Positions 1 through 49,486 of a DNA stretch of 49,486 nucleotides are shown piece after piece. The notes below the pieces were generated by a model. The model worked only from the letters and a program-made list of their open reading frames with translations. It was not told the DNA's origin and ran no database searches. How positions within the stretch are numbered: the stretch's first letter is position 1; each line of letters opens with the position of its first letter. The stretch comes from a virus, in the IMG/VR virus record IMGVR_UViG_3300045257_000116, positions 1 through 49,486 of that record. The stretch is one strand, 5' to 3'. Both the position numbers and the translations under genes were made by a program.

Positions 1-127
1 TACGCGCCGACACAAGATTTCAGCGTGCCATCGCAAAAAGCTATGGCGTTTCGCAAAGGGCAATTTGGATGATTAAAACTGGGAAAACATGGAGGCATGT
101 GCGGTGACAATTAAATACCACAACGAT
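1..127. repeat. Terminal direct repeat, copy 1 of 2 (127 bp)
   Basis: Bases 1..127 are identical base for base to 49360..49486. This is typical of a circular or terminally redundant genome written linearly (unique length 49359 bp). Confidence 0.95.
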
Positions 128-784
128 CTAATACAGGGCAGTGATGATTGGATGGCCGCAAGATGCGGACTGCTGACAGCTTCGGAAATGAAGTTGATAA
201 TCACCCCAACGCTCAAAATTGCCAGCAATGATAAGGAGCGCGCCCATCTATTCGAACTTTTGGCCCAACGCATCACCAGATATGTTGAGCCTCAATATAT
301 TTCCTCAGACATGCTGCGCGGTATGCAGGACGAAATCGACGCCCGCGACCTGTACGCCAAGACATATTCGCCGGTCGCGGAGGTCGGGTTTATCACCAAC
401 GATAGGTTCGGCTTTACGATCGGCTATTCGCCCGATGGTCTGATCGGCGACGATGGCTTGATCGAATGCAAGGGCCGGCGGCAGAAATTCCAGATCGAGA
501 CGATCATCAACGGCGAAATGCCCGATGATTATATGCTGCAGGTTCAAACCGGCCTTCTCGTGACCGAGCGCGCCTGGCTGGATTTCGTCTCATTCTCTGG
601 CGGTCTGCCGATGGTGACGATCCGGGTCTATCCTGATCCGGTTATTCAGGATGCCATCATCGCGGCGGCATCTGCGTTCGAGAGCAGGCTTGCCGAGAAA
701 CACACGATCTATCGCGCGAACCTGCAATCGGGCGCGCGGTTCATTCCGACCGAACGCCGCATTACTCAGGAGATGTTTGCATGA
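89..784 (+). CDS. YqaJ-like viral recombination exonuclease (lambda Exo-type PD-(D/E)XK)
   Basis: 231-aa ORF with N-terminal LIQGSDDWMAARCGLLTASE (YqaJ-type signature) and SPDGLI...GLIECKG (D...ExK core). The start lies inside the terminal repeat. An in-frame GTG at 104 would give a GTGA overlap with the HNH gene stop across the junction. Confidence 0.8.
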   Translation: MEACAVTIKYHNDLIQGSDDWMAARCGLLTASEMKLIITPTLKIASNDKERAHLFELLAQRITRYVEPQYISSDMLRGMQDEIDARDLYAKTYSPVAEVGFITNDRFGFTIGYSPDGLIGDDGLIECKGRRQKFQIETIINGEMPDDYMLQVQTGLLVTERAWLDFVSFSGGLPMVTIRVYPDPVIQDAIIAAASAFESRLAEKHTIYRANLQSGARFIPTERRITQEMFA

Positions 785-1464
785 CCAGCGATATGAGCGC
801 CGTTATCATCCCCAAGAGCGATCAGATCAATGCGGACTCGCTGCTTTCCGGCCCGATCACGATCACCGTTTCCGGCGTCGAAATCCGACCAGGCACAGAA
901 CAGCCTTGCTCGATCCATTACCAGGGCGACAACGGCAAGCCGTATAAGCCGTGCAAGAGCATGGCCCGCGCGCTGGTGGCGTGTTGGGGACCGGATGCGA
1001 ATAACTATGTCGGCCGCAGCATGACGCTCTATTGCGATCCCAAGGTGACGTGGGGCGGCATGGCTGTCGGTGGCATCAGGATCAGCCATATGTCGCACAT
1101 CGAGCGCACCGAGACGCTTATGCTCACGGCGACCAAAGGCAACCGCAAGCCCTTCGTGATCCAACCCCTGAAACAGTCCGACGCCAAGCCGCCACCATCG
1201 ACCGCGGACAAACCACCATCCGCCGGCACCTTCAACATCATCGACGTAGACGGCAATCCTCATGATTTGGGGAACGCCGACAATTGGGCGATGCAGATCG
1301 AGAAGCAGGCGGGCAAAATGACGAGCGCGGCGCATGTGTCGGCGTTCATCGATCGGAACAACGGCGCGATTTCCGATGCCGCGCTGACGCATCCCGACAT
1401 TGCCGATGGCGTGCGGCTGATGCTGATGGAACGGAAGCACGATTTGGAGGGGGCGGGATCATGA
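781..1464 (+). CDS. Hypothetical protein downstream of exonuclease (possible ssDNA-binding/annealing partner, position only)
   Basis: 227-aa ORF with an ATGA overlap with the exonuclease stop. A Pro/Ala linker (KPPPSTADKPPSAG) sits between two halves. No motif recognised. Confidence 0.6.
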   Translation: MTSDMSAVIIPKSDQINADSLLSGPITITVSGVEIRPGTEQPCSIHYQGDNGKPYKPCKSMARALVACWGPDANNYVGRSMTLYCDPKVTWGGMAVGGIRISHMSHIERTETLMLTATKGNRKPFVIQPLKQSDAKPPPSTADKPPSAGTFNIIDVDGNPHDLGNADNWAMQIEKQAGKMTSAAHVSAFIDRNNGAISDAALTHPDIADGVRLMLMERKHDLEGAGS

Positions 1465-2063
1465 CAAACCCCCTCACCCCGGAAGCAGAAGCACCGATTG
1501 AGGCGGCGCGCAATCTTGGGCTCGCTTGCAAGAACGGCAAATTCGAAGTGACGGTTCCGGCGCAGACGAAATTCATGCAAGCCTATGATGCGCATGAAGC
1601 CTCACTCGCCTCCAAGGAATGCAGACCGCCTAGCGATGCGAAGGATGGAAGTCTTTGGTGGCTGACCAGGGGCGACGGAATGAAATGCGTCGGCGGCTGG
1701 ATGCTCGCGGACAAGGATCATGAATGGGACGTTATCGGCCACGGCAGGTTTACGCCGGGGCACGGTCACGCTTTCGGCTGGACCGTCCACAGCGAGTGCA
1801 TCTTCCCCGGGGATCGCAAGCGAATAGACTTCGCCAATTGGTCTTACAACACACTACCCGAGCGCACAGGAAATGTGGACTGGCAGCCTGACCTGCAAGA
1901 CCTGATTTACACGGCGATTAACCACGTCGAGGGCGACTACGGGGATGCCGATGAGAACTGTGCCGAGCAAGTCATCGAGCGGCTAGTTTTAGCGATTAAA
2001 TCGTTGCTCAGCGATACCACCGCCCGCGCCGTCGAGGCCCATATCCGTGGTGATGCGGAATGA
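1461..2063 (+). CDS. Hypothetical protein
   Basis: ORF-track ORF 1284..2063 trimmed to ATG 1461, which forms an ATGA overlap with the upstream stop. 200 aa. Confidence 0.6.
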   Translation: MTNPLTPEAEAPIEAARNLGLACKNGKFEVTVPAQTKFMQAYDAHEASLASKECRPPSDAKDGSLWWLTRGDGMKCVGGWMLADKDHEWDVIGHGRFTPGHGHAFGWTVHSECIFPGDRKRIDFANWSYNTLPERTGNVDWQPDLQDLIYTAINHVEGDYGDADENCAEQVIERLVLAIKSLLSDTTARAVEAHIRGDAE

Positions 2064-2407
2064 GCATGTCAGTAAAAGAGGCGCGTCGCGTCGTTCGAGA
2101 AATGAAGGTTAGGCTCGCCAAGCTGCCTTACATCTACATTAGGACGCCCATGCATGTTTTCGATGGCGGTCGCGGATCGGCCTGTCCGATCTGTGGGCGG
2201 TCTTGGAGGCCGCATCCCGAGCATGGAAGCGTAGCTGGCTTTTTGAGGGCGGCGGCATCAAACCACGTTTATAGCTGCATCAGACAGACTCCCGAAGAAC
2301 GGAGGGCTGTCGCGATTATTGACCTAGATAGGTGGAAGAAAAAGCCGCCCCTGCATTTCATCCATGTGAGCCTCATTCATCCCGGTTTTAAGGACGAGCC
2401 ATCATGA
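2060..2407 (+). CDS. Hypothetical protein (contains CPICG CxxC motif)
   Basis: 115-aa ORF with an ATGA overlap with the upstream gene. Confidence 0.55.
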   Translation: MSMSVKEARRVVREMKVRLAKLPYIYIRTPMHVFDGGRGSACPICGRSWRPHPEHGSVAGFLRAAASNHVYSCIRQTPEERRAVAIIDLDRWKKKPPLHFIHVSLIHPGFKDEPS

Positions 2408-2838
2408 CCGATCCCGACATACTGGCGAAGGTGGAGGCGATATCGTCGCTACTCGGCAAGGCTCGCGCTCGCATGGAGTCGGTTCGCGGTTGCAGCCTGA
2501 TCGACGCGGCGAACGATGGCTTGCGAGAACTCGAATCCGCCATAGCCCAAGCGTTACAGGACGAGCGGGATAGGCAGACAGCGCGGGTTGCTGAGTTGGA
2601 GGCGGCGCTGAAGGAAATCGCTGACGAAAGCCCCATGCCCGATGCTTTCGAGTTCTATGACCACTGGAATGATCCAGCCCCCTATCTGGTGCGCCACAAT
2701 GGCGAGCTCGTGGAATCGGGGATGAAATCAGACGACTACCAGGATTGGGGTTATCATGGATACGCGCGCGGCGTTCACTCGATGTCGCTTAAAGCCCGCG
2801 CCGCCCTTCAATCCACCGCATCGATGGACAAGCCATGA
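2404..2838 (+). CDS. Hypothetical protein
   Basis: 144-aa ORF with a 4-nt overlap with the upstream gene. The N-terminal half looks helical / coiled coil. Confidence 0.6.
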   Translation: MTDPDILAKVEAISSLLGKARARMESVRGCSLIDAANDGLRELESAIAQALQDERDRQTARVAELEAALKEIADESPMPDAFEFYDHWNDPAPYLVRHNGELVESGMKSDDYQDWGYHGYARGVHSMSLKARAALQSTASMDKP

Positions 2839-3044
2839 GCGACAAGGCCGTCAAATTCATGCGCGATCAAACGTTCAGCAATGACTTGGTCATTTCAGGC
2901 GGCGTCACGAAGGGCGGTCGCGTGACCTACCTCCTGCAAAGTGGTGCGAGCTACACGCTCGATGACGCGGATATCAAGACGCTGGACCGCTACCGCTTCA
3001 AGCCGAGATACGCACCCGCATCGAGAGAGGGAGAAAAGGGATGA
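2835..3044 (+). CDS. Hypothetical protein
   Basis: 69-aa ORF, translationally coupled on both sides by 4-nt overlaps. Confidence 0.55.
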   Translation: MSDKAVKFMRDQTFSNDLVISGGVTKGGRVTYLLQSGASYTLDDADIKTLDRYRFKPRYAPASREGEKG

Positions 3045-3901
3045 GCGCACCAGACTATAGCGTCCTTTTCGAGTGGGTCACAAAGCGCGAGGCCCTGCGC
3101 GTACTAAAATCCTCCGGCGCGCCCCACCCTTGGTCAGACGACCCTATTTTGACGGAGTTCCGATTCTGCAATGTCAGGCGCGAAGACGATATCGGCACGA
3201 TCTGGATTCGCGAACACATCCGCGAGCCCTTTGCCGATCACCCTATGCTTTGGCTGATGCTGTGTATTGCACGCCAGATCAATTGGCCTGATACGCTCGC
3301 CGAAATGATCGCCGGAAAGTGTTGGCCCTCCGAACCGCAATTTGATCCGTCATGGATTACCGCCTTGCTTAACTGGCGGAAAGAGCGTGGCGCGAAGATT
3401 TACACTGGGGCCTACATGATTTCCGCGCCATCAACCAAGGGCGCGGATAAGCAGGCCTATATTGCCGAAGACGTGATCGGCGGTCTGTGGAAACGACGAG
3501 ATTTCCTGGGAAGGTTTGAGGGCGCAACGCTTCAGCGGACGCACGAGCGGATCACGCAATCGAATGGCTGGGGCCAGTTCATGGCATATCAAGCCATTGT
3601 CGATATGCGCTTCACAGCCTTGCTGGAGAACGCATCCGATGCACAGACATGGGCAGCAGCCGGACCGGGCACGGTTCGTGGATTGAACCGGCTCTATGGT
3701 CGCCCCGTTGCTGGCGGATTAGCGCAGGGCCAAGCGCTTAGCGAAATGCGGGCGATATACAAAATCGTCCAGCAGGAAACCGGCGTCGCCATGGATTTCA
3801 GCGACGTGCCAAACATCCTTTGCGAGACCGACAAATATCTCAGGGTGCGGCAAGGCGAAGGAAAGCCACGGGCGCTCTATGTTGCCGGGAGGGGATCATG
3901 A
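3041..3901 (+). CDS. aGPT-pyrophosphorylase-like protein (putative DNA base hypermodification enzyme)
   Basis: 286-aa ORF. The N-terminal block GAPHPWSDDPILTEFRFCNVRREDDIGTIWI matches my memory of the W-x-DP-IL-x-x-(Y/F)RF(C/T)NV-x-RE-x-D signature of alpha-glutamyl/putrescinyl thymine pyrophosphorylase families. Not verified by search. Confidence 0.45.
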   Translation: MSAPDYSVLFEWVTKREALRVLKSSGAPHPWSDDPILTEFRFCNVRREDDIGTIWIREHIREPFADHPMLWLMLCIARQINWPDTLAEMIAGKCWPSEPQFDPSWITALLNWRKERGAKIYTGAYMISAPSTKGADKQAYIAEDVIGGLWKRRDFLGRFEGATLQRTHERITQSNGWGQFMAYQAIVDMRFTALLENASDAQTWAAAGPGTVRGLNRLYGRPVAGGLAQGQALSEMRAIYKIVQQETGVAMDFSDVPNILCETDKYLRVRQGEGKPRALYVAGRGS

Positions 3902-4203
3902 CCGACACACGCGCAGCGAGGCTAGCTGAGATCGAACGGCGCATTGAGGCGTCAAAGATTCACTGGCTGACCAAGGCTCCCGAGGGGTCAGGCCAGCCCA
4001 GCGTGTTCGTCACAAACGTCGATGAAATGCGCTGGCTCCTAGACCAACTCACCCTCGCCAACAAACAGGCCGGGGAGATGGCGATGCTGTTGCGGGATGG
4101 GGCAGACGCATTGGAAAGTCGGTCACTTCAAGAATGCGCGGGTGACGATCTTGCTAACGGCATGTTATACTTTGCGTACCCACTGAGGCCGCAATATGAT
4201 TAG
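3898..4203 (+). CDS. Hypothetical protein
   Basis: ORF 3820..4203 trimmed to ATG 3898 (ATGA overlap with the upstream stop). 101 aa. Confidence 0.55.
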   Translation: MTDTRAARLAEIERRIEASKIHWLTKAPEGSGQPSVFVTNVDEMRWLLDQLTLANKQAGEMAMLLRDGADALESRSLQECAGDDLANGMLYFAYPLRPQYD

Positions 4204-5008
4204 CGCATTCGACTCGGCTAATCAGGTCTGGGCGCTCGTATGTGGGCTTCCGCCGGGGAAAAGAGAGCGGCGGCTCATTATGGTCCTTAAGGCATTCTTT
4301 GACGGCAGTACCGAGGCTGGTGAGGCATTGATATTTGCTGGCTATATGGCTTCCGTGGAGACCTGGGCGAAGTTCTCAGAAGATTGGTCTGAGTTGCTTG
4401 CCGTGTCTCCGTCCATAAATCCACCTTTCAAGATGAAATCATTCTCACGGAATTTAGACCGTGCTGAAATACAGTACCAAGCAATTGCCCGTGCGGGATT
4501 AGCTGGAATAGGTTGTGCCATACCAATTCGGCCACTCGTTAAAGTGGCTGATGAGATCGGGCTACCTAAGAAATGGAAAAACCCCTATTATCTAGCTTGG
4601 CGCATAATTATAACCGAGGCGATCAGAGGGGCAAATATTCTTGGTTCACAAGAGCCCATTGAATTCATATTTGATGATCAAAACGACAAAGTAAGAATTA
4701 TAGAATCATGGGATCGCTATTATCAGAGTATGCCAGGCGATATTCGTGAACGGGTGCGAGGCATTCCGGGTTTTAAGAAAGATGATGATCTCGCTCCGCT
4801 CCAAGCGGCGGACCTGATTGCTTGGTGGGGTCGGAAGCAATATCTAAAAGATAAATCCAGAATGAAAGACCTATTTCCTGGAAAATGGACGAACTATAAA
4901 GACCCGACGCTATTGTTTTCTCCATTATCTGAAAGTGTGATCAGGGATATCCTTCACCACGACATAGAGATGTTCAATAATGGGAATAGGTCTGGCGTTT
5001 CTGCGTAG
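4196..5008 (+). CDS. DUF3800-like protein (low-GC accessory gene)
   Basis: 270-aa ORF. LKAFFDGS near the N-terminus and LAPLQAADLIAW near the C-terminus resemble the two conserved DUF3800 blocks. Hand-counted G+C is about 38% in 4621..4680, versus about 57% in 21601..21660. The internal ATG at 4280 (MVLKAFFDGS) may be the true start. Confidence 0.5.
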   Translation: MISAFDSANQVWALVCGLPPGKRERRLIMVLKAFFDGSTEAGEALIFAGYMASVETWAKFSEDWSELLAVSPSINPPFKMKSFSRNLDRAEIQYQAIARAGLAGIGCAIPIRPLVKVADEIGLPKKWKNPYYLAWRIIITEAIRGANILGSQEPIEFIFDDQNDKVRIIESWDRYYQSMPGDIRERVRGIPGFKKDDDLAPLQAADLIAWWGRKQYLKDKSRMKDLFPGKWTNYKDPTLLFSPLSESVIRDILHHDIEMFNNGNRSGVSA

Positions 5009-5446
5009 CTATTCCTTCGATGTCCGCACGAAATACATGCAGTTCGGCATAGAGCATCCATGGCTCGCACCTGAGCGCATTTCATATCCTTCCGGAAGGC
5101 CATCTTTGCCGATGACTACTCCGGGGGGTATTTCGTCTCCGTGACGTATTGCAAACGCAGGCGGCGGGTCTAATGGCGCTGGCGTAGGCGAGTGATCTCG
5201 CGCCTGACTTGCTGCAACGGCCATGCCGGTTATCGCCAGAAGCGTTGGCGAAGTAGCGAATCCTATGACGGTTAGGACGGCCGCCAGCGCATTAACCAAT
5301 AGACCGGGGAAATCCCCCGATCCCGCCGATGATAGCAATCCGATAAGGGTAATCAGAGCTGCGATCGGCACAAAGATCACGCCGAATGTTAAGATTCCCA
5401 GCACCGCGAATATGCAGGCGAATATGCCAGCGATCATAGGTCCCAT
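5009..5446 (-). CDS. Small integral membrane protein (3-4 TM helices plus about 70-aa soluble tail)
   Basis: ORF 5009..5581 trimmed to ATG 5446, which is preceded by GAGGGAGG. Hydrophobic runs include IAGIFACIFAVLGILTFGVIFVPIAALITLIGLL and LLVNALAAVLTVIGF. Its stop codon abuts the DUF3800-like stop (TAGCTA). Confidence 0.55.
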   Translation of the reverse strand: MGPMIAGIFACIFAVLGILTFGVIFVPIAALITLIGLLSSAGSGDFPGLLVNALAAVLTVIGFATSPTLLAITGMAVAASQARDHSPTPAPLDPPPAFAIRHGDEIPPGVVIGKDGLPEGYEMRSGASHGCSMPNCMYFVRTSKE

Positions 5447-5679
5447 CCTCCCTCTTGATGATCGGGGAGTTGGAAAAACCTCAGCTAGGCAAGGTTCGCA
5501 CGGGCCTTTAGGCTTTCGCCCTGAACATACGCCAATGCCTCCTCGACCATAAAGGTAGAGGAGTGCTTGTATCGGCAGCACTTAAGCCGCCTAGCTGAAG
5601 GGGTTTCCACGCCCCGGAACGGCAATGACCGTCCCAGGGCAATCTTAATCAGATAATCGCCATAGGGCGAGTCAAACGG

Positions 5680-5847
5680 CTAAGCCGATTTGTGAACAGT
5701 TTTCGCCGGCACGATCTTGGCAAATGTATGCTCGAACGCTTCGCCGGTTTCATCCGCCTCTAACTCTCTGGCGGTGTCGATAAAGCGTTGTTTTTGCGTT
5801 TTGGCCACTGCTTCCGGCGGCGCTTTCGCTTTCCCTTTGGCGGGCAT
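5680..5847 (-). CDS. Small hypothetical protein (55 aa, below ORF-track cutoff)
   Basis: Hand translation: MPAKGKAKAPPEAVAKTQKQRFIDTARELEADETGEAFEHTFAKIVPAKTVHKSA. ATG at 5847, TAG at 5680..5682. Confidence 0.3.
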   Translation of the reverse strand: MPAKGKAKAPPEAVAKTQKQRFIDTARELEADETGEAFEHTFAKIVPAKTVHKSA

Positions 5848-5871
5848 GATGCTTTCCTTTCCTTGGCTCGA

Positions 5872-6801
5872 TTAGCCGACCCGGTGACGAGTTGTTTGAT
5901 AGGTTAGGCGCTTGCCGACGACACCGGCAACCATGCGATCGGTGCGGTCAATGTCGTTCACGCCAAGCGCGATCCGGTTCGAATGGCGGAAGTCGAACTC
6001 GTACAGGTAACGCTTCAGGTGCTGTTCGGATACGTGCTGGTAGACGCCCGCCAGCCCGCGCTTCAGGATGCTGAAATAGCCTTCCACCGTGTTCGTGGTC
6101 ACTTCGCCACGGGCATATTCGCCCTTGCTGTGAGTGACGGTGGAATGCTTGTCGAAAGCGTACATCGCGCCGCTATAGAACGAAGCCTCATCGGTCATCA
6201 GGTGGCTATCGCCAGCGATGTGACGGGCCAAGATCGGGCCGACAGTGGCGCTGTTGACGTTGCGGACGTGGAATGAGCGGACAAGGCCATTGCGCTCTAC
6301 CAGCGACAGGATAGCGTGCTTGTGAGCAAGCCCCCGACGAACCGGCGCACCCAGTTTGAAGCCGTAATAGGTCTCGTCAACCTCAACCACCTTGCCTTCG
6401 CCGCCCATCGGGGGAAGCGCAGCGCCACCGTCCGACATCGCTTCGCGGATACGGTGAGACATGAACCAAGCGGTCTTGAGAGTAACGCCGATGGTGCGGT
6501 GAAGCTGCTGCGTGCTGATGCCCTTCTTGCTGGATGACATCAGGTACATGGCCTGAAGCCACACCTTCAGTTCGATGTGGGAGCTTTCGAAGATGGTCCC
6601 GACCTTCACGGTGAAAGGCTTGCGGCACTGGTAGCACTTGCGGACGCCGTGGCGGGTGCTGTCGCCCTTCAGTTCGCCAATCCGCTCCGTGCCGCCACAA
6701 TGGGGGCAGATCGGACCATTCGGCCAAACCCGCGCCTCTACGAACTTGTAGGCGGCGGCTTCGTCGTGAAAGTGCTTTGCGCTGAGAACTGACTTGGACA
6801 T
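5872..6801 (-). CDS. IS1595-family transposase
   Basis: 309 aa. It has the N-terminal zinc-ribbon PNGPICPHCGG...CYQCRKPF typical of IS1595 transposases, followed by a DDE-type catalytic region (VVEVDETY..., LMTDEASFY, NTVEGYFSILKRG). GGAG lies 7 nt upstream of the ATG. Confidence 0.85.
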   Translation of the reverse strand: MSKSVLSAKHFHDEAAAYKFVEARVWPNGPICPHCGGTERIGELKGDSTRHGVRKCYQCRKPFTVKVGTIFESSHIELKVWLQAMYLMSSSKKGISTQQLHRTIGVTLKTAWFMSHRIREAMSDGGAALPPMGGEGKVVEVDETYYGFKLGAPVRRGLAHKHAILSLVERNGLVRSFHVRNVNSATVGPILARHIAGDSHLMTDEASFYSGAMYAFDKHSTVTHSKGEYARGEVTTNTVEGYFSILKRGLAGVYQHVSEQHLKRYLYEFDFRHSNRIALGVNDIDRTDRMVAGVVGKRLTYQTTRHRVG

Positions 6802-6821
6802 GGCTAACTCCCTATGAGCTA

Positions 6822-6850
6822 AACATAATCCCGTCCGTTGGGTACGTCAA
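6822..6850 (-). promoter_or_regulatory. Candidate sigma70-type promoter of the transposase
   Basis: On the minus strand: TTGACG (6850..6845), 17-nt spacer, TATGTT (6827..6822), then GGAG and the ATG at 6801. Confidence 0.4.
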
Positions 6851-6988
6851 GTATAATATGCCGGGATAAAGACCTTTGCCAACCCCATGCCGCCGAATGG
6901 AAGCGCCGCACGCCAGCATAGCCCCGCGCTCTTTCGACGGCCACAGATACCCGGCAGACACCAAACCCGCCGCAGCCACCGGCCAGCG

Positions 6989-7016
6989 TTTACGGCTTAA
7001 CCCTACGCCATATAAT
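6989..7016 (+). promoter_or_regulatory. Orphan sigma70-like promoter in noncoding gap
   Basis: TTTACG (6989..6994), 16-nt spacer, perfect TATAAT (7011..7016). It points rightward, antisense into the end of the late operon, with no convincing downstream plus-strand ORF. Confidence 0.35.
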
Positions 7017-7114
7017 CGCGCTACAGCGCGTTTTCATTCTGGATGGCCCTGCGTACCGGACAATCCCCTTTGTCGCACCCACGCATCATTGAGCGCATTC
7101 CCTGCGATATCGGC

Positions 7115-7149
7115 AAAGAAAAGGCCCGGCGCATTGAAGCGGCCGGACC
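7115..7149 (-). terminator. Intrinsic terminator ending the long leftward late operon
   Basis: The minus-strand RNA GGUCCGGCCGC-UUCAAU-GCGCCGGGCC (10 bp with one bulge) is followed by UUUUCUUU. It lies about 55 nt after the stop at 7203. Confidence 0.6.
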
Positions 7150-7202
7150 AAGTGCAGGGGAAGGAACCGTCAGATGACAGTCGCTGATCCCGACATATCA
7201 CA

Positions 7203-7670
7203 TTATGGCGATGTGCCAATGTATTTCTTGTAGGCGGCGATCCAGTCGAGGCGGATGGCGTTTTGCGCGTCTTCGAGCGTGATCGTGTTCGCACAGACAA
7301 GAGCGTGGAGTTTGTTTTCGAGCTTATCCTTGACGTGCGCATTCCACGGCACCGCATCATAGCTTTGCGGCCAAAGGTTGCGCTGATCGTTCGCGCCGCC
7401 GAGTTCGAGGCTGATCAGATGATCGACTTCGCACCCCTCTTTCCCGACGCAATACCCCTGGTGCGGCAAAATCCCATAGGACTTATAGACCGCCATCTTT
7501 TCGGATTCCGGCACGTTGCGGAGTGCTGGCGTATGAGCGACCGGGCAAAGGTCGAAAGCCGTGACGCCGGTTCGAGCAACGCCCGGCGTCAGCTTCGGGT
7601 CGGGAAGATCGGCGGCACTGGCGGCAACGCTCGCCAGAACCGCCGCCAGCGCAAGGGGCGCAATCCTCAC
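7203..7670 (-). CDS. Secreted His-Me finger (HNH-like) nuclease-domain protein
   Basis: ORF 7203..7802 trimmed to GTG 7670 (GTGA overlap with the upstream stop). It has an Ala-rich signal/SAR-like N-terminus (IAPLALAAVLASVAASAA) and the core CEVDHLISLELGGANDQRNLWPQ (DH...N...NLWP His-Me finger pattern). Confidence 0.55.
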   Translation of the reverse strand: MRIAPLALAAVLASVAASAADLPDPKLTPGVARTGVTAFDLCPVAHTPALRNVPESEKMAVYKSYGILPHQGYCVGKEGCEVDHLISLELGGANDQRNLWPQSYDAVPWNAHVKDKLENKLHALVCANTITLEDAQNAIRLDWIAAYKKYIGTSP

Positions 7671-8017
7671 TTTACCGGCACCGGAGCAACCGGAGCCGGC
7701 AAAACCGCGCCCTTGGTTTCCAGCACCGTTTTTGCCGTTGTCAGCCATTGCACGGTGGACAGACTGTTCGCCATCGAGATAATCCCGTCGATGGTGCCGC
7801 AACCACCGATCACGCCCGCGCGAACGGTTGCGACGGCCGGCACGAGGGTTGCAACCATATCGCCGGCCAATCCCTGCGCGATTGGGAGGACTGCGGCACA
7901 GGCGTTCTGGATGGCCTGTTCATAGGGTGTCAGCGCTTTTTCGACCGCTGCGACCTGGGTAGCGCAACCGGACAATGCGAAAGCCGGAACGATGATCAAT
8001 GCAGCGAGCTTTTTCAT
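7667..8017 (-). CDS. Lipoprotein (possible outer-membrane spanin-like component)
   Basis: ORF 7667..8266 trimmed to ATG 8017 (ATGA overlap with the upstream stop). MKKLAALIIVPAFALSGC gives a signal peptide with an LSGC lipobox. The C-terminus is Pro-rich. Confidence 0.65.
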   Translation of the reverse strand: MKKLAALIIVPAFALSGCATQVAAVEKALTPYEQAIQNACAAVLPIAQGLAGDMVATLVPAVATVRAGVIGGCGTIDGIISMANSLSTVQWLTTAKTVLETKGAVLPAPVAPVPVK

Positions 8018-8355
8018 GATGCAGCCTTTGCGGTGATTGGTGAGTTGGGATTTGCCACGGCGGCGGCGACTGCGGCTTTGCCGTGATCCGAGTTCGGATC
8101 GATGGACGGATCGCCGGTTGCCGCGGAAGTGTTCAGCCACTTGCCGAAGTAGCGATTTTTGAGATAGGCCCAGCCGATTGCGGCGACGGCAACAACCGTG
8201 CCCGCGCCGATATTGACGAGTTCGGCGGCGTCGGAGCTGGAAACGAGGCCGTGATTGACCAGCCAAAGCGAGCCGCCACCCATGGCGATGCGGGCGATTG
8301 AACTGAGGTTATCGGATAGCGAGGTCGGGAGAGTTGCTGTCGGCGGATCGATCAT
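8014..8355 (-). CDS. Two-TM membrane protein (holin candidate)
   Basis: ORF 8014..8403 starts with TTG, so it was trimmed to ATG 8355. The two hydrophobic helices are IARIAMGGGSLWLVNHGL and IGAGTVVAVAAIGWAYL. The C-terminus is hydrophilic. Confidence 0.5.
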   Translation of the reverse strand: MIDPPTATLPTSLSDNLSSIARIAMGGGSLWLVNHGLVSSSDAAELVNIGAGTVVAVAAIGWAYLKNRYFGKWLNTSAATGDPSIDPNSDHGKAAVAAAVANPNSPITAKAAS

Positions 8356-8421
8356 GATCGAGGGACCTTTAGATTGTTGAAACAATCCGCCATACGCTGA
8401 CAAAGCGATAACAGCAAGCTT

Positions 8422-8736
8422 TCAGTGATGAACGCCCGGCAGTCCGAATGTCGCCAGGAAATAGCCGATGGTGATAACCAAGATGCCGATCATCCACGCC
8501 ATGCCACGATTGATCAATCGCGCGACTTCGGCCTTTGCCGCGCTCAGCCGCTCATTCATTTCCGCGAATGAACATTGAAGATCGTTCATCTGCCGATTGC
8601 GATTGATGCGATCCGCATCGCAGGTTTTCTCATGGTTAAGAATGATCGCTTTGGCTTCCACGGCTATCTCCAGCGCGCGGGAGTCCAGTCCATTTTGTTG
8701 GTCGGACGCTCGGCGGGCATAGGCTTGATCTGACAT
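8422..8736 (-). CDS. Tail-anchored coiled-coil membrane protein
   Basis: 104 aa with a helical/charged body and a single C-terminal TM (MAWMIGILVITIGYFLATFGL). Confidence 0.55.
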   Translation of the reverse strand: MSDQAYARRASDQQNGLDSRALEIAVEAKAIILNHEKTCDADRINRNRQMNDLQCSFAEMNERLSAAKAEVARLINRGMAWMIGILVITIGYFLATFGLPGVHH

Positions 8737-8807
8737 TGATACTCACCTTAACCCTTAGATCGCAGAATGGGTCTTGCTCTGGCTGTGACTATTTTGTGGG
8801 CGGCGCA

Positions 8808-10226
8808 TCAGCGAGCGTGACATGTGACCTTAACGATATCACCGGCAGTCCATGCAGCTGCGGTACCCGCGGCGGCAAAGTTGGTCAATGTGACGGACGT
8901 GGTTGAACTCGCCGTTTGCTTGGTCATGAAAACCGTCGCGCTTGTCGTGGTTTCATCGTTCGCGAAGCATGACCATGCGTTCGGAGCCGCCAACATCGTG
9001 ATCGTTCCGGTAGAAGCGGTGCCGCCACTTCCGATGGTGATATCAAATTCGAACGTGCCAATGCCCGCGATGGCGGGGCTTGTTCCGAAGCCGGACCCAA
9101 TAACAGGAGGCACATCGTATCCGACGATGGAGCCGCGAATATTAACCTCGCTGCTGGTCGTGGCGGTAACGGTCGTGCCGCCGCCAATCACGAGGTTCCC
9201 AGTTCCGCTGGTGAGCGTGTTGCACGAATTTGTACCGACGCAGATATTATTCGATCCAGTCACAAGCTGCCCTGATTTAGCACCGAGCATGACATTGTTT
9301 GATCCGGTAGTGAGCGCCTGACCAGCCGAGAACCCGGCTATAAGATTATCAACCGAACTGATGAGGTTTGTCCCCGCCTGACTGCCGAGGATTGTATCTT
9401 CCTGACCGGTATAGATACCGGTCGAAAGTGCGAATGTGCCAACCGCGACGACATCGTGACCGGTGGTGGTTAAGCCGCAGGATTTGTATCCAAGGCAAGT
9501 ATCCTGGCTGGCGGTCGTGCCGGAGCCGAGCGATCCGCTGCCGATAGCGACATCCTTTACACCGGATGTAACCACAGTCATCGCGCTCGCGCCGACTGCT
9601 GTATCGTCCGTCGCGGTTGTTGCGCCCGTGGCCTGCATGGCAGCATTGCCGATGGCGACATTATTGCCAAGGGTGGAAGACGACGCTGAGCCGGTCAGCG
9701 CACTATAGCCAATGCCGACACTAGTCGTCATGTTGCTGTTGCGGCCAGCCGCGACGCCGATAAGCACGGTCTGATTCAGTGATGTTACAGTCGCCGCTGC
9801 ATCACCGCCGATGATAACATCATTGTTGCAGTTCGTTAGGCACCCGCCAAGCGCATTGATTCCGACCGCCGTCAGGAATGTGAAGCTGGCCCCGTCGCCG
9901 TTCCCCGCCGCGTTCCATCCGATAGCCATATTTTCCGGGCGCTGAAGAGTGTCCGAACCAAGAGCCTTGAACCCTATGGCCGTGGTCAAATAGTCGCCTG
10001 ATGGCAGAAGCGCTCCTGCACCCGCGCCGATCAGCGTGTCGCAATTGTTTAGGCATGTGCCGAATGGGGGAAGGGCCAAATTTCCGCAGCAAATGTTGAC
10101 TACGGTTTGGCCGTTCTGTGCGTATCCAGTCGTCGGAGCATTGAAAGGGAAGGGATTCTCCGGACCTTGCGCGAGCGCTGCGCTCGAAAAGAACAGCGCG
10201 ATAATGAAGGCGATAAGATGCTTCAT
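8808..10226 (-). CDS. Secreted Gly/Thr/Ser/Ala-rich repeat protein (YadA-head/tail-fibre-like repeats)
   Basis: 472 aa with the Sec-type signal MKHLIAFIIALFFSSAALAQ. It carries Cys-rich N-terminal motifs and degenerate repeats of the type NNVAIGNAAMQATG / DTAVGASAM / VAIGSGSLGSG. Confidence 0.6.
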   Translation of the reverse strand: MKHLIAFIIALFFSSAALAQGPENPFPFNAPTTGYAQNGQTVVNICCGNLALPPFGTCLNNCDTLIGAGAGALLPSGDYLTTAIGFKALGSDTLQRPENMAIGWNAAGNGDGASFTFLTAVGINALGGCLTNCNNDVIIGGDAAATVTSLNQTVLIGVAAGRNSNMTTSVGIGYSALTGSASSSTLGNNVAIGNAAMQATGATTATDDTAVGASAMTVVTSGVKDVAIGSGSLGSGTTASQDTCLGYKSCGLTTTGHDVVAVGTFALSTGIYTGQEDTILGSQAGTNLISSVDNLIAGFSAGQALTTGSNNVMLGAKSGQLVTGSNNICVGTNSCNTLTSGTGNLVIGGGTTVTATTSSEVNIRGSIVGYDVPPVIGSGFGTSPAIAGIGTFEFDITIGSGGTASTGTITMLAAPNAWSCFANDETTTSATVFMTKQTASSTTSVTLTNFAAAGTAAAWTAGDIVKVTCHAR

Positions 10227-10233
10227 GATGTGA

Positions 10234-11007
10234 TTACCACTTCACAACAGTAAGACGGTGTCCGCTTGTCGCGGCGATGGCTGAGACGTTCGTTGTCTGG
10301 CCGGGAACGCATCGTGCGGTTTGGCCGGGCGATAGGGCTGTATTCGTGCCGTTACCTGCTGCCGTGGCTGTCGTGATGAAATTCACATAGGCGACCTCGG
10401 CCGCCGCGATGTTCTGGTCTGTCAGCGTGAGAGGGTTCGTCACGTAACAGCCGCTGACCGGGCCGGTGACGATTGTAACTGCCGTCCCGCCCGTCGTCAG
10501 GGTGGAGCTTGTGCCGGCGGTAGGCGTCGCAGAGGTCGCCGCGATTGTTACCGTTCCGAGGGACCCACTGCTTGCGGCGGTCGCGCAGTTCGGTTGCGTG
10601 CTGTTCGTGATGCCGTAAGTTTCGGCGGTGCCCGAGGTCAGAACAAAAAAGACCTTGCTGAATCCCGCGACCGGAATGAACCAATCGCCGTTTGCGGTAC
10701 CGCTTGCAACAGTCGCGGCGCAGGCTGGCGCGGTGTACATCTTCAAATCGACCGGCGTCGTGCTGCCGATCGGGATGCCCTGCATCTTGAAGGAAAGCCC
10801 CGTGCCCGAGCCGGTCGCTTGCAGTTCGAGGACTGCGGTGTTGTTCGGCGGCCCGACCGATATGCCGTTGGTCGGATACGAACCCGCCGCCGATATCGCG
10901 GTCGGGCTCATGAAGGTCGGGCCGGTCTGCGCTATTGCAGGGAGCGGGAAGAGAAGCGCCGCAGCAAACAGCGCGTTGATCGAACGGTTCATTGGACGCT
11001 TCTCCAT
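10234..11007 (-). CDS. Secreted hypothetical protein
   Basis: ORF 10234..11031 trimmed to ATG 11007 (alternative ATG at 10992). Signal peptide MNRSINALFAAALLFPLPAIAQ. The mature part is Thr/Ala/Gly-rich. Confidence 0.55.
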   Translation of the reverse strand: MEKRPMNRSINALFAAALLFPLPAIAQTGPTFMSPTAISAAGSYPTNGISVGPPNNTAVLELQATGSGTGLSFKMQGIPIGSTTPVDLKMYTAPACAATVASGTANGDWFIPVAGFSKVFFVLTSGTAETYGITNSTQPNCATAASSGSLGTVTIAATSATPTAGTSSTLTTGGTAVTIVTGPVSGCYVTNPLTLTDQNIAAAEVAYVNFITTATAAGNGTNTALSPGQTARCVPGQTTNVSAIAATSGHRLTVVKW

Positions 11008-11095
11008 CGAGCTCCCCGGCAGGCAAACCAATGGTTACATCATCGTGCGCCAGATTTCCATCGTTAGTGTGTTGGACCGCTCAAACGTCCCACGG

Positions 11096-12178
11096 CTAGT
11101 TGTATTGACCGCCTGTCGGTGTCGAACCCGCCGAGTTGCCAGGGAAGTAGTTCGCGCCCGCGCCTGCGGTATAGATCGAGGAAACGCGCTGCGATAGATA
11201 TCGAGGGCCGGCCGCGCTGCCTGACCAAGTGACGCCGCTGCTGTTGATCGTCGCGCAGTCGGACGCGGCAGCGAACGCGGTGATAAATCCCGGCGTTCCC
11301 GTCAATGTCACAGTGCCGAGGGATATCTGAATATTCGCGCCGAAGTTGGAATTGATGTGCGTTACGCCACCGCCTGCGATGGTGTAGCTGCCGGAATTGG
11401 CGATCTGTCCGTTCTGCGTCGCGTAGACCCCGGCGATGGTGCAATTGCCGAACGTGATCCCCTGGAAATTGATCTGCGCTCCCGAGAAGGCGGCGATGCC
11501 AAATCCCTGGCCGATTCCCGAACCGGAAGCCGACAGCGTGCCCGAGCCAGTAACCAGGAAGTTCGAATTATTGGCAAGGATGCAGCTTCCGTTCGTGACG
11601 GACCATGTGCCGCCGACATTGATCGTGACGCTGGCCGTGTTGATCGCGCCGATGGCGTTGCCATTGGCCGATAGCGTATCGTGGTTAGTGCCGGCTTGGT
11701 TAATCGTCACGGTAAAACCGTTCAGATCGTAATTGTCGAGTAGATAGGTCCAGCAATAATTGAATGTCGCAAAGGCCGTTCCGCTGGTCAGGCCATTGTT
11801 GCTGTTGCTGCCTGTCGAGCCGTTCACATAAAGATTGAGATTAGTCTGAAGCTGTGTGCGCTGAAGAAAATTCGCTTGCTGGCCGGCAGTGATCCAATTC
11901 GCGATATAATCGTTCGCGAGCCATGTCGTTTTTGCCGTTCCCTCTTGGCCGCGTATCACGGTCATGACATCGCCAACGCGTCGCGTGCAATACACGATTT
12001 CATAGACGGCTTGCGTCAGGCGATCATTGAGGCTGAGCGCAAAAAGTTGGTTTGTGCCGGGGTTCGGAAAGAGTGACCCCGTGCCAGATGCGACGGTGAG
12101 CGAGGTCGCGGTGCTGCTGATCGGCGCGGCCAACACGGTTGAGGCATTATCGGCAAAAAGAAATGTGCTTGTGGTCAT
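11096..12178 (-). CDS. Tail fibre / tailspike protein with beta-helix-like C-terminal part
   Basis: 360 aa. The N-terminus (SLTVASGTGSLFPNPG...EIVYCTRRVGDVMTVIRGQEGT) is a common fibre-attachment domain pattern. The central GSNSNNGLTSGTAFATF...YDLNGFTVTIN resembles right-handed beta-helix entry motifs. It follows the baseplate genes. Confidence 0.6.
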   Translation of the reverse strand: MTTSTFLFADNASTVLAAPISSTATSLTVASGTGSLFPNPGTNQLFALSLNDRLTQAVYEIVYCTRRVGDVMTVIRGQEGTAKTTWLANDYIANWITAGQQANFLQRTQLQTNLNLYVNGSTGSNSNNGLTSGTAFATFNYCWTYLLDNYDLNGFTVTINQAGTNHDTLSANGNAIGAINTASVTINVGGTWSVTNGSCILANNSNFLVTGSGTLSASGSGIGQGFGIAAFSGAQINFQGITFGNCTIAGVYATQNGQIANSGSYTIAGGGVTHINSNFGANIQISLGTVTLTGTPGFITAFAAASDCATINSSGVTWSGSAAGPRYLSQRVSSIYTAGAGANYFPGNSAGSTPTGGQYN

Positions 12179-12831
12179 GCCAACACCGCCGTGAAGGTAA
12201 ATTGAAAAGGAACGTTGAGGACGCCGCTTGTGATGCAGGCAACAAAAGCCGAGGCTCCGGTATAGGTTCCGCTATTGTTGATCTGGATGGCAAAAGCGCC
12301 GCCGCTTGGAATGACGCTGATGTCGGATAGATCATTCGTCATGTCGATCGGATCGGTCCCGCTATCGCCCGCGATGAAGCGCATGATCCGGCGCTTTAGC
12401 CAGGTGATATTGAAGAAAAACCCGTCGCCTTTGTAGTGCTGCCAAGTCAGGACGCGCTTGTAAGTGTTATCGGTCGCAACGAATGCCATGGTGTTCGACA
12501 TGGTGCGGCTCATGTTGAAACCCAGCGTGTTATAGGCATAGGTGTTGTACGGGCCAATCTTCATGATTGTACCGCTGGCGAGCGTCGGCCGCGGAACTCC
12601 GTAGATGCCCACAGCCACCCAATCGAGCAAGTTTCCCGCGATCATATGTCCCGTATAAATCGGCAGGCTGATCGTACTGAACCATCCGACATATTGCTGA
12701 GCGAGCTGATTATATGCCGCGATGAAAGCCTGCATGTCTTCGTCATCGGCGAATTCTTGAAATAGGTAGCTTGGAATTACCTTCGCCAGATATCCCGGCC
12801 AGGTCGTTGCGAATGGAATGCCGACTGCCAT
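12175..12831 (-). CDS. Baseplate wedge / fibre-connector protein (gpI-like, by position)
   Basis: 218 aa, lying between the J-like protein and the fibre gene. Confidence 0.4.
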   Translation of the reverse strand: MAVGIPFATTWPGYLAKVIPSYLFQEFADDEDMQAFIAAYNQLAQQYVGWFSTISLPIYTGHMIAGNLLDWVAVGIYGVPRPTLASGTIMKIGPYNTYAYNTLGFNMSRTMSNTMAFVATDNTYKRVLTWQHYKGDGFFFNITWLKRRIMRFIAGDSGTDPIDMTNDLSDISVIPSGGAFAIQINNSGTYTGASAFVACITSGVLNVPFQFTFTAVLA

Positions 12832-12834
12832 GAT

Positions 12835-14250
12835 CTACCCCTGCGCGACCGTGACATTCTGGACGCCGCATACGAAATACGATTCAGGGTCGCCCGCGCA
12901 AATGCCGGTCCCTGAAATCGGCGCGACGACAACTCCGTTGATCGTTACCGTCACGGCCATCCGAGTAAGCAGATCAATCGGAATGATGCTCGACACCGCG
13001 AGTTGAAAGACAGTCCTGAGTTCGAGCGTATTTATAGGTTGGCCGACTTTGATTGCGCTGACATAATTGGCGATAGCTGGCGCACCGAGCAATGCGACCG
13101 CATCATTCGAAATAATGTTCGTCGCGGTAGTGTTCCAAAGCATCGCAATAAGCACCGTCTGCGCCGGCGGGACTATGAACGGGATCTGATAGACGTTCGG
13201 CGGCTGATTGATTGAGACGACTTGATTGCGCGCGTTCGGCGTAAGGACGCCGCCGCCGGTGTAAGCCCCGAATCCGGTCGTATTGACGCCCAGCGAGAAC
13301 GTCTTGTTCGTGACGGGCGCGGTTACGGTGTAAGTGCCGTTATAATTCGCGTTTGCCGATCCCGCGATAGCGACCACATTGCCCGCGACGTAGCCGTGAT
13401 TGAGGACTGTCGTAACAATGCCGGGATTGGCGACCGTGATGCCCGATATCGTCATGGTCGAACCGACAATGCTGCTGATATCTGCGATGCCCTGAAAAAT
13501 GGCGAAGGCGATGGCATATGGGTTGCCGTTGCCGCCGACAATGATCTCCCATCCGCCACCATCTATCGTCGCGACTGTCGTCCATGTCGGATTGACTCCG
13601 GGGATTTCCGTCAGAAGCGTGTAGAGGAAATTCGGTACGCCGACCGAAGTGGCCTCATAACCCTGGATCACGCGCGACCGGAATTGTTCTTCGCTTTCGA
13701 CACCCTGGCTCGGCGTGCCGGCCGTTGGATTATTGACCGAGAGCGAGATGGAAACCGGGATCGATGTCGCCAACTCATTGACGGAATCCTGCGGAACAGC
13801 CCACGATCCGCTCACCGTGGCGATGCACAGAATGGGATTGGTTGCACCGCTCGAGGGGATCACGGTCGCGGCATAGACCGAGTATTGATACGTGCCGTCC
13901 GTCACCAGAAATCCACGCTCGACGGGATAGCCGACAGTTCCGGTAAAGATGCAATAGACGCTGGTATTGGTCGGAACATTTGGCGGAATGCCGACAAGTG
14001 TTCCCTGCTGGTTAAGGATAAACGGGTTGGACGTGTATGGCGAAATTGAATTGATCAGTTCGACGCGCGCCTGGTCGCATTGAGCGAGCGAATAAGCGTC
14101 GGTCTGCCCGATATCTGAAATCATGATCCCCGGAATATTCGAAGTATATCCGGGTTGCTTGGCCTGCACGAGCGCAATCACCTGATTATACAGGGTTTCC
14201 GGCGAAGTCGGCTGAAGCCCTGCGGCGGTGATTACGGTTGGAAGTGCCAT
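12835..14250 (-). CDS. Baseplate J-like protein
   Basis: 471 aa. Its position after the W-like and V-like genes and its N-terminal region (TSPETLYNQVIALVQAKQPGY...) fit the Baseplate_J organisation. Confidence 0.55.
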   Translation of the reverse strand: MALPTVITAAGLQPTSPETLYNQVIALVQAKQPGYTSNIPGIMISDIGQTDAYSLAQCDQARVELINSISPYTSNPFILNQQGTLVGIPPNVPTNTSVYCIFTGTVGYPVERGFLVTDGTYQYSVYAATVIPSSGATNPILCIATVSGSWAVPQDSVNELATSIPVSISLSVNNPTAGTPSQGVESEEQFRSRVIQGYEATSVGVPNFLYTLLTEIPGVNPTWTTVATIDGGGWEIIVGGNGNPYAIAFAIFQGIADISSIVGSTMTISGITVANPGIVTTVLNHGYVAGNVVAIAGSANANYNGTYTVTAPVTNKTFSLGVNTTGFGAYTGGGVLTPNARNQVVSINQPPNVYQIPFIVPPAQTVLIAMLWNTTATNIISNDAVALLGAPAIANYVSAIKVGQPINTLELRTVFQLAVSSIIPIDLLTRMAVTVTINGVVVAPISGTGICAGDPESYFVCGVQNVTVAQG

Positions 14251-14251
14251 T

Positions 14252-14620
14252 TTACTGCGCTACCTGTGCTGTCAGAACTGCGCCTGCGAATGTCGTGCAT
14301 GTCACATTATATATCGGCGTCCTGCCCGGCAATTTGCTTATCAGAAGGCTGGCGAAATACTGGCTGAACTGCGCCTGGATTTGCACCATGTAGAAGTCGG
14401 GGAACACCTGAGAAATGACGGACGGTACGGCGGGAATGCCGCAGTTTGCATTGAACGGCGCTTCGTTGAGGTTGAGCTTTATATTCTGGCAAAGCGCGGT
14501 CAGATAGACCTCAGAGTTGTCGCCGTTGGGCGCGGTCGTGACCACGCGCCAGTTATACCCGTTCTCGTCAGGGACTACATTTCCCTGAGCGTCCAGCACG
14601 CGGCCATATACTCGCAGCAT
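14252..14620 (-). CDS. Baseplate W / gp25-like small protein (by size and position)
   Basis: ORF 14252..14698 trimmed to ATG 14620, right after the V-like stop (14622). 122 aa. Confidence 0.4.
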   Translation of the reverse strand: MLRVYGRVLDAQGNVVPDENGYNWRVVTTAPNGDNSEVYLTALCQNIKLNLNEAPFNANCGIPAVPSVISQVFPDFYMVQIQAQFSQYFASLLISKLPGRTPIYNVTCTTFAGAVLTAQVAQ

Positions 14621-14621
14621 C

Positions 14622-15227
14622 TTAAACCACCGGCCCTGTAGTACCCGCGCCTGTCGTGACGCCGGAATGGGAGTGCGGCAAAAACGCCTTACCGTCAATC
14701 GTCACGCCGCTCGAATTGATCACGATGCTATGCGCGCCGAACCGCAACGTGATGCCGCTCGAATTGGCAATGATCGAGCAAGTGCTTGTCGGGGAGTTTT
14801 CCAGCTTCATCACGACGCCATTCGGTCCGCCAATCTCCACTGCGTTCGGATCGATCGGATCGGGCCATGCAGTATTGCTCACCGGCTCGAAGATCAGTGC
14901 ACCGAGGTTGCCAGGTTTCGCCGGCCCCGCGATCCCAGTCCCAAGCCCGGTAATGCCCCCAAGGACAGCATCAGCCGCGCGGAGAATGCCCTTGTCACCC
15001 GCTTGGATAGGAAGGCGCACGTATCGCGACATAGCCACGCCTACGGTCACGGCAGGCAGCGCGCCATAGCCCGTTACCTGAAAGCTGGCCGTGACCATGT
15101 TGTCGGCGAACGAAACCACCGATGCGGGCAATTCTTTGCCTTCGAGTTGCAGCGCGTCATTCGCCTTCTTCGCGCCGAACCGATTGATGCTTTCCGTGAA
15201 CGGGGTCTTGATCGCGTTTCCAGCCAA
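14622..15227 (-). CDS. Baseplate central spike (gpV / Mu gp45-like)
   Basis: 201 aa. RLPIQAGDKGIL resembles the OB-fold block, and the C-terminal FLPHSHSGVTTGAGTTGPV resembles the H-x-H spike-tip motif. Confidence 0.6.
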   Translation of the reverse strand: MAGNAIKTPFTESINRFGAKKANDALQLEGKELPASVVSFADNMVTASFQVTGYGALPAVTVGVAMSRYVRLPIQAGDKGILRAADAVLGGITGLGTGIAGPAKPGNLGALIFEPVSNTAWPDPIDPNAVEIGGPNGVVMKLENSPTSTCSIIANSSGITLRFGAHSIVINSSGVTIDGKAFLPHSHSGVTTGAGTTGPVV

Positions 15228-15231
15228 ATCG

Positions 15232-16200
15232 CTAACTCCCCGTGCCGCTGGTCGATGGTGGGACCTGTACCGCCGTGAAGACCGTCACCCAATCCTCGGA
15301 TAGCGGCTGGCGAAAGTGCCCGACATGATGCGTCGAAACGATCATGAAATTGCCCTGGAAAACGCTGCCCTGGCGGAACTGCGACAACGACGCTTGATTG
15401 ATCGTCACCTGACCCTTCGGCAACGTGATGTAATCGCCCACGTTTGGTTGAGCGCGCATCACACATGTCACCGAGATTGTGCCGAACGCGATCCACGTCA
15501 CCTGTCCGATCAAGTCATTGAAGTCGAGCGGCGTCGGTTTCGGCGGCGTCGTGCTGTCATAGACGGAAATCGTCTTGCCCTTGACGAACATCTGCACGCC
15601 GGAATAGGTGCCCCCGACGATGGCCTTGCTCGCCTGGTTGGCCCACTGCGCAATCTGCGGAAGCGTTTGATACACACCCCACTGGCTTTCTGCGAACATG
15701 AGCGCGGATGTCAGATTGACGTCGATCGCGAAGTCTGGAAATGCCGCGCCAATGCTTTGCTTAAGCGCATCTCCCATCGACTGACCCTTCGGCCAATTGA
15801 GGACGATGTTCGCCGGCTCCTGCGCGCTGCCCATGCCCGGCAAGATTTGCAGATCGAGCGTCATATTGGTGCCGATCCAGTTGCCGAACGCCTGGAATAT
15901 CGTTCCCTGCACCAGCAAGCCAGACTGTGACGGATTGGCGAGCGGGAGCCCCTTTTGCATACCGCCGAAAACTTGGACGTTCATCCGGTTGAAGTTGGCC
16001 GACTGCGCTATATCAGTCAGCGGAATGCCCCATAGGCGTACTAACGCGCCGGTGTCTCCCAGAGGATCATGCGCCGCGGAAACAGGCGCATCGATCAGCA
16101 TGTCGAGCGCGTTCGGATCGGTCACGCCATTCGGGAAAGAGTTGTAATCCCGAATGGTGCGACCGTCCGTCGTTGAGATAATGATGCGGTAATAGCGCAA
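15232..16200 (-). CDS. Baseplate hub protein (gpD / Mu gp44-like, by position)
   Basis: 322 aa, immediately upstream of the spike gene. Confidence 0.45.
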   Translation of the reverse strand: MRYYRIIISTTDGRTIRDYNSFPNGVTDPNALDMLIDAPVSAAHDPLGDTGALVRLWGIPLTDIAQSANFNRMNVQVFGGMQKGLPLANPSQSGLLVQGTIFQAFGNWIGTNMTLDLQILPGMGSAQEPANIVLNWPKGQSMGDALKQSIGAAFPDFAIDVNLTSALMFAESQWGVYQTLPQIAQWANQASKAIVGGTYSGVQMFVKGKTISVYDSTTPPKPTPLDFNDLIGQVTWIAFGTISVTCVMRAQPNVGDYITLPKGQVTINQASLSQFRQGSVFQGNFMIVSTHHVGHFRQPLSEDWVTVFTAVQVPPSTSGTGS

Positions 16201-16209
16201 AGGCTGATC

Positions 16210-17376
16210 CTATTTGGCGAACACGGTCCAATTCGTGCTGTTGCAAAATCCCATTACCTTGTTGGAGCCGCCTCCGGTTGAAATTGTCGCCCCCCAGGTA
16301 TTGACCGTCGCATCGGTAATATAAGCCGTAGTTCCGGCCATCGCGGCGGAGCAGGCGGCGAGATTGGAAAAAGGGTTCGGATTGCCGCCGCCAGCACCCG
16401 CTGAATATTGCAACATGCCATAGACGATATTCTGCGCGGCTACAGCATTTCCAGGGAAGAGGGTGTTGCAGTCGTACCCCTGATTTGCAGAAATGCCATT
16501 GGCAAGGCACTTAGTCCCCGTTGCGGACGATCCCGTGAACGTGCCTGAAGGTGCAATGATCTCGCCGCCATCGATCATGACAGCCGTCGCCACCGAGTAA
16601 GTAATTGGCGTTGTTATATTGATAATGCCTGCGGTTATATCGATCGAGGACGGGCCGGAAGAAGAAAGCATGGTATGCGCGCCGCCGGTCACGGCTATAT
16701 TTCCCACCGCTCGGATTCGACCGCCGAAGCTAGCAATCATCTGCGTTCCAGACGCCATGCCGCCTAAAGTGATCGTGGCATACGAAATCTCGCCGCCATT
16801 GGCGAACATATGGCCGGCCGCATCCGTGCTTATCGAATCGGCAAAAGCTACATCGCTGATCTTCAATGCGCAGCCGGACGCTGCGATTATGCCGTATCCT
16901 GCGGACACTCCATCGACGATCGTTACGGCGGCGGGCGCATTGCTGTCGCCGGTAATGCCGACAAAATGATTGCCCACAAATGAGAAGCCCGAGCAATTCG
17001 CTTGGTAATTTTGCGATGTGCCATGCGCGAGATTGATGGTGACTGAGAAGCCGTTCAGATCGATATTCGTTGCAGCCACCGCAAGCGCATGTTGCAGCGT
17101 CTGAAACGGGGTAGCGGCGGTAAATCCATTATTGCTGTCGCTTCCTGCCTGACATGTGAACTGTCCAATATTGCCGCATGTCGCCGTGCCGCTCGGATTA
17201 GCGTTCACAAAATAATTGGCATTGTTGGTCAAGACCGTCCTGACGGTCGTTGTGTTGTTTGCGCCAACGGTCAATTGATTGGTTATCGTCGCGTTCTGAA
17301 AAACAGGTGACTGTGCGGATGCGCTGCCTGAGAGCAACGTGAGAACGAGCGCGAAAATCGTGATCAGGCGATGCAT
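16210..17376 (-). CDS. Signal-peptide-bearing beta-helix-like protein, paralogous to the fibre C-terminal part
   Basis: 388 aa with MHRLITIFALVLTLLSGSASAQ. GSDSNNGFTAATPFQTL...IDLNGFSVTINLAHGT aligns with GSNSNNGLTSGTAFATF...YDLNGFTVTINQAGT of 11096..12178. Confidence 0.55.
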   Translation of the reverse strand: MHRLITIFALVLTLLSGSASAQSPVFQNATITNQLTVGANNTTTVRTVLTNNANYFVNANPSGTATCGNIGQFTCQAGSDSNNGFTAATPFQTLQHALAVAATNIDLNGFSVTINLAHGTSQNYQANCSGFSFVGNHFVGITGDSNAPAAVTIVDGVSAGYGIIAASGCALKISDVAFADSISTDAAGHMFANGGEISYATITLGGMASGTQMIASFGGRIRAVGNIAVTGGAHTMLSSSGPSSIDITAGIINITTPITYSVATAVMIDGGEIIAPSGTFTGSSATGTKCLANGISANQGYDCNTLFPGNAVAAQNIVYGMLQYSAGAGGGNPNPFSNLAACSAAMAGTTAYITDATVNTWGATISTGGGSNKVMGFCNSTNWTVFAK

Positions 17377-17966
17377 ATGAGCCCTCCGTTATTCCAAAGC
17401 TGTAGATTGCCGGGTGTTACGACAGAAGTTGGTAAATTGCCAGCGCCGAGGGCGAGTAATTGCGGCGGCGTGATTACATTGAAGAATACCGGCGGCGCTG
17501 CGGGGTCGGGCGTCGTCGTTCCCGCCATGCAGATTGTCTGGCCGTTATTCCATACCGCGCCGGCATGTAGACCTATGGGACTGATCGGATATTGCGTCAC
17601 ATAGCCAACAACCAACACGCCGCCATCGTTGAGGAAATATTCATTGGCGGACGTGAGTTCGAACGGGATCGGGAAATTAAGCGGTGCGGGTGTCGGCGGA
17701 TCGACCTCGAAATTTCCGGTTGACGCGCGATAGACGAGAACACTCGCCAGGAAATAGCCCGCGAGTAGGTTGATGTTATAGGTCGCGGGTGATCCGACTT
17801 GCGGCCGGCATACGATGAGCGTGTTCGATGCGTCATAAATGTTGATGTAGAACCTCTGTCCGAACAGGTTCCATGTGCATTGGATCGTGTAAATATTGCC
17901 GTCGAGCGTCGCCTGAAATTGGAAGGGCGCTTGAATAGACGGGACGAATGGAATGTACGTTGTCAA
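17364..17966 (-). CDS. Hypothetical tail/baseplate protein
   Basis: 200-aa ORF with an ATGA overlap with the upstream gene. Confidence 0.55.
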   Translation of the reverse strand: MTTYIPFVPSIQAPFQFQATLDGNIYTIQCTWNLFGQRFYINIYDASNTLIVCRPQVGSPATYNINLLAGYFLASVLVYRASTGNFEVDPPTPAPLNFPIPFELTSANEYFLNDGGVLVVGYVTQYPISPIGLHAGAVWNNGQTICMAGTTTPDPAAPPVFFNVITPPQLLALGAGNLPTSVVTPGNLQLWNNGGLICIA

Positions 17967-18712
17967 AATGGCTGATCCGGTACGCTCGGGCCAAACGCTG
18001 AGTTCGTTGTGCCCGCGCCAGGCAGACTAGACGCGGCCGGCACAACAGAAGGCGTCGCCAGCGTGTTCTGAGCGCCCACCGCTGCGCCGGGACCGCTTGT
18101 GCTTCCATCCGTAGGCGTGCCGTTGCTGATCGCGCTCATGAGGCTGTTCTGTGCGTTCGCGGCCTGTGCAAGCGTGATCAACGGGCCGAAAAAATCCCAT
18201 TGATAGGAAACCATGTCCTGTTTGGTGTTGCCGCCTGAAATCTCGCCTAGCTTGAGCAGAAGCTGGTTCGTATAAATCTGCGCCAGGGTGACAACGGTGT
18301 ATGTCCCGCCGAGCTGCGTATGCTGAGACAGCACCTTTTGCAGCGCCGTCAGCACAGCCAACTTGCCGGGATAGCCGCTGATCGTCGTTGCCGGGCAGTC
18401 CATGCGGAGTGAGATGCGGAGCGGCTGCGTAATGACCGCGTTCGCCGCGACGTTCTGATTTGCGAACGGATAAAGCCCGTACTGATTATCGATCAGTGTC
18501 GAGCCGGGAATTGGACGGAAGTGAGCGAAATAGTTGTCCAGATTGAGCGCGCTCGTGCTGCCCGTCAGAATGCCCGCGAGAAAGTCGGCCGACTGCATGA
18601 TCGAGACGATCGGCAGCATCCCGCCAAGCATCTGCGCCGCAATACCACCCGTCAGGATGATTGGCGATATCTCGAAGCCAAGTTGAAAGACGGTGCGGCC
18701 GGCGCTTGTCAT
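17963..18712 (-). CDS. Tail protein following the tape measure (Mu gp43-like position)
   Basis: 249-aa ORF with an ATGA overlap with the tape measure stop. Confidence 0.5.
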   Translation of the reverse strand: MTSAGRTVFQLGFEISPIILTGGIAAQMLGGMLPIVSIMQSADFLAGILTGSTSALNLDNYFAHFRPIPGSTLIDNQYGLYPFANQNVAANAVITQPLRISLRMDCPATTISGYPGKLAVLTALQKVLSQHTQLGGTYTVVTLAQIYTNQLLLKLGEISGGNTKQDMVSYQWDFFGPLITLAQAANAQNSLMSAISNGTPTDGSTSGPGAAVGAQNTLATPSVVPAASSLPGAGTTNSAFGPSVPDQPF

Positions 18713-20304
18713 TGCGCCACCTGATTTGCACCGATCACGGCCGAGCCGCCGGTCTGGTTCTGGACGGTGAGTTCAACCTTGCCGAGATAGTTCTTCGTCT
18801 CGTTCGGCAAGTGACTGCGCCAGTCAGCGCCGTACTTATCGATATCGTTCTGCAGATTGCGTGGCCCCCAATTATAGGCGGCGACCGCCTTGGCTTGGTC
18901 GCCGCCGAATTCAGCGAGAAGATCGCGCAACAATGCCTTCGCCGCCGCACGGGATGCAACGGTGTCGGTCGGATCGGTCAGGCCATATTGCTTGGCCGTG
19001 TCTGGCATGAATTGGTAAACGCCTCGCGCGCCTTTGGGCGAAACCGCGTTCGGTCCCGATCCTTCACCGGCCTTGATCCCGTTGAGCAATGCATCGCTTG
19101 GATTATAATCACCCTTCGCGCCGCCTGGGAACGCCAGTGCATTGACGTTGCGGTCATACCAGTCGCCCTTCGAATAGTCGGGGTGGTTGTTGCTGCTGAT
19201 CGGGCCGCCAGTCGGCAGGGACGAGGCCGGTCCCCCACTGCCGGGAGAACTGAGCCCCATCTTGCCCAGCCACCCGGCCAGGGATTCCATGCCGTCCGAG
19301 ACTTCGCCGAGCCAATGTTTCAACTGATCGCTCTTGAGAAAGCTGTCGAGCAAATCGACCGCGGCCTTTGATAGCTTTTCGAGGCCCGGCTCGAGCGGAG
19401 CCAGGTCATTGACAAACACCGTCTCGATCTTCCCGCCCGCGCGATCAAGTTGGTTAACAAAATTCTGCATCTTGTCGGCGGTATCCTGCGATACGCCGAG
19501 ATACTGCGAATCTCTTTGGAAATCCCGCCCCGACTGTCCGAGTGCCTGACGCTGCCGGGCGAGCGACATAAAGTCCTGAAGGCTCCCATACTGATCGAGC
19601 CCGAGCGGCTGCATGATCTGCGCACCGCGTCCCTGCAATCCGCCCATGGCAATGAACCGGTCCACCATCGCCGGGAGCAACTTCGCCGCGATCTGCGCCG
19701 AGTCCATACCTGCGCGCGTGAGCGAGCCGACTTGCTGGCCGAAGACGCTGCCCTGCTTCGTGAGGTCGTTGCCTACGTCGTTGACGCCGGATAGGAAGTC
19801 TTCGGGGCTGGCGATGTATTTCTGATAGTCGATCTTGAACGCGCGCTGCTCACCGATCGTCGCGTTGATGACGAAGCCCTGCCGGCGGAACCCTGACGTG
19901 GTGAGCGCCAGTTTGTCCGCGCCGAACAACCCGCCCGCGCCGAGAAGGCCCGCGGCAATCGTGGTCAGGCCGGTCCATTTCAAAAGCTGTTCGGTCGCGC
20001 CCGTGATGTTGCTCAGAACATCCCTCGTGTCGCGCTTCATGTCTTTCCAGAAACCGGCCGACTTTTTGGCCGACTTCTCGATCTTCTCGTGATCGTCCTT
20101 GACCTTGTGCGTGAGTTCGGACTGAGCGAACAGCGCCGCCGCCAGTTCGACAAATGACACGCCGGTCTGCGCGATCTGCGCGTTCTGCTTGCCCCATTCG
20201 CCGGGCAGCTTCTTCAGCGATTCCAGATAGGTGTCATAGGACGAGCGGAATTTCTGCCAGTCAGCATCATCGATCGGGATTTTGACAATTGGAACCGTGA
20301 CCAT
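18709..20304 (-). CDS. Tape measure protein with C-terminal lytic transglycosylase (SLT) domain
   Basis: 531 aa with a helical N-terminal two thirds. The C-terminal GEGSGPNAVSPKGARGVYQFMPDTAKQYGL...AAYNWGP matches the E-S...GA-x-G-x-x-Q-x-x-P-x-TA SLT pattern. It lies after the chaperone pair. Confidence 0.7.
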   Translation of the reverse strand: MVTVPIVKIPIDDADWQKFRSSYDTYLESLKKLPGEWGKQNAQIAQTGVSFVELAAALFAQSELTHKVKDDHEKIEKSAKKSAGFWKDMKRDTRDVLSNITGATEQLLKWTGLTTIAAGLLGAGGLFGADKLALTTSGFRRQGFVINATIGEQRAFKIDYQKYIASPEDFLSGVNDVGNDLTKQGSVFGQQVGSLTRAGMDSAQIAAKLLPAMVDRFIAMGGLQGRGAQIMQPLGLDQYGSLQDFMSLARQRQALGQSGRDFQRDSQYLGVSQDTADKMQNFVNQLDRAGGKIETVFVNDLAPLEPGLEKLSKAAVDLLDSFLKSDQLKHWLGEVSDGMESLAGWLGKMGLSSPGSGGPASSLPTGGPISSNNHPDYSKGDWYDRNVNALAFPGGAKGDYNPSDALLNGIKAGEGSGPNAVSPKGARGVYQFMPDTAKQYGLTDPTDTVASRAAAKALLRDLLAEFGGDQAKAVAAYNWGPRNLQNDIDKYGADWRSHLPNETKNYLGKVELTVQNQTGGSAVIGANQVAQ

Positions 20305-20306
20305 GA

Positions 20307-21025
20307 TTACCCGGCAAGTCCTTCTAAGGCGCGCAGGATATGGCGCTGGCGAAAGTCATGCGCCGAGATATAGCGCACTTTCGGATCATGTAGAACGGTT
20401 TCAAAAAGATGACCGAGGGTCTTCGTAAAGCCCTCGTTCGACGCCCAGTCTAAACAGGCGTGGATGAGGGTTTCGCCGTCACGCCAGTACTGCCGGTCGC
20501 GGTCAACGTCGGCAATCCACGCGCGAACTCCGATGAGTTCAATGGTGTAGCTTGCGAGGCCCACCATCCATTCGTCAGATCCAATTTCTGCTTTAGGATC
20601 GCCTTGGGCGCGAGCGCCGAGCTCAAGGTAAAAAAAACAATCGCACCCTCGACCTCATCGATATCGTCCTGCGTGATCAGGTTGGCGCTGAGTGCGTCGG
20701 TGAGCATCATGGTTTCCCAGCCACGCGGGCCGGGCAGGATCACGTTCGTCAGGCGGCGGATTTCGCCTAGCAACCCATGTTCAACGCCGTCGTCGCCTTC
20801 CCACACGTTGCCTGCCTTGGCATGTTCCTCAAGGCAGATCATCGCGGTTTTCGGCGCGGTCATGGATGCGTTGCCGAGGCGTTCGAGGTCTTGAAACGCC
20901 ACGGTCATGACGCGCCAATAATGCACGAATGTCTCGCGCGAAATCGGCACAGAATGCACGTATAGCGTTGAGCCGTCGTCGCGGTCGATCGGTATGACGA
21001 GATTGAGCTTTTTATTGAGGATCAC
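20307..21025 (-). CDS. Tail assembly chaperone, -1 frameshift product (gpGT/gpE+E' analogue)
   Basis: Slipping at T TTT TTT (20636..20630) moves into the -1 frame. That frame is open from the slip site (YLELGARAQGDPKAEIGSDEWMVGLAS...) to the stop at 20307. Predicted fusion is about 239 aa. Confidence 0.45.
20450..21025 (-). CDS. Tail assembly chaperone, zero-frame product (gpG/gpE analogue)
   Basis: ORF 20450..21178 trimmed to GTG 21025, directly after the tube stop. It lies between the tube and tape measure genes and contains the slippery T run. Confidence 0.45.
   Translation of the reverse strand: MILNKKLNLVIPIDRDDGSTLYVHSVPISRETFVHYWRVMTVAFQDLERLGNASMTAPKTAMICLEEHAKAGNVWEGDDGVEHGLLGEIRRLTNVILPGPRGWETMMLTDALSANLITQDDIDEVEGAIVFFTLSSALAPKAILKQKLDLTNGWWASQATPLNSSEFARGLPTLTATGSTGVTAKPSSTPV
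20630..20637 (-). other. Slippery homopolymer (T8 on the coding strand) for programmed -1 frameshift
   Basis: The plus strand has a8 at 20630..20637. The zero frame reads GTT TTT TTT ACC, giving an X XXY YYZ heptamer T TTT TTT. Confidence 0.5.
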
Positions 21026-21027
21026 GG

Positions 21028-21465
21028 TCAGGTATATAAGCTCGCGTTGATCAGATAAATTCCGCTGACGGTGACGACATATTCCGGCGTCGATCCATCC
21101 AGCGCCAGCGCATCCGTTCCGCTGAGCGAGCAATTGGTCAGATTGTACGGCGAGAAGACCGCCGAATCGGTGCGGCACGTCACATCACCGATGATCGTAT
21201 TGCTCTCGATCTGCGATTTGTAGACGTTGGCGAGGCTCTGCGTCTTGAGCAGATGCACGGTCACGCGGGCCAATTGATAGGGCTCGGGCGAGTTGACGAT
21301 GCCTGTGAGCGTCTCCAGCGGTGCGGTGGTCGCGCCTTGGAGCGCCAGCATCAGCGCGCCCTTGCCGAGATACTGCGCGGTCGCGTTCAACTCGGGATGA
21401 TCCGAGAAGGTCAGCGATGAAAGGAGGCGGTTAAGATTGCCCTGGGGGATCTGTTGCGATGCCAT
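21028..21465 (-). CDS. Tail tube protein (by size and position)
   Basis: 145 aa, between the sheath-size gene and the chaperone pair. Confidence 0.5.
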   Translation of the reverse strand: MASQQIPQGNLNRLLSSLTFSDHPELNATAQYLGKGALMLALQGATTAPLETLTGIVNSPEPYQLARVTVHLLKTQSLANVYKSQIESNTIIGDVTCRTDSAVFSPYNLTNCSLSGTDALALDGSTPEYVVTVSGIYLINASLYT

Positions 21466-21468
21466 TTA

Positions 21469-22869
21469 TCAGGCCCCCGAGGGGAAGTCGGACACCACGA
21501 GGCCGACATTGATTTGCGCGAAGCCGAGCAACGGCGTGAAGACCGCGTTCAATCCGCCATAGGTCTGCGCCTCATAGTCCAGCGGGTTTTCGCTGGTGTA
21601 GGAAACGAACGGATCGGCATTCACAACCACTTGGCCGGCGTACAGTCCCGCCTCGTAATTGGCGACGAATTCGGCCTGCGGAAGCTCCGTCTGGATCAAC
21701 TGGCCCAGCGCCATGCCGTAGGTGATCATCCGCTTCATGGTGCTGAGAAGCACAGCCTGAAGCCGGTTGATACCGATCTGATTGTAGTAGAGCGGCGCGA
21801 GCTTGTTGTTCGAGCCGTTAATCACGGCGGCGGTCAGATCGATATTGCCGTTGATCTGCGCGTAATCGACGGCATACCAGTAATTGAACGGCTTCCCGTC
21901 CATGAAGGTCCCGAGATAGACCATCTGCCCGGTGAGATTTCCGACCGAGGCGGGAGCAACGACATTGACGAATGCTGCCTTGAGCGTAGCTAATGTCGTG
22001 TTCTGCCCGGTCACAGGCCATGGCGTCACACCGAACAGAAAGGTGAAGGCATTCGGTGGAACTGGCGTCGAACTGGATGGCGTGAGACTGAGCGTTGCCG
22101 CCCAATCGGCCGCCGCAGAGTTCTCGGTCGAAGGCGTGGACGGAGCCTTGTTCCAGAAAAAGACCGACTTGTTGCCGGCGAATGATGCGTAGGTCGATCC
22201 GCTCGATACATCTTCGAGCGTAAAATACTGCATCGCGGTCAGCGCCGTGAACGTCCCGGTATAGGTCGCGAATGCTGCCGAAGCGCGCCAGCCGGGCGAA
22301 ATCATCAGGTAGTTGTAGAAGGCATTCGGGTTCGCGGCGACATAGGCTTCGAACGCGGTCAGCCCTTCCGTTGTCACCGAGAACGCACCGGTTTCCAGCA
22401 CGTAATAACCCTGCGCCGGTCCCTGCGCGAAATAGACGTTGCAGGCGTTGGTCAGGCCGATCACATCGCCGGGGTCCCATGTGCCGGGCGTCGTCTCCGC
22501 GCCGGGATTGCTCGCCAGCGCATAGGTGAAGGTTGACGCGCCGGTCGCAGTCGCCAGGAACGTGCCGTTATAGCCAGCCGGAACCGCGCCCGCGATCGTC
22601 ACATATGCCGTCTCGGCGTTGGTGATGCCATGGGCCACTGTCGTTGTCGCGGTCACGACACTACCCGACCACGCCAATGACGTGATCGCGGCGGGCGGGG
22701 TCAGGATGGCGGTGAGGTCGGAAAGCTGAGTGATAAGCGCCGTGGTGCCGGCCGCTAGCGTAGTGCCCTTGAGAGACACCATAGCGCCCTTGCTTTGCAG
22801 CTTCGAAGGCGCAGGCCCGCGAACCTGACTGACGCCGAACTTGACGATCTGGAATGGGTTGGTTGCCAT
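21469..22869 (-). CDS. Tail sheath protein (by size and position)
   Basis: 466 aa, immediately upstream of the tube-size gene. The genome also has V/W/J baseplate genes, consistent with a contractile tail. Confidence 0.5.
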   Translation of the reverse strand: MATNPFQIVKFGVSQVRGPAPSKLQSKGAMVSLKGTTLAAGTTALITQLSDLTAILTPPAAITSLAWSGSVVTATTTVAHGITNAETAYVTIAGAVPAGYNGTFLATATGASTFTYALASNPGAETTPGTWDPGDVIGLTNACNVYFAQGPAQGYYVLETGAFSVTTEGLTAFEAYVAANPNAFYNYLMISPGWRASAAFATYTGTFTALTAMQYFTLEDVSSGSTYASFAGNKSVFFWNKAPSTPSTENSAAADWAATLSLTPSSSTPVPPNAFTFLFGVTPWPVTGQNTTLATLKAAFVNVVAPASVGNLTGQMVYLGTFMDGKPFNYWYAVDYAQINGNIDLTAAVINGSNNKLAPLYYNQIGINRLQAVLLSTMKRMITYGMALGQLIQTELPQAEFVANYEAGLYAGQVVVNADPFVSYTSENPLDYEAQTYGGLNAVFTPLLGFAQINVGLVVSDFPSGA

Positions 22870-22897
22870 CTGAGCCCCTTCGGCGCTTCAGCCGCGA

Positions 22898-23362
22898 TTA
22901 AAGCTGAAAGCCGGTCGCCGACGCTGCTGCATTTGTGTTGCCCGAGCCGCCAGCCGGGAGCGTCACGACGATGGCGGTATTGATCGCGGTCGATACGGCG
23001 GGCTGCGCGAACTGCACATTGAGCGTGGTTGCCTGAACAGTCGCACCAGCCGGGAAAACGAAGGTGTAGGTCAATGTCCCGCCCGCCAGTCCTGCCACAG
23101 TAGCCGACACGACCGAGGCCGAAGTCGCGCCCGATGCGGTCAGCGTGAAGCCGGTGATATAGGTCTTTTTCGTGGCCGAAGCCGCAAGCGTTGCCACGGC
23201 TGCGGCATTCGCAACATTGCCACTGGACCCCGCAATCGGAGTTGCATCGGCGGCGATTTCCGTCGCGCTGATCAATCCGCCACTGCCATCGGTGTTGAGC
23301 GGAACGAACACGCCCGCGGGGTTTTTTGCGATGAAGGCGATATTGGCGTTCTGCTGCGGCAT
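22898..23362 (-). CDS. Hypothetical virion protein
   Basis: 154-aa Ala/Thr/Gly-rich ORF between the connector genes and the sheath. Confidence 0.5.
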   Translation of the reverse strand: MPQQNANIAFIAKNPAGVFVPLNTDGSGGLISATEIAADATPIAGSSGNVANAAAVATLAASATKKTYITGFTLTASGATSASVVSATVAGLAGGTLTYTFVFPAGATVQATTLNVQFAQPAVSTAINTAIVVTLPAGGSGNTNAAASATGFQL

Positions 23363-23396
23363 ATCACAACTCCTAAAGGTCTTTCCGAGACATAGC

Positions 23397-23807
23397 CTAG
23401 AATACTATGACTGTGAAGGCTTGATTATCTGCCAGGGCATTGACCTCGACGGCGTTCGTCAGCGGAAACGGCGCATCCCAGGTTTCGCCCGGCTGGATCG
23501 CAACCGAAGTGCCGAACGTGCCGGGCGCGGTCTGACCCGGCGGATTGATATAATCGATGATCAGCGGGCCATTATTTCCGGGCGGGCAGACGATCTTTGC
23601 GCCGAGCGTCATGGTGTTGGCGGCAATGGCGATGACCGGCGTTCCTGCCGTCACAACTCGGAACAAAGCGCCGGCCGTCGCGGTCGCAATCGGCGGTGCG
23701 CTCTGCGGCGTGAGTATCTGAGAATTGCCGCTCAACCCGCCATAGTTCGCGGGAATGAAGACCGTCGCGCCGTTCGCGTCTAAGCCCTGAATGTAATATT
23801 GAGCCAT
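23397..23807 (-). CDS. Hypothetical head-tail joining protein
   Basis: ORF 23397..24245 trimmed to ATG 23807, 2 nt after the upstream stop. 136 aa. Confidence 0.5.
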   Translation of the reverse strand: MAQYYIQGLDANGATVFIPANYGGLSGNSQILTPQSAPPIATATAGALFRVVTAGTPVIAIAANTMTLGAKIVCPPGNNGPLIIDYINPPGQTAPGTFGTSVAIQPGETWDAPFPLTNAVEVNALADNQAFTVIVF

Positions 23808-23809
23808 GA

Positions 23810-24823
23810 CTACCCCGCCACCGTGTAAGTCGGCACGCAATGCAAAATGAACTTCTGCGCGATATCGTTGACGCGGGTCTGCAGGTAGCTCACCCGCAAC
23901 TCGAACGTCTTCTTGATCGCCAGGATGCCGAGTTCGCTTTGCACCCGCTTTTGGTCCCGCATCACTTGCATGTCCAGAAGGCCCATCGCGTCGGTATCTA
24001 CCATATACTGATAGAGAAAACGCTGAAAATCCAATGCCTCTTGGTTGCGCACGCCATAGAGCGTGACGCGAACCTGATCGACCGCGAGCTGATACTGCGA
24101 TTGCGTCGGGCTGTAGTTCGGCGCGGACTGCATCGCGCTCGTCTGGTCGGGCACGATATGAACCGCGCCATAGGGCGGCGGCTGATTGTCGGGCACGAGA
24201 AACGAGGGGAATAGCGGGAATGTCGGCGTTGGCGGCTGCGGCCATTTCTGCGGCATGAACATACTGAGCCAGATCGGCAGGCTGTTCGAAACGATCAAGC
24301 TGTGATCATCGAACTGTGCCGGATCGTCGATGATCATCTGTTCCATTTCTGGATAGACCGCATCGCCTTCGTAGTGCCATAGCCCGGCCTGCTTATAGAA
24401 CGATTTCCGCTGACTGAAGGCGAACCTGATCTTCTCGAATGTCGCGATATAGATCGTGGTTGGCGACACATCGTTGAGGTCTTCGACTTCCGCGGTCGAT
24501 GTGAAAATCACCCGATTGACCGCTATTGTCTCATCCTCAAGGTTCTTCTGGTTCGTCGCATAATGCAACGAGCCCTCAACAGTCAGCGGTGCCGGCGCGG
24601 TGGTCTTGGAAATCGGCCGCAGATAGACGCCAAGCGCGATCGATAGCGTGTTCGAGCTTACGAGGTCGGAGCGAACCCAGAAGACCCATCCGTCGAGAGG
24701 CAGCACGACGCGGGTGTACTGGATGAAAGTGAGTGTCTGCTTTTGCGATATCTGGTTGACGCCAGCGACCAGCGTGGCCGCGAGTTGCCCGGCGTTGGGC
24801 AGGGATTCGGCAACGGAGGTCAT
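23810..24823 (-). CDS. Hypothetical head-tail joining / structural protein
   Basis: ORF 23810..24838, with ATG 24823 preferred (ATGA overlap with the upstream stop, GGAG 5 nt upstream). About 337 aa. Confidence 0.55.
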   Translation of the reverse strand: MTSVAESLPNAGQLAATLVAGVNQISQKQTLTFIQYTRVVLPLDGWVFWVRSDLVSSNTLSIALGVYLRPISKTTAPAPLTVEGSLHYATNQKNLEDETIAVNRVIFTSTAEVEDLNDVSPTTIYIATFEKIRFAFSQRKSFYKQAGLWHYEGDAVYPEMEQMIIDDPAQFDDHSLIVSNSLPIWLSMFMPQKWPQPPTPTFPLFPSFLVPDNQPPPYGAVHIVPDQTSAMQSAPNYSPTQSQYQLAVDQVRVTLYGVRNQEALDFQRFLYQYMVDTDAMGLLDMQVMRDQKRVQSELGILAIKKTFELRVSYLQTRVNDIAQKFILHCVPTYTVAG

Positions 24824-25323
24824 TCCGTCTCCGTCCATGCGCGATAGTTGGCCTGCATTAAGCCGGTATCGATGAAGGAAGGTCGGGCTGGATTGCCCTT
24901 CGCATACGGATACGCGAGCCGGTGGTTGACGCCTCGCAACGCAGCTTTGGTCGGCACGCCGTTCGCCCCGTCAAGTTCTTGCAGATCGAGGAACAGTTTC
25001 ATGCCCTGCTCGATCTCTGCTTCAGCACCCGCATAAGGGTTTTCCGGCACTGGCGCACTCGCGAACATATCCTCAATCGCGCCCGCCAGCGAGTTCGCCA
25101 ACGCATCGGCAATCTCATCGCCATAGACCGACGAAAAGGCTTCGAGGATGTTGTATTTGTCCTCAAGGATTTCGGCTACATCGCCTGTCGTCTGCTGGCC
25201 CGATGGTGCGACGGTGTAGGTTTTAAGCTTACCCTTGTGGATACGCGCGACGGCACGGCGTGGGGCGACGGGACCGGGCGAATAAGGCACGTCTAGGACG
25301 CCCAAGTTTAGGTACATGACCAT
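24820..25323 (-). CDS. Hypothetical head-tail connector protein
   Basis: ORF 24820..25353 trimmed to ATG 25323 (1-nt overlap, TAATG, with the upstream stop). Confidence 0.5.
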   Translation of the reverse strand: MVMYLNLGVLDVPYSPGPVAPRRAVARIHKGKLKTYTVAPSGQQTTGDVAEILEDKYNILEAFSSVYGDEIADALANSLAGAIEDMFASAPVPENPYAGAEAEIEQGMKLFLDLQELDGANGVPTKAALRGVNHRLAYPYAKGNPARPSFIDTGLMQANYRAWTETE

Positions 25324-25808
25324 TATGTCAACCCCCAAACAGAAGGACCCCATTGCTGCGCCAAGCTGAGGTACTCAATCCCGAACGGCGTCTTCAATTT
25401 CTGCAAATCGGCAATCGTCAACCCCTTGAACGCATCCGGCACAAGAAGCGTGTTCGATGTCGCTTCGTCGGCAGCGGCAGAGACGACACCAGCAACGAAA
25501 TTATTGATCCCGTAGCCTTCCGGCGCAGGGCCGCGCAAAGTCTTGAAATAGGTCGAAGGCGGCGTATCCGGTGCATAGTTGATCAGTCTGTCGCCGCCGA
25601 GATTGTAGACGGCCAGCGCGTAGATCGACCACGTATTCGCAGCGGGCGGAACGGATACACCGACGCCGAGCAACGGATTAACCGTCATGAACGCGACATT
25701 GAAGGCATAGACCAGCGCAGGCGAGTTGTCGGGCAGCGCCGGAACCGGCACGCCCATCACGTCGCGGACAAAGACGAGGAACCCCGCCTGCGTTGGCCCT
25801 TGGAGCAT
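25323..25808 (-). CDS. Hypothetical head-tail connector protein
   Basis: 161-aa ORF with a TAATG junction with the upstream gene. Confidence 0.5.
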   Translation of the reverse strand: MLQGPTQAGFLVFVRDVMGVPVPALPDNSPALVYAFNVAFMTVNPLLGVGVSVPPAANTWSIYALAVYNLGGDRLINYAPDTPPSTYFKTLRGPAPEGYGINNFVAGVVSAAADEATSNTLLVPDAFKGLTIADLQKLKTPFGIEYLSLAQQWGPSVWGLT

Positions 25809-26359
25809 TACTTACGCTTCCCCGCAGTGCGACGGCGCGCGACCGGCTCATGACCCGGCGTGGCAGCTTCGATAGTCTCGGTGTTGCCTTCTTCGCCCAA
25901 CTTGCCGATCTCGGTCGTTTCCATGATGACATTGTGCGGACGCGGCGAATCCGGCCCAAACTCCTGTGCCCGCTCATTCATCTTGTAATGCGTGGCGACG
26001 GCCAACTGCTTGCGCTTCAAGAACGCCTGATCGTTCATGAGTTCGTCGTTGCGCGCAATGATGGTGCGAACCTTCATCATATTGACGGGCGTATCGGTCG
26101 AGAAGACGGCGTGGATCAGATCCGTTTGGCGACGATCCAGATCGGCAACGTCGGTTGCGCCCTGCTGAAGCAGTTGCAGGATGATGCCGCTCACAGCGTC
26201 GATCGAACCCTCAAACAGTTTGATCTGTCCGCCGGCAGGACACGGCACGCTCACAAGGCGGAAGTTCGGCGGGGTCGGGCTATTCGGATCGGCAAACCCA
26301 GCGCGATAGGCATAGACAGTGTTTTGTTTGGTCGAATTCGCGACATATAGGACGGTCAA
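25808..26359 (-). CDS. Hypothetical protein after the capsid gene
   Basis: 183-aa ORF, the first gene after the capsid-gene terminator. Confidence 0.55.
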   Translation of the reverse strand: MTVLYVANSTKQNTVYAYRAGFADPNSPTPPNFRLVSVPCPAGGQIKLFEGSIDAVSGIILQLLQQGATDVADLDRRQTDLIHAVFSTDTPVNMMKVRTIIARNDELMNDQAFLKRKQLAVATHYKMNERAQEFGPDSPRPHNVIMETTEIGKLGEEGNTETIEAATPGHEPVARRRTAGKRK

Positions 26360-26373
26360 TGTTTCTCTCCCGG

Positions 26374-26413
26374 TTAAAAGAAAAGGGCCGGGACATTCAT
26401 CCCGGCCCTTTTT
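26374..26413 (-). terminator. Intrinsic terminator/attenuator after the major capsid gene
   Basis: Minus-strand RNA GGGCCGGGA-UGAAUG-UCCCGGCCC (9-bp GC stem) followed by UUUUCUUUU. Confidence 0.7.
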
Positions 26414-26440
26414 GAACCATAACCGATCAATCTCGGGCTG

Positions 26441-27472
26441 TCATGCGTAGGCTACCGAAAGCTTGATCGTACTTTCCGGCCGGATATCCCAACCCGGCGT
26501 GGTGCGCATTTCGGCAACGACATCGGTGCCGCCGTGGGCGATCGGGGAAATGATCTGCCGCGGCGAAGGCATGTCGCACAGCATTTTGGTATTCGACCGC
26601 ATATTCGGCTGGAAACCGGCGAACTTGTTCGTATCGATCTGATCAACATGCGGCGTGTCGATCTCGGGAATGATGATCATGATCGCGTCGCTGTTGGACG
26701 TGCCGCCCGTGCCCTGGCCCTGCAGCGTGTCGTCATAGGTCCATTCGAGAACGTCCTGATTGGTCTTCAGGATTTCCTCGAACGTGCCTTTGGTGGACAT
26801 CGAGCCGGCACCCTCGCGCTGCATCTGCACGAGCTGGACGATATTGTACTCGAACGGCCCGAGCGAGCGCTGCGGTCCGCACACGACGACGCGACAACCC
26901 TTGCCCATCTGGTTCATGCGGGTCTTCAGCGTCTGGATCAACTGCGCCAGGTAGAAGGCCATAAAGCCGTTATCGATCGTCAGGATGGTGTTGTTGCCGT
27001 ACTGATCGGCCGGCAGAGTGACGGCGGTGATGCCCACGGCATTGACCAGACCCTCGCCATTGCCGGGACTGAAGCCATAGAGCAGGCCGTTGCGCATCTG
27101 CTGGAACGTCGCCTGTTCGTGGCCGAGTTCCAACGCCTGCGGAAGCCCGAAGCCCCATGTGCCGGCGGCGGCGCTGTCATGATGATCGTACTGGCCGTTC
27201 AACCGGATCATGTAGGTCGGGACGCTGATCATCTTGTTGGTCAGCGAAATCGACTGCATCTGATTGCCGGCGGACTGGCTCACGGTTTCCTTGGTGCGGA
27301 TGTCCATGACCTTGGCGTACACGACCAGGTCGGTGGTTCCGATCCGCACTTCCGGGTTGCCGTCATCGAGCAGCGAGAACGCGCCCGATGCCTGCGAGAT
27401 CGGCATCACGAAATCGGGGATCGTGTATGAGGGATGAACCAGTTCGTAGGCGGGAGCGATCAAACCGACCAT
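26441..27472 (-). CDS. Major capsid protein (by position, size and terminator)
   Basis: 343 aa, downstream of the scaffold-like gene and followed by a strong terminator. No fold motif verified. Confidence 0.55.
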   Translation of the reverse strand: MVGLIAPAYELVHPSYTIPDFVMPISQASGAFSLLDDGNPEVRIGTTDLVVYAKVMDIRTKETVSQSAGNQMQSISLTNKMISVPTYMIRLNGQYDHHDSAAAGTWGFGLPQALELGHEQATFQQMRNGLLYGFSPGNGEGLVNAVGITAVTLPADQYGNNTILTIDNGFMAFYLAQLIQTLKTRMNQMGKGCRVVVCGPQRSLGPFEYNIVQLVQMQREGAGSMSTKGTFEEILKTNQDVLEWTYDDTLQGQGTGGTSNSDAIMIIIPEIDTPHVDQIDTNKFAGFQPNMRSNTKMLCDMPSPRQIISPIAHGGTDVVAEMRTTPGWDIRPESTIKLSVAYA

Positions 27473-27484
27473 GCTGAAATATCC

Positions 27485-28372
27485 TTAATTGAGCAGGAAG
27501 ACGGCGACCGCGCCGGTATTCACGTAGTTCACAGCGCCGGTTGTGGCGTTGTAGGCGATGGTCTTGTTACCCGCCGCCTGCGTCTGCAGAACCATGCCGG
27601 GAACCTGACCGCCGCCGGCTACGACAATGCCGCCGCTGGAATAGGTGCCGGGCGAACCCGCTCGGGCATTCGTGGTCACGATGGTCGTGCTGTTGATGCT
27701 GACCACGGTTTGCTGACCGTTATAGCCCGTGCCGTCGCCTCCGGTGGAAACGATGCCCGAAACCTCGATCACGTCACCCGCGTTGATGAAGCTCGTGAGG
27801 TCGGTGCCAACGGTATAGGTGTTCTGCCCGCCGCTGGTGCTGGCCCATGTCGCGCCGGTAATCGTGGTCTGCGGATATGCCGCCGAGAACGGAACCAACT
27901 GCTGCGCGCCGAAGTCCCAGGATGCAGCCTGCGAAACCGGCGAGCCGTCATAGTTCACGAGGCCGGGCGAGCAGGGAAGGATGATACGCGCGCCGCAGCG
28001 GAACCGGTAATAACCGACGACACCGCCGGGACCGATCGATGGCGCGGTTGACTGCGGCGTGGTCAGCCATGCGTACATCTGGTCCGAGGTCGAGAAGCCG
28101 GTCAGCGCGCCGGTCGCGCCGGTTGTGGAAATCGTGGTCGCTCGGGTGATGGTCCCGCCGAGAGAGCCGTCCGTGGTCGAGAGCGGGATGCTTTCGCTGA
28201 TCCCGACACCGCCCCACATCGGGAGGGTTTCATTTGCGCCGAGGACGCCGGTTGCCAAGCTGAAGCGGGCGACCGGATCACCGATTGCCATGCCCGCAAC
28301 GAACCCGTCCGAGGTCGTATAGAACTGCCCTGCTGCGTTCGTGGTCGCATAGGGATTGAGCGGAGCAACCAT
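27485..28372 (-). CDS. Capsid accessory / decoration-like protein
   Basis: 295 aa, between the scaffold-like and capsid genes. It carries the shared YNG module (see findings). Confidence 0.4.
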   Translation of the reverse strand: MVAPLNPYATTNAAGQFYTTSDGFVAGMAIGDPVARFSLATGVLGANETLPMWGGVGISESIPLSTTDGSLGGTITRATTISTTGATGALTGFSTSDQMYAWLTTPQSTAPSIGPGGVVGYYRFRCGARIILPCSPGLVNYDGSPVSQAASWDFGAQQLVPFSAAYPQTTITGATWASTSGGQNTYTVGTDLTSFINAGDVIEVSGIVSTGGDGTGYNGQQTVVSINSTTIVTTNARAGSPGTYSSGGIVVAGGGQVPGMVLQTQAAGNKTIAYNATTGAVNYVNTGAVAVFLLN

Positions 28373-28375
28373 GGA

Positions 28376-30595
28376 TCAAAACCCCCGAGCGACTTGTGAA
28401 GGATGCTTCAGCACCGCAGCCTTGCTATGCGCGCGGAACTTGTTGAGAAAGCTCCCGATATGCCCGACAGGCGTGCGGATCGTGTGGCCGGCGGGCGTGC
28501 GCGTTTCGCGGTAACGAATGCCGGAAGTCTGCGCGGCCGGCGAGTTGGCGAACAGGATCGCGTCGGCATAGACGGTTTCGGCAACGGCCTTGAGGGTCTT
28601 CGCATCGAAGGCCGACAGGTCCGCATCCTTGAAGGTACGCGAATGCTCGATGATGCCCTTGAGGGTACGGCGACGATAGGCCATCGGGCTTTCACCAGCG
28701 GCGGGACGGGGCGCGGACTGACCGAGGGTCGAATAGACCGTATCGGCCTTGGTCTGCGCGTCGGCCATCTCGGCGGCGTCTTCGTCGGTCAGGTTGGCGG
28801 GAATTTTGCCTTCCATTTCGTCCAGGCGATCTTTCAGCGCCTGAGCATCGGCTTTGGCGGCGGCGTCCGCCTTTTCCTTTTCCTCTTTTTCCTCGGCGTC
28901 TTTCTTGTCCTTGGCTTCTTTCTCTTCGCGCGCCTTCTTGTCCTCTTCGGACTCGGCGGCATCGCGGCGATCTTTCAGCGATCCCTCGACCGCATCCAGG
29001 CGATCACAGATCGCGTCGAGCTTGTCGAATTTGTCGAGTGCGGCGTCGAGGCGATCAGCGCGGGCTTTCTCCGCGTCAGCTTTGGCCTTCAACTCTTCTT
29101 CGGTCATCGTCAAAGCCTCATTCTCAATGTTCGCCGAAACAATACCGACAGCCGGTCCGCCTTTATCCCAGACCCCGCGATCACATATCGCTACATGGTC
29201 TAGTAGTAGAGGCTTCCCTTCTATCAATAGCTTGGAACCATCGTCAAGGTGAATAAAATCAGTCGCGTTGGAAACAGTGACCAGCGGCGACGTGGAAAGC
29301 TGATCGGTGTGAAGCAGTTCGATGGTACTTTCGTCAAACAATTTGGCGATTGCCCAGACTTCCTCGCCCTTGATATAGGGCACAAAGACTGACCCAACAT
29401 TTTGCTCCGCGTATTCCTCGGATGTCAGCGCGCCCTTTGAATGCTCAAACAAAACGGGCAAGCCGCTGCACCGCGCGAGAAAATCGTCGGTCAGATAATG
29501 CGCCGGATCGCGCCAGCACCATTCATCGATCTTCCCGCCGCGATAGGCGGCGCGTGTGCCTGTGATGCGGATATCGAACAGCGCGACATTGCGATAAAAC
29601 TGCGGGCTGGTCAGATCGCCGGCCGCCATCAGCCGCGCGATGTCGAGTTCGTTCGCATCGAGCATTTTGAGCGCGACTGCGACGCCGGGATGCAGCGGCT
29701 CGGGTGGCTCAGATGCCAATGCCCATGCATGGCCGGTGTGTTCGCCCGAAACGACAGGCTCAAACTGCTCATCGATCGGTTGCAGATATGTCGTGAAATC
29801 GACACTGACATCGGGATCGGTCGAGCCGAGGAATGGGCCATTGCGCCGGCACAGAACCGAGCGCTCGCCATCGGGCAGAAAGCCGACTTCCTCAATCGTC
29901 TCGCGGGTCGCAGTTTCTTCGAGAGTTTCGCCGTTCTCGGCATGACCGCCAGGCAGGCACCAAAAGCCGGGGAAGTCGCCTCCATCGCCGCGCTTAAGGA
30001 AAAGCACATGCTCGGTTGGCGTCTTGAAAAGAATTCCAGCGGCGCGGGTCGGGTCCATCCTTTGACCATCTAGCACATAAGGCGCACCCGTTGGCAGCGA
30101 ATCCGCACGTTCACTGAATGTGTCGGCGCGAACTCTATCGATATCGACGCCTATTGCAGCGGCTTCTTTTATGAATTGTTCAATTTTTTCGTCTGCTAAT
30201 TCGTCTGGATCATTTGGAGAAAGCATGATCTGCTTTGTTCTCCACGGCGCAGATCCAGCAGAATGGTCGGAAACTCGAAATTCTGTCTGAATAAATCTAC
30301 GTTTCGGAGGCTCCCCCCGTTTTGTGCCCTTGGCCGCATCCCATTGTGTTTTGCGCGCGCTTAGAGATTGATCGCTTTCCGTGGCATATAGCTTGATGTA
30401 TGAACTCTCGCCCACTAATGTCTTCGAGTGATCAACCTGGATGGCAGCTGCGGGAATTTTGCTTCTGATTTTTGAAGCTAGAGACTTTGCTGTTTCAGGA
30501 ACTGACTTCGCCCCGCCGCCAGAGCCAAATTTTCCATCAGCATCACGGGGATGGTCGGATTCGCGAAACTCGTCGGTTGCGGTGAATTCAGGCAT
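28376..30595 (-). CDS. Nudix hydrolase - scaffold/prohead-protease-like fusion protein
   Basis: 739-aa single ORF. The Nudix box GGHAENGETLEETATRETIEEVGF is at aa 216-239 (nt 29879..29950). There is a globular block at aa 335-480 and a charged coiled-coil at aa 495-600 (EEELKAKADAEKARADRLD...EEKEEKEKADAAAKADAQALKDRLDEMEG). The N-terminus has a DHPRDADGKFG motif. Confidence 0.7.
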   Translation of the reverse strand: MPEFTATDEFRESDHPRDADGKFGSGGGAKSVPETAKSLASKIRSKIPAAAIQVDHSKTLVGESSYIKLYATESDQSLSARKTQWDAAKGTKRGEPPKRRFIQTEFRVSDHSAGSAPWRTKQIMLSPNDPDELADEKIEQFIKEAAAIGVDIDRVRADTFSERADSLPTGAPYVLDGQRMDPTRAAGILFKTPTEHVLFLKRGDGGDFPGFWCLPGGHAENGETLEETATRETIEEVGFLPDGERSVLCRRNGPFLGSTDPDVSVDFTTYLQPIDEQFEPVVSGEHTGHAWALASEPPEPLHPGVAVALKMLDANELDIARLMAAGDLTSPQFYRNVALFDIRITGTRAAYRGGKIDEWCWRDPAHYLTDDFLARCSGLPVLFEHSKGALTSEEYAEQNVGSVFVPYIKGEEVWAIAKLFDESTIELLHTDQLSTSPLVTVSNATDFIHLDDGSKLLIEGKPLLLDHVAICDRGVWDKGGPAVGIVSANIENEALTMTEEELKAKADAEKARADRLDAALDKFDKLDAICDRLDAVEGSLKDRRDAAESEEDKKAREEKEAKDKKDAEEKEEKEKADAAAKADAQALKDRLDEMEGKIPANLTDEDAAEMADAQTKADTVYSTLGQSAPRPAAGESPMAYRRRTLKGIIEHSRTFKDADLSAFDAKTLKAVAETVYADAILFANSPAAQTSGIRYRETRTPAGHTIRTPVGHIGSFLNKFRAHSKAAVLKHPSQVARGF

Positions 30596-30636
30596 CTGCC
30601 TGCTATATCACATCGCGCAGAACGGGGAAGGGCGGA

Positions 30637-30669
30637 AAGTGAAAAGGCCCGGCATACAACGCCGGGCCT
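30637..30669 (-). terminator. Intrinsic terminator after the dipeptide-repeat gene
   Basis: Minus-strand RNA GGCCCGGC-GUUGUAU-GCCGGGCC followed by UUUUCACUUU. Confidence 0.6.
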
Positions 30670-30695
30670 TTGTGTGGATGGGATGCGACCGATTA

Positions 30696-30980
30696 TTAGC
30701 CGTAGCCGGAGCCGTAGCCGTAGCCGGAGCCGGAGCCGTAGCCGGAGCCGGAGCCGTCGCCGTAGCCGGAGCCGTCGCCGTAGCCGTAGCCGTCGCCGTA
30801 GCCGGAGCCGGAGCCGTAGCCGGAGCCGGAGCCGTAGCCGTAGCCGGAGCCGTCGCCGTAGCCGGAGCCGGAGCCGGAGCCGTAGCCGTAGCCGGAGCCG
30901 TCGCCGTAGCCGGAGCCGTCGCCGTAGCCGGAGCCGTCGCCGTCCAGATCGCTCCGCTCACCTAAGAGCATCTTCGCCAT
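30696..30980 (-). CDS. (Tyr/Ser/Asp)-Gly dipeptide-repeat protein
   Basis: 94 aa: MAKMLLGERSDL followed by 41 X-Gly dipeptides (X = 16 Tyr, 17 Ser, 8 Asp). The ATG is 1 nt after the upstream stop (TAATATG), and the gene ends in a double stop TAATAA followed by a terminator. Confidence 0.6.
   Translation of the reverse strand: MAKMLLGERSDLDGDGSGYGDGSGYGDGSGYGYGSGSGSGYGDGSGYGYGSGSGYGSGSGYGDGYGYGDGSGYGDGSGSGYGSGSGYGYGSGYG
30699..30944. repeat. 246-nt hexanucleotide-periodic tandem repeat
   Basis: The plus strand is built only from gccgta, gccgga and gccgtc units. All six frames are open, which is why several ORF-track entries overlap here. Confidence 0.95.
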
Positions 30981-30981
30981 A

Positions 30982-31359
30982 TTACCGCCCCTGCACTTTC
31001 GCCGCGATCCATGCCGTTTCGGCCGTGGGATCGACGGAGAATATCGCGGTCACGCCTTCGAGTGTGAGTGTCGAGAGCGTGGCGGAAATCTTGCAATCCT
31101 TGGTCGGGCCTTTTTCGCCCAGACCGAAGACGCCGCCGACATCAGCGGACCAGTAAAGACACATGCGCGCCTCGGTCAGACTGATGGGCCGAGCCGCGAT
31201 ATCGGTCGTATAGCCGAAAACGACGCCACGCTTGTCGGTGCAGACGACGACGGGGATTTTACCATGCGTCGTTTGAGCGACTTCCGGCGTCGAAGCGGTC
31301 GGGCAGAAAAGCGCGGCCAACTTCTTGGCCTCGCCGATGGTGAGAGAATCGATATCCAT
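30982..31359 (-). CDS. Hypothetical protein (head module)
   Basis: 125-aa ORF. GGAGGAAG lies upstream of the ATG at 31359. Confidence 0.6.
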   Translation of the reverse strand: MDIDSLTIGEAKKLAALFCPTASTPEVAQTTHGKIPVVVCTDKRGVVFGYTTDIAARPISLTEARMCLYWSADVGGVFGLGEKGPTKDCKISATLSTLTLEGVTAIFSVDPTAETAWIAAKVQGR

Positions 31360-31420
31360 GAGGCTTCCTCCGTGGGTTGAGACTAGGAACGGGGATAGGA
31401 CTAGACCACAAAATATATTC

Positions 31421-31456
31421 CGTCAACGCATATTATTTTAACGGGGTGTGTTGACG
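31421..31456 (-). promoter_or_regulatory. Intergenic hairpin in an AT-rich spacer (weak terminator and/or internal promoter)
   Basis: CGTCAAC (31421..31427) pairs with GTTGACG (31450..31456). On the minus strand the hairpin is followed by AUAUAUUUUGUGG, and TTGACG could also serve as a -35. Confidence 0.3.
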
Positions 31457-31466
31457 CCACGGCATT

Positions 31467-32309
31467 TCATGTAGCCACCATCGCCGCCCGTGCCGCAATA
31501 AGAGATTGCCGCCCTTTTTCGGTCAGCATGTCGTTCGGCAACCGGCGAAGATTGTAAACCCATTCGTACGAGCAGCCGCAGTAGACCAGTTCGCCCGGCC
31601 GCTCGACATCATCGGTAAAGCCGTCCGGTCCCGGCTTTACGAGCCCTTTTGCGTGCGCCCAGCTATGGCGGACCAGAAGGATATGTCCATCGCGCGCCTC
31701 ATGCGGCTTGCGCGGATAGCGCTTGTAGTGGTGCCGCCATATCCCCGCGATGGCGTTCTGATCCATGGCGATGATGTGCGACAGATCGGCCGCGAACTTC
31801 TGTCCCTGGTCAATCGCGACGCGCCTCTCTTCGAACGGCAACGACACCAGCGCCTTGCGGATATCGCTCTTGACCGGGCTCTTCGCGATCACATCGGAAC
31901 CGCCAGGCGGAACAGACGTTGCCCAGCCGGCGAACCGCTGCAGCGTCTTTTCGATAGCGCTCGTACGGTTCAGTTTGATCAATCCCGCGCTCGCCATGAT
32001 ACGCCGGTCGAGTTCGGCGCGCAGTCTCGGGCGCAACTGGTCAATCGCGAATCGCGGAATGCCTTCGTGGTATTTGAGGATCGCGCCCTTGTCGATCATC
32101 CGGGCATAGATGCGACCGAACGTCGATTTGAGCGCGTCTTCGAGAACGTGCGGCGGGGTGAGCGAGCGCATTGCAGCCTCGCGGATCACGCGCATCCATT
32201 CTGCGATTTGGTCGGGGCTGGTGTAGCCACGCTGGCTAATATCCGCGACGGCTTCGGTGACGGTTTGGGCAAACGTCTTCACTCGGCGGCGATCTCTTCT
32301 GGATGCCAT
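31467..32309 (-). CDS. Head morphogenesis protein (MuF / SPP1 gp7-like)
   Basis: 280 aa, immediately after the portal gene, with a C-terminal YCGCSYEW (CxC) block as in F-like proteins. An alternative GTG start at 32282 gives a GTGA overlap with the portal stop. Confidence 0.5.
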   Translation of the reverse strand: MASRRDRRRVKTFAQTVTEAVADISQRGYTSPDQIAEWMRVIREAAMRSLTPPHVLEDALKSTFGRIYARMIDKGAILKYHEGIPRFAIDQLRPRLRAELDRRIMASAGLIKLNRTSAIEKTLQRFAGWATSVPPGGSDVIAKSPVKSDIRKALVSLPFEERRVAIDQGQKFAADLSHIIAMDQNAIAGIWRHHYKRYPRKPHEARDGHILLVRHSWAHAKGLVKPGPDGFTDDVERPGELVYCGCSYEWVYNLRRLPNDMLTEKGRQSLIAARAAMVAT

Positions 32310-33787
32310 TTGGCGGCCAATCGGCGGCCAGCACTGTCGGCGCGGAACGGCTTAGGCGGTGAGGGCTCTTTCGCGCCTTCATCGTCACCCGCGCCCATCT
32401 GCGCCATGCGGTCATTTTGTTCGGTCAGGAATTCTTCGAGCGCATCGGCGTCAATCTCGAACTGCGTCGGGAACAGAAGCTTGAGCGCGTTGAAATTGTC
32501 CAACGCGGCTTGAATGAGCATGGTTTTCGAGGTCGGATCGACGGCAGGAATCAGCACCTCGAGCAATGCGATAATCGCCTCAAGGCGGACTTTTTCGGCG
32601 TCGGCTTCCTCGGCGACAGATGGTTTGAGCAAGTTGGGCCACTCGGCGACGAACGAATTCTGCCAGCTCGTGAAGGCTTGCTCATAGGACATCTTGCCAT
32701 AGACATCGGGATATAGGTTCTTCATCCGATCGAAGAATTCTTTATCCCAGGCGCGATATTGCGCGATCCGGTCCATGTAGGCGTAGGTCGGGTTCATGTC
32801 CTTGCGGATGCCGTCGATCCACCGGGCGATATCCTTGGCGTCTTCCGTACCCTCGCCAAACCCCTCCGCGAACGTCTCGGAATTCAGCACCTTGGCGGGC
32901 ATCGGTGCGCCGGTCGCGATGTTGTCGAGGATGTTCTTCCGCGCCGTGGTCATGGCGTTATCGGTGTTTTGCATGTTCAGCGTCTCGACGCGATCCTTTT
33001 CGCCGATCGTCAGGACGTTGCCGGTTTTGCCGATCCGCAGCATCGCGCGCTTGACCGCCGACGCCGCGCCCATGATGCCGCTGATGATCGAGCCGGCCTG
33101 TTGCATCGCGACCACGAGCAACCCGGCCTTCGTCGTCACCATGTCATCGGTGTACATCGACTGAACGAACGATTTCAGCGGGAACAGGATGCTTTGGTAG
33201 GCAGATCGGCCCACGTAGCCATATGCCGACGATGTGTAGGCGAGATAGATCGGCTTGCCGTTGAAGACGACACAGCATCGGCTGGCGTGATAGACCGTCC
33301 CGCTCGCGGTCAGACTGCCGAGCTTTTTCAGGAAGTCGGGCGAATTCGGGTTGAGGTCGAGAACAAGTGACCCCGCGACATTGAGCGGGTCGAACACGTT
33401 GAAATAGATATCGCCTTCAGCAAGCTTGCTGATGTCGAGCGGCTTGGCGGTCTTCTTCGGGTCCTGGCCGCAGATAATGGCGGATGCGCCGTAGACGCGG
33501 GCCAGCGTGTGGGCGTTACGGATGATCTCGTCTGCGCCGATCTGGTGCCACGCGGCAAGGAATGCGTCTTTGCAGTGATCGCCGGGTGAGTTCGCGACGC
33601 TGATTTCGCGCGCCTGAGACTGCGCCATCTGGATCGGCCAGCCTGCGATCTTGTCGCCCAGAACGTGGAAAATCCAGATTTCTTTGCATGTCTGATAGCT
33701 GGCGTCGCTGCCCGGCTCGATGCTGTCGCACATGAGCAGGTTTTGCAGCGGCGTTCCAAGGTTCGAGCCGAAAGAGATTTCAGCCAT
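32279..33787 (-). CDS. Portal protein
   Basis: 502 aa, directly downstream of the large terminase (2-nt gap). The C-terminus is acidic. Confidence 0.65.
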   Translation of the reverse strand: MAEISFGSNLGTPLQNLLMCDSIEPGSDASYQTCKEIWIFHVLGDKIAGWPIQMAQSQAREISVANSPGDHCKDAFLAAWHQIGADEIIRNAHTLARVYGASAIICGQDPKKTAKPLDISKLAEGDIYFNVFDPLNVAGSLVLDLNPNSPDFLKKLGSLTASGTVYHASRCCVVFNGKPIYLAYTSSAYGYVGRSAYQSILFPLKSFVQSMYTDDMVTTKAGLLVVAMQQAGSIISGIMGAASAVKRAMLRIGKTGNVLTIGEKDRVETLNMQNTDNAMTTARKNILDNIATGAPMPAKVLNSETFAEGFGEGTEDAKDIARWIDGIRKDMNPTYAYMDRIAQYRAWDKEFFDRMKNLYPDVYGKMSYEQAFTSWQNSFVAEWPNLLKPSVAEEADAEKVRLEAIIALLEVLIPAVDPTSKTMLIQAALDNFNALKLLFPTQFEIDADALEEFLTEQNDRMAQMGAGDDEGAKEPSPPKPFRADSAGRRLAAKWHPEEIAAE

Positions 33788-33789
33788 CG

Positions 33790-35091
33790 TCAGTAACCCT
33801 CGCTGTTGCCGAGCGCGATGCTGAGCCCGTAGGTCATCGTATCGAGCAAATCGTCAGGCAATCCATCTTTCGCGCCGATCCTGAATTCGAATACCTGCGA
33901 CAGCCAATGATTGCGCGATTTGTCTTTGTAGGAAACCGTCTTCTCATAGGCATGGCGCGAGATTTTGCACAAGCCCTGATAGGCATAGCCCGAGACGGAT
34001 AGCGCGCGACCATCCTTGCCGGCAGCGACCAGATCGTTATCGATGGCAAAGCACGGCCAGTTCCGCCGCCGCGCCTGCTGGATCAGGATGGAGCCGGATT
34101 GCTTGTCCTCCACGAATGCGCCGATCGATCCATTCCGCGCCTGACACTGCTTCGCGTAGGCTTCTAGGTTCGTATAGACGCTCGGTAGCCAGCTCTCCAG
34201 AAGCGAACCCTCGATCTGGATGATGTCCCAATCGAGCAAAACCAACTTATGCCCAAAATGCTGATTGATCGCGTAGTAGCTGACTGCGGTCCCGTCATGC
34301 TCCTGGCCGTCCTTGACCGCCGTGTCGATCACTGCAAAGACGGCATCGCACTTCACGGGGTATTCGACCGGAGCGTCACTCACCAGAAATTTATCGATCT
34401 CGAACAGCGCCACGCCCGAGAAATCGACGAACGAGCCCTCATATTCCTGCTGATAGACCTTCGGGTGCAGATCCCGCTTTGCCGCCTCGATCTCGGCGGC
34501 CGGCAGGATATCCGCCGAGTGCCAAGTGAATGCGCCGAATTCCGCCAGCGATCCGCGCAGGGCAGTTTCGGCCAGTGCCTTTTCGTTCATCTCGTAATAA
34601 TGATTTCGGCCTTCGGGCACGCCGATCAGGTCGCACCAGCCGTTGCGGTCGGCAAGCGCCGGGCGAACGTTTTCGCCCCATGCGCCCTCTTTCATATTTC
34701 CGTATTCGTCGAGAATGCCGCCATCCCACGGCGATCCTTCGATACGTGCCGGCTTGTCCATGCCGAGAACAGTGATTTCGCTATCGTTGATCAGCTTCAA
34801 GGTGAGGTCGGATTCCGAGATATTCGCGATCAGATCGGCAGGCACCAGCTTTTTGAAGTCGCTCCAATAGATACGCTTGGCTTGGTCGCGGGTTGGTGCG
34901 CCGGCAAAGAAGCGTGCATTGTCGTAGTCGGTGCCATAGATCGCGCGCTTGACGATTTTGCGCTTAGCGAGTTCTGTCTTGCCCGAGCGTCGGCCGGCAC
35001 TGACGACATTAAACCGATGCGGGCTGTTCCAGTACAGATGCTGCATCGGGTGCGGCTTCAGCACCGTCCATCGGCGTGTCAGAAGTTCCAT
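33790..35091 (-). CDS. terL: Terminase large subunit
   Basis: 433 aa with Walker A VSAGRRSGKTE near the N-terminus and an acidic Walker B-like GILDEYG. It follows the small terminase. Confidence 0.8.
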   Translation of the reverse strand: MELLTRRWTVLKPHPMQHLYWNSPHRFNVVSAGRRSGKTELAKRKIVKRAIYGTDYDNARFFAGAPTRDQAKRIYWSDFKKLVPADLIANISESDLTLKLINDSEITVLGMDKPARIEGSPWDGGILDEYGNMKEGAWGENVRPALADRNGWCDLIGVPEGRNHYYEMNEKALAETALRGSLAEFGAFTWHSADILPAAEIEAAKRDLHPKVYQQEYEGSFVDFSGVALFEIDKFLVSDAPVEYPVKCDAVFAVIDTAVKDGQEHDGTAVSYYAINQHFGHKLVLLDWDIIQIEGSLLESWLPSVYTNLEAYAKQCQARNGSIGAFVEDKQSGSILIQQARRRNWPCFAIDNDLVAAGKDGRALSVSGYAYQGLCKISRHAYEKTVSYKDKSRNHWLSQVFEFRIGAKDGLPDDLLDTMTYGLSIALGNSEGY

Positions 35092-35551
35092 CAGTCACCT
35101 TGTCGATTTCTTGGACAAGGGCGCGCAGGCGTTGGGCGGTTGTCAAGAGCGTTTTGTCGGCGGGGTTTTTGTCGGCCTCTTCATGCGGGTTCGCCCCATA
35201 CCCAGGATCGATCTTACTCGCCCGCCAGCGGTAATGATGCGCCAGCGCCTCAGCTCGTGCGAGTTCGAACTTGCGTTCGGCTATGCCCATGTTTTTTGCG
35301 GTGCCAGCCTGTTTGAGTTCGAGTTCGGCGCGCTCGTCCCATGTTCGGGCGGCGAACCTACGGGCGGCGTCCGATTGTGCCGCCCGGTCTTTGTCCGCGG
35401 CAATCCATCGTGTGACCTGGGAACGATTGATATTCAGATCACAGGCGATCTGGCTCATGGTCACGCCGTCAATGATCAGATCGCAGAACGCCTCGATACC
35501 GAGTGCGTTGAGCTTGTCTCGCGCTTCTCCGGTGTCTGGCGGATGTCCCAT
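35009..35551 (-). CDS. terS: Terminase small subunit (HTH-containing)
   Basis: 180 aa. The HTH-like segment is VTMSQIACDLNINRSQVTRWI. It lies upstream of and overlaps terL. Confidence 0.6.
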   Translation of the reverse strand: MGHPPDTGEARDKLNALGIEAFCDLIIDGVTMSQIACDLNINRSQVTRWIAADKDRAAQSDAARRFAARTWDERAELELKQAGTAKNMGIAERKFELARAEALAHHYRWRASKIDPGYGANPHEEADKNPADKTLLTTAQRLRALVQEIDKVTDGTSDTPMDGAEAAPDAASVLEQPASV

Positions 35552-35582
35552 GCCGGGAAACTATCGGGTATGTGGGGGCGGT

Positions 35583-35771
35583 TCAATCTCGGCGGGATTC
35601 GTACTCTTGGCGAACAGATCGCGCCCACGTCAATCCGCAGCGTCGGGCACGGACGAATATCTCGTTCGGGCTACGATCCGCCACGTAACGCAGGGCTGTG
35701 CGCTCGAATTCTGACGCCTTCTGTCCGGTCTTGGTCTCAAGGAAAGCGATCAGATTTTCGGCGGTTATCAC
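35583..35771 (-). CDS. Hypothetical protein
   Basis: 62-aa ORF with an ATGA overlap with the upstream gene. Confidence 0.5.
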   Translation of the reverse strand: MITAENLIAFLETKTGQKASEFERTALRYVADRSPNEIFVRARRCGLTWARSVRQEYESRRD

Positions 35772-35998
35772 AGCAACATCCCCCGCTGATGGGGATGGTC
35801 AACGACTAGTGCAACACTCGGTTTTGCCGCACGTTCCCGATCGATCACAACCGCCTCGAACATGTTTGAGTTGAAGCTGATCGCATAGAGCATCCGGTCA
35901 ACCTCTTTCCGCGCGTCGGTCCATCCCCATACGTGACGGCCTGGCGCGGTCTTGCTCGCGTAGGTGACTTCGTAGCGGAGATAGCCGACGGTGGTCAC
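35768..35998 (-). CDS. Hypothetical protein
   Basis: ORF 35768..36100 trimmed to GTG 35998 (GTGA overlap with the upstream stop). 76 aa. Confidence 0.45.
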   Translation of the reverse strand: MTTVGYLRYEVTYASKTAPGRHVWGWTDARKEVDRMLYAISFNSNMFEAVVIDRERAAKPSVALVVDHPHQRGMLL

Positions 35999-36522
35999 GG
36001 CTCTACCCTCGTATCGGGAAGGGCCATGGTGTCGCGGCGGCCGGTTAGGGCGATTTGGTCGGATCGGACAAATAGATGAAGACCGCCGAATGCGACGCAA
36101 TAAAGGCCGCTCTCGTCCTTTCTCGTGACGACGCCCGGCGTCCCGATTTCGACTTTTTTCAGGTAGCCGACAATCTCGACAGCCTTCACTGCCTGCACCC
36201 TATCGCCGACAATGAACACATGTTCATCATGGGCGAGGGGCGCGGGATCTTCTGCTTCATGCGCAGTCATGATCCGGGTCATTTCGTCATTGATCGCCCT
36301 TGCCATGAATTTCGGATCGCGGCCATGAACCGACACGGGGATATCGCCGATCATAAGAACGCCGCCCTGCGCTCGGGCGATGTTCTGGTACCGATATTCC
36401 GCGAGAGGGCGATTGCAGAATATGCCGGCGGTGAGCGATTTCGTCTGATCCAGAGCGACAATCATCTTTTGTTCAAGCGCTGAAACACGGCGCGCGAGAT
36501 CGTCAAATTCTGCGGTGGACAT
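35995..36522 (-). CDS. Hypothetical protein
   Basis: ORF 35995..36648 trimmed to ATG 36522 (GGAG about 10 nt upstream). 175 aa. Confidence 0.55.
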   Translation of the reverse strand: MSTAEFDDLARRVSALEQKMIVALDQTKSLTAGIFCNRPLAEYRYQNIARAQGGVLMIGDIPVSVHGRDPKFMARAINDEMTRIMTAHEAEDPAPLAHDEHVFIVGDRVQAVKAVEIVGYLKKVEIGTPGVVTRKDESGLYCVAFGGLHLFVRSDQIALTGRRDTMALPDTRVEP

Positions 36523-36545
36523 TGGGACTGCTCCAAAAGTTGAAT

Positions 36546-36581
36546 GCCGCATAGACCGAGGCGAACCCCAGCCTATGCGGC
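36546..36581 (-). other. Intergenic 9-bp perfect hairpin
   Basis: GCCGCATAG (36546..36554) pairs with CTATGCGGC (36573..36581) around an 18-nt loop, between two minus-strand genes. The U-tract is weak, so a terminator function is uncertain. Confidence 0.3.
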
Positions 36582-36587
36582 GGTAGA

Positions 36588-37274
36588 TCAAGCCGGAATA
36601 GGCGCGCTCGACAAAAGCTCGATCAGTTTGTCTGATGCCCTGACCCAATACGCCTGACGGGCGGCGTAGGCGGCGTAGGCGTCGGCGGCGTAGGCGGCGT
36701 AGGCGGCGTAGGCGTAGGCGGCGTAGGCGGCGTAGGCGGCGTAGGCGTCGGCGGCGTAGGCGGCGTAGGCGGCGTCGGCGTCTTGCCGTGCCTTTATCCA
36801 GCGATCGACAGTCGGGCTCGTACCGGTATCGATGAATTCACGATAAAGCGCCGCAACATCATCGAGAGCGGCGCGCTGTTTCGATCCATCATTCGTCCGC
36901 TGCGGTAACTCTTCGGATAGCAGCCACAGTGCAAATCGCGGCCATACCATAGCGAGATCAGCGCCCGGCTGGATGGCGGACGCGAACCGCTCGGGCCATG
37001 ACTGCGAAGCGCCATTATCCAGCGATTCGAACATCCGATCTTCAAGTTCTGCGAGAATTCGGGGAATGCCGAGATGTTTTTCGTATTCGCCGTGATCTTC
37101 GTGATCGATTTCTTCGCCGCCACGCAGGGCGACAGCCTCCAGTGTGCAGCCGACCGCACAGCCTTTGCCGTCTTCCCAATACTGGCCCTTGACGAGTTTA
37201 TCGGCCTGGCGGTGGATTTCGAGTTCGTTGAGAACGAAAATCTTGAGAGACGGATCGTTGTTGTAGGCGAGCAT
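36588..37274 (-). CDS. Hypothetical protein with C-terminal Ala/Tyr/Asp repeat
   Basis: ORF 36588..37334 trimmed to ATG 37274 (GAGGAG 8 nt upstream). 228 aa. A globular N-terminal part is followed by DADAAYAAYAADAYAAYAAYAAYAYAAYAAYAADAYAAYAA. Confidence 0.6.
   Translation of the reverse strand: MLAYNNDPSLKIFVLNELEIHRQADKLVKGQYWEDGKGCAVGCTLEAVALRGGEEIDHEDHGEYEKHLGIPRILAELEDRMFESLDNGASQSWPERFASAIQPGADLAMVWPRFALWLLSEELPQRTNDGSKQRAALDDVAALYREFIDTGTSPTVDRWIKARQDADAAYAAYAADAYAAYAAYAAYAYAAYAAYAADAYAAYAARQAYWVRASDKLIELLSSAPIPA
36661..36782. repeat. Triplet-periodic tandem repeat (ggc/gta/gtc units)
   Basis: The plus strand is composed only of ggc, gta and gtc triplets. It encodes the Ala/Tyr/Asp tract on the minus strand. 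Confidence 0.9.
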
Positions 37275-37330
37275 GTTCGGGACTCCTCGGGTTGGAACTT
37301 TTGGGAATATGCCGATATGGCGAAATTCTG

Positions 37331-37483
37331 TCAATGAATATCTTGCATCCTGTCGGGTTGCGGCGCTTGCGGAGTCCCGGCCTCAAGCGCCGCGTTCGGA
37401 CTATCGCTGAAACATGAGCTAGATCGCAAGGATGAAAACGCCACCGATGCGGCCAGGCCCATGAGTGCAGCACCGAGTTTCAT
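37331..37483 (-). CDS. Small secreted/membrane peptide (50 aa)
   Basis: ORF 37331..37630 trimmed to ATG 37483 (GGAG 9 nt upstream). MKLGAALMGLAASVAFSSL is signal-peptide-like. Confidence 0.4.
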   Translation of the reverse strand: MKLGAALMGLAASVAFSSLRSSSCFSDSPNAALEAGTPQAPQPDRMQDIH

Positions 37484-37560
37484 GGCGTTACTCCAAAGCG
37501 CGCGCGGGACGTTGCGTATCGGGAGGGAGATGCGCCTGAAATCGCCCAATTTCTCGATCC

Positions 37561-37674
37561 GTGACACATGTGTCAGATGTGACGTACTTTTCCCTATAAC
37601 GCTTATACGCGCATACGCGCGCGCATACATGAGTGCTATAGGGAAAATGTCGTCACTTCCGTCACATGTGTCAC
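37561..37674. repeat. 38-nt imperfect inverted repeat arms flanking a 28-nt alternating pyrimidine-purine tract (origin/operator candidate)
   Basis: Arms 37561..37598 and 37637..37674 match at 30 of 38 positions as reverse complements. They contain multiple GTGAC/GTCAC pentamers and the 14-bp palindrome TGACACATGTGTCA. The centre, 37604..37631, is a perfect (YR)14. Confidence 0.8.
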
Positions 37675-37676
37675 GG

Positions 37677-40025
37677 TCACAGAAGTTCGTTCTCGGGAAA
37701 GCGCTGATCGCGAAAACTGGATTGATCGGAAATCACTGAAATCAGGCGAAATTTCCGCGCTGAATTGCTTCTGATTGGAATGTATCCCTCTTTTGAAAGC
37801 ACCTGGGAAAACGATTTCGATGTCCCTGGATACTCGCCGTTGCGGTCGCACCACTTTGCCCATGAGCCGAATAGCCTTCCCACGGTGTCCTCGTAGTGCT
37901 GTCCCGTCTCGCAGCACTCGGCAACCCATTGATGAAATGTGTTCTGATCCTCGAAATATTCCTGGGTTGATTCCGTAACGATTGGGGGTGGCGCTAGACC
38001 GATCCTTTGCCAGAGCAGGCAACCCTCGATCATCCAGTTGAGGATACCGGGCCATTCTGCTTGCAGCTTTTCGTCAAGGTCTTTGTCGATCACGCTTGGT
38101 TTGTTCGTGAACGGGATCATGTGAAACCGGCGGCGAACGGCTTCATCGACCGTCTTAAGAGCTGGCTTGTTATTGCCGGCGATGAGGATTTTGAATGTCG
38201 GCAGAAACGTGAAGGGATCGCCCCGCATGACGCGGGCTGTGATCGGATCGCCACCGGTCAGCGACTTGATCTTGGCTGTTGCCCAATGCTTGCCTTCCTC
38301 GACCTCCTGCGCCGTGACCATGCGTGCGCCGTGGAGGAATGCTATCTCGGTCGCGTGCTGTTCGTGCTTGGACGCCGTGAATGTCGTCATGCTCGAAACC
38401 TTGGCATAGTCCTGCATGATCGCAGTTAAAGTATTCAGAAATGTACCCTTGCCGTTTCCGCCGTCGCCATGGAAGAAAAAGAGCGCGTGTTCCTTGACGC
38501 TGCCCGTCAGGCAATAACCCGAAACACGCTGCAAGTAATCGATCAATGCCCCATCCTGGCGCGTGGCATCTTCAAGAAACTGGTTCCAAACCGGACACTC
38601 GCCCGAAACGCCGGCCGCTGTGATCTTGGTGATCCTATCGCCAGGACGAGAATCGCGGAGTTCTCCGGTCTTAAGCTCGACTGTCCCATCTGGCGTTGCG
38701 AGCAACCACGGGTCGCCGTCCCAATCTGATGACACGGTTGCAATCCTCGGGTCAGCTCGTGCGAACCTTTCGGCACCTCCCGCGGTCGATGCCTTGGCCG
38801 TCCCGCGTTCTGCCTTAATGTTCGATGATCTGGCAATCTCGCGCGCATAGTGAAATGCGAGGCTCTTGCGCTCGGGACGCCATCTGTTGCCGTCCCATTC
38901 CAGCCAGGTGTTCTGATCGTGGCAATACCGCAGGATGTTCGAGAACTTGTCCGCGAACGCGAGCGCGATAGCATCCTCGTTCGCTGCGATCTGAACCGCG
39001 TCTGTCGCGATGAAGTTTGACCAGCTCGCGGCGCGTTCCTCGATCCATTGTGCGATGAAATCAGGCGTCCATCGCGCTTCCTCGACATCGGCGGCATCCC
39101 AGCCAGGTTGCGATGGATCTGCATTGACCTGGACAAGCCGGATCGAGCGCGCGATCCCCGTGATCTTATTCGCGATATCGATCATGCAACTCGTGCCGAT
39201 CTGCTCGGCCACCGGCATGATCTCGCCAGCCTTCGAGTGATCGGGCGGATATGCCAGCGCGTCGGCATCGGGCCACAGTACGACATCGCGGCCACCGAGC
39301 GGCGCAAAGTCCGTGAATTTTGCCGCCTTGCTTCCCCCTGCCCATGTCATGGCAACGTAGCCCGGCAGGAGGCGCTGCGCTGCGTCTGTCGCCTTCTCCC
39401 CTTCGCAGAGTACCACCGGCTTTCCAGCGCCATCAGCGAGCCTGTCCAGGCCGTATAACGGGCGCGGCGCGGAATAGTGGCCCATTCCCCATGACCACGT
39501 TCTGCCGCCATCAGTGCTGCCGACAGTCCATTGTGGCGTGATCTTCTTTTTCTTCGCGCCATCGATCACGTCATAGCGAGCGACATAGAAGATGAGTTCG
39601 CCGGCCGACGATCGATATGCCCAATATGACGATGGCTCGCCCCACGCATAGACATCCATATTCGGGAGGCCATCCGCCTTCTCGGCTGGACGGGTGAGGC
39701 GTTGCGCCTTTTTGAGCAGCGCCTTCTTTGGAAATGCCGCGATGGTTTCTGTCTTGTCCGTCATAATGGCGACGGCATCGCGGAAATCTACGGAATGGTA
39801 TTTCTGGATGAAGTCGATCGCGTCACCGCCGACGCCGCAACCATGACAATGGAACCGCTCTTTATCCTCGCCGGCGTAGACCGTGAAGCTCGGGGTGCGC
39901 TCGGCGTGGAAGGGACACAGACCTTTATATTCTCGTCCGTCTTTCTTCAGGGCAACGTAGCGGGATATCAGTTCCGGCAGGCTGACCGATGCCAGGAGTT
40001 CCGATAGATCGGTGCGCGCGCTCAT
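37677..40025 (-). CDS. Bifunctional DNA primase / P4-D5-type helicase
   Basis: 782 aa. It has the CHC2 zinc finger CPFHAERTPSF...HCHGCG at the N-terminus and the Walker A GDGGNGKGT in the C-terminal half (P4-family primase C-terminal / SF3 helicase pattern). Confidence 0.85.
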   Translation of the reverse strand: MSARTDLSELLASVSLPELISRYVALKKDGREYKGLCPFHAERTPSFTVYAGEDKERFHCHGCGVGGDAIDFIQKYHSVDFRDAVAIMTDKTETIAAFPKKALLKKAQRLTRPAEKADGLPNMDVYAWGEPSSYWAYRSSAGELIFYVARYDVIDGAKKKKITPQWTVGSTDGGRTWSWGMGHYSAPRPLYGLDRLADGAGKPVVLCEGEKATDAAQRLLPGYVAMTWAGGSKAAKFTDFAPLGGRDVVLWPDADALAYPPDHSKAGEIMPVAEQIGTSCMIDIANKITGIARSIRLVQVNADPSQPGWDAADVEEARWTPDFIAQWIEERAASWSNFIATDAVQIAANEDAIALAFADKFSNILRYCHDQNTWLEWDGNRWRPERKSLAFHYAREIARSSNIKAERGTAKASTAGGAERFARADPRIATVSSDWDGDPWLLATPDGTVELKTGELRDSRPGDRITKITAAGVSGECPVWNQFLEDATRQDGALIDYLQRVSGYCLTGSVKEHALFFFHGDGGNGKGTFLNTLTAIMQDYAKVSSMTTFTASKHEQHATEIAFLHGARMVTAQEVEEGKHWATAKIKSLTGGDPITARVMRGDPFTFLPTFKILIAGNNKPALKTVDEAVRRRFHMIPFTNKPSVIDKDLDEKLQAEWPGILNWMIEGCLLWQRIGLAPPPIVTESTQEYFEDQNTFHQWVAECCETGQHYEDTVGRLFGSWAKWCDRNGEYPGTSKSFSQVLSKEGYIPIRSNSARKFRLISVISDQSSFRDQRFPENELL

Positions 40026-40225
40026 GTGTTTTTGCGCAGGCGGTTTGGAACCTCATTACGGAAATTCGAATCGTCCTGATGCTGCTCGTAGAGTTCATCG
40101 AAGAACGATTTCGGCGCTGTATCTTCGGTCTTAGCCGGCGCGGCACCATAGGCGGCGCTGAGAAAGTTTCGCTGCGCCTTGGTGATGCGCTTCTGCTCGC
40201 TGAAATCCCTCTTACGTCTGCGCAT
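40022..40225 (-). CDS. Hypothetical basic protein
   Basis: 67-aa ORF with an ATGA overlap with the primase start. Confidence 0.5.
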   Translation of the reverse strand: MRRRKRDFSEQKRITKAQRNFLSAAYGAAPAKTEDTAPKSFFDELYEQHQDDSNFRNEVPNRLRKNT

Positions 40226-40243
40226 TGCGCTTATCCTTTACCT

Positions 40244-40318
40244 GTTGAAGTCGGCACATTTGGGGTGCCAGGGCGGGCGGGACGAATCATCGCTTCAACT
40301 CGATAAGCCTTCCCGCCC
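40244..40318 (-). other. Structured intergenic element with pseudoknot-like complementarity
   Basis: GGGCGGGA (40275..40282) pairs with TCCCGCCC (40311..40318). GTTGAAG (40244..40250) pairs with CTTCAAC (40293..40299), which lies in the loop of the first stem. An extra small hairpin is GGCAC/GTGCC (40253..40269). Confidence 0.25.
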
Positions 40319-40352
40319 ATGTCCGGTAGCTGGCCGAACGATTATGAGGTTA

Positions 40353-40709
40353 TCAGTCTGCCGTTTCGCCGTCCAACCGTCTTTTGCCAAAATTCTGGCG
40401 ATAGAGGTCGCCAAGCGTAAATTCGGCCGGTCGAGGCCATGCGAATTCAGGGCGGTTTTCGCCAGTATTGAAGAATTCTCGACCTCTGTTTTTATTACAG
40501 CGGAAACAAGCGGCGACCTTTATGAAGGCTTTATCTTTCCTATCTGGATGCAGTTTATTGTAAACGTGGTCGAGCGTCAGATCGGTAGACTTCGATTTCA
40601 CGCCGCGCGGTGTCGGCGCGGTCATCTCACGCTTGCACCAAAAGCATTTATTGTTTTGATCATCAGCCAAGCGTTGCCGCTGCCGTTTCTTTCGCATCCA
40701 ATCGGGCAA
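40353..40709 (-). CDS. HNH endonuclease
   Basis: 118 aa with CFWCKREM...LTLDHVYNK...AACFRCNKNRG (the CxxC...DH...CxxCN pattern of HNH). Confidence 0.75.
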   Translation of the reverse strand: MPDWMRKKRQRQRLADDQNNKCFWCKREMTAPTPRGVKSKSTDLTLDHVYNKLHPDRKDKAFIKVAACFRCNKNRGREFFNTGENRPEFAWPRPAEFTLGDLYRQNFGKRRLDGETAD

Positions 40710-40734
40710 GAAATCCTCCCATTGTTTGGGTTAG

Positions 40735-41118
40735 TCATATCGGCAAATCCTGATCGTCCGCATCCCGCCGCGGAGCCTTCAGCCTGGGAATGCCCCACAT
40801 TGTCATGGCGTCGATGAAGTCCTGAAGGCAGTGAACCACCATGACGGCGCTACCAGCGCGAACGAGAGCGGCCCGCGTATCGATCTGCGCCTTTCTCATC
40901 ACGCCCGCACCCGTCTTGATCTCGCAGAAGAATGCCCGGCGATAGACGACGATCCAGTCGGGTATTCCGCTGCGGGTGCCAATCTTGTTGAGATGCACAG
41001 CCATGCCGGGATTACGCGCGCCGTGAGCGATTGCACTGGCGAACACATCGTCGGTGAGGTAGGCGCGGCAATATTGTGCGATCGAGGCTGACACGATGTC
41101 ATGCGCGGTCATCTTCAT
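40735..41118 (-). CDS. VRR-NUC domain nuclease
   Basis: 127 aa with GIPDWIVVYRRAFFCEIKTGAGVMRKAQ (the PD...ExK...Q pattern of VRR-NUC). Confidence 0.7.
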   Translation of the reverse strand: MKMTAHDIVSASIAQYCRAYLTDDVFASAIAHGARNPGMAVHLNKIGTRSGIPDWIVVYRRAFFCEIKTGAGVMRKAQIDTRAALVRAGSAVMVVHCLQDFIDAMTMWGIPRLKAPRRDADDQDLPI

Positions 41119-41762
41119 TGCGTTGCCCTTGGTGAGAATAGGTCGGGCTGTCTTATGCCGCGATCCAGCATTGGAAGCGTGACGGCGTACCGGCTAGCAG
41201 ACGTGCCATCGATTGAATGCGCGCCCGCCGCGTGAGCCATGCGGATACGCCTCAATGTGTTGACGCGGGCGACATGGTAATAAATGCCGCGCTCGGCACA
41301 GAACCGGCCCCATAGCGACATCTGCGCCAATTTCCACTCGGTCGATCCGCCGAGAAATATGCCGACGCTCGGCCCGACTAGCGGAGCAAGGTCTTCAGTC
41401 TCCATGCCATCTTGAACGGCAATAAGTATAAGCGGACAGATAGCGCCACATCGGTTCATATACCGTCGCGATAGATCGAGGCTTTTTAAGCCGCCCGCAA
41501 CGATATCGAGCAACACGATGAATCGGGGACAAATGGCCTGCGTTTCAACCCATTCAAGAAATAACTCAAAGCGCTCGCCATCGAATTCGCGGGCCGCGAT
41601 GAAGTCAGTCCATGCGCCGTTGTCTGCGATCCAGTCTGAAAATCCTTCAGTTCGCCATGCTCCCGCACGGCTGACTAGCAATCCCCATCCCGCATTTCGG
41701 AGAGCCGTAAGATTTTGGCGCGTACCCGTGCGGCTGGCGTACCCCATCATCGCAGTTCCCAT
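41115..41762 (-). CDS. TGT-superfamily-like protein (possible DpdA-type DNA transglycosylase)
   Basis: 215 aa. The landmarks IADNGAW, AVQDG, FLGGSTEWK and HVARVN...AGAHSIDGTS are reminiscent of TIM-barrel tRNA-guanine transglycosylase / phage DpdA proteins. This is from memory and unverified. Confidence 0.35.
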   Translation of the reverse strand: MGTAMMGYASRTGTRQNLTALRNAGWGLLVSRAGAWRTEGFSDWIADNGAWTDFIAAREFDGERFELFLEWVETQAICPRFIVLLDIVAGGLKSLDLSRRYMNRCGAICPLILIAVQDGMETEDLAPLVGPSVGIFLGGSTEWKLAQMSLWGRFCAERGIYYHVARVNTLRRIRMAHAAGAHSIDGTSASRYAVTLPMLDRGIRQPDLFSPRATQ

Positions 41763-41875
41763 GCTCGGATAGCATCCATCACTTCATCGACGATGGGGTG
41801 TTTGACCGACTTTTGGCCGTGATCAAACACCCATCCGCGCCGATCAACCCAGAACTGACGATGATCTTGCATCAT
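41747..41875 (-). CDS. Small hypothetical protein (42 aa, below ORF-track cutoff)
   Basis: Hand translation: MMQDHRQFWVDRRGWVFDHGQKSVKHPIVDEVMDAIRAWELR. It fills the gap between two genes and overlaps the next start by 16 nt. Confidence 0.3.
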   Translation of the reverse strand: MMQDHRQFWVDRRGWVFDHGQKSVKHPIVDEVMDAIRAWELR

Positions 41876-41916
41876 GAATAGTTCGCCCTCTGGATAAAGG
41901 TCAGAGCGGATTACCT

Positions 41917-42456
41917 TCACTCGCCATCCACCGGCTTATTCTTGCTCTTGAATGGCTTCACATTCCCCGGCACGTCCTCGCCCGGTTCAGCCGCCGTCGC
42001 CGCACCATTATCCGCAACCGGGATATCGAGTTCCGGCTGCTCGGGATCGGGTTCGGCCGGCGCACGCTCGCCCATGAACTGCGCGACATCTGCGATCACG
42101 ATGATGCACGAATGCCCGGCGGCATCGAGCAGGGACAGCCGGTCGGGATGGTGCTTGGAAACGCGAACGACCGTCTTGATATCGTCCTTGAGTGCCGACT
42201 GCTCAACGCGGCCTTCGATGATCGGATAACCGTTCGCCGCGATCAGAAGCGCAGCCCGGCGTATCAGGTTCTCGGCGGCACTCTCGACGCCATAGATCAG
42301 ATCGCGCTGTTCGTTCTCGCTCATGACGGTCCATGGCTTCGGCATCGCTTTGAGCCGGTCAAGGATTACGTCGCGGATATCGCCCATCAGCGTATCTGAC
42401 GACATCACCAGTTCGACGCGCTTTTCCACGTCGCTGAGTTCTGCGGTTTCGGTCAT
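41917..42456 (-). CDS. Hypothetical protein (acidic C-terminal tail)
   Basis: 179-aa ORF with an ATGA overlap with the upstream gene. Confidence 0.6.
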   Translation of the reverse strand: MTETAELSDVEKRVELVMSSDTLMGDIRDVILDRLKAMPKPWTVMSENEQRDLIYGVESAAENLIRRAALLIAANGYPIIEGRVEQSALKDDIKTVVRVSKHHPDRLSLLDAAGHSCIIVIADVAQFMGERAPAEPDPEQPELDIPVADNGAATAAEPGEDVPGNVKPFKSKNKPVDGE

Positions 42457-42692
42457 TTGTCTTCCTCTGGTTGTTCATGCGTTGAATTACCCGCGCCGGG
42501 TGCATGAGGTTCAGCGGCGGTTTCGCGCTGGATCAAAACCGACCAGCGATGATGATGTGTCTCGGCCTGTTCGATCACGCGCCAACCGCTCGGAATATCT
42601 TTGCCGCGCGGATGCCGCATGAATTCGGTAATCACTCCGTAAACCCATGCATGACGTATTGCCGCCAAACCGCATCGGCCAAGCGCCTGCAT
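42453..42692 (-). CDS. Hypothetical protein
   Basis: 79-aa ORF. The start is uncertain. Confidence 0.4.
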   Translation of the reverse strand: MQALGRCGLAAIRHAWVYGVITEFMRHPRGKDIPSGWRVIEQAETHHHRWSVLIQRETAAEPHAPGAGNSTHEQPEEDK

Positions 42693-42762
42693 TCTGCCTG
42701 CGTTTTGAGCGGGAATTTCTCAGCCAGTTTGCGGACGAGCGCGTCGGTGAATTCGCCTTTGG

Positions 42763-43773
42763 TCATTCCGCCGCCTCTATGGCTAAGGTTTCATCGAGCG
42801 GGCGGTTTTCTCCGAAATCCATAGCCGCTTGCTCGACCTCGCGACGGCCTTCATAGGCCACTTGGATATTCTTCACCGCCTGCCGGTAATAGGACGGCTT
42901 CAATTCAATGCCGACGCCCTTCCGGCCGCCCGTGAGTGCGCCATATACCTCGCTGCCGACGCCCATGAACGGGGTGAGAAGCGTCTCGCCTGGGTTGCTC
43001 CAAAGCGTGACAACGCGATCAATCACGTCAAGCTGTAAAGCATGGACGTGTTTTTCGTCTTCTTCGTCCTTGGCCTCGCGGAAGGGCAGGACGCGACCGA
43101 TCCTAACGTCATCCCAGAAAGCCGACGCATAGTTGCGCCAAATCCAGTGAGAGTATCGGTTCTCGATCTGGTTTCCGGTCCAGCCGCGATATTTTAGCAA
43201 TTCGGTCGGCATCTTGCGTTCGCCGGCATATTCCATGAGGCCGGTCGGATGCGTGATGGGGATCTGATTCTGTCCGCTACGGCGAAACACCAGAAGATAG
43301 TCGGCCGACGCCACGCTGCAGCGAGAGCTGTCCTCGACCAACGAACGGTGCGCGAGGTTTTTTGCCATCGTGCGATTTCGGACGGCAAGGGGTTCCTTCC
43401 ATATCGCGTATCGCGCGATGAAATTCCATCCGGACTTCTCATGCAGTCGGATGATGTCGCCGGGAAAATCGATCAGATGGTCCGTTCCTGAATTCCCGCT
43501 CGGCACGTCCATGCAATGAACCGCGGTCATCCGGCCTGGCAGGGTCAGCCGATGGAGTTCGCGAACCACATAACCATAATGCTCAAAGAACTGGTCATAG
43601 TCGCGGCAGTTCGATAGATCGCGTTCGCTGGACGAGTAGCAGAACAGGCCCCCGAACGGAGGGGAATACAGAGAAAGATGGATACTTTCATCGCGGAAAG
43701 CCTTCATCGTTTCGATGCAGTCGCCGTTATAGATGGCATACCGGTCTGTTACCTTTTGATCTATTGCAACCAT
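42763..43773 (-). CDS. DNA N6-adenine / N4-cytosine methyltransferase (beta class)
   Basis: 336 aa. Motif IV, LYSPPFGG, is near the N-terminus and motif I, TPFMGVGSE, near the C-terminus (the order of beta-class amino-methyltransferases). No cognate restriction gene was found. Confidence 0.8.
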   Translation of the reverse strand: MVAIDQKVTDRYAIYNGDCIETMKAFRDESIHLSLYSPPFGGLFCYSSSERDLSNCRDYDQFFEHYGYVVRELHRLTLPGRMTAVHCMDVPSGNSGTDHLIDFPGDIIRLHEKSGWNFIARYAIWKEPLAVRNRTMAKNLAHRSLVEDSSRCSVASADYLLVFRRSGQNQIPITHPTGLMEYAGERKMPTELLKYRGWTGNQIENRYSHWIWRNYASAFWDDVRIGRVLPFREAKDEEDEKHVHALQLDVIDRVVTLWSNPGETLLTPFMGVGSEVYGALTGGRKGVGIELKPSYYRQAVKNIQVAYEGRREVEQAAMDFGENRPLDETLAIEAAE

Positions 43774-45161
43774 GATGGGATTTCCTCCTGCTTGGTGAAA
43801 TTGACGCTGCGACTAACGCCTACGGCTTGGTTCATATGCGCGACCAAGCCAGCGAACATTTTGTCAGCCGCGACGGATTTGCGCTGAAGATTGGAAAGAA
43901 TGTCTTTCTCGCCTTCCGTGGTCACAATGTCGGACACGACTTCTTGCGTTTGTCCGAACCGCCAGCAACGCCGGATGCTCTGGTAGTAGCTTTCAAACGA
44001 ATGAGTGGGGAACGAGACGGAGTGCGCGCAATGCTGAAAATTGAGACCCCATGCGCCAATCTTGTCCTTCGTGATCAGCACGCGCGCCTTGCCGTCGATA
44101 AAGGCCAGGAATTTTTCTTCCTTCGCCTCTTCGCTATCCTTGCCGCTCACCTGAATGGCGTCGGGGATTGAGCGTTCGAGAATATCGCCTTCGTCATTGA
44201 GATGGCACCAGACAATTGCGGGATTGCCCGTGCCGTTGACCAGCCCGGCCGCGCGCTCGCATCGCTCATCGATCGTGCGTCGCCGTTCCTCTCGCTGTTC
44301 TGCCAAGCCGTGCGCCGGCAGTGCGAACAACATGCCCTCTGGCTTCTTGTGCGTCTCGACTTGGTGCTGACGCTCGATCAGCTGAGGCAGGATGAACGCC
44401 CCATCGACAAAGCCAAGGTCGGACGGCTTGCGGACAGCACGCGCCCATGAGCAAACCCATTGCCAGAACGGTGCCTCGGCATGACCCTTGAACCGCCACT
44501 TGGCGTTGTCGTCGAGCTTTGTATAATTCTTGCCGCGATCACGGCGCACCATCGGCTTGATCGAATTTCCCTGATCGTTTTTGAAGAAGCGCGACAGCAT
44601 GTCCATGTAGCCGAGATAGCCCAGCGCCTCGCTTGACGTGCCGAGTTCAATATATTCATTCGGTGATGGCGTAGCAGTGCAAAGCAGGCGATACCGCATC
44701 TTCCGCATGAAGTCGGTTATCTCTTGCCGCCGAACGCCATCGAACGATTTCAGGATCGCGCTTTCGTCACAGACAGCGCCAGCAAAATCGTTAGGATTGA
44801 AATAGTGCAACCGTTCGTAGTTGGCGACATTGATTCCTGGCCGGACAACGCCATCGCGCGACAGACATGCCTCGATACCGAATTTCTCAGCCTCGCGAAC
44901 CGTCTGCGTTGTGACCGCATTCGGAGCCAGGATGATAACCGGCTTGTTCGTATGCCGCACAACCTGATCGGCCCATGCGAGTTGCATCGGCGTCTTGCCC
45001 ATGCCGCAATCCGCGAAGATCGCCCCGCGCCCTTTCCTGACAGACCAATCGACCAGCGATTGCTGAAAGTCGAATAGGAATGACGGCATTGTTTTCGGCG
45101 CAAATCCGTCATCTGTGCCGGTGTGCGTTTTGCCTAACAGGAATTCTGCGTAATCGCTCAT
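43761..45161 (-). CDS. SNF2/DEAD-like superfamily 2 helicase
   Basis: 466 aa with Walker A ADCGMGKTPMQL, motif II VCDESAILK, and C-terminal helicase motifs (LITKDKIGAWGLNFQ, QSIRRCWRFGQ). Confidence 0.8.
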   Translation of the reverse strand: MSDYAEFLLGKTHTGTDDGFAPKTMPSFLFDFQQSLVDWSVRKGRGAIFADCGMGKTPMQLAWADQVVRHTNKPVIILAPNAVTTQTVREAEKFGIEACLSRDGVVRPGINVANYERLHYFNPNDFAGAVCDESAILKSFDGVRRQEITDFMRKMRYRLLCTATPSPNEYIELGTSSEALGYLGYMDMLSRFFKNDQGNSIKPMVRRDRGKNYTKLDDNAKWRFKGHAEAPFWQWVCSWARAVRKPSDLGFVDGAFILPQLIERQHQVETHKKPEGMLFALPAHGLAEQREERRRTIDERCERAAGLVNGTGNPAIVWCHLNDEGDILERSIPDAIQVSGKDSEEAKEEKFLAFIDGKARVLITKDKIGAWGLNFQHCAHSVSFPTHSFESYYQSIRRCWRFGQTQEVVSDIVTTEGEKDILSNLQRKSVAADKMFAGLVAHMNQAVGVSRSVNFTKQEEIPSWLQ

Positions 45162-45343
45162 CTCCCCGCCCCACCCGGCAACCCGAAATGTGCCCTCAAG
45201 ATCGCATCCACCGCAGGCCCTGAATACCCATGCGGATATTCATCGATCTTCGCCGCGACATCGGGCGACAATCTGAGGCTACGGGTTACGCGGTCGGTGT
45301 GCGGCTTCCTGCGTTTCGATACCGGCTTATTTTTAGTCGTCAC
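45158..45343 (-). CDS. Small basic protein, ribbon-helix-helix-like (first gene of the leftward arm)
   Basis: 61 aa. RSLRLSPDVAAKIDE resembles an RHH beta-strand plus helix. ATGA overlap with the helicase start. Confidence 0.4.
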   Translation of the reverse strand: MTTKNKPVSKRRKPHTDRVTRSLRLSPDVAAKIDEYPHGYSGPAVDAILRAHFGLPGGAGR

Positions 45344-45394
45344 TTTGCATCCCCGCGTATGTGAGGATGAATTCGTAATTGATAATTATTTTTG

Positions 45395-45444
45395 CGTCAA
45401 TCTAATAATATCTGTTGACAGGGGCTTAAGCCCTGGACTATCAA
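45395..45444. promoter_or_regulatory. Back-to-back divergent promoter candidates with a palindromic operator
   Basis: Plus strand: TTGACA (45415..45420), 18 nt, TATCAA (45439..45444), with the perfect 12-bp palindrome GGGCTTAAGCCC (45422..45433) in the spacer. Minus strand: TTGACG (45400..45395), 17 nt, TACGAA. The surrounding intergenic region is AT-rich. Confidence 0.45.
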
Positions 45445-45471
45445 TAGGCCATCGAAACGAACGCAACCGGG

Positions 45472-45675
45472 ATGGATCAGATGGCAAACGGACCAGCGCT
45501 TAGTGTTACCGGCATCACCAAGGCTCACGCGACGCGGGCCATAAAGTGGATGAAGGATCGCAGCCTTTTGGCCTTCTATCGCGCCGACGACAAATCGCTC
45601 AACGCCTTCGAATTCAAGCATGGCGCGGAGTGGACTGATAAGGCGATGCGCGATGCCTTGGACGCCACGCGGTGA
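45472..45675 (+). CDS. Hypothetical protein (first gene of the rightward arm)
   Basis: 67-aa ORF. An alternative ATG lies at 45481. Confidence 0.5.
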   Translation: MDQMANGPALSVTGITKAHATRAIKWMKDRSLLAFYRADDKSLNAFEFKHGAEWTDKAMRDALDATR

Positions 45676-45998
45676 GCACATATTGTACACACTGTGGCGT
45701 CGTCTCGCGCAACGCATGTTCCGACTACAAGAAAGAGTATCTTGCTGACGAACTGCGGCGATGCCCCAATTTACCGGACAGCCAGCGCGCCAATACACTG
45801 TTCGGCGCTGGCTTCCCAGATGCCGCGCAGGCCATAGAGGATCGTGAGGCGGCTGAGAACCAAACGACTGAGCGTCAGCATATTCTTGCGGAGTTGATGC
45901 GGATCATTGAATTGATTGACCAGCCTAACGTCGCGCCCGAAATCAAGGCGGCGATCAAAATCGCCAATGATTTATACGAGCGGCTCGACGACAACTGA
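45672..45998 (+). CDS. Hypothetical protein
   Basis: 108-aa ORF with a GTG start in a GTGA overlap with the upstream stop. Confidence 0.5.
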   Translation: MSTYCTHCGVVSRNACSDYKKEYLADELRRCPNLPDSQRANTLFGAGFPDAAQAIEDREAAENQTTERQHILAELMRIIELIDQPNVAPEIKAAIKIANDLYERLDDN

Positions 45999-46025
45999 TT
46001 TTCATCCCAACCCAACGGAGTCCCC

Positions 46026-46529
46026 ATGTCCATGATCGACCGCAAAACCCTACTCGACAATCTGTGCGCGGATATCACCAGCTCGGGCGAAATCGCATCC
46101 GCGCAATACCGCCGCCGCATGATGCTCAACCGGGCAAAACGGCAGGCGGCGGAACTGACGAACATTCCTGACGCCGGTTCTCTGGCTGACGTTCATAAGG
46201 CGCTCGCCGATCTGGCCGAGGCGAAGATGAATTGGGCCGCGCATCTGGCCGGCCCTTATGGCGACGGCTGGTTCAACGCCCGCAAGGTCGCCGCGATCAT
46301 TTCCGATAAGCGCGTCATCGCCCTAGCCGCGATCCGCCGGTACAAGCTCTATCGCGACAATGCTCCGGTCCATCGCATTGCCGATCCGATCGACCTTCCC
46401 GGCGCGCTCGGCAAGGCGCTGATTTTGGGCGGTCGCTTCGATGGTAACGAGTGGCGTTATATCGTCGCCGTTGGCGAGCGGTTCGAAGAATTTCCGGGCG
46501 CTGTGTCCGGCTCGATCCGGGTGGTTTGA
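46026..46529 (+). CDS. Hypothetical protein
   Basis: 167-aa ORF. Confidence 0.55.
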   Translation: MSMIDRKTLLDNLCADITSSGEIASAQYRRRMMLNRAKRQAAELTNIPDAGSLADVHKALADLAEAKMNWAAHLAGPYGDGWFNARKVAAIISDKRVIALAAIRRYKLYRDNAPVHRIADPIDLPGALGKALILGGRFDGNEWRYIVAVGERFEEFPGAVSGSIRVV

Positions 46530-46531
46530 TC

Positions 46532-46744
46532 ATGACAACAGGAATGATCACCGCTGCCGGACTTGCGGTTATGGGATTTCGCCCTGGTGATCGGATTGGC
46601 ATGGCGGGAAAATCCAATCGCCATCGCTTTCTTGTTCGCCAGATCGTCGGCAATAGCCAAATGAGCGTTGCCGAATTCATCCGGCCGTCCAAGGGATTCG
46701 CGCGGCATGTCCGGCGCATGAAGGCTGCGAGGAAGTCCAAATGA
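46532..46744 (+). CDS. Hypothetical protein
   Basis: ORF 46451..46744 trimmed to ATG 46532, just after the upstream stop. 70 aa. Confidence 0.45.
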   Translation: MTTGMITAAGLAVMGFRPGDRIGMAGKSNRHRFLVRQIVGNSQMSVAEFIRPSKGFARHVRRMKAARKSK

Positions 46745-46995
46745 GCGAGATGATTGAGGCCGTCGCACGCGCTATCGGTCGCGTCCATCAATACGGCGGA
46801 TCGTACATTGCGCCGGATGGTTCGCAGCATGATGAAGTTCCCTGGAAATTATATATCGAACATGCAAGGGCCGCTATCGAGGCCATGCGTGTCCCGACCG
46901 TGGCGATGTCAAAGGCCGGGCAGGGCGATATTTCTGGATGGGATGCCGATGCCGATGTCATTTGGCACGCCATGATCGACGAGGCCCTAAAATGA
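46741..46995 (+). CDS. Hypothetical protein
   Basis: 84-aa ORF with an ATGA overlap. Confidence 0.55.
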   Translation: MSEMIEAVARAIGRVHQYGGSYIAPDGSQHDEVPWKLYIEHARAAIEAMRVPTVAMSKAGQGDISGWDADADVIWHAMIDEALK

Positions 46996-47387
46996 CCCGC
47001 GGCAAAGAGCGCAAAAAAGCCAACCGCCCCGCATGTGGTCACGATGCCCGCGCGGCACTCGGCGTCGAACGGCTCAACCTCGAAGTGCGTGAAGGCCAAC
47101 CCGCATACGTCCTGCGCCGGTTCACGGTCGATGGCATCGCGATGCATGAGCGCGCATGTAAGAACTGCGGCGGGACGTTCGAATGCTTGGCGAGTTCGCG
47201 GCGGGAATTCGGTGACAAGCCATGCAAGGCCGACAACCTCAAGCGCAGGCAATCGCGCGGGCTGTATGTGATCGATGCTCTGTTGGAATGGCGCGCAACT
47301 CGGACGCCGGAAGCACTGTCCGAACTGTGCCGTCGCGGCGGCTTCATGCTCGATCAGGATAAGGCGGCGGGGAGGCCGTCGTGGTGA
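46992..47387 (+). CDS. Hypothetical protein (CKNCGG zinc-ribbon-like motif)
   Basis: ORF 46938..47387 trimmed to ATG 46992 (ATGA overlap). 131 aa. Confidence 0.5.
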   Translation: MTRGKERKKANRPACGHDARAALGVERLNLEVREGQPAYVLRRFTVDGIAMHERACKNCGGTFECLASSRREFGDKPCKADNLKRRQSRGLYVIDALLEWRATRTPEALSELCRRGGFMLDQDKAAGRPSW

Positions 47388-47396
47388 GCGCTACGA

Positions 47397-47537
47397 TCAC
47401 AACCCCGACCGCCGATCCCCCTCCGTAAAAAGCGCATTCCCGTTCCGCCGCGCAAACCTTCCGGCAATCCGCACGAGATACCAAACGCCGGCCGTCACGA
47501 ATACGCCAGTAGCCAGGCCGACATAAAAGCCGGTCAT
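47397..47537 (-). CDS. Small single-TM protein coupled to the XRE regulator (46 aa, below ORF-track cutoff)
   Basis: Hand translation: MTGFYVGLATGVFVTAGVWYLVRIAGRFARRNGNALFTEGDRRSGL. Its ATG overlaps the XRE stop (ATGA). Confidence 0.4.
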   Translation of the reverse strand: MTGFYVGLATGVFVTAGVWYLVRIAGRFARRNGNALFTEGDRRSGL

Positions 47538-47755
47538 GTGAGCGGTGGGGGATAATGGTCCAGCTCGGCAGCAATCGCATATATCGCCAGCTTCGTGCGG
47601 ATATCGATCGACACCTTGTCATTCTCAAGGAAGCTCATCGAGTTCTGATTGATCCCCAGTTTCTTCGCGAGGTCGATCTGCGACATCCTGCGCGCGACAC
47701 GAAACGCCTTGATTTGCGCGCCTGTCATTCCCGATGGTTTACCGCGTCCAGACAT
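47534..47755 (-). CDS. XRE-family HTH transcriptional regulator (Cro/CI-like)
   Basis: 73 aa. MTGAQIKAFRVARRMSQIDLAKKLGINQNSMSFLENDK is a classic HTH_3 pattern. It is transcribed opposite to its neighbours. Confidence 0.8.
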   Translation of the reverse strand: MSGRGKPSGMTGAQIKAFRVARRMSQIDLAKKLGINQNSMSFLENDKVSIDIRTKLAIYAIAAELDHYPPPLT

Positions 47756-47921
47756 TGTGCGCCCTCAAAATAAATTCATTAACATTGACAAAATTCGCTT
47801 GACGTTCGGAACAATCGCGCCGCATATATTCGCTTAATGATGTTGCGCGGTGATCGGTCGTTCGAATGGTTAAGACCGGCAGCGCGGGAAATGTTCGATT
47901 AACGGAATAGGAGTCCCGATT
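47756..47921. promoter_or_regulatory. Divergent regulatory region with repeated half-sites
   Basis: TTGACA (47785..47790) and TTGACG (47799..47804) lie upstream of CATATA/TATATT (47823..47830). There is a direct repeat ATTCGCTT(G/A)A at 47793 and 47829. GTTCG motifs occur at 47804 (GTTCgGAAC), 47859 (within TTCGAA) and 47893. Confidence 0.4.
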
Positions 47922-48212
47922 ATGTCTGATATCAGCAATGCCGTCGAAATCATCCGCGCCAGGCTTAACGAGATAGCCGCCGTCACTGGCCCGAATGCAA
48001 AAGTCACCGTTTACATATCGTCGGGCGATCAGGCCGGTTTTCCTGGCTATGGCTACATCACGCCCGGATACCGCAAAGGCGAAGATGCACTCTATGCATG
48101 GAACGCGCCGACCATCGAAGGCATGTTCGATAAGCTGATGGATATCGGCACGAAGCACGTCGCCAATCGTCGCGTCATGACGGCGGCGGATTTGGGCGAG
48201 TTCCCGGCATGA
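47922..48212 (+). CDS. Hypothetical protein
   Basis: 96-aa ORF with AGGAG 8 nt upstream of the ATG. Confidence 0.6.
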   Translation: MSDISNAVEIIRARLNEIAAVTGPNAKVTVYISSGDQAGFPGYGYITPGYRKGEDALYAWNAPTIEGMFDKLMDIGTKHVANRRVMTAADLGEFPA

Positions 48213-48397
48213 GCATCGACTATTCAAATATTCAGAAGTTTACGCGCGATGTGGTTGAGCCCGCCATCGAACCGCCTGACTTGCTGGAATCGGCAGTCGG
48301 CTGGATCGCGGAAAATCTGGACCCCGAAGATGTTTTCTCGGACGCGGCTCTGCGTCTTTGGGCAAAAGATAACGGGTTAGTCGAGGATGAAGAATGA
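48209..48397 (+). CDS. Hypothetical acidic protein
   Basis: 62-aa ORF with ATGA overlaps on both sides. Confidence 0.55.
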   Translation: MSIDYSNIQKFTRDVVEPAIEPPDLLESAVGWIAENLDPEDVFSDAALRLWAKDNGLVEDEE

Positions 48398-48903
48398 CCG
48401 ACTTCAACCGCGCCCTCACAACACACCTCGCCGCTATCCGCCCGCTCGCCCGATACCTCGCCAGGAACCAGCCCGACGCCGACGATCTGATCCAAGAAAC
48501 CGCCGAGCGTGCGTTGCTGGCCCGAGACAAAGGCAGCTATGTCGAAACCGGCAAGATGCGCGAATGGCTGATTTGTATCCTGTATAATCGGTTCAAGCGG
48601 ATGAAGCGGAACGAGACGCGCAATCGGGTCGTGACGTTCGAATGGCTGAACGAGATCGATGTTGCCGACGAGTTCAATGCGCCGGCCGCATATTACAGCG
48701 CCGTCCTTGAAGACATGCGCGCGGCATTGGAGCGGATCAGGACCGAGCATTCGTCCGCGCTTCTGCTCGACGCGCTCGGGTTTTCGTATGACGAAATCGC
48801 GGAGAGGCATCAGATCCCCATGGGCACAGTTAAGAGCCGTTTGAACCGAGCGCGGGAGAAGATACGGGCCGAGGTTGAGGGTGTTGAGAGGGTGGCGGCA
48901 TGA
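48394..48903 (+). CDS. ECF-type (group 4) sigma-70 family RNA polymerase sigma factor
   Basis: 169 aa. The region 2-like segment is DADDLIQETAERALL...WLICILYNRFKR and the region 4 HTH is LGFSYDEIAERHQIPMGTVKSRLNRAREKI. Confidence 0.75.
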   Translation: MTDFNRALTTHLAAIRPLARYLARNQPDADDLIQETAERALLARDKGSYVETGKMREWLICILYNRFKRMKRNETRNRVVTFEWLNEIDVADEFNAPAAYYSAVLEDMRAALERIRTEHSSALLLDALGFSYDEIAERHQIPMGTVKSRLNRAREKIRAEVEGVERVAA

Positions 48904-49466
48904 CGGGCGATGATATGGAGGAATGGCGGGTAATTTCTGACTTTCCCTCTTATTCAGTGAGCAGCCTTGGTCAAGTTAAAAGGATCAAGACGGATGCTCG
49001 TGGTCACAGGGTAACCGGAATTCCGCTGAAGCCATCGCCATCAACAAGCGGATATCTCTTTGTTTCTCTTTGCGACGGGAAGGGTCGAAAATCTGTACGC
49101 ATAAATCGGTTGGTGTGTCGCGCCTTCCACGGCGAGCCGCCGACATCGAAGCATCACGCCGCTCACAACAACGGACATAACCACGATAATAATAAAGACA
49201 ATTTGAGATGGGCCACTGGCGTCGAAAATGAAGCTGACAAACGCATTCATGGGACCGCGCGCATCGGTGATCGCCACTGGTCTAAGTCGATGCCGGAACG
49301 TAGGTCCAAAGGCGAGCGCCACGGACGGGCAAAGCTTACTGATGCAGACATTCCAAAGATACGCGCCGACACAAGATTTCAGCGTGCCATCGCAAAAAGC
49401 TATGGCGTTTCGCAAAGGGCAATTTGGATGATTAAAACTGGGAAAACATGGAGGCATGTGCGGTGA
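48900..49466 (+). CDS. Free-standing HNH homing-type endonuclease (NUMOD4 + HNH_3-like)
   Basis: 188 aa. WRVISDFPSYSVSSLGQVKR is NUMOD4-like and AAHNNGHNHDNNKDNLRWATGVEN is HNH_3-like. There is a C-terminal HTH-like tail. The 3' end lies in the terminal repeat. Confidence 0.75.
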   Translation: MTGDDMEEWRVISDFPSYSVSSLGQVKRIKTDARGHRVTGIPLKPSPSTSGYLFVSLCDGKGRKSVRINRLVCRAFHGEPPTSKHHAAHNNGHNHDNNKDNLRWATGVENEADKRIHGTARIGDRHWSKSMPERRSKGERHGRAKLTDADIPKIRADTRFQRAIAKSYGVSQRAIWMIKTGKTWRHVR

Positions 49467-49486
49467 CAATTAAATACCACAACGAT
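49360..49486. repeat. Terminal direct repeat, copy 2 of 2 (127 bp)
   Basis: Identical to 1..127. Confidence 0.95.

Follow-up and report, generated by a model that had tools for sequence, protein, structure and literature searches.

A Nudix domain fused to a capsid protease-scaffold polyprotein in a phage, with a predicted nested scaffold start and a compositionally foreign N-terminal cassette

Iyer et al. (2022) described a T4-NudE-like Nudix domain on a phage head protease and predicted that it is packaged and injected; the paper gives this architecture one sentence and a figure, and the parts searched make no mention of a nested scaffold start, of the HPR motif or of the domain X reported below (PMC9503650). 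Polyvalent proteins (PMC5512222) and effectors fused to MuF or portal proteins (PMC5576092) are encoded among head genes and carry multiple effector domains per polypeptide, and in MuF polymorphic toxins the MuF domain is N-terminal (Jamet 2017, PMC5576092). In herpesvirus UL26/UL26.5, lambda C/Nu3 and BcepNY3 gp13/gp13', a protease of the assemblin fold lies N-terminal to a scaffold within one ORF. A nested in-frame start yields a scaffold with the same C terminus in UL26/UL26.5 and lambda C/Nu3, and the BcepNY3 genes are annotated as a nested pair. T4 Alt, an ADP-ribosyltransferase packaged in the head, is a separate protein with a short N-terminal capsid-targeting sequence that is cleaved by gp21. 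T4 NudE is, to our knowledge, a free protein, and we know of no report of its presence in the virion.

The gene studied here lies in a window of 49,486 nucleotides, the whole stretch of DNA analysed (IMG/VR record IMGVR_UViG_3300045257_000116), which represents a complete phage genome of 49 kb. A megablast search of cultured phages with 20 kb of the window gave no match; this phage has no close cultured relative. The gene occupies the minus strand, which the first-pass annotation had left unstated, and reads from an ATG as the uninterrupted 739-codon frame claimed there, with no in-frame stop. Pfam and PHROG matches also agreed with the position claimed for it, after the portal and MuF-like genes and before the capsid gene. 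In the direction of transcription, the genes are arranged as follows:

35009-35551: TerS, first in this order
33790-35091: TerL, after TerS
32279-33787, minus strand: portal protein, Phage_portal_3 (Pfam and PHROG matches)
31467-32309, minus strand: MuF-like head morphogenesis protein (Pfam and PHROG matches)
30982-31359: DUF6948 gene, between the MuF-like gene and the ORF that follows
30608-30961: ORF directly before the gene studied
28376-30595, minus strand: whole gene for the 739-aa polyprotein, with the stop codon at 28376-28378 (ORF list and translation)
27485-28372, minus strand: phrog_6268 protein, directly after the gene studied (PHROG match)
26441-27472, minus strand: capsid-like protein, phrog_6671 (PHROG match; in synteny with the gene annotated as major capsid protein in PdC23, and with L056)

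From the N to the C terminus, the product consists of the HPR motif, domain X, a Nudix domain, a DUF2213 protease, a coiled coil and a C-terminal domain. The parts, some of them modelled with AlphaFold2 (AF2), map to the window as follows:

30512-30568, minus strand: HPR motif, aa 10-28, FRESDHPRDADGKFGSGGG, fitting [FW]xExxHPRxxxG[KR]FGSGGG
30146-30505, minus strand: domain X, about 120 aa in length (aa 31-150), an orphan of the alpha/beta type
30059-30145, minus strand: linker, aa 151-179, of low confidence, ending just before Met180
29681-30058, minus strand: Nudix hydrolase domain, aa 180-305 (Pfam NUDIX), ending in an invariant PEPLHPG
29879-29947, minus strand: Nudix box, aa 217-239, GHAENGETLEETATRETIEEVGF, fitting GX5EX7REUXEEXGU
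29135-29680, minus strand: DUF2213 domain, aa 306-487, protease of the assemblin/T4 gp21 fold (AF2, Foldseek, Pfam, phrog_530)
28796-29134, minus strand: charged Ala/Glu/Lys/Asp coiled coil, aa 488-600, scaffold stalk (composition; AF2 helices at about aa 488-597)
28379-28795, minus strand: C-terminal domain, aa 601-739, helical with a small beta part (AF2 pLDDT of about 95 over aa ~606-690)
29116-29119, minus strand: GAGG resembling a Shine-Dalgarno sequence, 8 nt before the codon for Met497
28376-29107, minus strand: predicted nested scaffolding protein of 243 aa from Met497 (in-frame ATG at 29105-29107)

The architecture of Iyer et al. (PMC9503650) is alike in class, in its late-gene context and in the prediction, made independently, of packaging and injection, and our protein has an N-terminal cassette in addition. 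With two effector-type domains (domain X, which has a relative fused to ART-PolyVal, and Nudix) in one head-module polypeptide, it resembles the polyvalent proteins. Its anchor is a protease-scaffold, whereas that of the systems in PMC5512222 and PMC5576092 is a MuF or portal protein; unlike the MuF toxins, the polypeptide contains no MuF domain, and the MuF-like protein is encoded by its own gene at 31467-32309 (Pfam and PHROG). It resembles the herpesvirus, lambda and BcepNY3 proteins in placing an assemblin-fold protease before a scaffold, and its own nested start is predicted from sequence; in those proteins, by contrast, the protease is not preceded by further enzyme domains. The portals of Bcep781, Bcep43, Bcep1 and BcepNY3 carry at their C termini a Nudix domain that falls in the same clade as ours and is about 36% identical to it, likewise on an internal head protein. 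There the Nudix anchor is the portal, and the protease, gp13/gp13', has its own gene and carries no Nudix domain. The idea shared with T4 Alt and NudE is one of ready-made enzymes that enter along with the DNA.

The fusion itself is not peculiar to this phage. It corresponds to PHROG 6216, which matched aa 184-725 (E = 6e-138). The best 120 database homologues all have it, as do cultured phages and numerous prophages of proteobacteria, so that the frame is one gene rather than two, as first proposed. Cultured phages with the fusion infect Pantoea (PdC23), Klebsiella (Chronis, RothC and RothD), Yersinia (vB_YenM) and Shewanella (vB_Sb_QDWS). Their proteins have the Nudix, DUF2213, coiled-coil and C-terminal domains at 40-44% identity over aa 185-722, and the genes share the order TerL, portal, MuF-like, fusion, 290-aa protein and capsid; in cultured phages and prophages alike, the fusion always lies between the portal/MuF and capsid genes. 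At 530-560 aa, these cultured members start at the equivalent of Met180 and are without the HPR tag and domain X. Their labels are inconsistent, ranging from NUDIX hydrolase (PdC23 gp04) to glycosyl transferase, TolA and hypothetical protein. A scan of bacterial genomes with single-protein patterns gave no match, the patterns being too specific, and an alignment-based scan succeeded. Nudix domains also occur elsewhere in head modules, as portal fusions (the Bcep781 group) and adjoining or inside MuF genes. The first-pass annotation had stated that no characterized scaffold-Nudix fusion was known. In the searchable literature we indeed found no experimental studies of Nudix-protease fusions, of their predicted delivery or of DUF2213 function, no virion proteomics of the cultured relatives and no report of Nudix peptides in virions, of cleavage sites or of ejection. 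The implied novelty was overstated: this is a PHROG family annotated in cultured phages, the design is common in phages and a delivery role has already been predicted in print (PMC9503650). What is peculiar to this phage is the compositionally foreign N-terminal cassette, that is, the HPR motif and domain X.

Pfam NUDIX (PF00293) matched aa 183-299 at 54.5 bits (E = 1.5e-14), where the cut-off is 21.1, and the match is therefore far beyond chance; the box lies within the aa 183-305 first claimed for it. Among the best 120 database homologues, at 40-70% identity, 116 have a strict Nudix box. Conservation reaches 100% at R231, E232, E235 and E236 and 99% or more at G217 and E223, and the distal E285 and W291 are invariant too. 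Invariance of REx2EE at this divergence points to selection on catalysis, and the conservation check proposed at the outset thus came out in favour of the domain, with a degenerate box only in distant prophages. The alignment with T4 NudE covers 96 aa, of which 32% are identical (pairwise E = 8e-8). The top PDB match of the family profile was RenU (6uuf, E = 4.8e-13), in an alignment that spans the whole domain, including a shared PLHPG. These matches show a weak kinship with the T4 NudE/RenU ADP-X pyrophosphatases, at the level of the clade, and the domain reached none of the NCBIfam equivalog cut-offs. RenU acts on ADPR, FAD and NADH (PMC4401782), and T4 NudE is annotated as acting on FAD, ApnA, ADPR and NADH. 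From similarity at the 30% level, the substrates are likely to be of the ADP-X class (ADPR, FAD, NADH and ApnA).

The C-terminal two-thirds had been proposed to be a protease and scaffold, with a globular block followed by a coiled coil, and several lines of evidence now bear this out. In an AF2 model with a mean pLDDT of 84, aa 306-487 form a beta-rich domain, mostly with pLDDT above 90, ahead of the helices of the coiled coil. Foldseek retrieved the EBV protease at the top (E = 3.9e-4), together with the KSHV, PRV, HCMV and VZV proteases and T4 gp21 (5jbl), at probabilities of 0.99-1.0, and phrog_530 ('head maturation protease') matched as well. Pfam DUF2213 (PF09979) scored 21.5 bits (E = 2.5e-4), just below its gathering threshold of 22, and the close homologues P0032 (23.4) and P0030 (29.3) exceed that threshold; the score is borderline and is no evidence against homology. 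The homologue alignment identified H385, S434-T-S436-P, D466-H467 and GVWDK474-478 as invariant. H385, S434/S436 and H467 are candidate catalytic residues, as they occur in the linear order of the His-Ser-His of assemblins. Aligning the family profile with T4 gp21 by hhalign gave no signal, so catalytic residues are not mappable by sequence.

Within this gene, a second start was predicted. More than 90% of homologues conserve the equivalent of Met497 (M192 in the alignment), and the internal ATG occurs in 46 of 49 family genes. A Shine-Dalgarno-like element precedes it in 40 of these 46, compared with a background of 14%. The amino acids encoded by the codons that carry the element vary between family genes, which indicates selection at the nucleotide level. 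This conserved nested start suggests that a 243-aa scaffold is translated from Met497. The C-terminal domain shared by both predicted products has invariant E635, R643 and S652, and may bind the capsid protein.

At the other end of the protein, DHPRDADGKFG (aa 14-24) is the sole HPR motif in the whole window and is predicted to be disordered (pLDDT of about 34). The first-pass annotation had linked the motif to phage head proteins that carry cargo, and our survey, with a consensus built from 268 instances in 108 proteins, confirms it as a hallmark of such proteins. It occurs once per domain in effector proteins fused to portal, MuF and protease anchors, at the junctions between internal head anchors (three unrelated portal families, MuF and the DUF2213 protease) and variable enzymes, and also at the N terminus of small stand-alone proteins encoded in head modules. 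The cargo comprises ART, TopoIB, zeta toxin, RelA/SpoT, PBECR, InPase, LPD1/13 and 2H domains, a repertoire that matches that of the polyvalent and MuF effectors (PMC5512222, PMC5576092). A tblastn search of cultured phages with the 28-aa consensus gave no match at an E-value of 10, the query being too short or masked, and we used a degenerate DNA pattern scan in its place. We found no description of the motif in the literature, and it is absent from PMC5512222 and PMC5576092. It is conceivable, if doubtful, that across many unrelated tailed phages the 19-residue HPR motif serves as a portable tag on all effector modules delivered from the head, and that it perhaps also has a part in their targeting, processing or release.

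Domain X is modelled with a pLDDT of about 80-86, and aa 154-183 fall below 50. A word-indexed homology search with aa 1-178 matched only the HPR motif, and an exhaustive HMMER search was required to find relatives of the domain, namely P0122 (E = 7e-19), P0156, P0159, which is fused to ART-PolyVal, and P0235. Invariant residues are G62, S64, Y66, E73, R81, W85, R93, G94, P97, R107, S109, D110, H111 and G114. The domain has no significant match in Pfam, PHROG or the PDB (best Foldseek E-value against the PDB, 0.16) and a single borderline, unnamed match in BFVD (E = 5e-3). A stand-alone HPR protein (L015) was dropped as a relative because its E-value of 0.32 was not significant. GC3 is 39% in domain X and 62-82% around it, a composition that is foreign to the genome and fits a recent acquisition.

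Met180 corresponds to the start codon of short homologues; P0002, for example, begins MDPTRAAGILF, as does the query from aa 180 onward. N-terminal fusions of an HPR cassette occur independently in P0013, P0030, P0032, P0034, P0100, P0104 and L010, and in P0013, P0032, P0100 and P0104 the slot holds ADPrib_exo_Tox, an ART of the Alt/VIP2 family. We considered an ADP-ribosyltransferase for the N-terminal extension of our protein too and rejected it, as it has only the HPR motif in common with P0032 and matches no ART profile. That idea had arisen from P0032 aligning over 98% of the query.

We think it slightly more probable than even that the gene product is a polyprotein for head assembly, made in two predicted forms, and that its Nudix domain is packaged, ejected and active early in the next host. 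Translation from Met497 would give an abundant 243-aa scaffold, and the first ATG a minor full-length form. Because both would end in the same scaffold module, the full-length form would co-assemble inside the procapsid, in parallel with UL26/UL26.5 and C/Nu3. The protease would then cut scaffold and capsid proteins and the scaffold would exit, leaving the N-terminal enzyme part (domain X and the Nudix-protease unit) in the head as an internal protein to be ejected together with the DNA. Early in infection, the Nudix domain might cleave molecules of the ADP-ribose or NADH/FAD/ApnA type, probably blunting NAD+/ADPr-based host defences or complementing ADP-ribosyltransferase cargo. The HPR-tagged cassette would be an exchangeable cargo slot, holding domain X here and an Alt/VIP2-type ART in relatives. 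Retention in the mature head and entry into the cell are proposed by analogy and from the recurrent fusion of Nudix to internal head proteins. Against delivery, we reason that a T=7-size head with a 49-kb genome would leave little room for many large internal protein copies.

A less likely explanation, to which we nevertheless assign some weight, is that the Nudix domain has its role in the producer cell or procapsid rather than in the next host. Within the protease precursor, it could remove ADP-X metabolites or defence signals late in infection, or control protease activation, before being broken down or driven out along with the scaffold. Exit from the head is the normal fate of scaffolds, and the AF2 model is compatible with this idea: the Nudix-protease junction has no flexible linker, and its invariant PEPLHPG abuts confidently modelled protease helices, so that the Nudix domain may never come free as an enzyme and could instead work on behalf of the protease. 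The Nudix-protease pairing is also ancient and co-conserved, which would make the separate, variable HPR cassette the true cargo slot. Several observations favour delivery instead. The protease part of herpesvirus UL26 (VP24) is retained in capsids, a precedent for keeping such a unit in the head. Nudix domains occur in one polypeptide with ARTs of the Alt/VIP2 type, and the T4 prototype of these ARTs is packaged in the head and then injected. Nudix domains are also found on portal C termini and MuF-type proteins, which remain in the head (PMC9503650).

It is rather improbable that the Nudix domain serves the protease chiefly as a structural element or propeptide, with hydrolase activity irrelevant and the effector reading wrong. 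The domain is missing or its box degenerate in Rac-SA53, in about a quarter of prophage loci and in Saccharibacter (L039 and L049), where the domain is kept and the box lost, and REx2EK replaces REx2EE in two enterobacterial loci. Assembly thus does not depend on Nudix, which is not catalytic in every lineage, and the several members without it presumably still form heads. A purely structural role is at odds with the complete conservation of R231, E232, E235 and E236, the near-complete conservation of G217 and E223 and the invariance of E285 and W291 in the 120 homologues. That two or three genes (cargo, Nudix and protease/scaffold) were merged by a sequencing error is very improbable: Met180 is a start codon in short homologues and the first 179 codons differ in composition from the remainder, but the frame holds no stop codon, no usable Shine-Dalgarno-like element precedes Met180, the Nudix-protease fusion recurs in more than 100 independent sequences and HPR cassettes were fused independently in the seven proteins named above.

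Annotation of the fusion genes, now NUDIX hydrolase, TolA, glycosyl transferase or hypothetical, needs correcting. As the enzyme is hard-wired to the protease-scaffold, cultured relatives are available for direct tests. Should the tag reading of HPR hold, injected phage effectors could be listed from sequence alone, the motif could index head-packaged cargo across phage metagenomes, and domain X, which has an invariant RxSDH signature, would count as a new effector. If the preferred reading of the polyprotein, delivery of its Nudix domain, is true, many temperate and virulent proteobacterial phages would bring a ready-made ADP-X pyrophosphatase into the cell at DNA entry, and relatives would deliver an ADP-ribosyltransferase too. 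The enzyme would then arrive before phage gene expression, when NAD+/ADPr-based defences would need countering.

The 739-codon ORF that the first-pass annotation had reported at 28376-30595 is real: it lies on the minus strand, starts with ATG and runs unbroken for 739 aa. Its proposed location was borne out by Pfam and PHROG assignments, which place it after the portal and MuF-like genes and ahead of the capsid gene. In the direction of transcription, the head module consists of the following genes:

35009-35551, small terminase
33790-35091, large terminase
32279-33787, portal (Phage_portal_3)
31467-32309, MuF-like head morphogenesis protein (phrog_324)
30982-31359, DUF6948 protein
30608-30961 (-), 117-codon ORF with a GTG start
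28376-30595 (-), the 739-aa ORF studied here
27485-28372, phrog_6268 protein
26441-27472, capsid-like protein (phrog_6671)

The 117-codon ORF (G+C 71%, GC3 62%) ends 12 nt short of the target ATG and had no Pfam or PHROG match; its coding status is doubtful. No clear Shine-Dalgarno sequence precedes the target ATG. We are highly confident of the architecture of the target protein, which comprises an HPR motif (a 19-residue element, aa 10-28), an orphan domain that we call domain X (aa 31-150), a Nudix domain, a DUF2213 protease, a coiled coil and a C-terminal domain.

Searching the protein database with the target returned 900 matches at E <= 1e-5. The best 120 of these (422-847 bits) are all annotated as Nudix; most are 560-650 aa long and align from around aa 180 to the end. 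The Nudix-protease fusion also constitutes PHROG 6216 (E 6e-138) and is found in cultured phages, among them Pantoea PdC23, Klebsiella Chronis, RothC and RothD, five Yersinia vB_YenM phages and Shewanella vB_Sb_QDWS; the protease-scaffold occurs without Nudix in Rac-SA53 and an Actinobacillus phage. Among bacterial genomes, scanned at one per species, 51 prophage loci came to light, spread over Acetobacteraceae, Paraburkholderia, Caballeronia, Rhizobiales, Enterobacterales and other groups; in ~30 of them the ORF also encodes an intact Nudix domain, and about a quarter lack one. Two Saccharibacter prophages (L039 and L049) keep a Nudix-like domain that has lost its catalytic box, and two enterobacterial loci (L024 and L027) have one with REx2EK; these are presumably inactive or altered enzymes kept as structural parts. 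That the ORF might be two genes merged by a sequencing error is excluded by a fusion that is common and conserved in the database, cultured phages and prophages.

The Nudix domain of the target scores 54.5 bits in Pfam (E 1.5e-14) against a cut-off of 21.1, and the box read from the sequence in the first pass, GHAENGETLEETATRETIEEVGF, lies at aa 217-239. Across 120 homologues, R231, E232, E235 and E236 never vary, G217 and E223 are kept in at least 99%, and 116 have the strict box; the lack of conservation that the first pass had named as grounds for refutation was thus not seen. The best PDB match of the family profile is mycobacterial RenU (6uuf; E 4.8e-13), in an alignment that spans the entire domain including a common C-terminal PLHPG motif. 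RenU acts on ADP-ribose, FAD and NADH and does not hydrolyse NAD+ (PMC4401782). For T4 NudE, to which the target domain is 32% identical over 96 aa, the annotated substrates are FAD, diadenosine polyphosphates, ADP-ribose and NADH. No NCBIfam equivalog threshold was reached by the target domain. From these similarities an ADP-X pyrophosphatase is our best guess at its class, and no more than a guess; that the domain is a catalytically competent enzyme of this kind we consider likely. An invariant PEPLHPG, with no flexible linker, leads directly into confidently modelled protease helices, and the Nudix and protease domains may thus stay joined as one unit.

The globular block and charged helical region described in the first pass are both present. 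We modelled the target region with AlphaFold2 from 117 homologues (mean pLDDT 84). The protease region (aa 306-487; pLDDT mostly >90) matched the proteases of Epstein-Barr, Kaposi's sarcoma, pseudorabies, cytomegalovirus and varicella-zoster viruses and the T4 prohead protease gp21 in the PDB, with probabilities of 0.99-1.0 and a best E of 3.9e-4. Concordant with the fold matches were a weak Pfam match to DUF2213 and phrog_530, "head maturation protease"; hhalign of the family against T4 gp21 gave no signal. Residues invariant over 117-120 homologues include H385, S434-T-S436-P, D466-H467 and GVWDK, and H385, S434/S436 and H467 run in the linear His...Ser...His order of the assemblin triad, whose spatial equivalents they may be. 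Long helices forming a coiled coil follow (aa 488-597), and then a conserved, confidently modelled C-terminal domain (aa 601-739).

Met497, which is kept in >90% of homologues, lies where the coiled coil begins; its ATG (29105-29107 (-)) has GAGG upstream at a spacing of 8 nt, the two together spanning 29105-29119. Our survey of this start took in 49 family genes, drawn from cultured phages, from prophages and from the window. An in-frame ATG lies 10-45 codons past the GVWD motif in 46 of them, and in 40 of these 46 GGAG, GAGG or AGGA occurs at -18 to -4, compared with 14% at other codon positions. The codons bearing this element specify different amino acids in different family genes, so it is the nucleotide sequence that is under selection. 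Given the conserved ATG and Shine-Dalgarno-like element, the gene most likely has two predicted products, the full-length protein and a 243-aa scaffolding protein with a common C terminus. The same nested arrangement is found in lambda C/Nu3 and herpesvirus UL26/UL26.5, and BcepNY3 gp13/gp13' is annotated in this same way.

Most homologues start at the equivalent of Met180 (MDPTRAAGILF in the related protein P0002). The target and a minority of relatives are extended, always beginning with [FW]xE[SA]DHPRxxDGKFGSGGG and continuing into a variable domain. This slot holds an Alt/VIP2-type ADP-ribosyltransferase in P0013, P0032, P0100 and P0104 (PF03496, E 3.6e-19 in P0032, the gene surroundings of which are syntenic with those of the target), and other domains of unassigned kind in P0030, P0034 and L010. 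P0104 has a second short N-terminal motif, (E/A)xQHRxMEAAAHG(H)STLGIPxxVGKEF, ahead of its HPR tag; this motif replaces the Nudix domain in the family members L040 (2272-3903) and L045 (2571-4244). In the AlphaFold2 model of aa 1-183 of the target, aa 1-28, with the HPR motif, are disordered, aa 30-150 fold as an alpha/beta domain (pLDDT about 80-86), and a disordered linker follows. The slot is occupied by domain X (30146-30505 (-)), for which Pfam, PHROG and the PDB gave nothing significant and BFVD a single borderline, unnamed match (E 5e-3). Four relatives were detected, P0122 (E 7e-19), P0156, P0235 and P0159, the last joined to an ART-PolyVal domain, and an R-x-S-D-H signature is invariant. 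At 39%, the GC3 of domain X is below that of the remainder of the gene (62-76%) and of neighbouring head genes (72-82%); the domain therefore looks recently acquired. In P0119 (aa ~70-290), an HPR-tagged cassette sits inside the Nudix domain itself, in a loop of family-variable length, separating the Nudix-box half from the C-terminal half.

DHPRDADGKFG, which the first pass had linked to cargo-carrying head proteins, lies at aa 14-24 of the target (full motif, 30512-30568 (-)). With aa 1-183 as the query, an exhaustive HMMER search retrieved 114 representative proteins; most of them, 500-2400 aa in length, match aa ~5-40 only, and do so 2-6 times each. The consensus from 268 instances is [FW]xExxHPRxxxG[KR]FGSGGG; successive copies are spaced at 85-658 aa (median 253), equivalent to one per domain, and the first falls within the initial 60 residues in 43 of 108 proteins. 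A census of Pfam domains in 41 of the proteins found Phage_portal_3 in 7, ADP-ribosyltransferases in ~13, topoisomerase IB and Nudix in 5 each and DUF2213 in 2, in addition to GNAT, InPase, histidine phosphatase, zeta toxin, RelA/SpoT and CCA-adding enzyme domains. As an independent sample, we scanned IMG/VR with a degenerate DNA pattern, which gave at least 86 motif-bearing ORFs, and took a census of 79 of the 86 listed. Among the matches listed, anchors were Phage_portal_3 (at least 21), lambda-type portal (at least 7), DUF2213 (at least 5), Mu portal and MuF (at least 1 each); cargo comprised topoisomerase IB (at least 8), Nudix (at least 6), ART and zeta toxin (at least 4 each), PBECR1 (at least 3), InPase, LPD1, LPD13, 2H and GNAT. 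Many of the ORFs listed are 650-900 aa with HPR at ~aa 500-530, and many are small proteins with HPR at aa 6-45; in L058 the motif comes just past a portal domain at aa 100-450.

Across the two censuses the motif lies between portal, MuF or protease anchors and effector domains, and also at the N terminus of small stand-alone proteins. The link made in the first pass is therefore correct: HPR is a hallmark of the cargo modules that internal head proteins carry. Stand-alone HPR-tagged genes lie directly upstream of the Nudix-protease gene in two prophages. One, between the portal and Nudix-protease genes of a Limnocylindrus-assigned contig (L035, 6320-7321), is a genuine topoisomerase IB (Pfam E 6e-20); a neighbouring 557-aa ORF (4357-6030) has a weak intein-splicing match. 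The place of topoisomerase IB among the commonest HPR-tagged cargo suggests that phages package it. Because the motif occurs at extreme N termini and on stand-alone proteins, it is more than a spacer, and its presence alongside three portal families that are unrelated to one another speaks against a single, specific protease family as its reader. It may instead act as a capsid-targeting or ejection signal, as a self-processing site or as a conserved recombination junction for cassette swapping; cassette mobility fits the P0119 insertion and the foreign composition of domain X. The motif is not mentioned in the polyvalent-protein paper (PMC5512222) or the MuF-toxin paper (PMC5576092), and other papers may describe it.

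The window carries an identical 127-bp repeat at 1-127 and 49360-49486 and is therefore a complete genome of ~49.36 kb, circularly assembled or terminally redundant. It has a G+C content of 57.6%, no tRNA genes and no close relative among cultured phages. A 5-hmdU DNA kinase helical domain is encoded at 3041-3901 (+) (PF18723, E 1.3e-41), so the phage DNA may contain hypermodified thymidine; adjoining ORFs (4196-5008 and others) had no Pfam match. An IS1595-family transposase (DDE_Tnp_IS1595, E 4e-31) with its zinc ribbon is encoded at 5872-6801 (-), so the phage carries an insertion sequence. The replication and recombination module (37677-40025 (-), 42763-45161 (-) and 89-784 (+)) includes a DnaG-zinc-ribbon/D5_N primase-helicase, an SNF2-like helicase, an N6/N4 DNA methylase and a YqaJ exonuclease. 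Among 30 window ORFs scanned against Pfam, none was an ART, macro or NADAR gene.

The full-length protein, as the minor form, would enter the procapsid by co-assembly with the nested scaffold product. The first-pass annotation had proposed that the Nudix domain is packaged and injected with the DNA, an idea already published as a computational prediction (Iyer et al. 2022, PMC9503650); the target is a further example of this widespread, known and predicted kind of fusion. Our literature search found no experimental work on such fusions, on DUF2213 or on the virion content of cultured relatives. The odds that the domain remains in the head and reaches the next host seem to us about even, the main rival being a Nudix-protease unit that works only in the producer cell or procapsid. 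Three features appear to go beyond the published description: the nested start of the scaffold, conserved in the family; the exchangeable N-terminal slot, with its HPR tag, on the protease-scaffold; and domain X. Packaged delivery is a theme familiar to specialists; this system is well suited to its first direct test, and the HPR tag is a lead worth pursuing.

What the first reader, a model, noticed from the sequence alone, without database searches (positions are those of the whole stretch)
30696..30980. Phage protein made of 41 consecutive X-Gly dipeptides (X = Tyr/Ser/Asp), one codon per residue
After 12 ordinary residues (MAKMLLGERSDL), the 94-aa ORF is purely (D/S/Y)-G repeated 41 times (16 Tyr, 17 Ser, 8 Asp).

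At DNA level the 246-nt tract uses only three hexamers (TACGGC, TCCGGC, GACGGC on the coding strand). This implies recent slippage or expansion, or strong constraint.

The reading frame is supported by:
- a start 1 nt after the upstream stop;
- a double stop codon;
- an intrinsic terminator right after the gene.

The composition is that of [G/S]Y[G/S] low-complexity domains (FUS-like), which drive phase separation or reversible fibrils in eukaryotes. Here it sits in the head-morphogenesis module, directly upstream of the scaffold-like gene. Possible roles are a condensate-forming assembly factor, an internal capsid or ejection protein, a Tyr cross-linkable cement, or a length-variable contingency locus.
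Basis: partly seen in the sequence, partly recalled or inferred. Interest (0 to 1): 0.75.

Follow-up and report, generated by a model that had tools for sequence, protein, structure and literature searches.

The report
Phage Tyr-Gly repeat protein with barrel partner
The odd 94-codon gene is real: it encodes a disordered protein of 41 (Tyr/Ser/Asp)-Gly dipeptides and always travels with a small barrel-protein gene as an uncharacterised two-gene phage module, which usually sits among DNA replication and recombination genes and landed in this phage's head-gene block by insertion.

Summary
The frame is real. In 31 of 33 assessable related loci, and in 5 of 6 distant ones, a small ORF abuts the same upstream gene (DUF6948) and encodes X-Gly repeats. 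It does so even where the codons differ (TAC/GGC, TAT/GGC, TAC/GGG, TAC/GGT).

- **Junction:** the two genes are translationally coupled, typically as stop, 1 nt, ATG.
- **Partner:** DUF6948 is a conserved small beta-barrel with a weak Sm-like fold match. It spans 912 clusters at 50% identity and has no match in cultured phages or in the papers searched.
- **Tract:** predicted disordered, always acidic, and fast-changing. Partner genes 97.5–99.7% identical carry tracts of 71 vs 83 and 77 vs 131 residues.

The head-assembly reading is not supported. Eighteen phages with the same head module lack the pair, and that slot holds unrelated small ORFs in several of them. Elsewhere the pair sits beside SSB, Erf, RecT, Sak4, NinB, resolvases and replication initiators, or just before terminase genes.

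Best reading: a moron-like insertion of an early-region accessory cassette. Its Tyr-rich tail protein probably works with the barrel protein during replication or recombination. The function itself is inferred, not shown.

The parts
30696..30980 (-). Gene for the X-Gly repeat protein (94 aa). It comprises a 12-residue head peptide MAKMLLGERSDL (30945-30980), a (Tyr/Ser/Asp-Gly)41 tract (30699-30944) and the stop TAA (30696-30698). A second TAA follows at 30693-30695.
   Evidence: The same frame is conserved next to DUF6948 in 31 of 33 assessable loci and in 5 of 6 distant ones. It holds across four codon dialects. AlphaFold2 gives pLDDT 38.
30982..31359 (-). Partner gene: a DUF6948 protein of 125 aa, a small beta-barrel with N- and C-terminal helices and an Sm-like fold. 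Its last codons (Q-G-R) carry the ribosome-binding site for the repeat gene.
   Evidence: Pfam PF22253, E 2.7e-21. 456 close homologues and 912 clusters at 50% identity. AlphaFold2 pLDDT 86, pTM 0.70. Foldseek top PDB hits are all Sm/LSm proteins, E from 2e-3. BFVD returns DUF6948 and Sm-like phage proteins.
30985..30993 (-). Translational-coupling junction: the Shine-Dalgarno-like CAGGGGCGG lies inside the end of DUF6948, followed by TAA, 1 nt and the ATG of the repeat gene.
   Evidence: The junction CA(G/A)GGnCGn-stop-N-ATG is conserved in 22 of 26 loci. The others have TAATG-type overlaps or a 2-nt gap.
31360..31466 (-). A 107-nt, relatively A+T-rich spacer (48.6% G+C) upstream of DUF6948, with promoter-like hexamers (TTAAAA-18-TATATT at 31441..31412; also a TTGACG) and a GGAGGA ribosome-binding site.
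   Evidence: This is pattern-level evidence only. Several other loci also have TTGAC-type motifs upstream.
30636..30671 (-). Intrinsic-terminator-like hairpin (13 bp, G+C-rich) plus U-rich tail, closing the two-gene unit.
   Evidence: -23.9 kcal/mol, z = -2.96. Similar hairpins follow the repeat gene in L004/L014 and in L005/L006 (sequences).
31467..32309 (-). Left flank of the insertion: head-morphogenesis gene (phrog_324). It is not part of the cassette.
   Evidence: In relatives it is followed either directly by the NUDIX gene or by unrelated small ORFs.
28376..30595 (-). Right flank of the insertion: NUDIX + DUF2213 protein (prohead protease/scaffold-like, phrog_6216). It is not part of the cassette.

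Best explanation
SHOWN:
- The ORF is a real gene. It is the downstream half of a mobile, translationally coupled two-gene phage cassette.
- Gene 1 encodes DUF6948, a strongly conserved small beta-barrel with an Sm-like fold.
- Gene 2 encodes a short conserved head peptide (M-A-x-M/L-I/L-F/Y/L-G...), then (Tyr/Ser/Asp-Gly)n, and in many relatives a short acidic tip (..GEDVS).
- In this phage the cassette sits as a promoter-to-terminator unit (moron-like) in a variable slot between the head-morphogenesis gene and the NUDIX/prohead-protease gene. Its place in the head module is therefore an accident of insertion.
- In other phages the same cassette lies in the replication/recombination (early) region or at that region's border with the terminase genes.
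- The tract has no confidently predicted fold (read here as disordered), is acidic and lacks Lys/Arg. It turns over quickly by in-frame gain, loss and reshuffling of 6-nt and 18-nt units, which homogenises codons within each locus. Selection keeps Gly at every second position and mostly Tyr, Ser or Asp at the others.

INFERRED mechanism:
- The tail protein is made together with the barrel protein and docks on a barrel oligomer through its head peptide.
- This gives a multivalent brush of Tyr 'stickers' on Gly/Ser/Asp 'spacers'.
- The brush self-associates or recruits partner proteins or nucleic acid during phage DNA replication and recombination.
- It would act much as the Gly-rich disordered tail does for SSB, RG tails do for Sm proteins, or the [G/S]Y[G/S] domain does for FUS.

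Confidence in the genetic architecture is about 0.9. Confidence in the inferred mechanism is about 0.3.
For: **Frame and gene**
- An X-Gly ORF abuts DUF6948 in 31 of 33 assessable loci at 39-72% partner identity, and in 5 of 6 distant members.
- Only this frame keeps its amino-acid content across the four codon dialects GGC/TAC, GGC/TAT, GGG/TAC and GGT/TAC.
- No stop codon interrupts any tract, and the flanks printed for nine loci show no repeat units past the stop codon.

**Coupling**
- The stop-N-ATG junction, with a Shine-Dalgarno inside the invariant Q-G-R codons, occurs in 22 of 26 loci. Frame offsets vary in the rest, which argues against a frameshift fusion.
- One database protein, P0145 (from a 1.2-kb contig, locus not examined), carries a DUF6948 domain and the tract in one chain.

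**Insertion**
- Eighteen head-module relatives lack DUF6948 and lack any X-Gly tract in any frame.
- The same slot holds unrelated small ORFs in L049, L051, L052-55 and L061.
- A hairpin terminator follows the cassette, and an A+T-rich spacer with promoter-like sites precedes it.

**Usual context elsewhere**
- Neighbours include SSB, Erf, RecT with a RuvC-like resolvase, exonuclease with NinB, Sak4, RusA, replication initiators, primase/helicase, the pol III beta clamp and AAA_24; or TerS/TerL directly downstream.

**Fast turnover**
- Partner genes are 97.5% and 99.7% identical at the nucleotide level, while the tracts are 71 vs 83 aa and 77 vs 131 aa with different residue order.
- Contigs identical in the flanks that were compared carry 9 X-Gly units (L063), more than 140 before the contig ends (L064), or more than 190 interrupted by a scaffold gap (L062).

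**Selection**
- Ser and Asp need transversions from TAY, yet they dominate. The transition neighbours His and Cys are rare.
- All 27 tracts are net acidic (-2 to -16).

**Disorder and partner fold**
- Tail protein: pLDDT 38.
- Barrel protein: pLDDT 86, with an N-terminal helix followed by 5 strands. The top PDB neighbours are all Sm/LSm.
- Phage early proteins with an LSm-like fold have a precedent (PMC12152347).
Against: - There is no experimental evidence of any kind.
- The Sm-like match is weak (Foldseek E about 2e-3, TM 0.4-0.65). Pfam finds no LSM motif, and a profile search against PDB sequences finds nothing.
- By my count from its sequence the barrel protein is roughly neutral, not basic as typical nucleic-acid binders are.
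- Physical binding between the two proteins is inferred only from gene linkage, translational coupling and a single fused protein.
- The window's copy lacks the acidic tip seen in many relatives.
- Even spacing of Tyr, expected for a tuned sticker-spacer polymer, is significant in the window (p = 0.013) and in three relatives. It is not family-wide, and tandem duplication confounds the test.
- Early regions also collect anti-defence genes; Lar lies near the cassette in L066. The genomic context therefore fits a host-takeover role equally well.
- Length differences come from short-read metagenome assemblies, which handle such repeats badly.
Confidence: 0.45

Rival explanations
1. Anti-defence or host-takeover accessory. 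The acidic, Tyr-rich disordered protein, with or without the barrel protein, acts as a decoy, sponge or inhibitor of a host factor such as a nuclease, protease, kinase or nucleic-acid-binding immune sensor. Rapid tract change would then reflect an arms race.
For: - The cassette is mobile, sits at variable positions, and is moron-like in the window.
- Early regions that hold it also hold counter-defence genes, for example Lar restriction alleviation and methyltransferases near L062 and L066.
- The tract is hypervariable.
- Its net charge is always negative.
Against: - Neither protein matches any PADLOC model, and no known anti-defence family appears in Pfam or PHROGs.
- Characterised DNA mimics and signal sponges are folded proteins, not dipeptide repeats (my own knowledge).
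- The partner gene is highly conserved (63% mean column identity). That is not what an arms-race target interface usually looks like.
Confidence: 0.2
2. One reading: a head-morphogenesis factor, such as a condensate-forming assembly factor, an internal or ejection protein, or a Tyr-cross-linked cement. The basis is that it lies between the head-morphogenesis gene and the protease/scaffold gene.
For: Its position in this window. The composition would suit a flexible internal protein.
Against: - All 18 phages with a homologous head module lack the cassette.
- None of the 41 other DUF6948 loci that were tblastn-screened against this window's head genes (those held) places the cassette between a head-morphogenesis and a NUDIX/protease gene. 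L073, fetched later, has a Phage_Mu_F gene on the opposite strand about 1.7 kb downstream.
- The informative neighbours elsewhere are replication and recombination genes.
- The cassette is separated from the protease gene by a terminator.
Confidence: 0.07
3. A translated but functionless microsatellite. A hexamer repeat keeps expanding downstream of DUF6948 and happens to be open in the frame that follows the stop codon.
For: - Codons are extremely homogeneous within each locus, and length turns over quickly.
- The residues at X are all single-nucleotide neighbours of the Tyr codon.
Against: - The tract persists next to partners only 35-45% identical to each other.
- The same Tyr/Ser/Asp-Gly content recurs in four independent codon dialects.
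- The head peptide, and often the tip, are conserved.
- No premature stop occurs among several hundred Tyr codons that are one step from TAA/TAG, and the flanks printed for nine loci show no repeats past the stop.
- The transversion products Ser and Asp are favoured over the transition products His and Cys.
Confidence: 0.05
4. A DNA- or RNA-level element, such as iterons, a recombination hot spot, a packaging or origin site, or a structured RNA, rather than a protein.
For: The DNA is highly repetitive and G+C-rich (73% G+C), and in other phages it lies near replication genes.
Against: - The nucleotide sequence of the repeat unit is not conserved between loci, whereas the encoded dipeptides are.
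- There is no Rfam match anywhere in the window.
- The tract RNA folds less well than dinucleotide shuffles (z = +5.0).
- The ATG, Shine-Dalgarno and stop codon are conserved.
Confidence: 0.02
5. A precursor of a modified or secreted Gly-rich peptide (microcin-like or RiPP-like). The head would be the leader, and DUF6948 would be a recognition or processing partner.
For: A conserved N-terminal peptide is followed by a variable Gly-rich core, and it is always paired with one conserved small protein.
Against: - No modification, export or immunity genes co-occur consistently.
- There is no signal peptide.
- Cores of more than 100 residues are unlike known peptides of that kind (my own knowledge).
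- The tract is acidic rather than Cys/Ser-rich.
Confidence: 0.03

Closest known systems
FUS-type [G/S]Y[G/S] low-complexity (prion-like) domains of eukaryotic RNA-binding proteins
   Same: - Dense GYG/SYG motifs: 16 in 94 residues.
- Gly/Ser spacers and predicted disorder.
- Association with a small nucleic-acid-type fold, here encoded as a separate polypeptide.
   Different: - Strict dipeptide periodicity with Gly at every second residue.
- No Gln or Asn; about 10% Asp and no basic residues.
- Encoded by a near-perfect hexamer repeat that changes length between near-identical genomes.
- Phage origin, with no sequence homology.
- Phase behaviour is untested.
Sm/LSm/Hfq proteins with disordered tails (RG tails of SmB/D1/D3 and LSm4; the acidic C-terminal domain of Hfq); phage LSm-like early proteins (T4 GoF, MotB.1, Frd.2; PMC12152347)
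   Same: - The partner protein's predicted topology is an N-terminal helix followed by a 5-stranded bent sheet.
- All top structural neighbours are Sm/LSm proteins.
- A low-complexity Gly-containing dipeptide tail goes with the barrel.
- Phage early-region location.
   Different: - The tail is a separate, translationally coupled protein, not a C-terminal extension.
- It is Tyr/Ser/Asp-Gly, not Arg-Gly.
- No Sm1/Sm2 sequence motifs are detected.
- The structural match is weak.
- Ring formation and RNA binding are untested.
Bacterial and phage SSB: OB-fold + Gly-rich disordered linker + acidic tip
   Same: - Small barrel, then a Gly-rich disordered stretch, then (in many relatives) a short acidic C-terminal tip.
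- Located in recombination/replication modules; in L013 it lies directly upstream of an SSB gene.
   Different: - The fold search points to Sm-like rather than OB.
- The parts are split over two genes.
- The tract is Tyr-rich and strictly periodic.
- The window's copy has no tip.
- There is no sequence similarity.
Morons of tailed phages (independent promoter-gene-terminator units inserted between late genes)
   Same: The cassette is inserted between two genes that are adjacent in relatives. It is preceded by a spacer with promoter-like sites and followed by a hairpin terminator.
   Different: - Promoter activity is unproven.
- Base composition is not distinctly foreign (60% vs 57.6% G+C).
- In most other phages the same cassette is an ordinary member of an early operon.
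Gly/Tyr-rich structural proteins: sulfur globule proteins (Pfam SGP), high-Gly/Tyr keratin-associated proteins, the (Gly-X)n crystalline repeats of silk fibroin
   Same: - Similar composition. Relatives give sub-threshold composition-driven Pfam hits to SGP and the keratin head (E about 0.05-0.09).
- Alternating Gly, as in silk.
   Different: - No signal peptide.
- Scores fall below the family thresholds.
- Asp-rich and Ala-free.
- Cytoplasmic phage protein of 44-131 residues or more.
- No evidence of a structural role.
Simple-sequence contingency loci and variable-number tandem repeats in coding regions
   Same: A short tandem DNA repeat inside a gene, with length differing between near-identical genomes.
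   Different: The unit is 6 nt, so changes alter protein length and residue order but never switch the gene off. Amino-acid content is conserved across codon dialects.

Membership tests
FUS-like [G/S]Y[G/S] low-complexity domain | High density of [G/S]Y[G/S] triplets in a sequence predicted to be disordered | tested here: met
   16 motifs in 94 residues. AlphaFold2 mean pLDDT is 38 with no secondary structure.
FUS-like [G/S]Y[G/S] low-complexity domain | Polar uncharged spacers (Gly, Ser, Gln, Asn) with very few charged residues | tested here: not met
   No Gln or Asn. There are 8 Asp in the tract and a net charge of -8. All 27 family members are net acidic.
FUS-like [G/S]Y[G/S] low-complexity domain | Tyr-dependent phase separation or reversible fibril/hydrogel formation | not testable with these tools
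   This needs recombinant protein.
Sm/LSm/Hfq (for the partner, DUF6948) | N-terminal helix followed by a strongly bent five-stranded antiparallel sheet | tested here: met
   AlphaFold2 model with pLDDT 86: H8-18, E35-41, E46-51, E59-67, E91-100, E103-108. All 50 top PDB neighbours are Sm/LSm or LSm-domain (Edc3) entries.
Sm/LSm/Hfq (for the partner, DUF6948) | Sm1/Sm2 sequence motifs, or significant sequence or profile similarity | tested here: not met
   Pfam hits only DUF6948. A profile search against PDB sequences gives no match at E <= 10. Foldseek E is only about 2e-3, with TM 0.4-0.65.
Sm/LSm/Hfq (for the partner, DUF6948) | Hexameric or heptameric ring that binds RNA | not testable with these tools
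   No multimer prediction or binding assay is available.
Moron | Lies between two genes that are adjacent in related phages | tested here: met
   The head-morphogenesis gene is followed directly by the NUDIX gene in L001, L002, L046-48, L056, L057 and L060. None of the 18 relatives has the cassette.
Moron | Own promoter upstream and own terminator downstream | tested here: inconclusive
   The terminator hairpin is clear. The promoter is supported only by consensus-like hexamers in a 107-nt A+T-rich spacer.
Moron | Base composition different from the surrounding genes | tested here: not met
   DUF6948 is 60.1% G+C against 56.8-60.9% in the flanking genes. The 73% of the repeat gene simply reflects the repeat itself.
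Simple-sequence contingency locus | Repeat-number change between close relatives | tested here: met
   L028/L029 and L065/L066: partner genes are 97.5% and 99.7% identical, while tracts are 71 vs 83 and 77 vs 131 aa. L062-L064 also differ. Caveat: these are short-read assemblies.
Simple-sequence contingency locus | Repeat-number change switches expression on and off by shifting the frame or altering promoter spacing | tested here: not met
   The unit is 6 nt (higher order 18 nt), so every change stays in frame.
SSB-type architecture | OB-fold DNA-binding core | tested here: not met
   Every PDB neighbour in the 50 rows listed is an Sm/LSm-type entry, none an SSB.
SSB-type architecture | Conserved acidic C-terminal tip after the Gly-rich linker | tested here: not met
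   The window's protein ends ...GYG directly. Many relatives do end in GEDVS, GEDVST, GEDS or GEDIAA.
Sulfur globule protein (Pfam SGP, PF17228) | Score above the family threshold, and a secretion signal | tested here: not met
   The window protein gives no SGP hit. Relatives score 15 bits against a cut-off of 26.7. The N-terminus MAKMLLGERSDL is not a signal peptide.

The most novel reading that the evidence does not exclude
Phages of Gram-negative bacteria carry a portable two-gene 'condensate kit'. An Sm-like ring displays several copies of a FUS-like Tyr/Gly sticker-spacer protein and nucleates a membrane-less compartment around replicating and recombining phage nucleic acid. Hexamer slippage tunes tract length, and hence phase behaviour, between hosts or conditions.
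Probability: 0.15. Interest if true: 0.9.

Novelty: categorically new. Interest (0 to 1): 0.7.

Why it matters
Neither protein has a characterised relative.
- DUF6948 spans 912 clusters at 50% identity.
- Two members gave no tblastn match among 50,697 GenBank phage records.
- Neither DUF6948 nor DUF7666 appears in the 8 million papers searched.

The pair is therefore a widespread piece of phage 'dark matter' with an unusually clean sequence grammar. If the tail protein works through multivalent Tyr contacts, it would be a minimal, naturally length-variable model for sticker-spacer polymers in bacteria. It would also be a new type of accessory factor in phage replication and recombination modules.

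There is a practical point too. Gene callers and short-read assemblers miss or break this gene. The source annotation did not call the ORF here, and contigs end or carry scaffold gaps inside the tract elsewhere. Its frequency is therefore probably underestimated.

I chose 'categorically new' because no known system is close, not because a new mechanism has been demonstrated.

Tried and rejected
- **Close relatives of this phage.** Only 65-75% DNA matches to the terminase and portal genes of Shewanella and Yersinia phages were found. The junction sequence is absent from the metagenome and IMG/VR collections, so tract-length variation could not be checked at this exact locus.
- **DUF6948 in cultured phages.** tblastn with the window protein and with a distant member found nothing.
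- **Genome scan wasted.** Host range is therefore poorly sampled.
- **Family libraries.** Pfam, PHROGs and PADLOC on the repeat protein gave only composition-driven sub-threshold hits (TrAA12-like, SGP, keratin head, CFAP143).
- **PDB sequence search.** A profile of DUF6948 against PDB sequences gave no hit.
- **Structure of the repeat protein alone.** Uninformative, pLDDT 38. A model of the two proteins together could not be run with the tools at hand.
- **Frameshift or read-through fusion of the two ORFs.** Considered because the AGGGG-CGG-TAA junction resembles a frameshift site. Rejected because the frame offset between the two genes varies (1-nt gap, TAATG overlap, 2-nt gap, 13-28-nt overlaps) while the ATG is conserved.
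- **Even spacing of Tyr as a family-wide signature.** Mixed result, not adopted.
- **RNA element.** No Rfam hit, and the tract RNA is less structured than shuffles.
- **The ~55-residue 'GAC' head of distant repeat proteins.** It aligned poorly, and Pfam finds nothing significant in proteins that carry this head. Not pursued.
- **Literature.** Searches for Gly/Tyr dipeptide-repeat phage proteins found nothing relevant.
Full report
**1.

On the minus strand, 30980..30696 is an ATG-started ORF of 94 codons. It reads MAKMLLGERSDL followed by 41 uninterrupted X-Gly dipeptides (17 Ser, 16 Tyr, 8 Asp). The tract is written with only three hexamers: TCCGGC, TACGGC and GACGGC. Tandem Repeats Finder reports the array at period 6 (score 326) and period 18 (score 359).

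- The upstream ORF stops at TAA one nucleotide before the ATG.
- The ORF ends in TAA TAA.
- A 13-bp G+C-rich hairpin with a U-rich tail follows (-23.9 kcal/mol, z = -2.96).
- Five of the six frames are open across the tract. Openness alone therefore cannot choose the frame.

**2. The frame is real and the gene is conserved**

The upstream ORF (30982-31359) is a DUF6948 protein (Pfam PF22253, E 2.7e-21). I fetched 34 viral contigs and one genome contig that encode DUF6948 relatives at 39-72% identity.

- In 31 of 33 assessable loci, a small ORF abuts the DUF6948 stop and encodes a short head followed by X-Gly repeats.
- L039 carries a GDVTGLY heptad repeat instead, and L038 is unclear.
- Six much more distant DUF6948 members came from a profile search of 1.84 billion representatives (912 clusters at E <= 0.001). 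Five of them have the same arrangement.

The tracts use different 'codon dialects':

| Dialect | Loci |
|---|---|
| GGC/TAC/TCC/GAC | the window |
| GGC/TAT/TCT/GAT | L016, L024, L027, L028 |
| GGG/TAC/TCC/GAC | L062-L066 |
| GGT/TAC | L040 |

Only the X-Gly frame yields the same amino acids in all four dialects. The other frames read ATAP, LAMA, PGTG or VPVT. The head follows M-A-x-M/L-I/L-F/Y/L-G, and many proteins end in GEDVS-like tips. No tract contains a stop, although every Tyr codon is one step away from one.

I conclude that this is a protein-coding gene under selection at the amino-acid level. The source annotation seems to have missed it. The exact protein is not in the 15-billion-protein collection, while both neighbouring proteins are.

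**3. The two genes are translationally coupled**

In 22 of 26 loci the junction reads CA(G/A)GGnCGn-stop-N-ATG. The Shine-Dalgarno element thus lies inside the invariant Q-G-R codons that end DUF6948. The remaining loci have TAATG-type overlaps, a 2-nt gap or, in distant members, overlaps of 4-28 nt. The variable frame offset together with the conserved ATG argues against a programmed frameshift fusion. One database protein, P0145, carries a DUF6948 domain and the tract in a single chain.

**4. The position in the head module is an accident of insertion**

The local gene order on the minus strand is:

1. large terminase
2. portal
3. head-morphogenesis protein
4. DUF6948
5. repeat gene
6. NUDIX + DUF2213 (prohead protease/scaffold-like)
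7. phrog_6268
8. major-capsid-like protein

.

Eighteen phages share this head module (37-51% identity in the head-morphogenesis protein; L001, L002, L046-L061). None has DUF6948 or any X-Gly tract in any frame. The slot between the head-morphogenesis gene and the NUDIX gene is either empty or filled with unrelated small ORFs.

In the window the cassette is preceded by a 107-nt A+T-rich spacer with promoter-like hexamers and followed by the hairpin. This is a moron-like layout, though promoter activity is unproven.

**5. Where the cassette normally lives**

Neighbours of the cassette in other phages are overwhelmingly replication and recombination genes:

| Locus | Neighbouring genes |
|---|---|
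| L013 | primase/helicase upstream; SSB 1 nt downstream |
| L014 | replication-initiator-like upstream; Erf-like annealing protein downstream |
| L016 | RusA |
| L034 | RuvC-like resolvase upstream; RecT downstream |
| L035 | exonuclease upstream; NinB downstream |
| L028 | Sak4-like annealing protein upstream |
| L036, L041 | replication initiators |
| L065, L066 | NinB |
| L067 | pol III beta clamp |
| L069 | AAA_24 |
| L015, L023 | directly before TerS or TerL, at the border of the early region |

.

This association is the only functional lead. It points away from capsid assembly.

**6. How the tract evolves**

Within each locus there is essentially one codon per residue. Between loci the codons differ. 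Partner genes that are 97.5% (L028/L029) and 99.7% (L065/L066) identical at the nucleotide level carry tracts of 71 vs 83 and 77 vs 131 residues. Residue order differs, while heads and tails are the same.

Three contigs identical in the flanks that were compared carry:

- 9 X-Gly units (L063);
- more than 140 units before the contig ends (L064);
- more than 190 units interrupted by a scaffold gap (L062)

. Some of that difference may be assembly collapse.

The residues found at X (Ser and Asp much more often than Phe, His, Asn, Cys or Val) are all single-nucleotide neighbours of TAY. Ser and Asp require transversions, yet the transition neighbours His and Cys are rare. This argues for selection of small polar and acidic spacers. 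All 27 proteins examined are net acidic, and essentially no Lys or Arg occurs at the X positions of their tracts. Because the unit is 6 nt, changes alter length and never the frame. It is a length-variable protein, not an on/off switch.

**7. Physical nature**

- AlphaFold2 gives the repeat protein a pLDDT of 38 with no secondary structure. This fits disorder, although a single-sequence prediction is weak evidence.
- The protein holds 16 [G/S]Y[G/S] motifs in 94 residues.
- Tyr is more evenly spaced than in shuffles in the window (p = 0.013) and in three relatives. This does not hold across the family, and tandem duplication confounds the test.
- The tract RNA is less structured than shuffles (z = +5.0), and the window has no Rfam match. 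These results, together with the non-conserved nucleotide sequence, reject a DNA- or RNA-level element.

**8. The partner**

DUF6948 is strongly conserved, with 63% mean column identity over 36 sequences. It has an invariant block around CTDKRGVVFGY and YWSADVGGVFGLGEKGP. The AlphaFold2 model (pLDDT 86, pTM 0.70) shows an N-terminal helix, five strands and a C-terminal helix.

Every top PDB neighbour is an Sm/LSm protein, but the matches are weak (E from 2e-3, TM 0.4-0.65). In the viral structure library, the matches after the DUF6948 entries include proteins labelled Sm-like or RNA-binding. Neither Pfam nor a profile search of PDB sequences sees an Sm motif. By my count from its sequence the protein is roughly neutral. 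Phage early proteins with an LSm-like fold have been described for T4 (GoF, MotB.1, Frd.2; PMC12152347).

**9. The tract is a module used elsewhere**

Database proteins combine the same tract with other small heads:

- DUF7666;
- a head of about 55 residues with a G-A-C motif;
- a TIGR02996 'repeat-companion' domain

. This suggests the tract supplies a generic property, such as multivalency, flexibility or self-association, to different adaptor domains.

**10. Best explanation and rivals**

*Shown:* a real gene, an obligate coupled partner, a mobile cassette, a moron-like insertion in this phage, a usual home among replication and recombination genes, and fast in-frame turnover under amino-acid-level selection.

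*Inferred:* the tail protein docks by its head peptide on a DUF6948 oligomer. It would act as a multivalent Tyr-sticker/Gly-Ser-Asp-spacer brush during replication or recombination. This is analogous to the Gly-rich tail of SSB, the RG tails of Sm proteins, or the FUS low-complexity domain.

| Explanation | Confidence |
|---|---|
| Genetic architecture as described | about 0.9 |
| Inferred mechanism | about 0.3 |
| Rival: anti-defence or host-takeover decoy | 0.2 |
| Rival: head assembly or virion protein | 0.07 |
| Rival: functionless translated microsatellite | 0.05 |
| Rival: RiPP-like or microcin-like precursor | 0.03 |
| Rival: DNA or RNA element | 0.02 |

**11. Novelty**

- No paper in the searched library mentions DUF6948 or DUF7666.
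- The DUF6948 members queried give no tblastn match among 50,697 GenBank phage records.
- Neither protein matches PADLOC, and neither the window's DUF6948 nor its repeat protein matches any PHROG family.

The pair therefore has no characterised relative, and only analogies are available. I rate it categorically new in the sense of distance from known systems. No new mechanism has been demonstrated.

Noticed in passing
window 36588-37334 (-), repeat at 36660-36782: The same phage has a second Tyr-containing low-complexity tract. A 248-codon ORF ends in about 13 tripeptide units (AAY/AAD...DAAYAAYAADAYAAYAAYAAYAYAAYAAYAADAYAAYAA...), encoded by a 9-nt repeat (also scored at periods 24 and 33). 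The region before it contains GKGCAVGCTLEA, which loosely recalls the 'G-A-C' heads of X-Gly proteins in other phages. It gave no Pfam, PHROG or PADLOC hit.
   Followed up: partly
L062, L063, L064 (contigs carrying identical DUF6948 protein P0107): Contigs from different samples are identical in the flanks that were compared. One assembles only 9 X-Gly units (L063), one has more than 190 units with a run of N (L062), and one ends inside the tract after more than 140 units (L064). Either the length truly varies a great deal, or short-read assemblers collapse and break at this gene.
   Followed up: partly
L039:5356-5697: One DUF6948 gene is followed by an ORF made of a 7-residue repeat (GDVTGLY / GNVTYLS...) rather than by an X-Gly tract. 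The partner slot can evidently hold a different kind of repeat protein.
   Followed up: no
proteins P0163, P0172, P0196, P0206, P0203; L043, L044, L045, L068, L069: The same (Tyr/Ser/Asp/Asn-Gly)n tract is fused to other small domains in metagenomic proteins. These include DUF7666 at either end, a head of about 55 residues with a G-A-C motif, and a TIGR02996 'repeat-companion' domain.
   Followed up: partly
window 28376-30595 (-): The 739-aa protein fuses a NUDIX hydrolase domain to a DUF2213/prohead-protease-like region and a Glu/Lys-rich coiled tail. The tail contains a 33-nt tandem repeat at 28871-28948. Cultured relatives match only from about residue 185, and in two metagenomic relatives (L049, L061) the gene starts directly at the NUDIX domain. 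The first ~180 residues therefore look like an extra N-terminal extension here.
   Followed up: no
L049, L051, L052-L055, L061 (between the head-morphogenesis and NUDIX genes): The slot that holds the cassette in the window holds other, unrelated small ORFs in relatives, about 0.2-1.2 kb in total. It looks like a recurrent insertion site within this head module.
   Followed up: partly
window 30696-30980: The exact 94-aa protein is not in the 15-billion-protein collection, although the DUF6948 and NUDIX proteins of the same JGI contig are. The source's gene caller probably skipped the ORF or chose another frame.
   Followed up: no
whole window: The window equals a whole 49,486-bp JGI metagenome contig and looks like a near-complete tailed-phage genome with a baseplate. 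Identified genes:
- RecE-like exonuclease (89-784)
- baseplate wedge (12835-14250)
- lytic tail protein (18709-20304)
- small terminase (35009-35551)
- primase (37677-40025)
- methyltransferase (42763-43773)
- helicase (43761-45161)
- HNH endonuclease (48900-49466)

There is no tRNA and no Rfam match. No integrase appeared among the ORFs scanned.
   Followed up: partly

What the first reader, a model, noticed from the sequence alone, without database searches (positions are those of the whole stretch)
37561..37674. Large imperfect palindrome with GTCAC iterons around a 28-nt alternating Py-Pu core, next to the primase-helicase gene
Immediately after the primase/helicase stop (37677) lie two 38-nt arms (37561..37598 and 37637..37674) that match at 30 of 38 positions as reverse complements.

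- The right arm has four GTCAC pentamers within 30 nt (cGTCACttccGTCACatgtGTCACgGTCAC).
- The left arm has GTGAC twice, plus the perfect 14-bp palindrome TGACACATGTGTCA.
- The 38-nt spacer contains a perfect (YR)14 tract (tatacgcgcatacgcgcgcgcatacatg, 37604..37631), which is Z-DNA or unwinding prone.
- No U-tract follows on the transcribed strand, so it is not a standard terminator.

Candidates are a replication origin or primase-helicase loading site, a cruciform, or a regulator-binding site.
Basis: seen in the sequence. Interest (0 to 1): 0.6.

Follow-up and report, generated by a model that had tools for sequence, protein, structure and literature searches.

The report
Phage replication origin with Z-DNA-prone core
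The palindrome just after the primase-helicase gene is very probably where that enzyme docks to start copying the phage DNA. It is a known kind of origin, but here and in about 80 related phages the centre is a GC-rich alternating purine-pyrimidine tract instead of the usual AT-rich stretch.

Summary
At 37548-37687 lies the strongest palindrome of this 49-kb circular phage genome. It has six GTCAC/GTGAC pentamers in two opposed sets and a 28-nt perfect Py-Pu tract; the next longest such tract in the genome is 12 nt.

The same layout recurs after homologous helicase genes in about 80 of 85 related loci. These include the cultured Acidithiobacillus phage AcaML1 and Ralstonia phage YO164_3.
- **Layout:** helicase stop codon, 2-4 direct iterons at a 9-11 bp period, an AT-enriched spacer of about 18 bp, an 18-29 nt alternating Py-Pu core, a second spacer, then inverted iterons.
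- **What varies:** the iteron sequence differs between lineages and tracks the helicase's C-terminal winged-helix domain.
- **What stays:** only the alternation of the core is kept, and the core occurs in both polarities.
- **What it follows:** the D5-type helicase module, with or without a fused primase, whatever gene lies downstream.

Best reading (0.75): a SaPI/PICI/P4-type origin for a self-loading SF3 helicase, with a Z-DNA-prone core where SaPI origins have AT-rich DNA. Terminator, packaging site and telomere-resolution site are disfavoured. The scan noted the same kind of core before on other DNA (e1-3322910).

The parts
37677..40025 (-). Primase-helicase gene (782 aa). Domains: DnaG-type CHC2 zinc ribbon, DUF6371 region, D5_N, SF3 ATPase (DUF5906), and a C-terminal winged-helix-like domain (about residues 680-765). 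Proposed initiator that binds the iterons.
   Evidence: Pfam and PHROGs. PDB sequence match to SaPI5 PriRep5 7OLA, E 6e-10. AlphaFold model of residues 343-782, pLDDT 89.9, ending in strand-helix-helix-strand-strand. Foldseek hits to ASFV C962R, poxvirus D5/E5 and 7OLA_A (TM 0.69/0.68).
37652..37680 (.). Gene-proximal iteron set: four NGTCAC repeats, all in one orientation, starting at 37652, 37661, 37670 and 37676 (spacing 9, 9, 6). The last overlaps the primase stop codon (37677-37679).
   Evidence: L028 also has its stop codon inside the first iteron.
37632..37651 (.). Inner spacer, AT-enriched (the 18 nt next to the core are 39% GC; the genome is 57.6%). Contains TATAGGGAAAA (37637-37647), the perfect inverted partner of 37588-37598.
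37604..37631 (.). Core: 28-nt perfect alternating pyrimidine-purine tract TATACGCGCATACGCGCGCGCATACATG. It is not self-complementary and contains two copies of CGCGCATAC. Proposed site of a structural transition or of melting.
   Evidence: Longest YR run in the genome, 28 against 12 for the next. YR runs of 16 nt or more sit at the same place in 62 of 85 related loci. An 18-mer is identical in L028 and the L033 group. The estimated B-Z onset is near superhelical density -0.037; this is my own rough calculation from published energies.
37584..37603 (.). Inner spacer, AT-enriched (39% GC). Contains TTTTCCCTATA (37588-37598).
37561..37583 (.). Gene-distal iteron set, facing the proximal set. GTGAC at 37561 and 37579 (18 nt apart), with an oppositely oriented 4-of-5 copy GTCAg at 37572. 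Includes the perfect 14-bp palindrome TGACACATGTGTCA (37562-37575).
37548..37687 (.). Whole imperfect palindrome, taken here as the origin element. It lies within the 193-bp non-coding gap 37484-37676 and runs 11 nt into the end of the primase gene.
37331..37483 (-). First gene after the element: a 50-aa ORF (MKLGAALMGLAASVAFSS...) with GGAG 7 nt upstream of its ATG. It marks the boundary only and is not part of the element. It has no relatives among the downstream genes of the related loci.

Best explanation
The element is the phage's origin of replication. It is the docking and self-loading site of the primase-helicase encoded immediately upstream.

Inferred mechanism, none of it shown experimentally:
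1. The C-terminal winged-helix domain of the SF3 (D5/PriRep-type) helicase reads the NGTCAC iterons.
2. The iterons form two opposed sets, four next to the gene and two or three on the far side. They repeat at about one helical turn, with about 68 bp between the sets.
3. One hexamer assembles on each set.
4. The DNA between them is deformed and opened. That stretch holds two AT-enriched spacers of about 18 bp around a 28-bp GC-rich alternating Py-Pu core.
5. The helicases then move outward, the fused DnaG-type primase primes, and the host polymerase extends. No phage DNA polymerase gene was found.

The core is kept for its alternation, not its sequence. It most likely acts as a deformable or B-to-Z-switching segment, doing the job that the AT-rich centre does in SaPI origins.
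For: 1. **Position.** The element starts at the helicase stop codon, as SaPI origins do (definition in PMC9371898, and the 2026 preprint).
2. **Conservation.** Among 85 loci with homologous helicases (34-52% identity), 62 have a YR run of 16 nt or more starting 32-88 nt after the stop, and 73 have 13 nt or more. Only 4 loci have such a run anywhere else. Of the 12 remaining loci, most still have iterons with an interrupted core, two have the element displaced by 1.4-2.1 kb, and three show nothing in the DNA held.
3. **Repeats.** Every copy has 2-4 direct repeats per arm at a 9-11 bp period, inverted between arms. That is a protein-DNA signature.
4. **Cultured examples.** AcaML1 and Ralstonia phage YO164_3, plus a 65-kb circular Ralstonia record filed as a plasmid.
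5. **Iterons track the C-terminal domain (CTD).** Iteron sequence differs between lineages (GTGACG, GTGACC, CTGACG, GCGACG, TAGGACAGG, GGGGCnGATGGGGCG and others). At 70-90% ATPase identity, CTD identity is 73-80% for the same iteron class and 54-56% for different classes. With CTD identity of 85% or more, 163 of 187 pairs share the class, and the exceptions listed (20 of the 24) are one-letter variants.
6. **Follows the helicase module.** The element follows stand-alone D5_N+SF3 helicases without a primase domain. It persists when the downstream gene is unrelated: 57 of 72 loci share one downstream family and at least 12 have others.
7. **Both polarities.** The core occurs in both polarities relative to the gene. 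The window's core is flipped relative to its closest sequence matches. This argues for a DNA-level site that works in either orientation.
8. **Protein fold.** Matches self-loading or replicative SF3 helicases, including SaPI5 PriRep5.
9. **No rival initiator.** No other initiator, DNA polymerase, integrase or protelomerase was detected in the genome.
Against: - There is no experimental or read-depth evidence.
- The CTD-iteron association could partly reflect physical linkage, since the CTD coding region abuts the iterons.
- The centre is GC-rich, which is not what a classical unwinding element looks like.
- GC skew gives only a broad plateau (28-38 kb), not a sharp switch at the element.
- A different protein could bind the repeats.
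- Three relatives show no element within the DNA held: L027 (its twin L026 has identical sequence here), L029 and L088. L027 and L029 have promoter-like sequence there instead.
Confidence: 0.75

Rival explanations
1. An RNA-level element. The long hairpin in the primase transcript would act as a factor-independent or Rho-assisted terminator, or as an RNase III processing site, separating early (replication) from late (packaging) expression.
For: The region folds strongly as a single strand. In the window it lies at the boundary between the replication and packaging modules. In most relatives the next gene starts under 30 nt after the last repeat, so the element is probably transcribed.
Against: No U-tract and no terminator-like site. 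No Rfam family above noise. An RNA stem does not need direct repeats at helical periodicity within each arm. The asymmetric core occurs in both polarities relative to the transcript. The alternation of the core has no obvious RNA rationale. The element tracks the helicase CTD rather than the downstream operon.
Confidence: 0.07
2. An operator for a transcription factor other than the helicase. Candidates include a late-gene regulator or a promoter used by the phage's own ECF-type sigma factor, controlling the genes downstream.
For: Symmetric repeat arrays at one-turn spacing are also typical of operators. The window phage encodes an ECF-like sigma factor. Two relatives without the element have sigma-70-like promoter sequence at the same place.
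Against: No promoter-like site was found in the window's gap. The downstream gene differs between lineages while the upstream helicase is constant. Iteron class follows the helicase CTD. A 3'-flanking site is an odd place for autoregulation.
Confidence: 0.08
3. A DNA processing site: a packaging signal (cos or pac), a protelomerase target like N15 telRL (whose centre is TATACGCGCGTATA, quoted from memory), or another recombination site.
For: In the window and in L028 the element lies upstream of the small-terminase gene, by about 2 kb and 0.3 kb. Inverted repeats around a CG/TA alternating centre resemble enterobacterial telomere-resolution sites; this is my recollection, not a test.
Against: In 57 of 72 relatives the downstream gene is one shared family whose N-terminal motif suggests a RuvC-like nuclease (it was not run against a profile library), and none of the first downstream ORFs was recognised as a terminase. 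No protelomerase, integrase or other recombinase was detected; every ORF of 250 aa or more was scanned. The 28-nt centre is not self-complementary, which a hairpin-forming resolution site requires.
Confidence: 0.04

Closest known systems
SaPI / PICI replication modules (pri-rep-ori or fused PriRep-ori; Staphylococcus aureus pathogenicity islands SaPI1, SaPIbov1, SaPI5)
   Same: The origin lies immediately downstream of the helicase ORF. It has penta- or hexanucleotide iterons, at least two on each side, pointing in opposite directions around a central region. The initiator is a self-loading SF3 helicase with a C-terminal winged helix (PMC9371898; preprint 10.64898/2026.10.17.759575). The window protein matches SaPI5 PriRep5 in sequence (E 6e-10) and in fold (TM 0.69). 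Both fused and unfused primase versions occur.
   Different: The centre is a GC-rich strictly alternating Py-Pu tract, with only two AT-enriched spacers of about 18 bp beside it, rather than an AT-rich region. The element is shorter, about 130-140 bp against about 300 bp, with 5-7 iterons. The primase domain is DnaG/zinc-ribbon type. The carriers are complete tailed phages of Proteobacteria, not satellites of Firmicutes. No binding or replication data exist.
Phage P4 alpha protein with ori and crr
   Same: A primase-SF3 helicase fusion whose C-terminal winged-helix domain binds short iterons, with a cis site next to the 3' end of the gene. This is established knowledge, not re-checked here. 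Database sources name homologues of this protein 'P4 family' primases.
   Different: P4 needs two separated sites (ori and crr) built from the octamer TGTTCACC. No second comparable iteron cluster is seen in the window; the best elsewhere is 4 pentamers in 120 nt at 8785. P4 has no alternating Py-Pu core that I know of.
Core origins of SV40 and papillomaviruses (SF3 helicases large T antigen and E1)
   Same: Pentanucleotide or hexanucleotide sites in inverted arrangement direct assembly of two SF3 hexamers. An imperfect palindrome is part of the melted region (established knowledge).
   Different: There the binding sites are central and the melted segments flank them. Here the binding sites flank the centre. 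There is no homology between the DNA-binding domains.
N15 / PY54 / phiKO2 telRL protelomerase sites
   Same: Inverted repeats around an alternating CG/TA centre. This is a resemblance recalled from memory.
   Different: No protelomerase gene is present, the centre is not a perfect palindrome, and the element is linked to the helicase gene. It is not a member.

Membership tests
SaPI/PICI-type Rep-ori module | The ori lies immediately downstream of the rep or prirep ORF | tested here: met
   The first iteron overlaps the stop codon. The same placement holds in 73 or more of 85 relatives.
SaPI/PICI-type Rep-ori module | Penta- or hexanucleotide iterons, at least two on each side of a centre, pointing in opposite directions | tested here: met
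   Four GTCAC and two GTGAC, plus one 4-of-5 copy. Relatives have 2-4 per arm.
SaPI/PICI-type Rep-ori module | AT-rich central region | tested here: not met
   The centre is a 28-nt Py-Pu tract at 57% GC in the window and 69% on average in 62 relatives. Only the two flanking 18-nt spacers are AT-enriched: 39% GC here, and 48-49% against a 63% locus mean in relatives.
SaPI/PICI-type Rep-ori module | The initiator is a hexameric SF3 (or MCM-like) helicase with a C-terminal winged-helix DNA-binding domain | tested here: met
   D5_N and DUF5906 domains. 7OLA sequence hit. Model with a C-terminal strand-helix-helix-strand-strand unit and Foldseek TM 0.69 to 7OLA_A. Hexamer formation is inferred, not tested.
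SaPI/PICI-type Rep-ori module | Rep binds its cognate iterons specifically, and gene plus ori replicate autonomously | not testable with these tools
   Indirect only: iteron class co-varies with the CTD.
P4 alpha ori/crr system | Two separated cis sites carrying the same iterons | tested here: not met
   There is one cluster of 6 pentamers. The next best window has 4 (8785-8894, partly inside a tail-gene ORF) and has no palindrome or YR tract.
Protelomerase target site (telRL) | A protelomerase gene in the genome | tested here: not met
   None among the ORFs scanned with Pfam and PHROGs.
Protelomerase target site (telRL) | Perfect dyad symmetry through the centre | tested here: not met
   The 22 nt between the arms and the 28-nt tract are not self-complementary.
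Intrinsic terminator | GC-rich hairpin followed by a U-tract on the transcribed strand | tested here: not met
   No such site in 37484-37700.
Z-DNA-forming sequence | Uninterrupted alternating purine-pyrimidine tract rich in CG and CA/TG steps | tested here: met
   14 Py-Pu dinucleotides: 6 CG, 4 CA/TG and 4 TA. Energies are from PMC3024258, Table 1.
Z-DNA-forming sequence | Actual B-to-Z transition at physiological supercoiling | not testable with these tools
   My rough estimate puts the onset near superhelical density -0.037. No experiment.
cos/pac packaging site | Conserved linkage to the terminase genes | tested here: not met
   57 of 72 relatives share one non-terminase downstream family, and none of the first downstream ORFs was recognised as a terminase. 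A terminase lies close by only in the window and L028.

The most novel reading that the evidence does not exclude
In a large family of proteobacterial phages, the melting centre of a self-loading SF3 helicase origin has been replaced by a Z-DNA-prone tract. Selection keeps its purine-pyrimidine alternation rather than its sequence. The origin would then fire through a supercoil-dependent B-to-Z (or similar non-B) transition, whose junctions give the helicase its first unpaired bases. That would tie initiation to the superhelical state of the phage DNA.
Probability: 0.3. Interest if true: 0.8.

Novelty: new variant of a known kind. Interest (0 to 1): 0.6.

Why it matters
How ring helicases that load themselves open duplex DNA is still unsettled, as the 2026 PriRep5-ori preprint says.

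- This is a natural series of about 80 origins. The binding sites vary with the helicase's C-terminal domain, while the centre is kept only as an alternating Py-Pu tract.
- That gives a direct way to test whether a non-B transition can replace AT-rich melting.
- It also allows specificity residues to be read off from iteron and C-terminal-domain pairs.
- It supplies an unannotated origin for AcaML1-like phages and for the Ralstonia prophages that carry this module.
- It gives a simple rule for finding such origins in metagenomic phages: a YR run of 16 nt or more within 100 nt after a D5-type helicase stop codon.

Tried and rejected
- **GC skew.** The raw cumulative maximum is at 38246, but the detrended curve is a plateau from 28 to 38 kb. 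Inconclusive.
- **Close relatives.** None exist. The best primase homologue is 42% identical over full length, or 50% over the helicase half, and a DNA search of cultured phages finds only a short AcaML1 match.
- **Exact search with the arm palindrome GTGACACATGTGTCA.** Returned 22 unrelated hits. I judged this chance level and did not follow them up.
- **Rfam.** Only noise-level miRNA hits.
- **Telomere-resolution idea.** Dropped: no protelomerase and an asymmetric centre.
- **Packaging idea.** Dropped after looking at downstream genes in relatives.
- **Cruciform.** Judged unlikely on my own rough energetics. The two hairpins of about -41 kcal/mol each cannot pay for unpairing about 140 bp, given 24% arm mismatches. 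This was not computed with a dedicated tool.
- **Homologue of the gene that follows the element in AcaML1-type phages (motif suggests RuvC-like).** None in the window.
- **Literature.** No paper in the library holds these core sequences or describes alternating Py-Pu cores in iteron origins.
- **Other palindrome scores.** The next two (36712, 30812-30872) are tandem repeats, not palindromes.

Full report
**Context.** The window is a complete uncultivated-virus record (IMG/VR class 'direct terminal repeats', CheckV 100%). Its first and last 127 bases are identical, so it is a circular assembly of about 49.36 kb.
- Genes from about 45.3 kb down to 5 kb run on the minus strand. In order they are an SNF2-type helicase, a DNA methylase, small ORFs and the 782-aa primase-helicase (37677-40025). 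After the gap under study come a 50-aa ORF, two unknown ORFs, small and large terminase, portal, head and tail genes.
- A plus-strand operon crosses the record's start. It holds an ECF-type sigma factor, an HNH endonuclease, a RecE-like exonuclease and a 5-hmdU DNA kinase.
- No DNA polymerase, integrase or protelomerase was detected.

**Observation.**
- The 38-nt arms pair at 32 of 38 positions, not 30, and the symmetry extends to 59-nt arms at 76%.
- The dyad at 37617.5 is the best in the genome: 49 of 70 mirrored positions pair, against a mean of 17.9 (sd 3.9).
- The single-strand fold has z = -7.9.
- Six GTCAC/GTGAC pentamers fall within 120 nt. The best elsewhere is four, and 300 Markov simulations never exceeded four.
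- The 28-nt Py-Pu tract is more than twice the next longest in the genome.
- The fourth proximal pentamer overlaps the primase stop codon.

**Relatives.** The phage has no close kin; the best full-length primase homologues are about 40% identical. The element nevertheless recurs.
- L028 (primase 39-40% identical) has GTGACAAAAGTGAC, a 29-nt Py-Pu tract and GTCACTTCTGTCAC directly after the stop codon.
- An exact scan for the 18-mer TATACGCGCATACGCGCG found 25 viral contigs. In 19 of them the match lies about 100 bp after the end of a homologous primase-helicase gene.
- I then fetched 80 loci with a profile of the protein and added those already in hand. Of 85 usable loci, 62 have a Py-Pu run of 16 nt or more beginning 32-88 nt after the stop, and 73 have 13 nt or more. 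Only four loci have a run of 16 nt or more anywhere in the remaining 4-10 kb.
- Of the 12 apparent exceptions, most keep the iterons with an interrupted core (L066, L072, L076, L105, L118 and, more loosely, L073). L098 keeps only three iterons. In L089 and L030 the complete element lies 1.4 and 2.1 kb away; in L030 the intervening DNA holds opposite-strand genes. Three show nothing in the sequence held.
- Cultured or named examples exist: Acidithiobacillus phage AcaML1 (3x TCTGACGG, GTACACGCGCGCGCGCGTA, 2x CCGTCAGA), Ralstonia phage YO164_3 (2x GTGACC, TACGTGCGCGCACGCACGCGTA, 2x GGTCAC), and a 65-kb circular Ralstonia record filed as a plasmid.

**Anatomy of the family.** The order is:
1. helicase stop codon;
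2. 0-30 nt;
3. 2-4 direct iterons at a 9-11 bp period;
4. a spacer of about 18 nt that is 15 points lower in GC than the locus;
5. a core averaging 22 nt and 69% GC, made of 52% CG, 33% CA/TG and 15% TA steps;
6. a mirror-image spacer;
7. inverted iterons.

The spacers also pair with each other (TTTTCCCTATA / TATAGGGAAAA in the window). The iteron sequence changes between lineages: GTGACG(G), GTGACC, CTGACG(C/G), CCGACG, GCGACG, TAGGACAGG, CGAAGGGAT and GGGGCnGATGGGGCG. The core changes too, but almost only in ways that keep the alternation.

**Which partner the element belongs to.** Four results point to the helicase.
- It follows stand-alone D5_N+SF3 helicases of 441-477 aa that lack any primase domain, as well as fusions with other N-termini. 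So it goes with the helicase-CTD module, not with the primase type.
- The downstream gene is one shared family in 57 of 72 loci (its N-terminal motif suggests a RuvC-like nuclease) and unrelated in at least 12 others, including the window.
- The core has a polarity, with a TA-rich end and a GC-rich end. Both polarities occur relative to the gene (33 against 17 loci). The window's core aligns with its closest matches (L084, L028, L033) only when flipped relative to the primase gene (scores 48 against 18, 45 against 29, 44 against 23). A transcript-level signal would be expected to keep one orientation.
- Iteron class follows the C-terminal domain. At equal ATPase identity (70-90%), pairs sharing an iteron class have 73-80% identical CTDs and pairs differing in class have 54-56%. 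Among pairs with CTD identity of 85% or more, 87% share the class, and the exceptions listed are one-letter variants. Among pairs below 55%, 8% share it. Physical linkage between the CTD codons and the iterons may contribute to this, and I could not separate the two.

**The protein.** It carries a DnaG-type zinc ribbon, DUF6371, D5_N and DUF5906 domains.
- The helicase part matches SaPI5 PriRep5 (7OLA) by sequence.
- A confident model of residues 343-782 (pLDDT 89.9) ends in a strand-helix-helix-strand-strand unit typical of winged helices.
- The model matches ASFV C962R, poxvirus D5/E5 and 7OLA_A (TM 0.69/0.68).

**Comparison with the known kind.** SaPI origins are described as 6-12 penta- or hexanucleotide iterons immediately downstream of rep. 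At least two lie on each side of a central AT-rich region and point in opposite directions. They are bound by the winged helix of the self-loading Rep, presumably one hexamer per side (PMC9371898; preprint). The window element meets every sequence-level criterion except the AT-rich centre.

That centre is the novelty. It is a GC-rich tract of the composition most prone to the B-Z transition (energies in PMC3024258). From those energies I estimate onset near superhelical density -0.037 for the window's tract. This is a rough two-state calculation of my own and not a SIBZ run. The value is within reach of total bacterial supercoiling but not clearly of its unconstrained part. Whether the tract flips to Z-DNA, is simply easy to deform at Py-Pu steps, or is read by the protein remains open.

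**Rivals.**
- A terminator or RNase III hairpin is disfavoured by the missing U-tract, the periodic direct repeats, the two polarities and the link to the CTD.
- An operator for another regulator cannot be excluded, but it does not explain why the constant neighbour is the helicase.
- Packaging and telomere-resolution sites fail on gene content and on the asymmetric centre.
- A free cruciform is unlikely because of the mismatches.

**Limits.** All evidence is comparative and structural prediction. GC skew was uninformative. The literature library has no paper with these sequences or this design.

**Verdict.** This is a new variant of the SaPI/PICI/P4-type helicase-origin module, widespread in AcaML1-like phages, with a Z-DNA-prone centre. 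Interest 0.6.

Noticed in passing
window 3041-3901 (+): Encodes a protein with the helical domain of 5-hmdU DNA kinase (PF18723, E 1e-41). This suggests the phage hypermodifies thymidine in its DNA. The neighbouring ORFs (2060-2838, 3820-5008) have no strong family match.
   Followed up: no
window 48394-48903 (+): Phage-encoded ECF-type sigma factor (sigma-70 regions 2 and 4), next to an HNH endonuclease gene (48900-49466). Its promoters were not searched for.
   Followed up: no
window 5872-6801 (-): IS1595/ISXO2-family transposase gene (zinc ribbon plus DDE domain) inside the phage genome, between the plus-strand operon and the tail genes.
   Followed up: no
window 36642-36790 and 30700-30980: Two tandem-repeat tracts. 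The first is about 16 copies of the 9-nt unit GGCGGCGTA inside ORF 36588-37334 (-), the second ORF after the origin. The second is an array with a 6/12/18-nt period. Both score as pseudo-palindromes only because of low complexity.
   Followed up: partly
window 8785-8894: Second-densest GTGAC cluster in the genome: four copies, including CGTGACATGTGAC, which resembles part of the origin arm. It lies around the 3' end of the tail-fibre-like ORF 8808-10226 (-). It has no palindrome and no Py-Pu tract, so it is probably chance.
   Followed up: partly
L034 (IMGVR_UViG_3300029390_000072), about 5130-5200: A microvirus contig (F capsid protein and a replication-initiation protein) carries the same 18-mer. 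It sits within a mostly alternating Py-Pu stretch of about 55 nt, in AT-rich DNA, just after its Rep gene.
   Followed up: partly
L053 / L054 (IMGVR_UViG_3300027968_000004 and 3300005607_000020): Three GTGCCGAC direct repeats lie next to a mostly Py-Pu tract of about 65 nt that contains the same 18-mer, in 45-50 kb phage contigs. No homologue of the window's primase-helicase was found in the 7-13 kb fetched. It could be an origin of another replication module.
   Followed up: partly
L030 6394-8600: In this relative the iteron/Py-Pu element (3x GTGCCG(G), ACACGCGCGCGCGTACACG, 4x CGGCACT) lies about 2.1 kb beyond the primase gene, with opposite-strand genes including an ArdC-like gene in between. 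This looks like an insertion between the gene and its origin.
   Followed up: partly
L026/L027 6454-6530 and L029 6511-6610: Two of the closest full-length primase relatives lack the element. They have sigma-70-like promoter sequence (TTGCAT-N17-TAGAGT; TTGACA-N17-TATTGT) directly after the primase stop codon. Where their origins lie is unknown.
   Followed up: no
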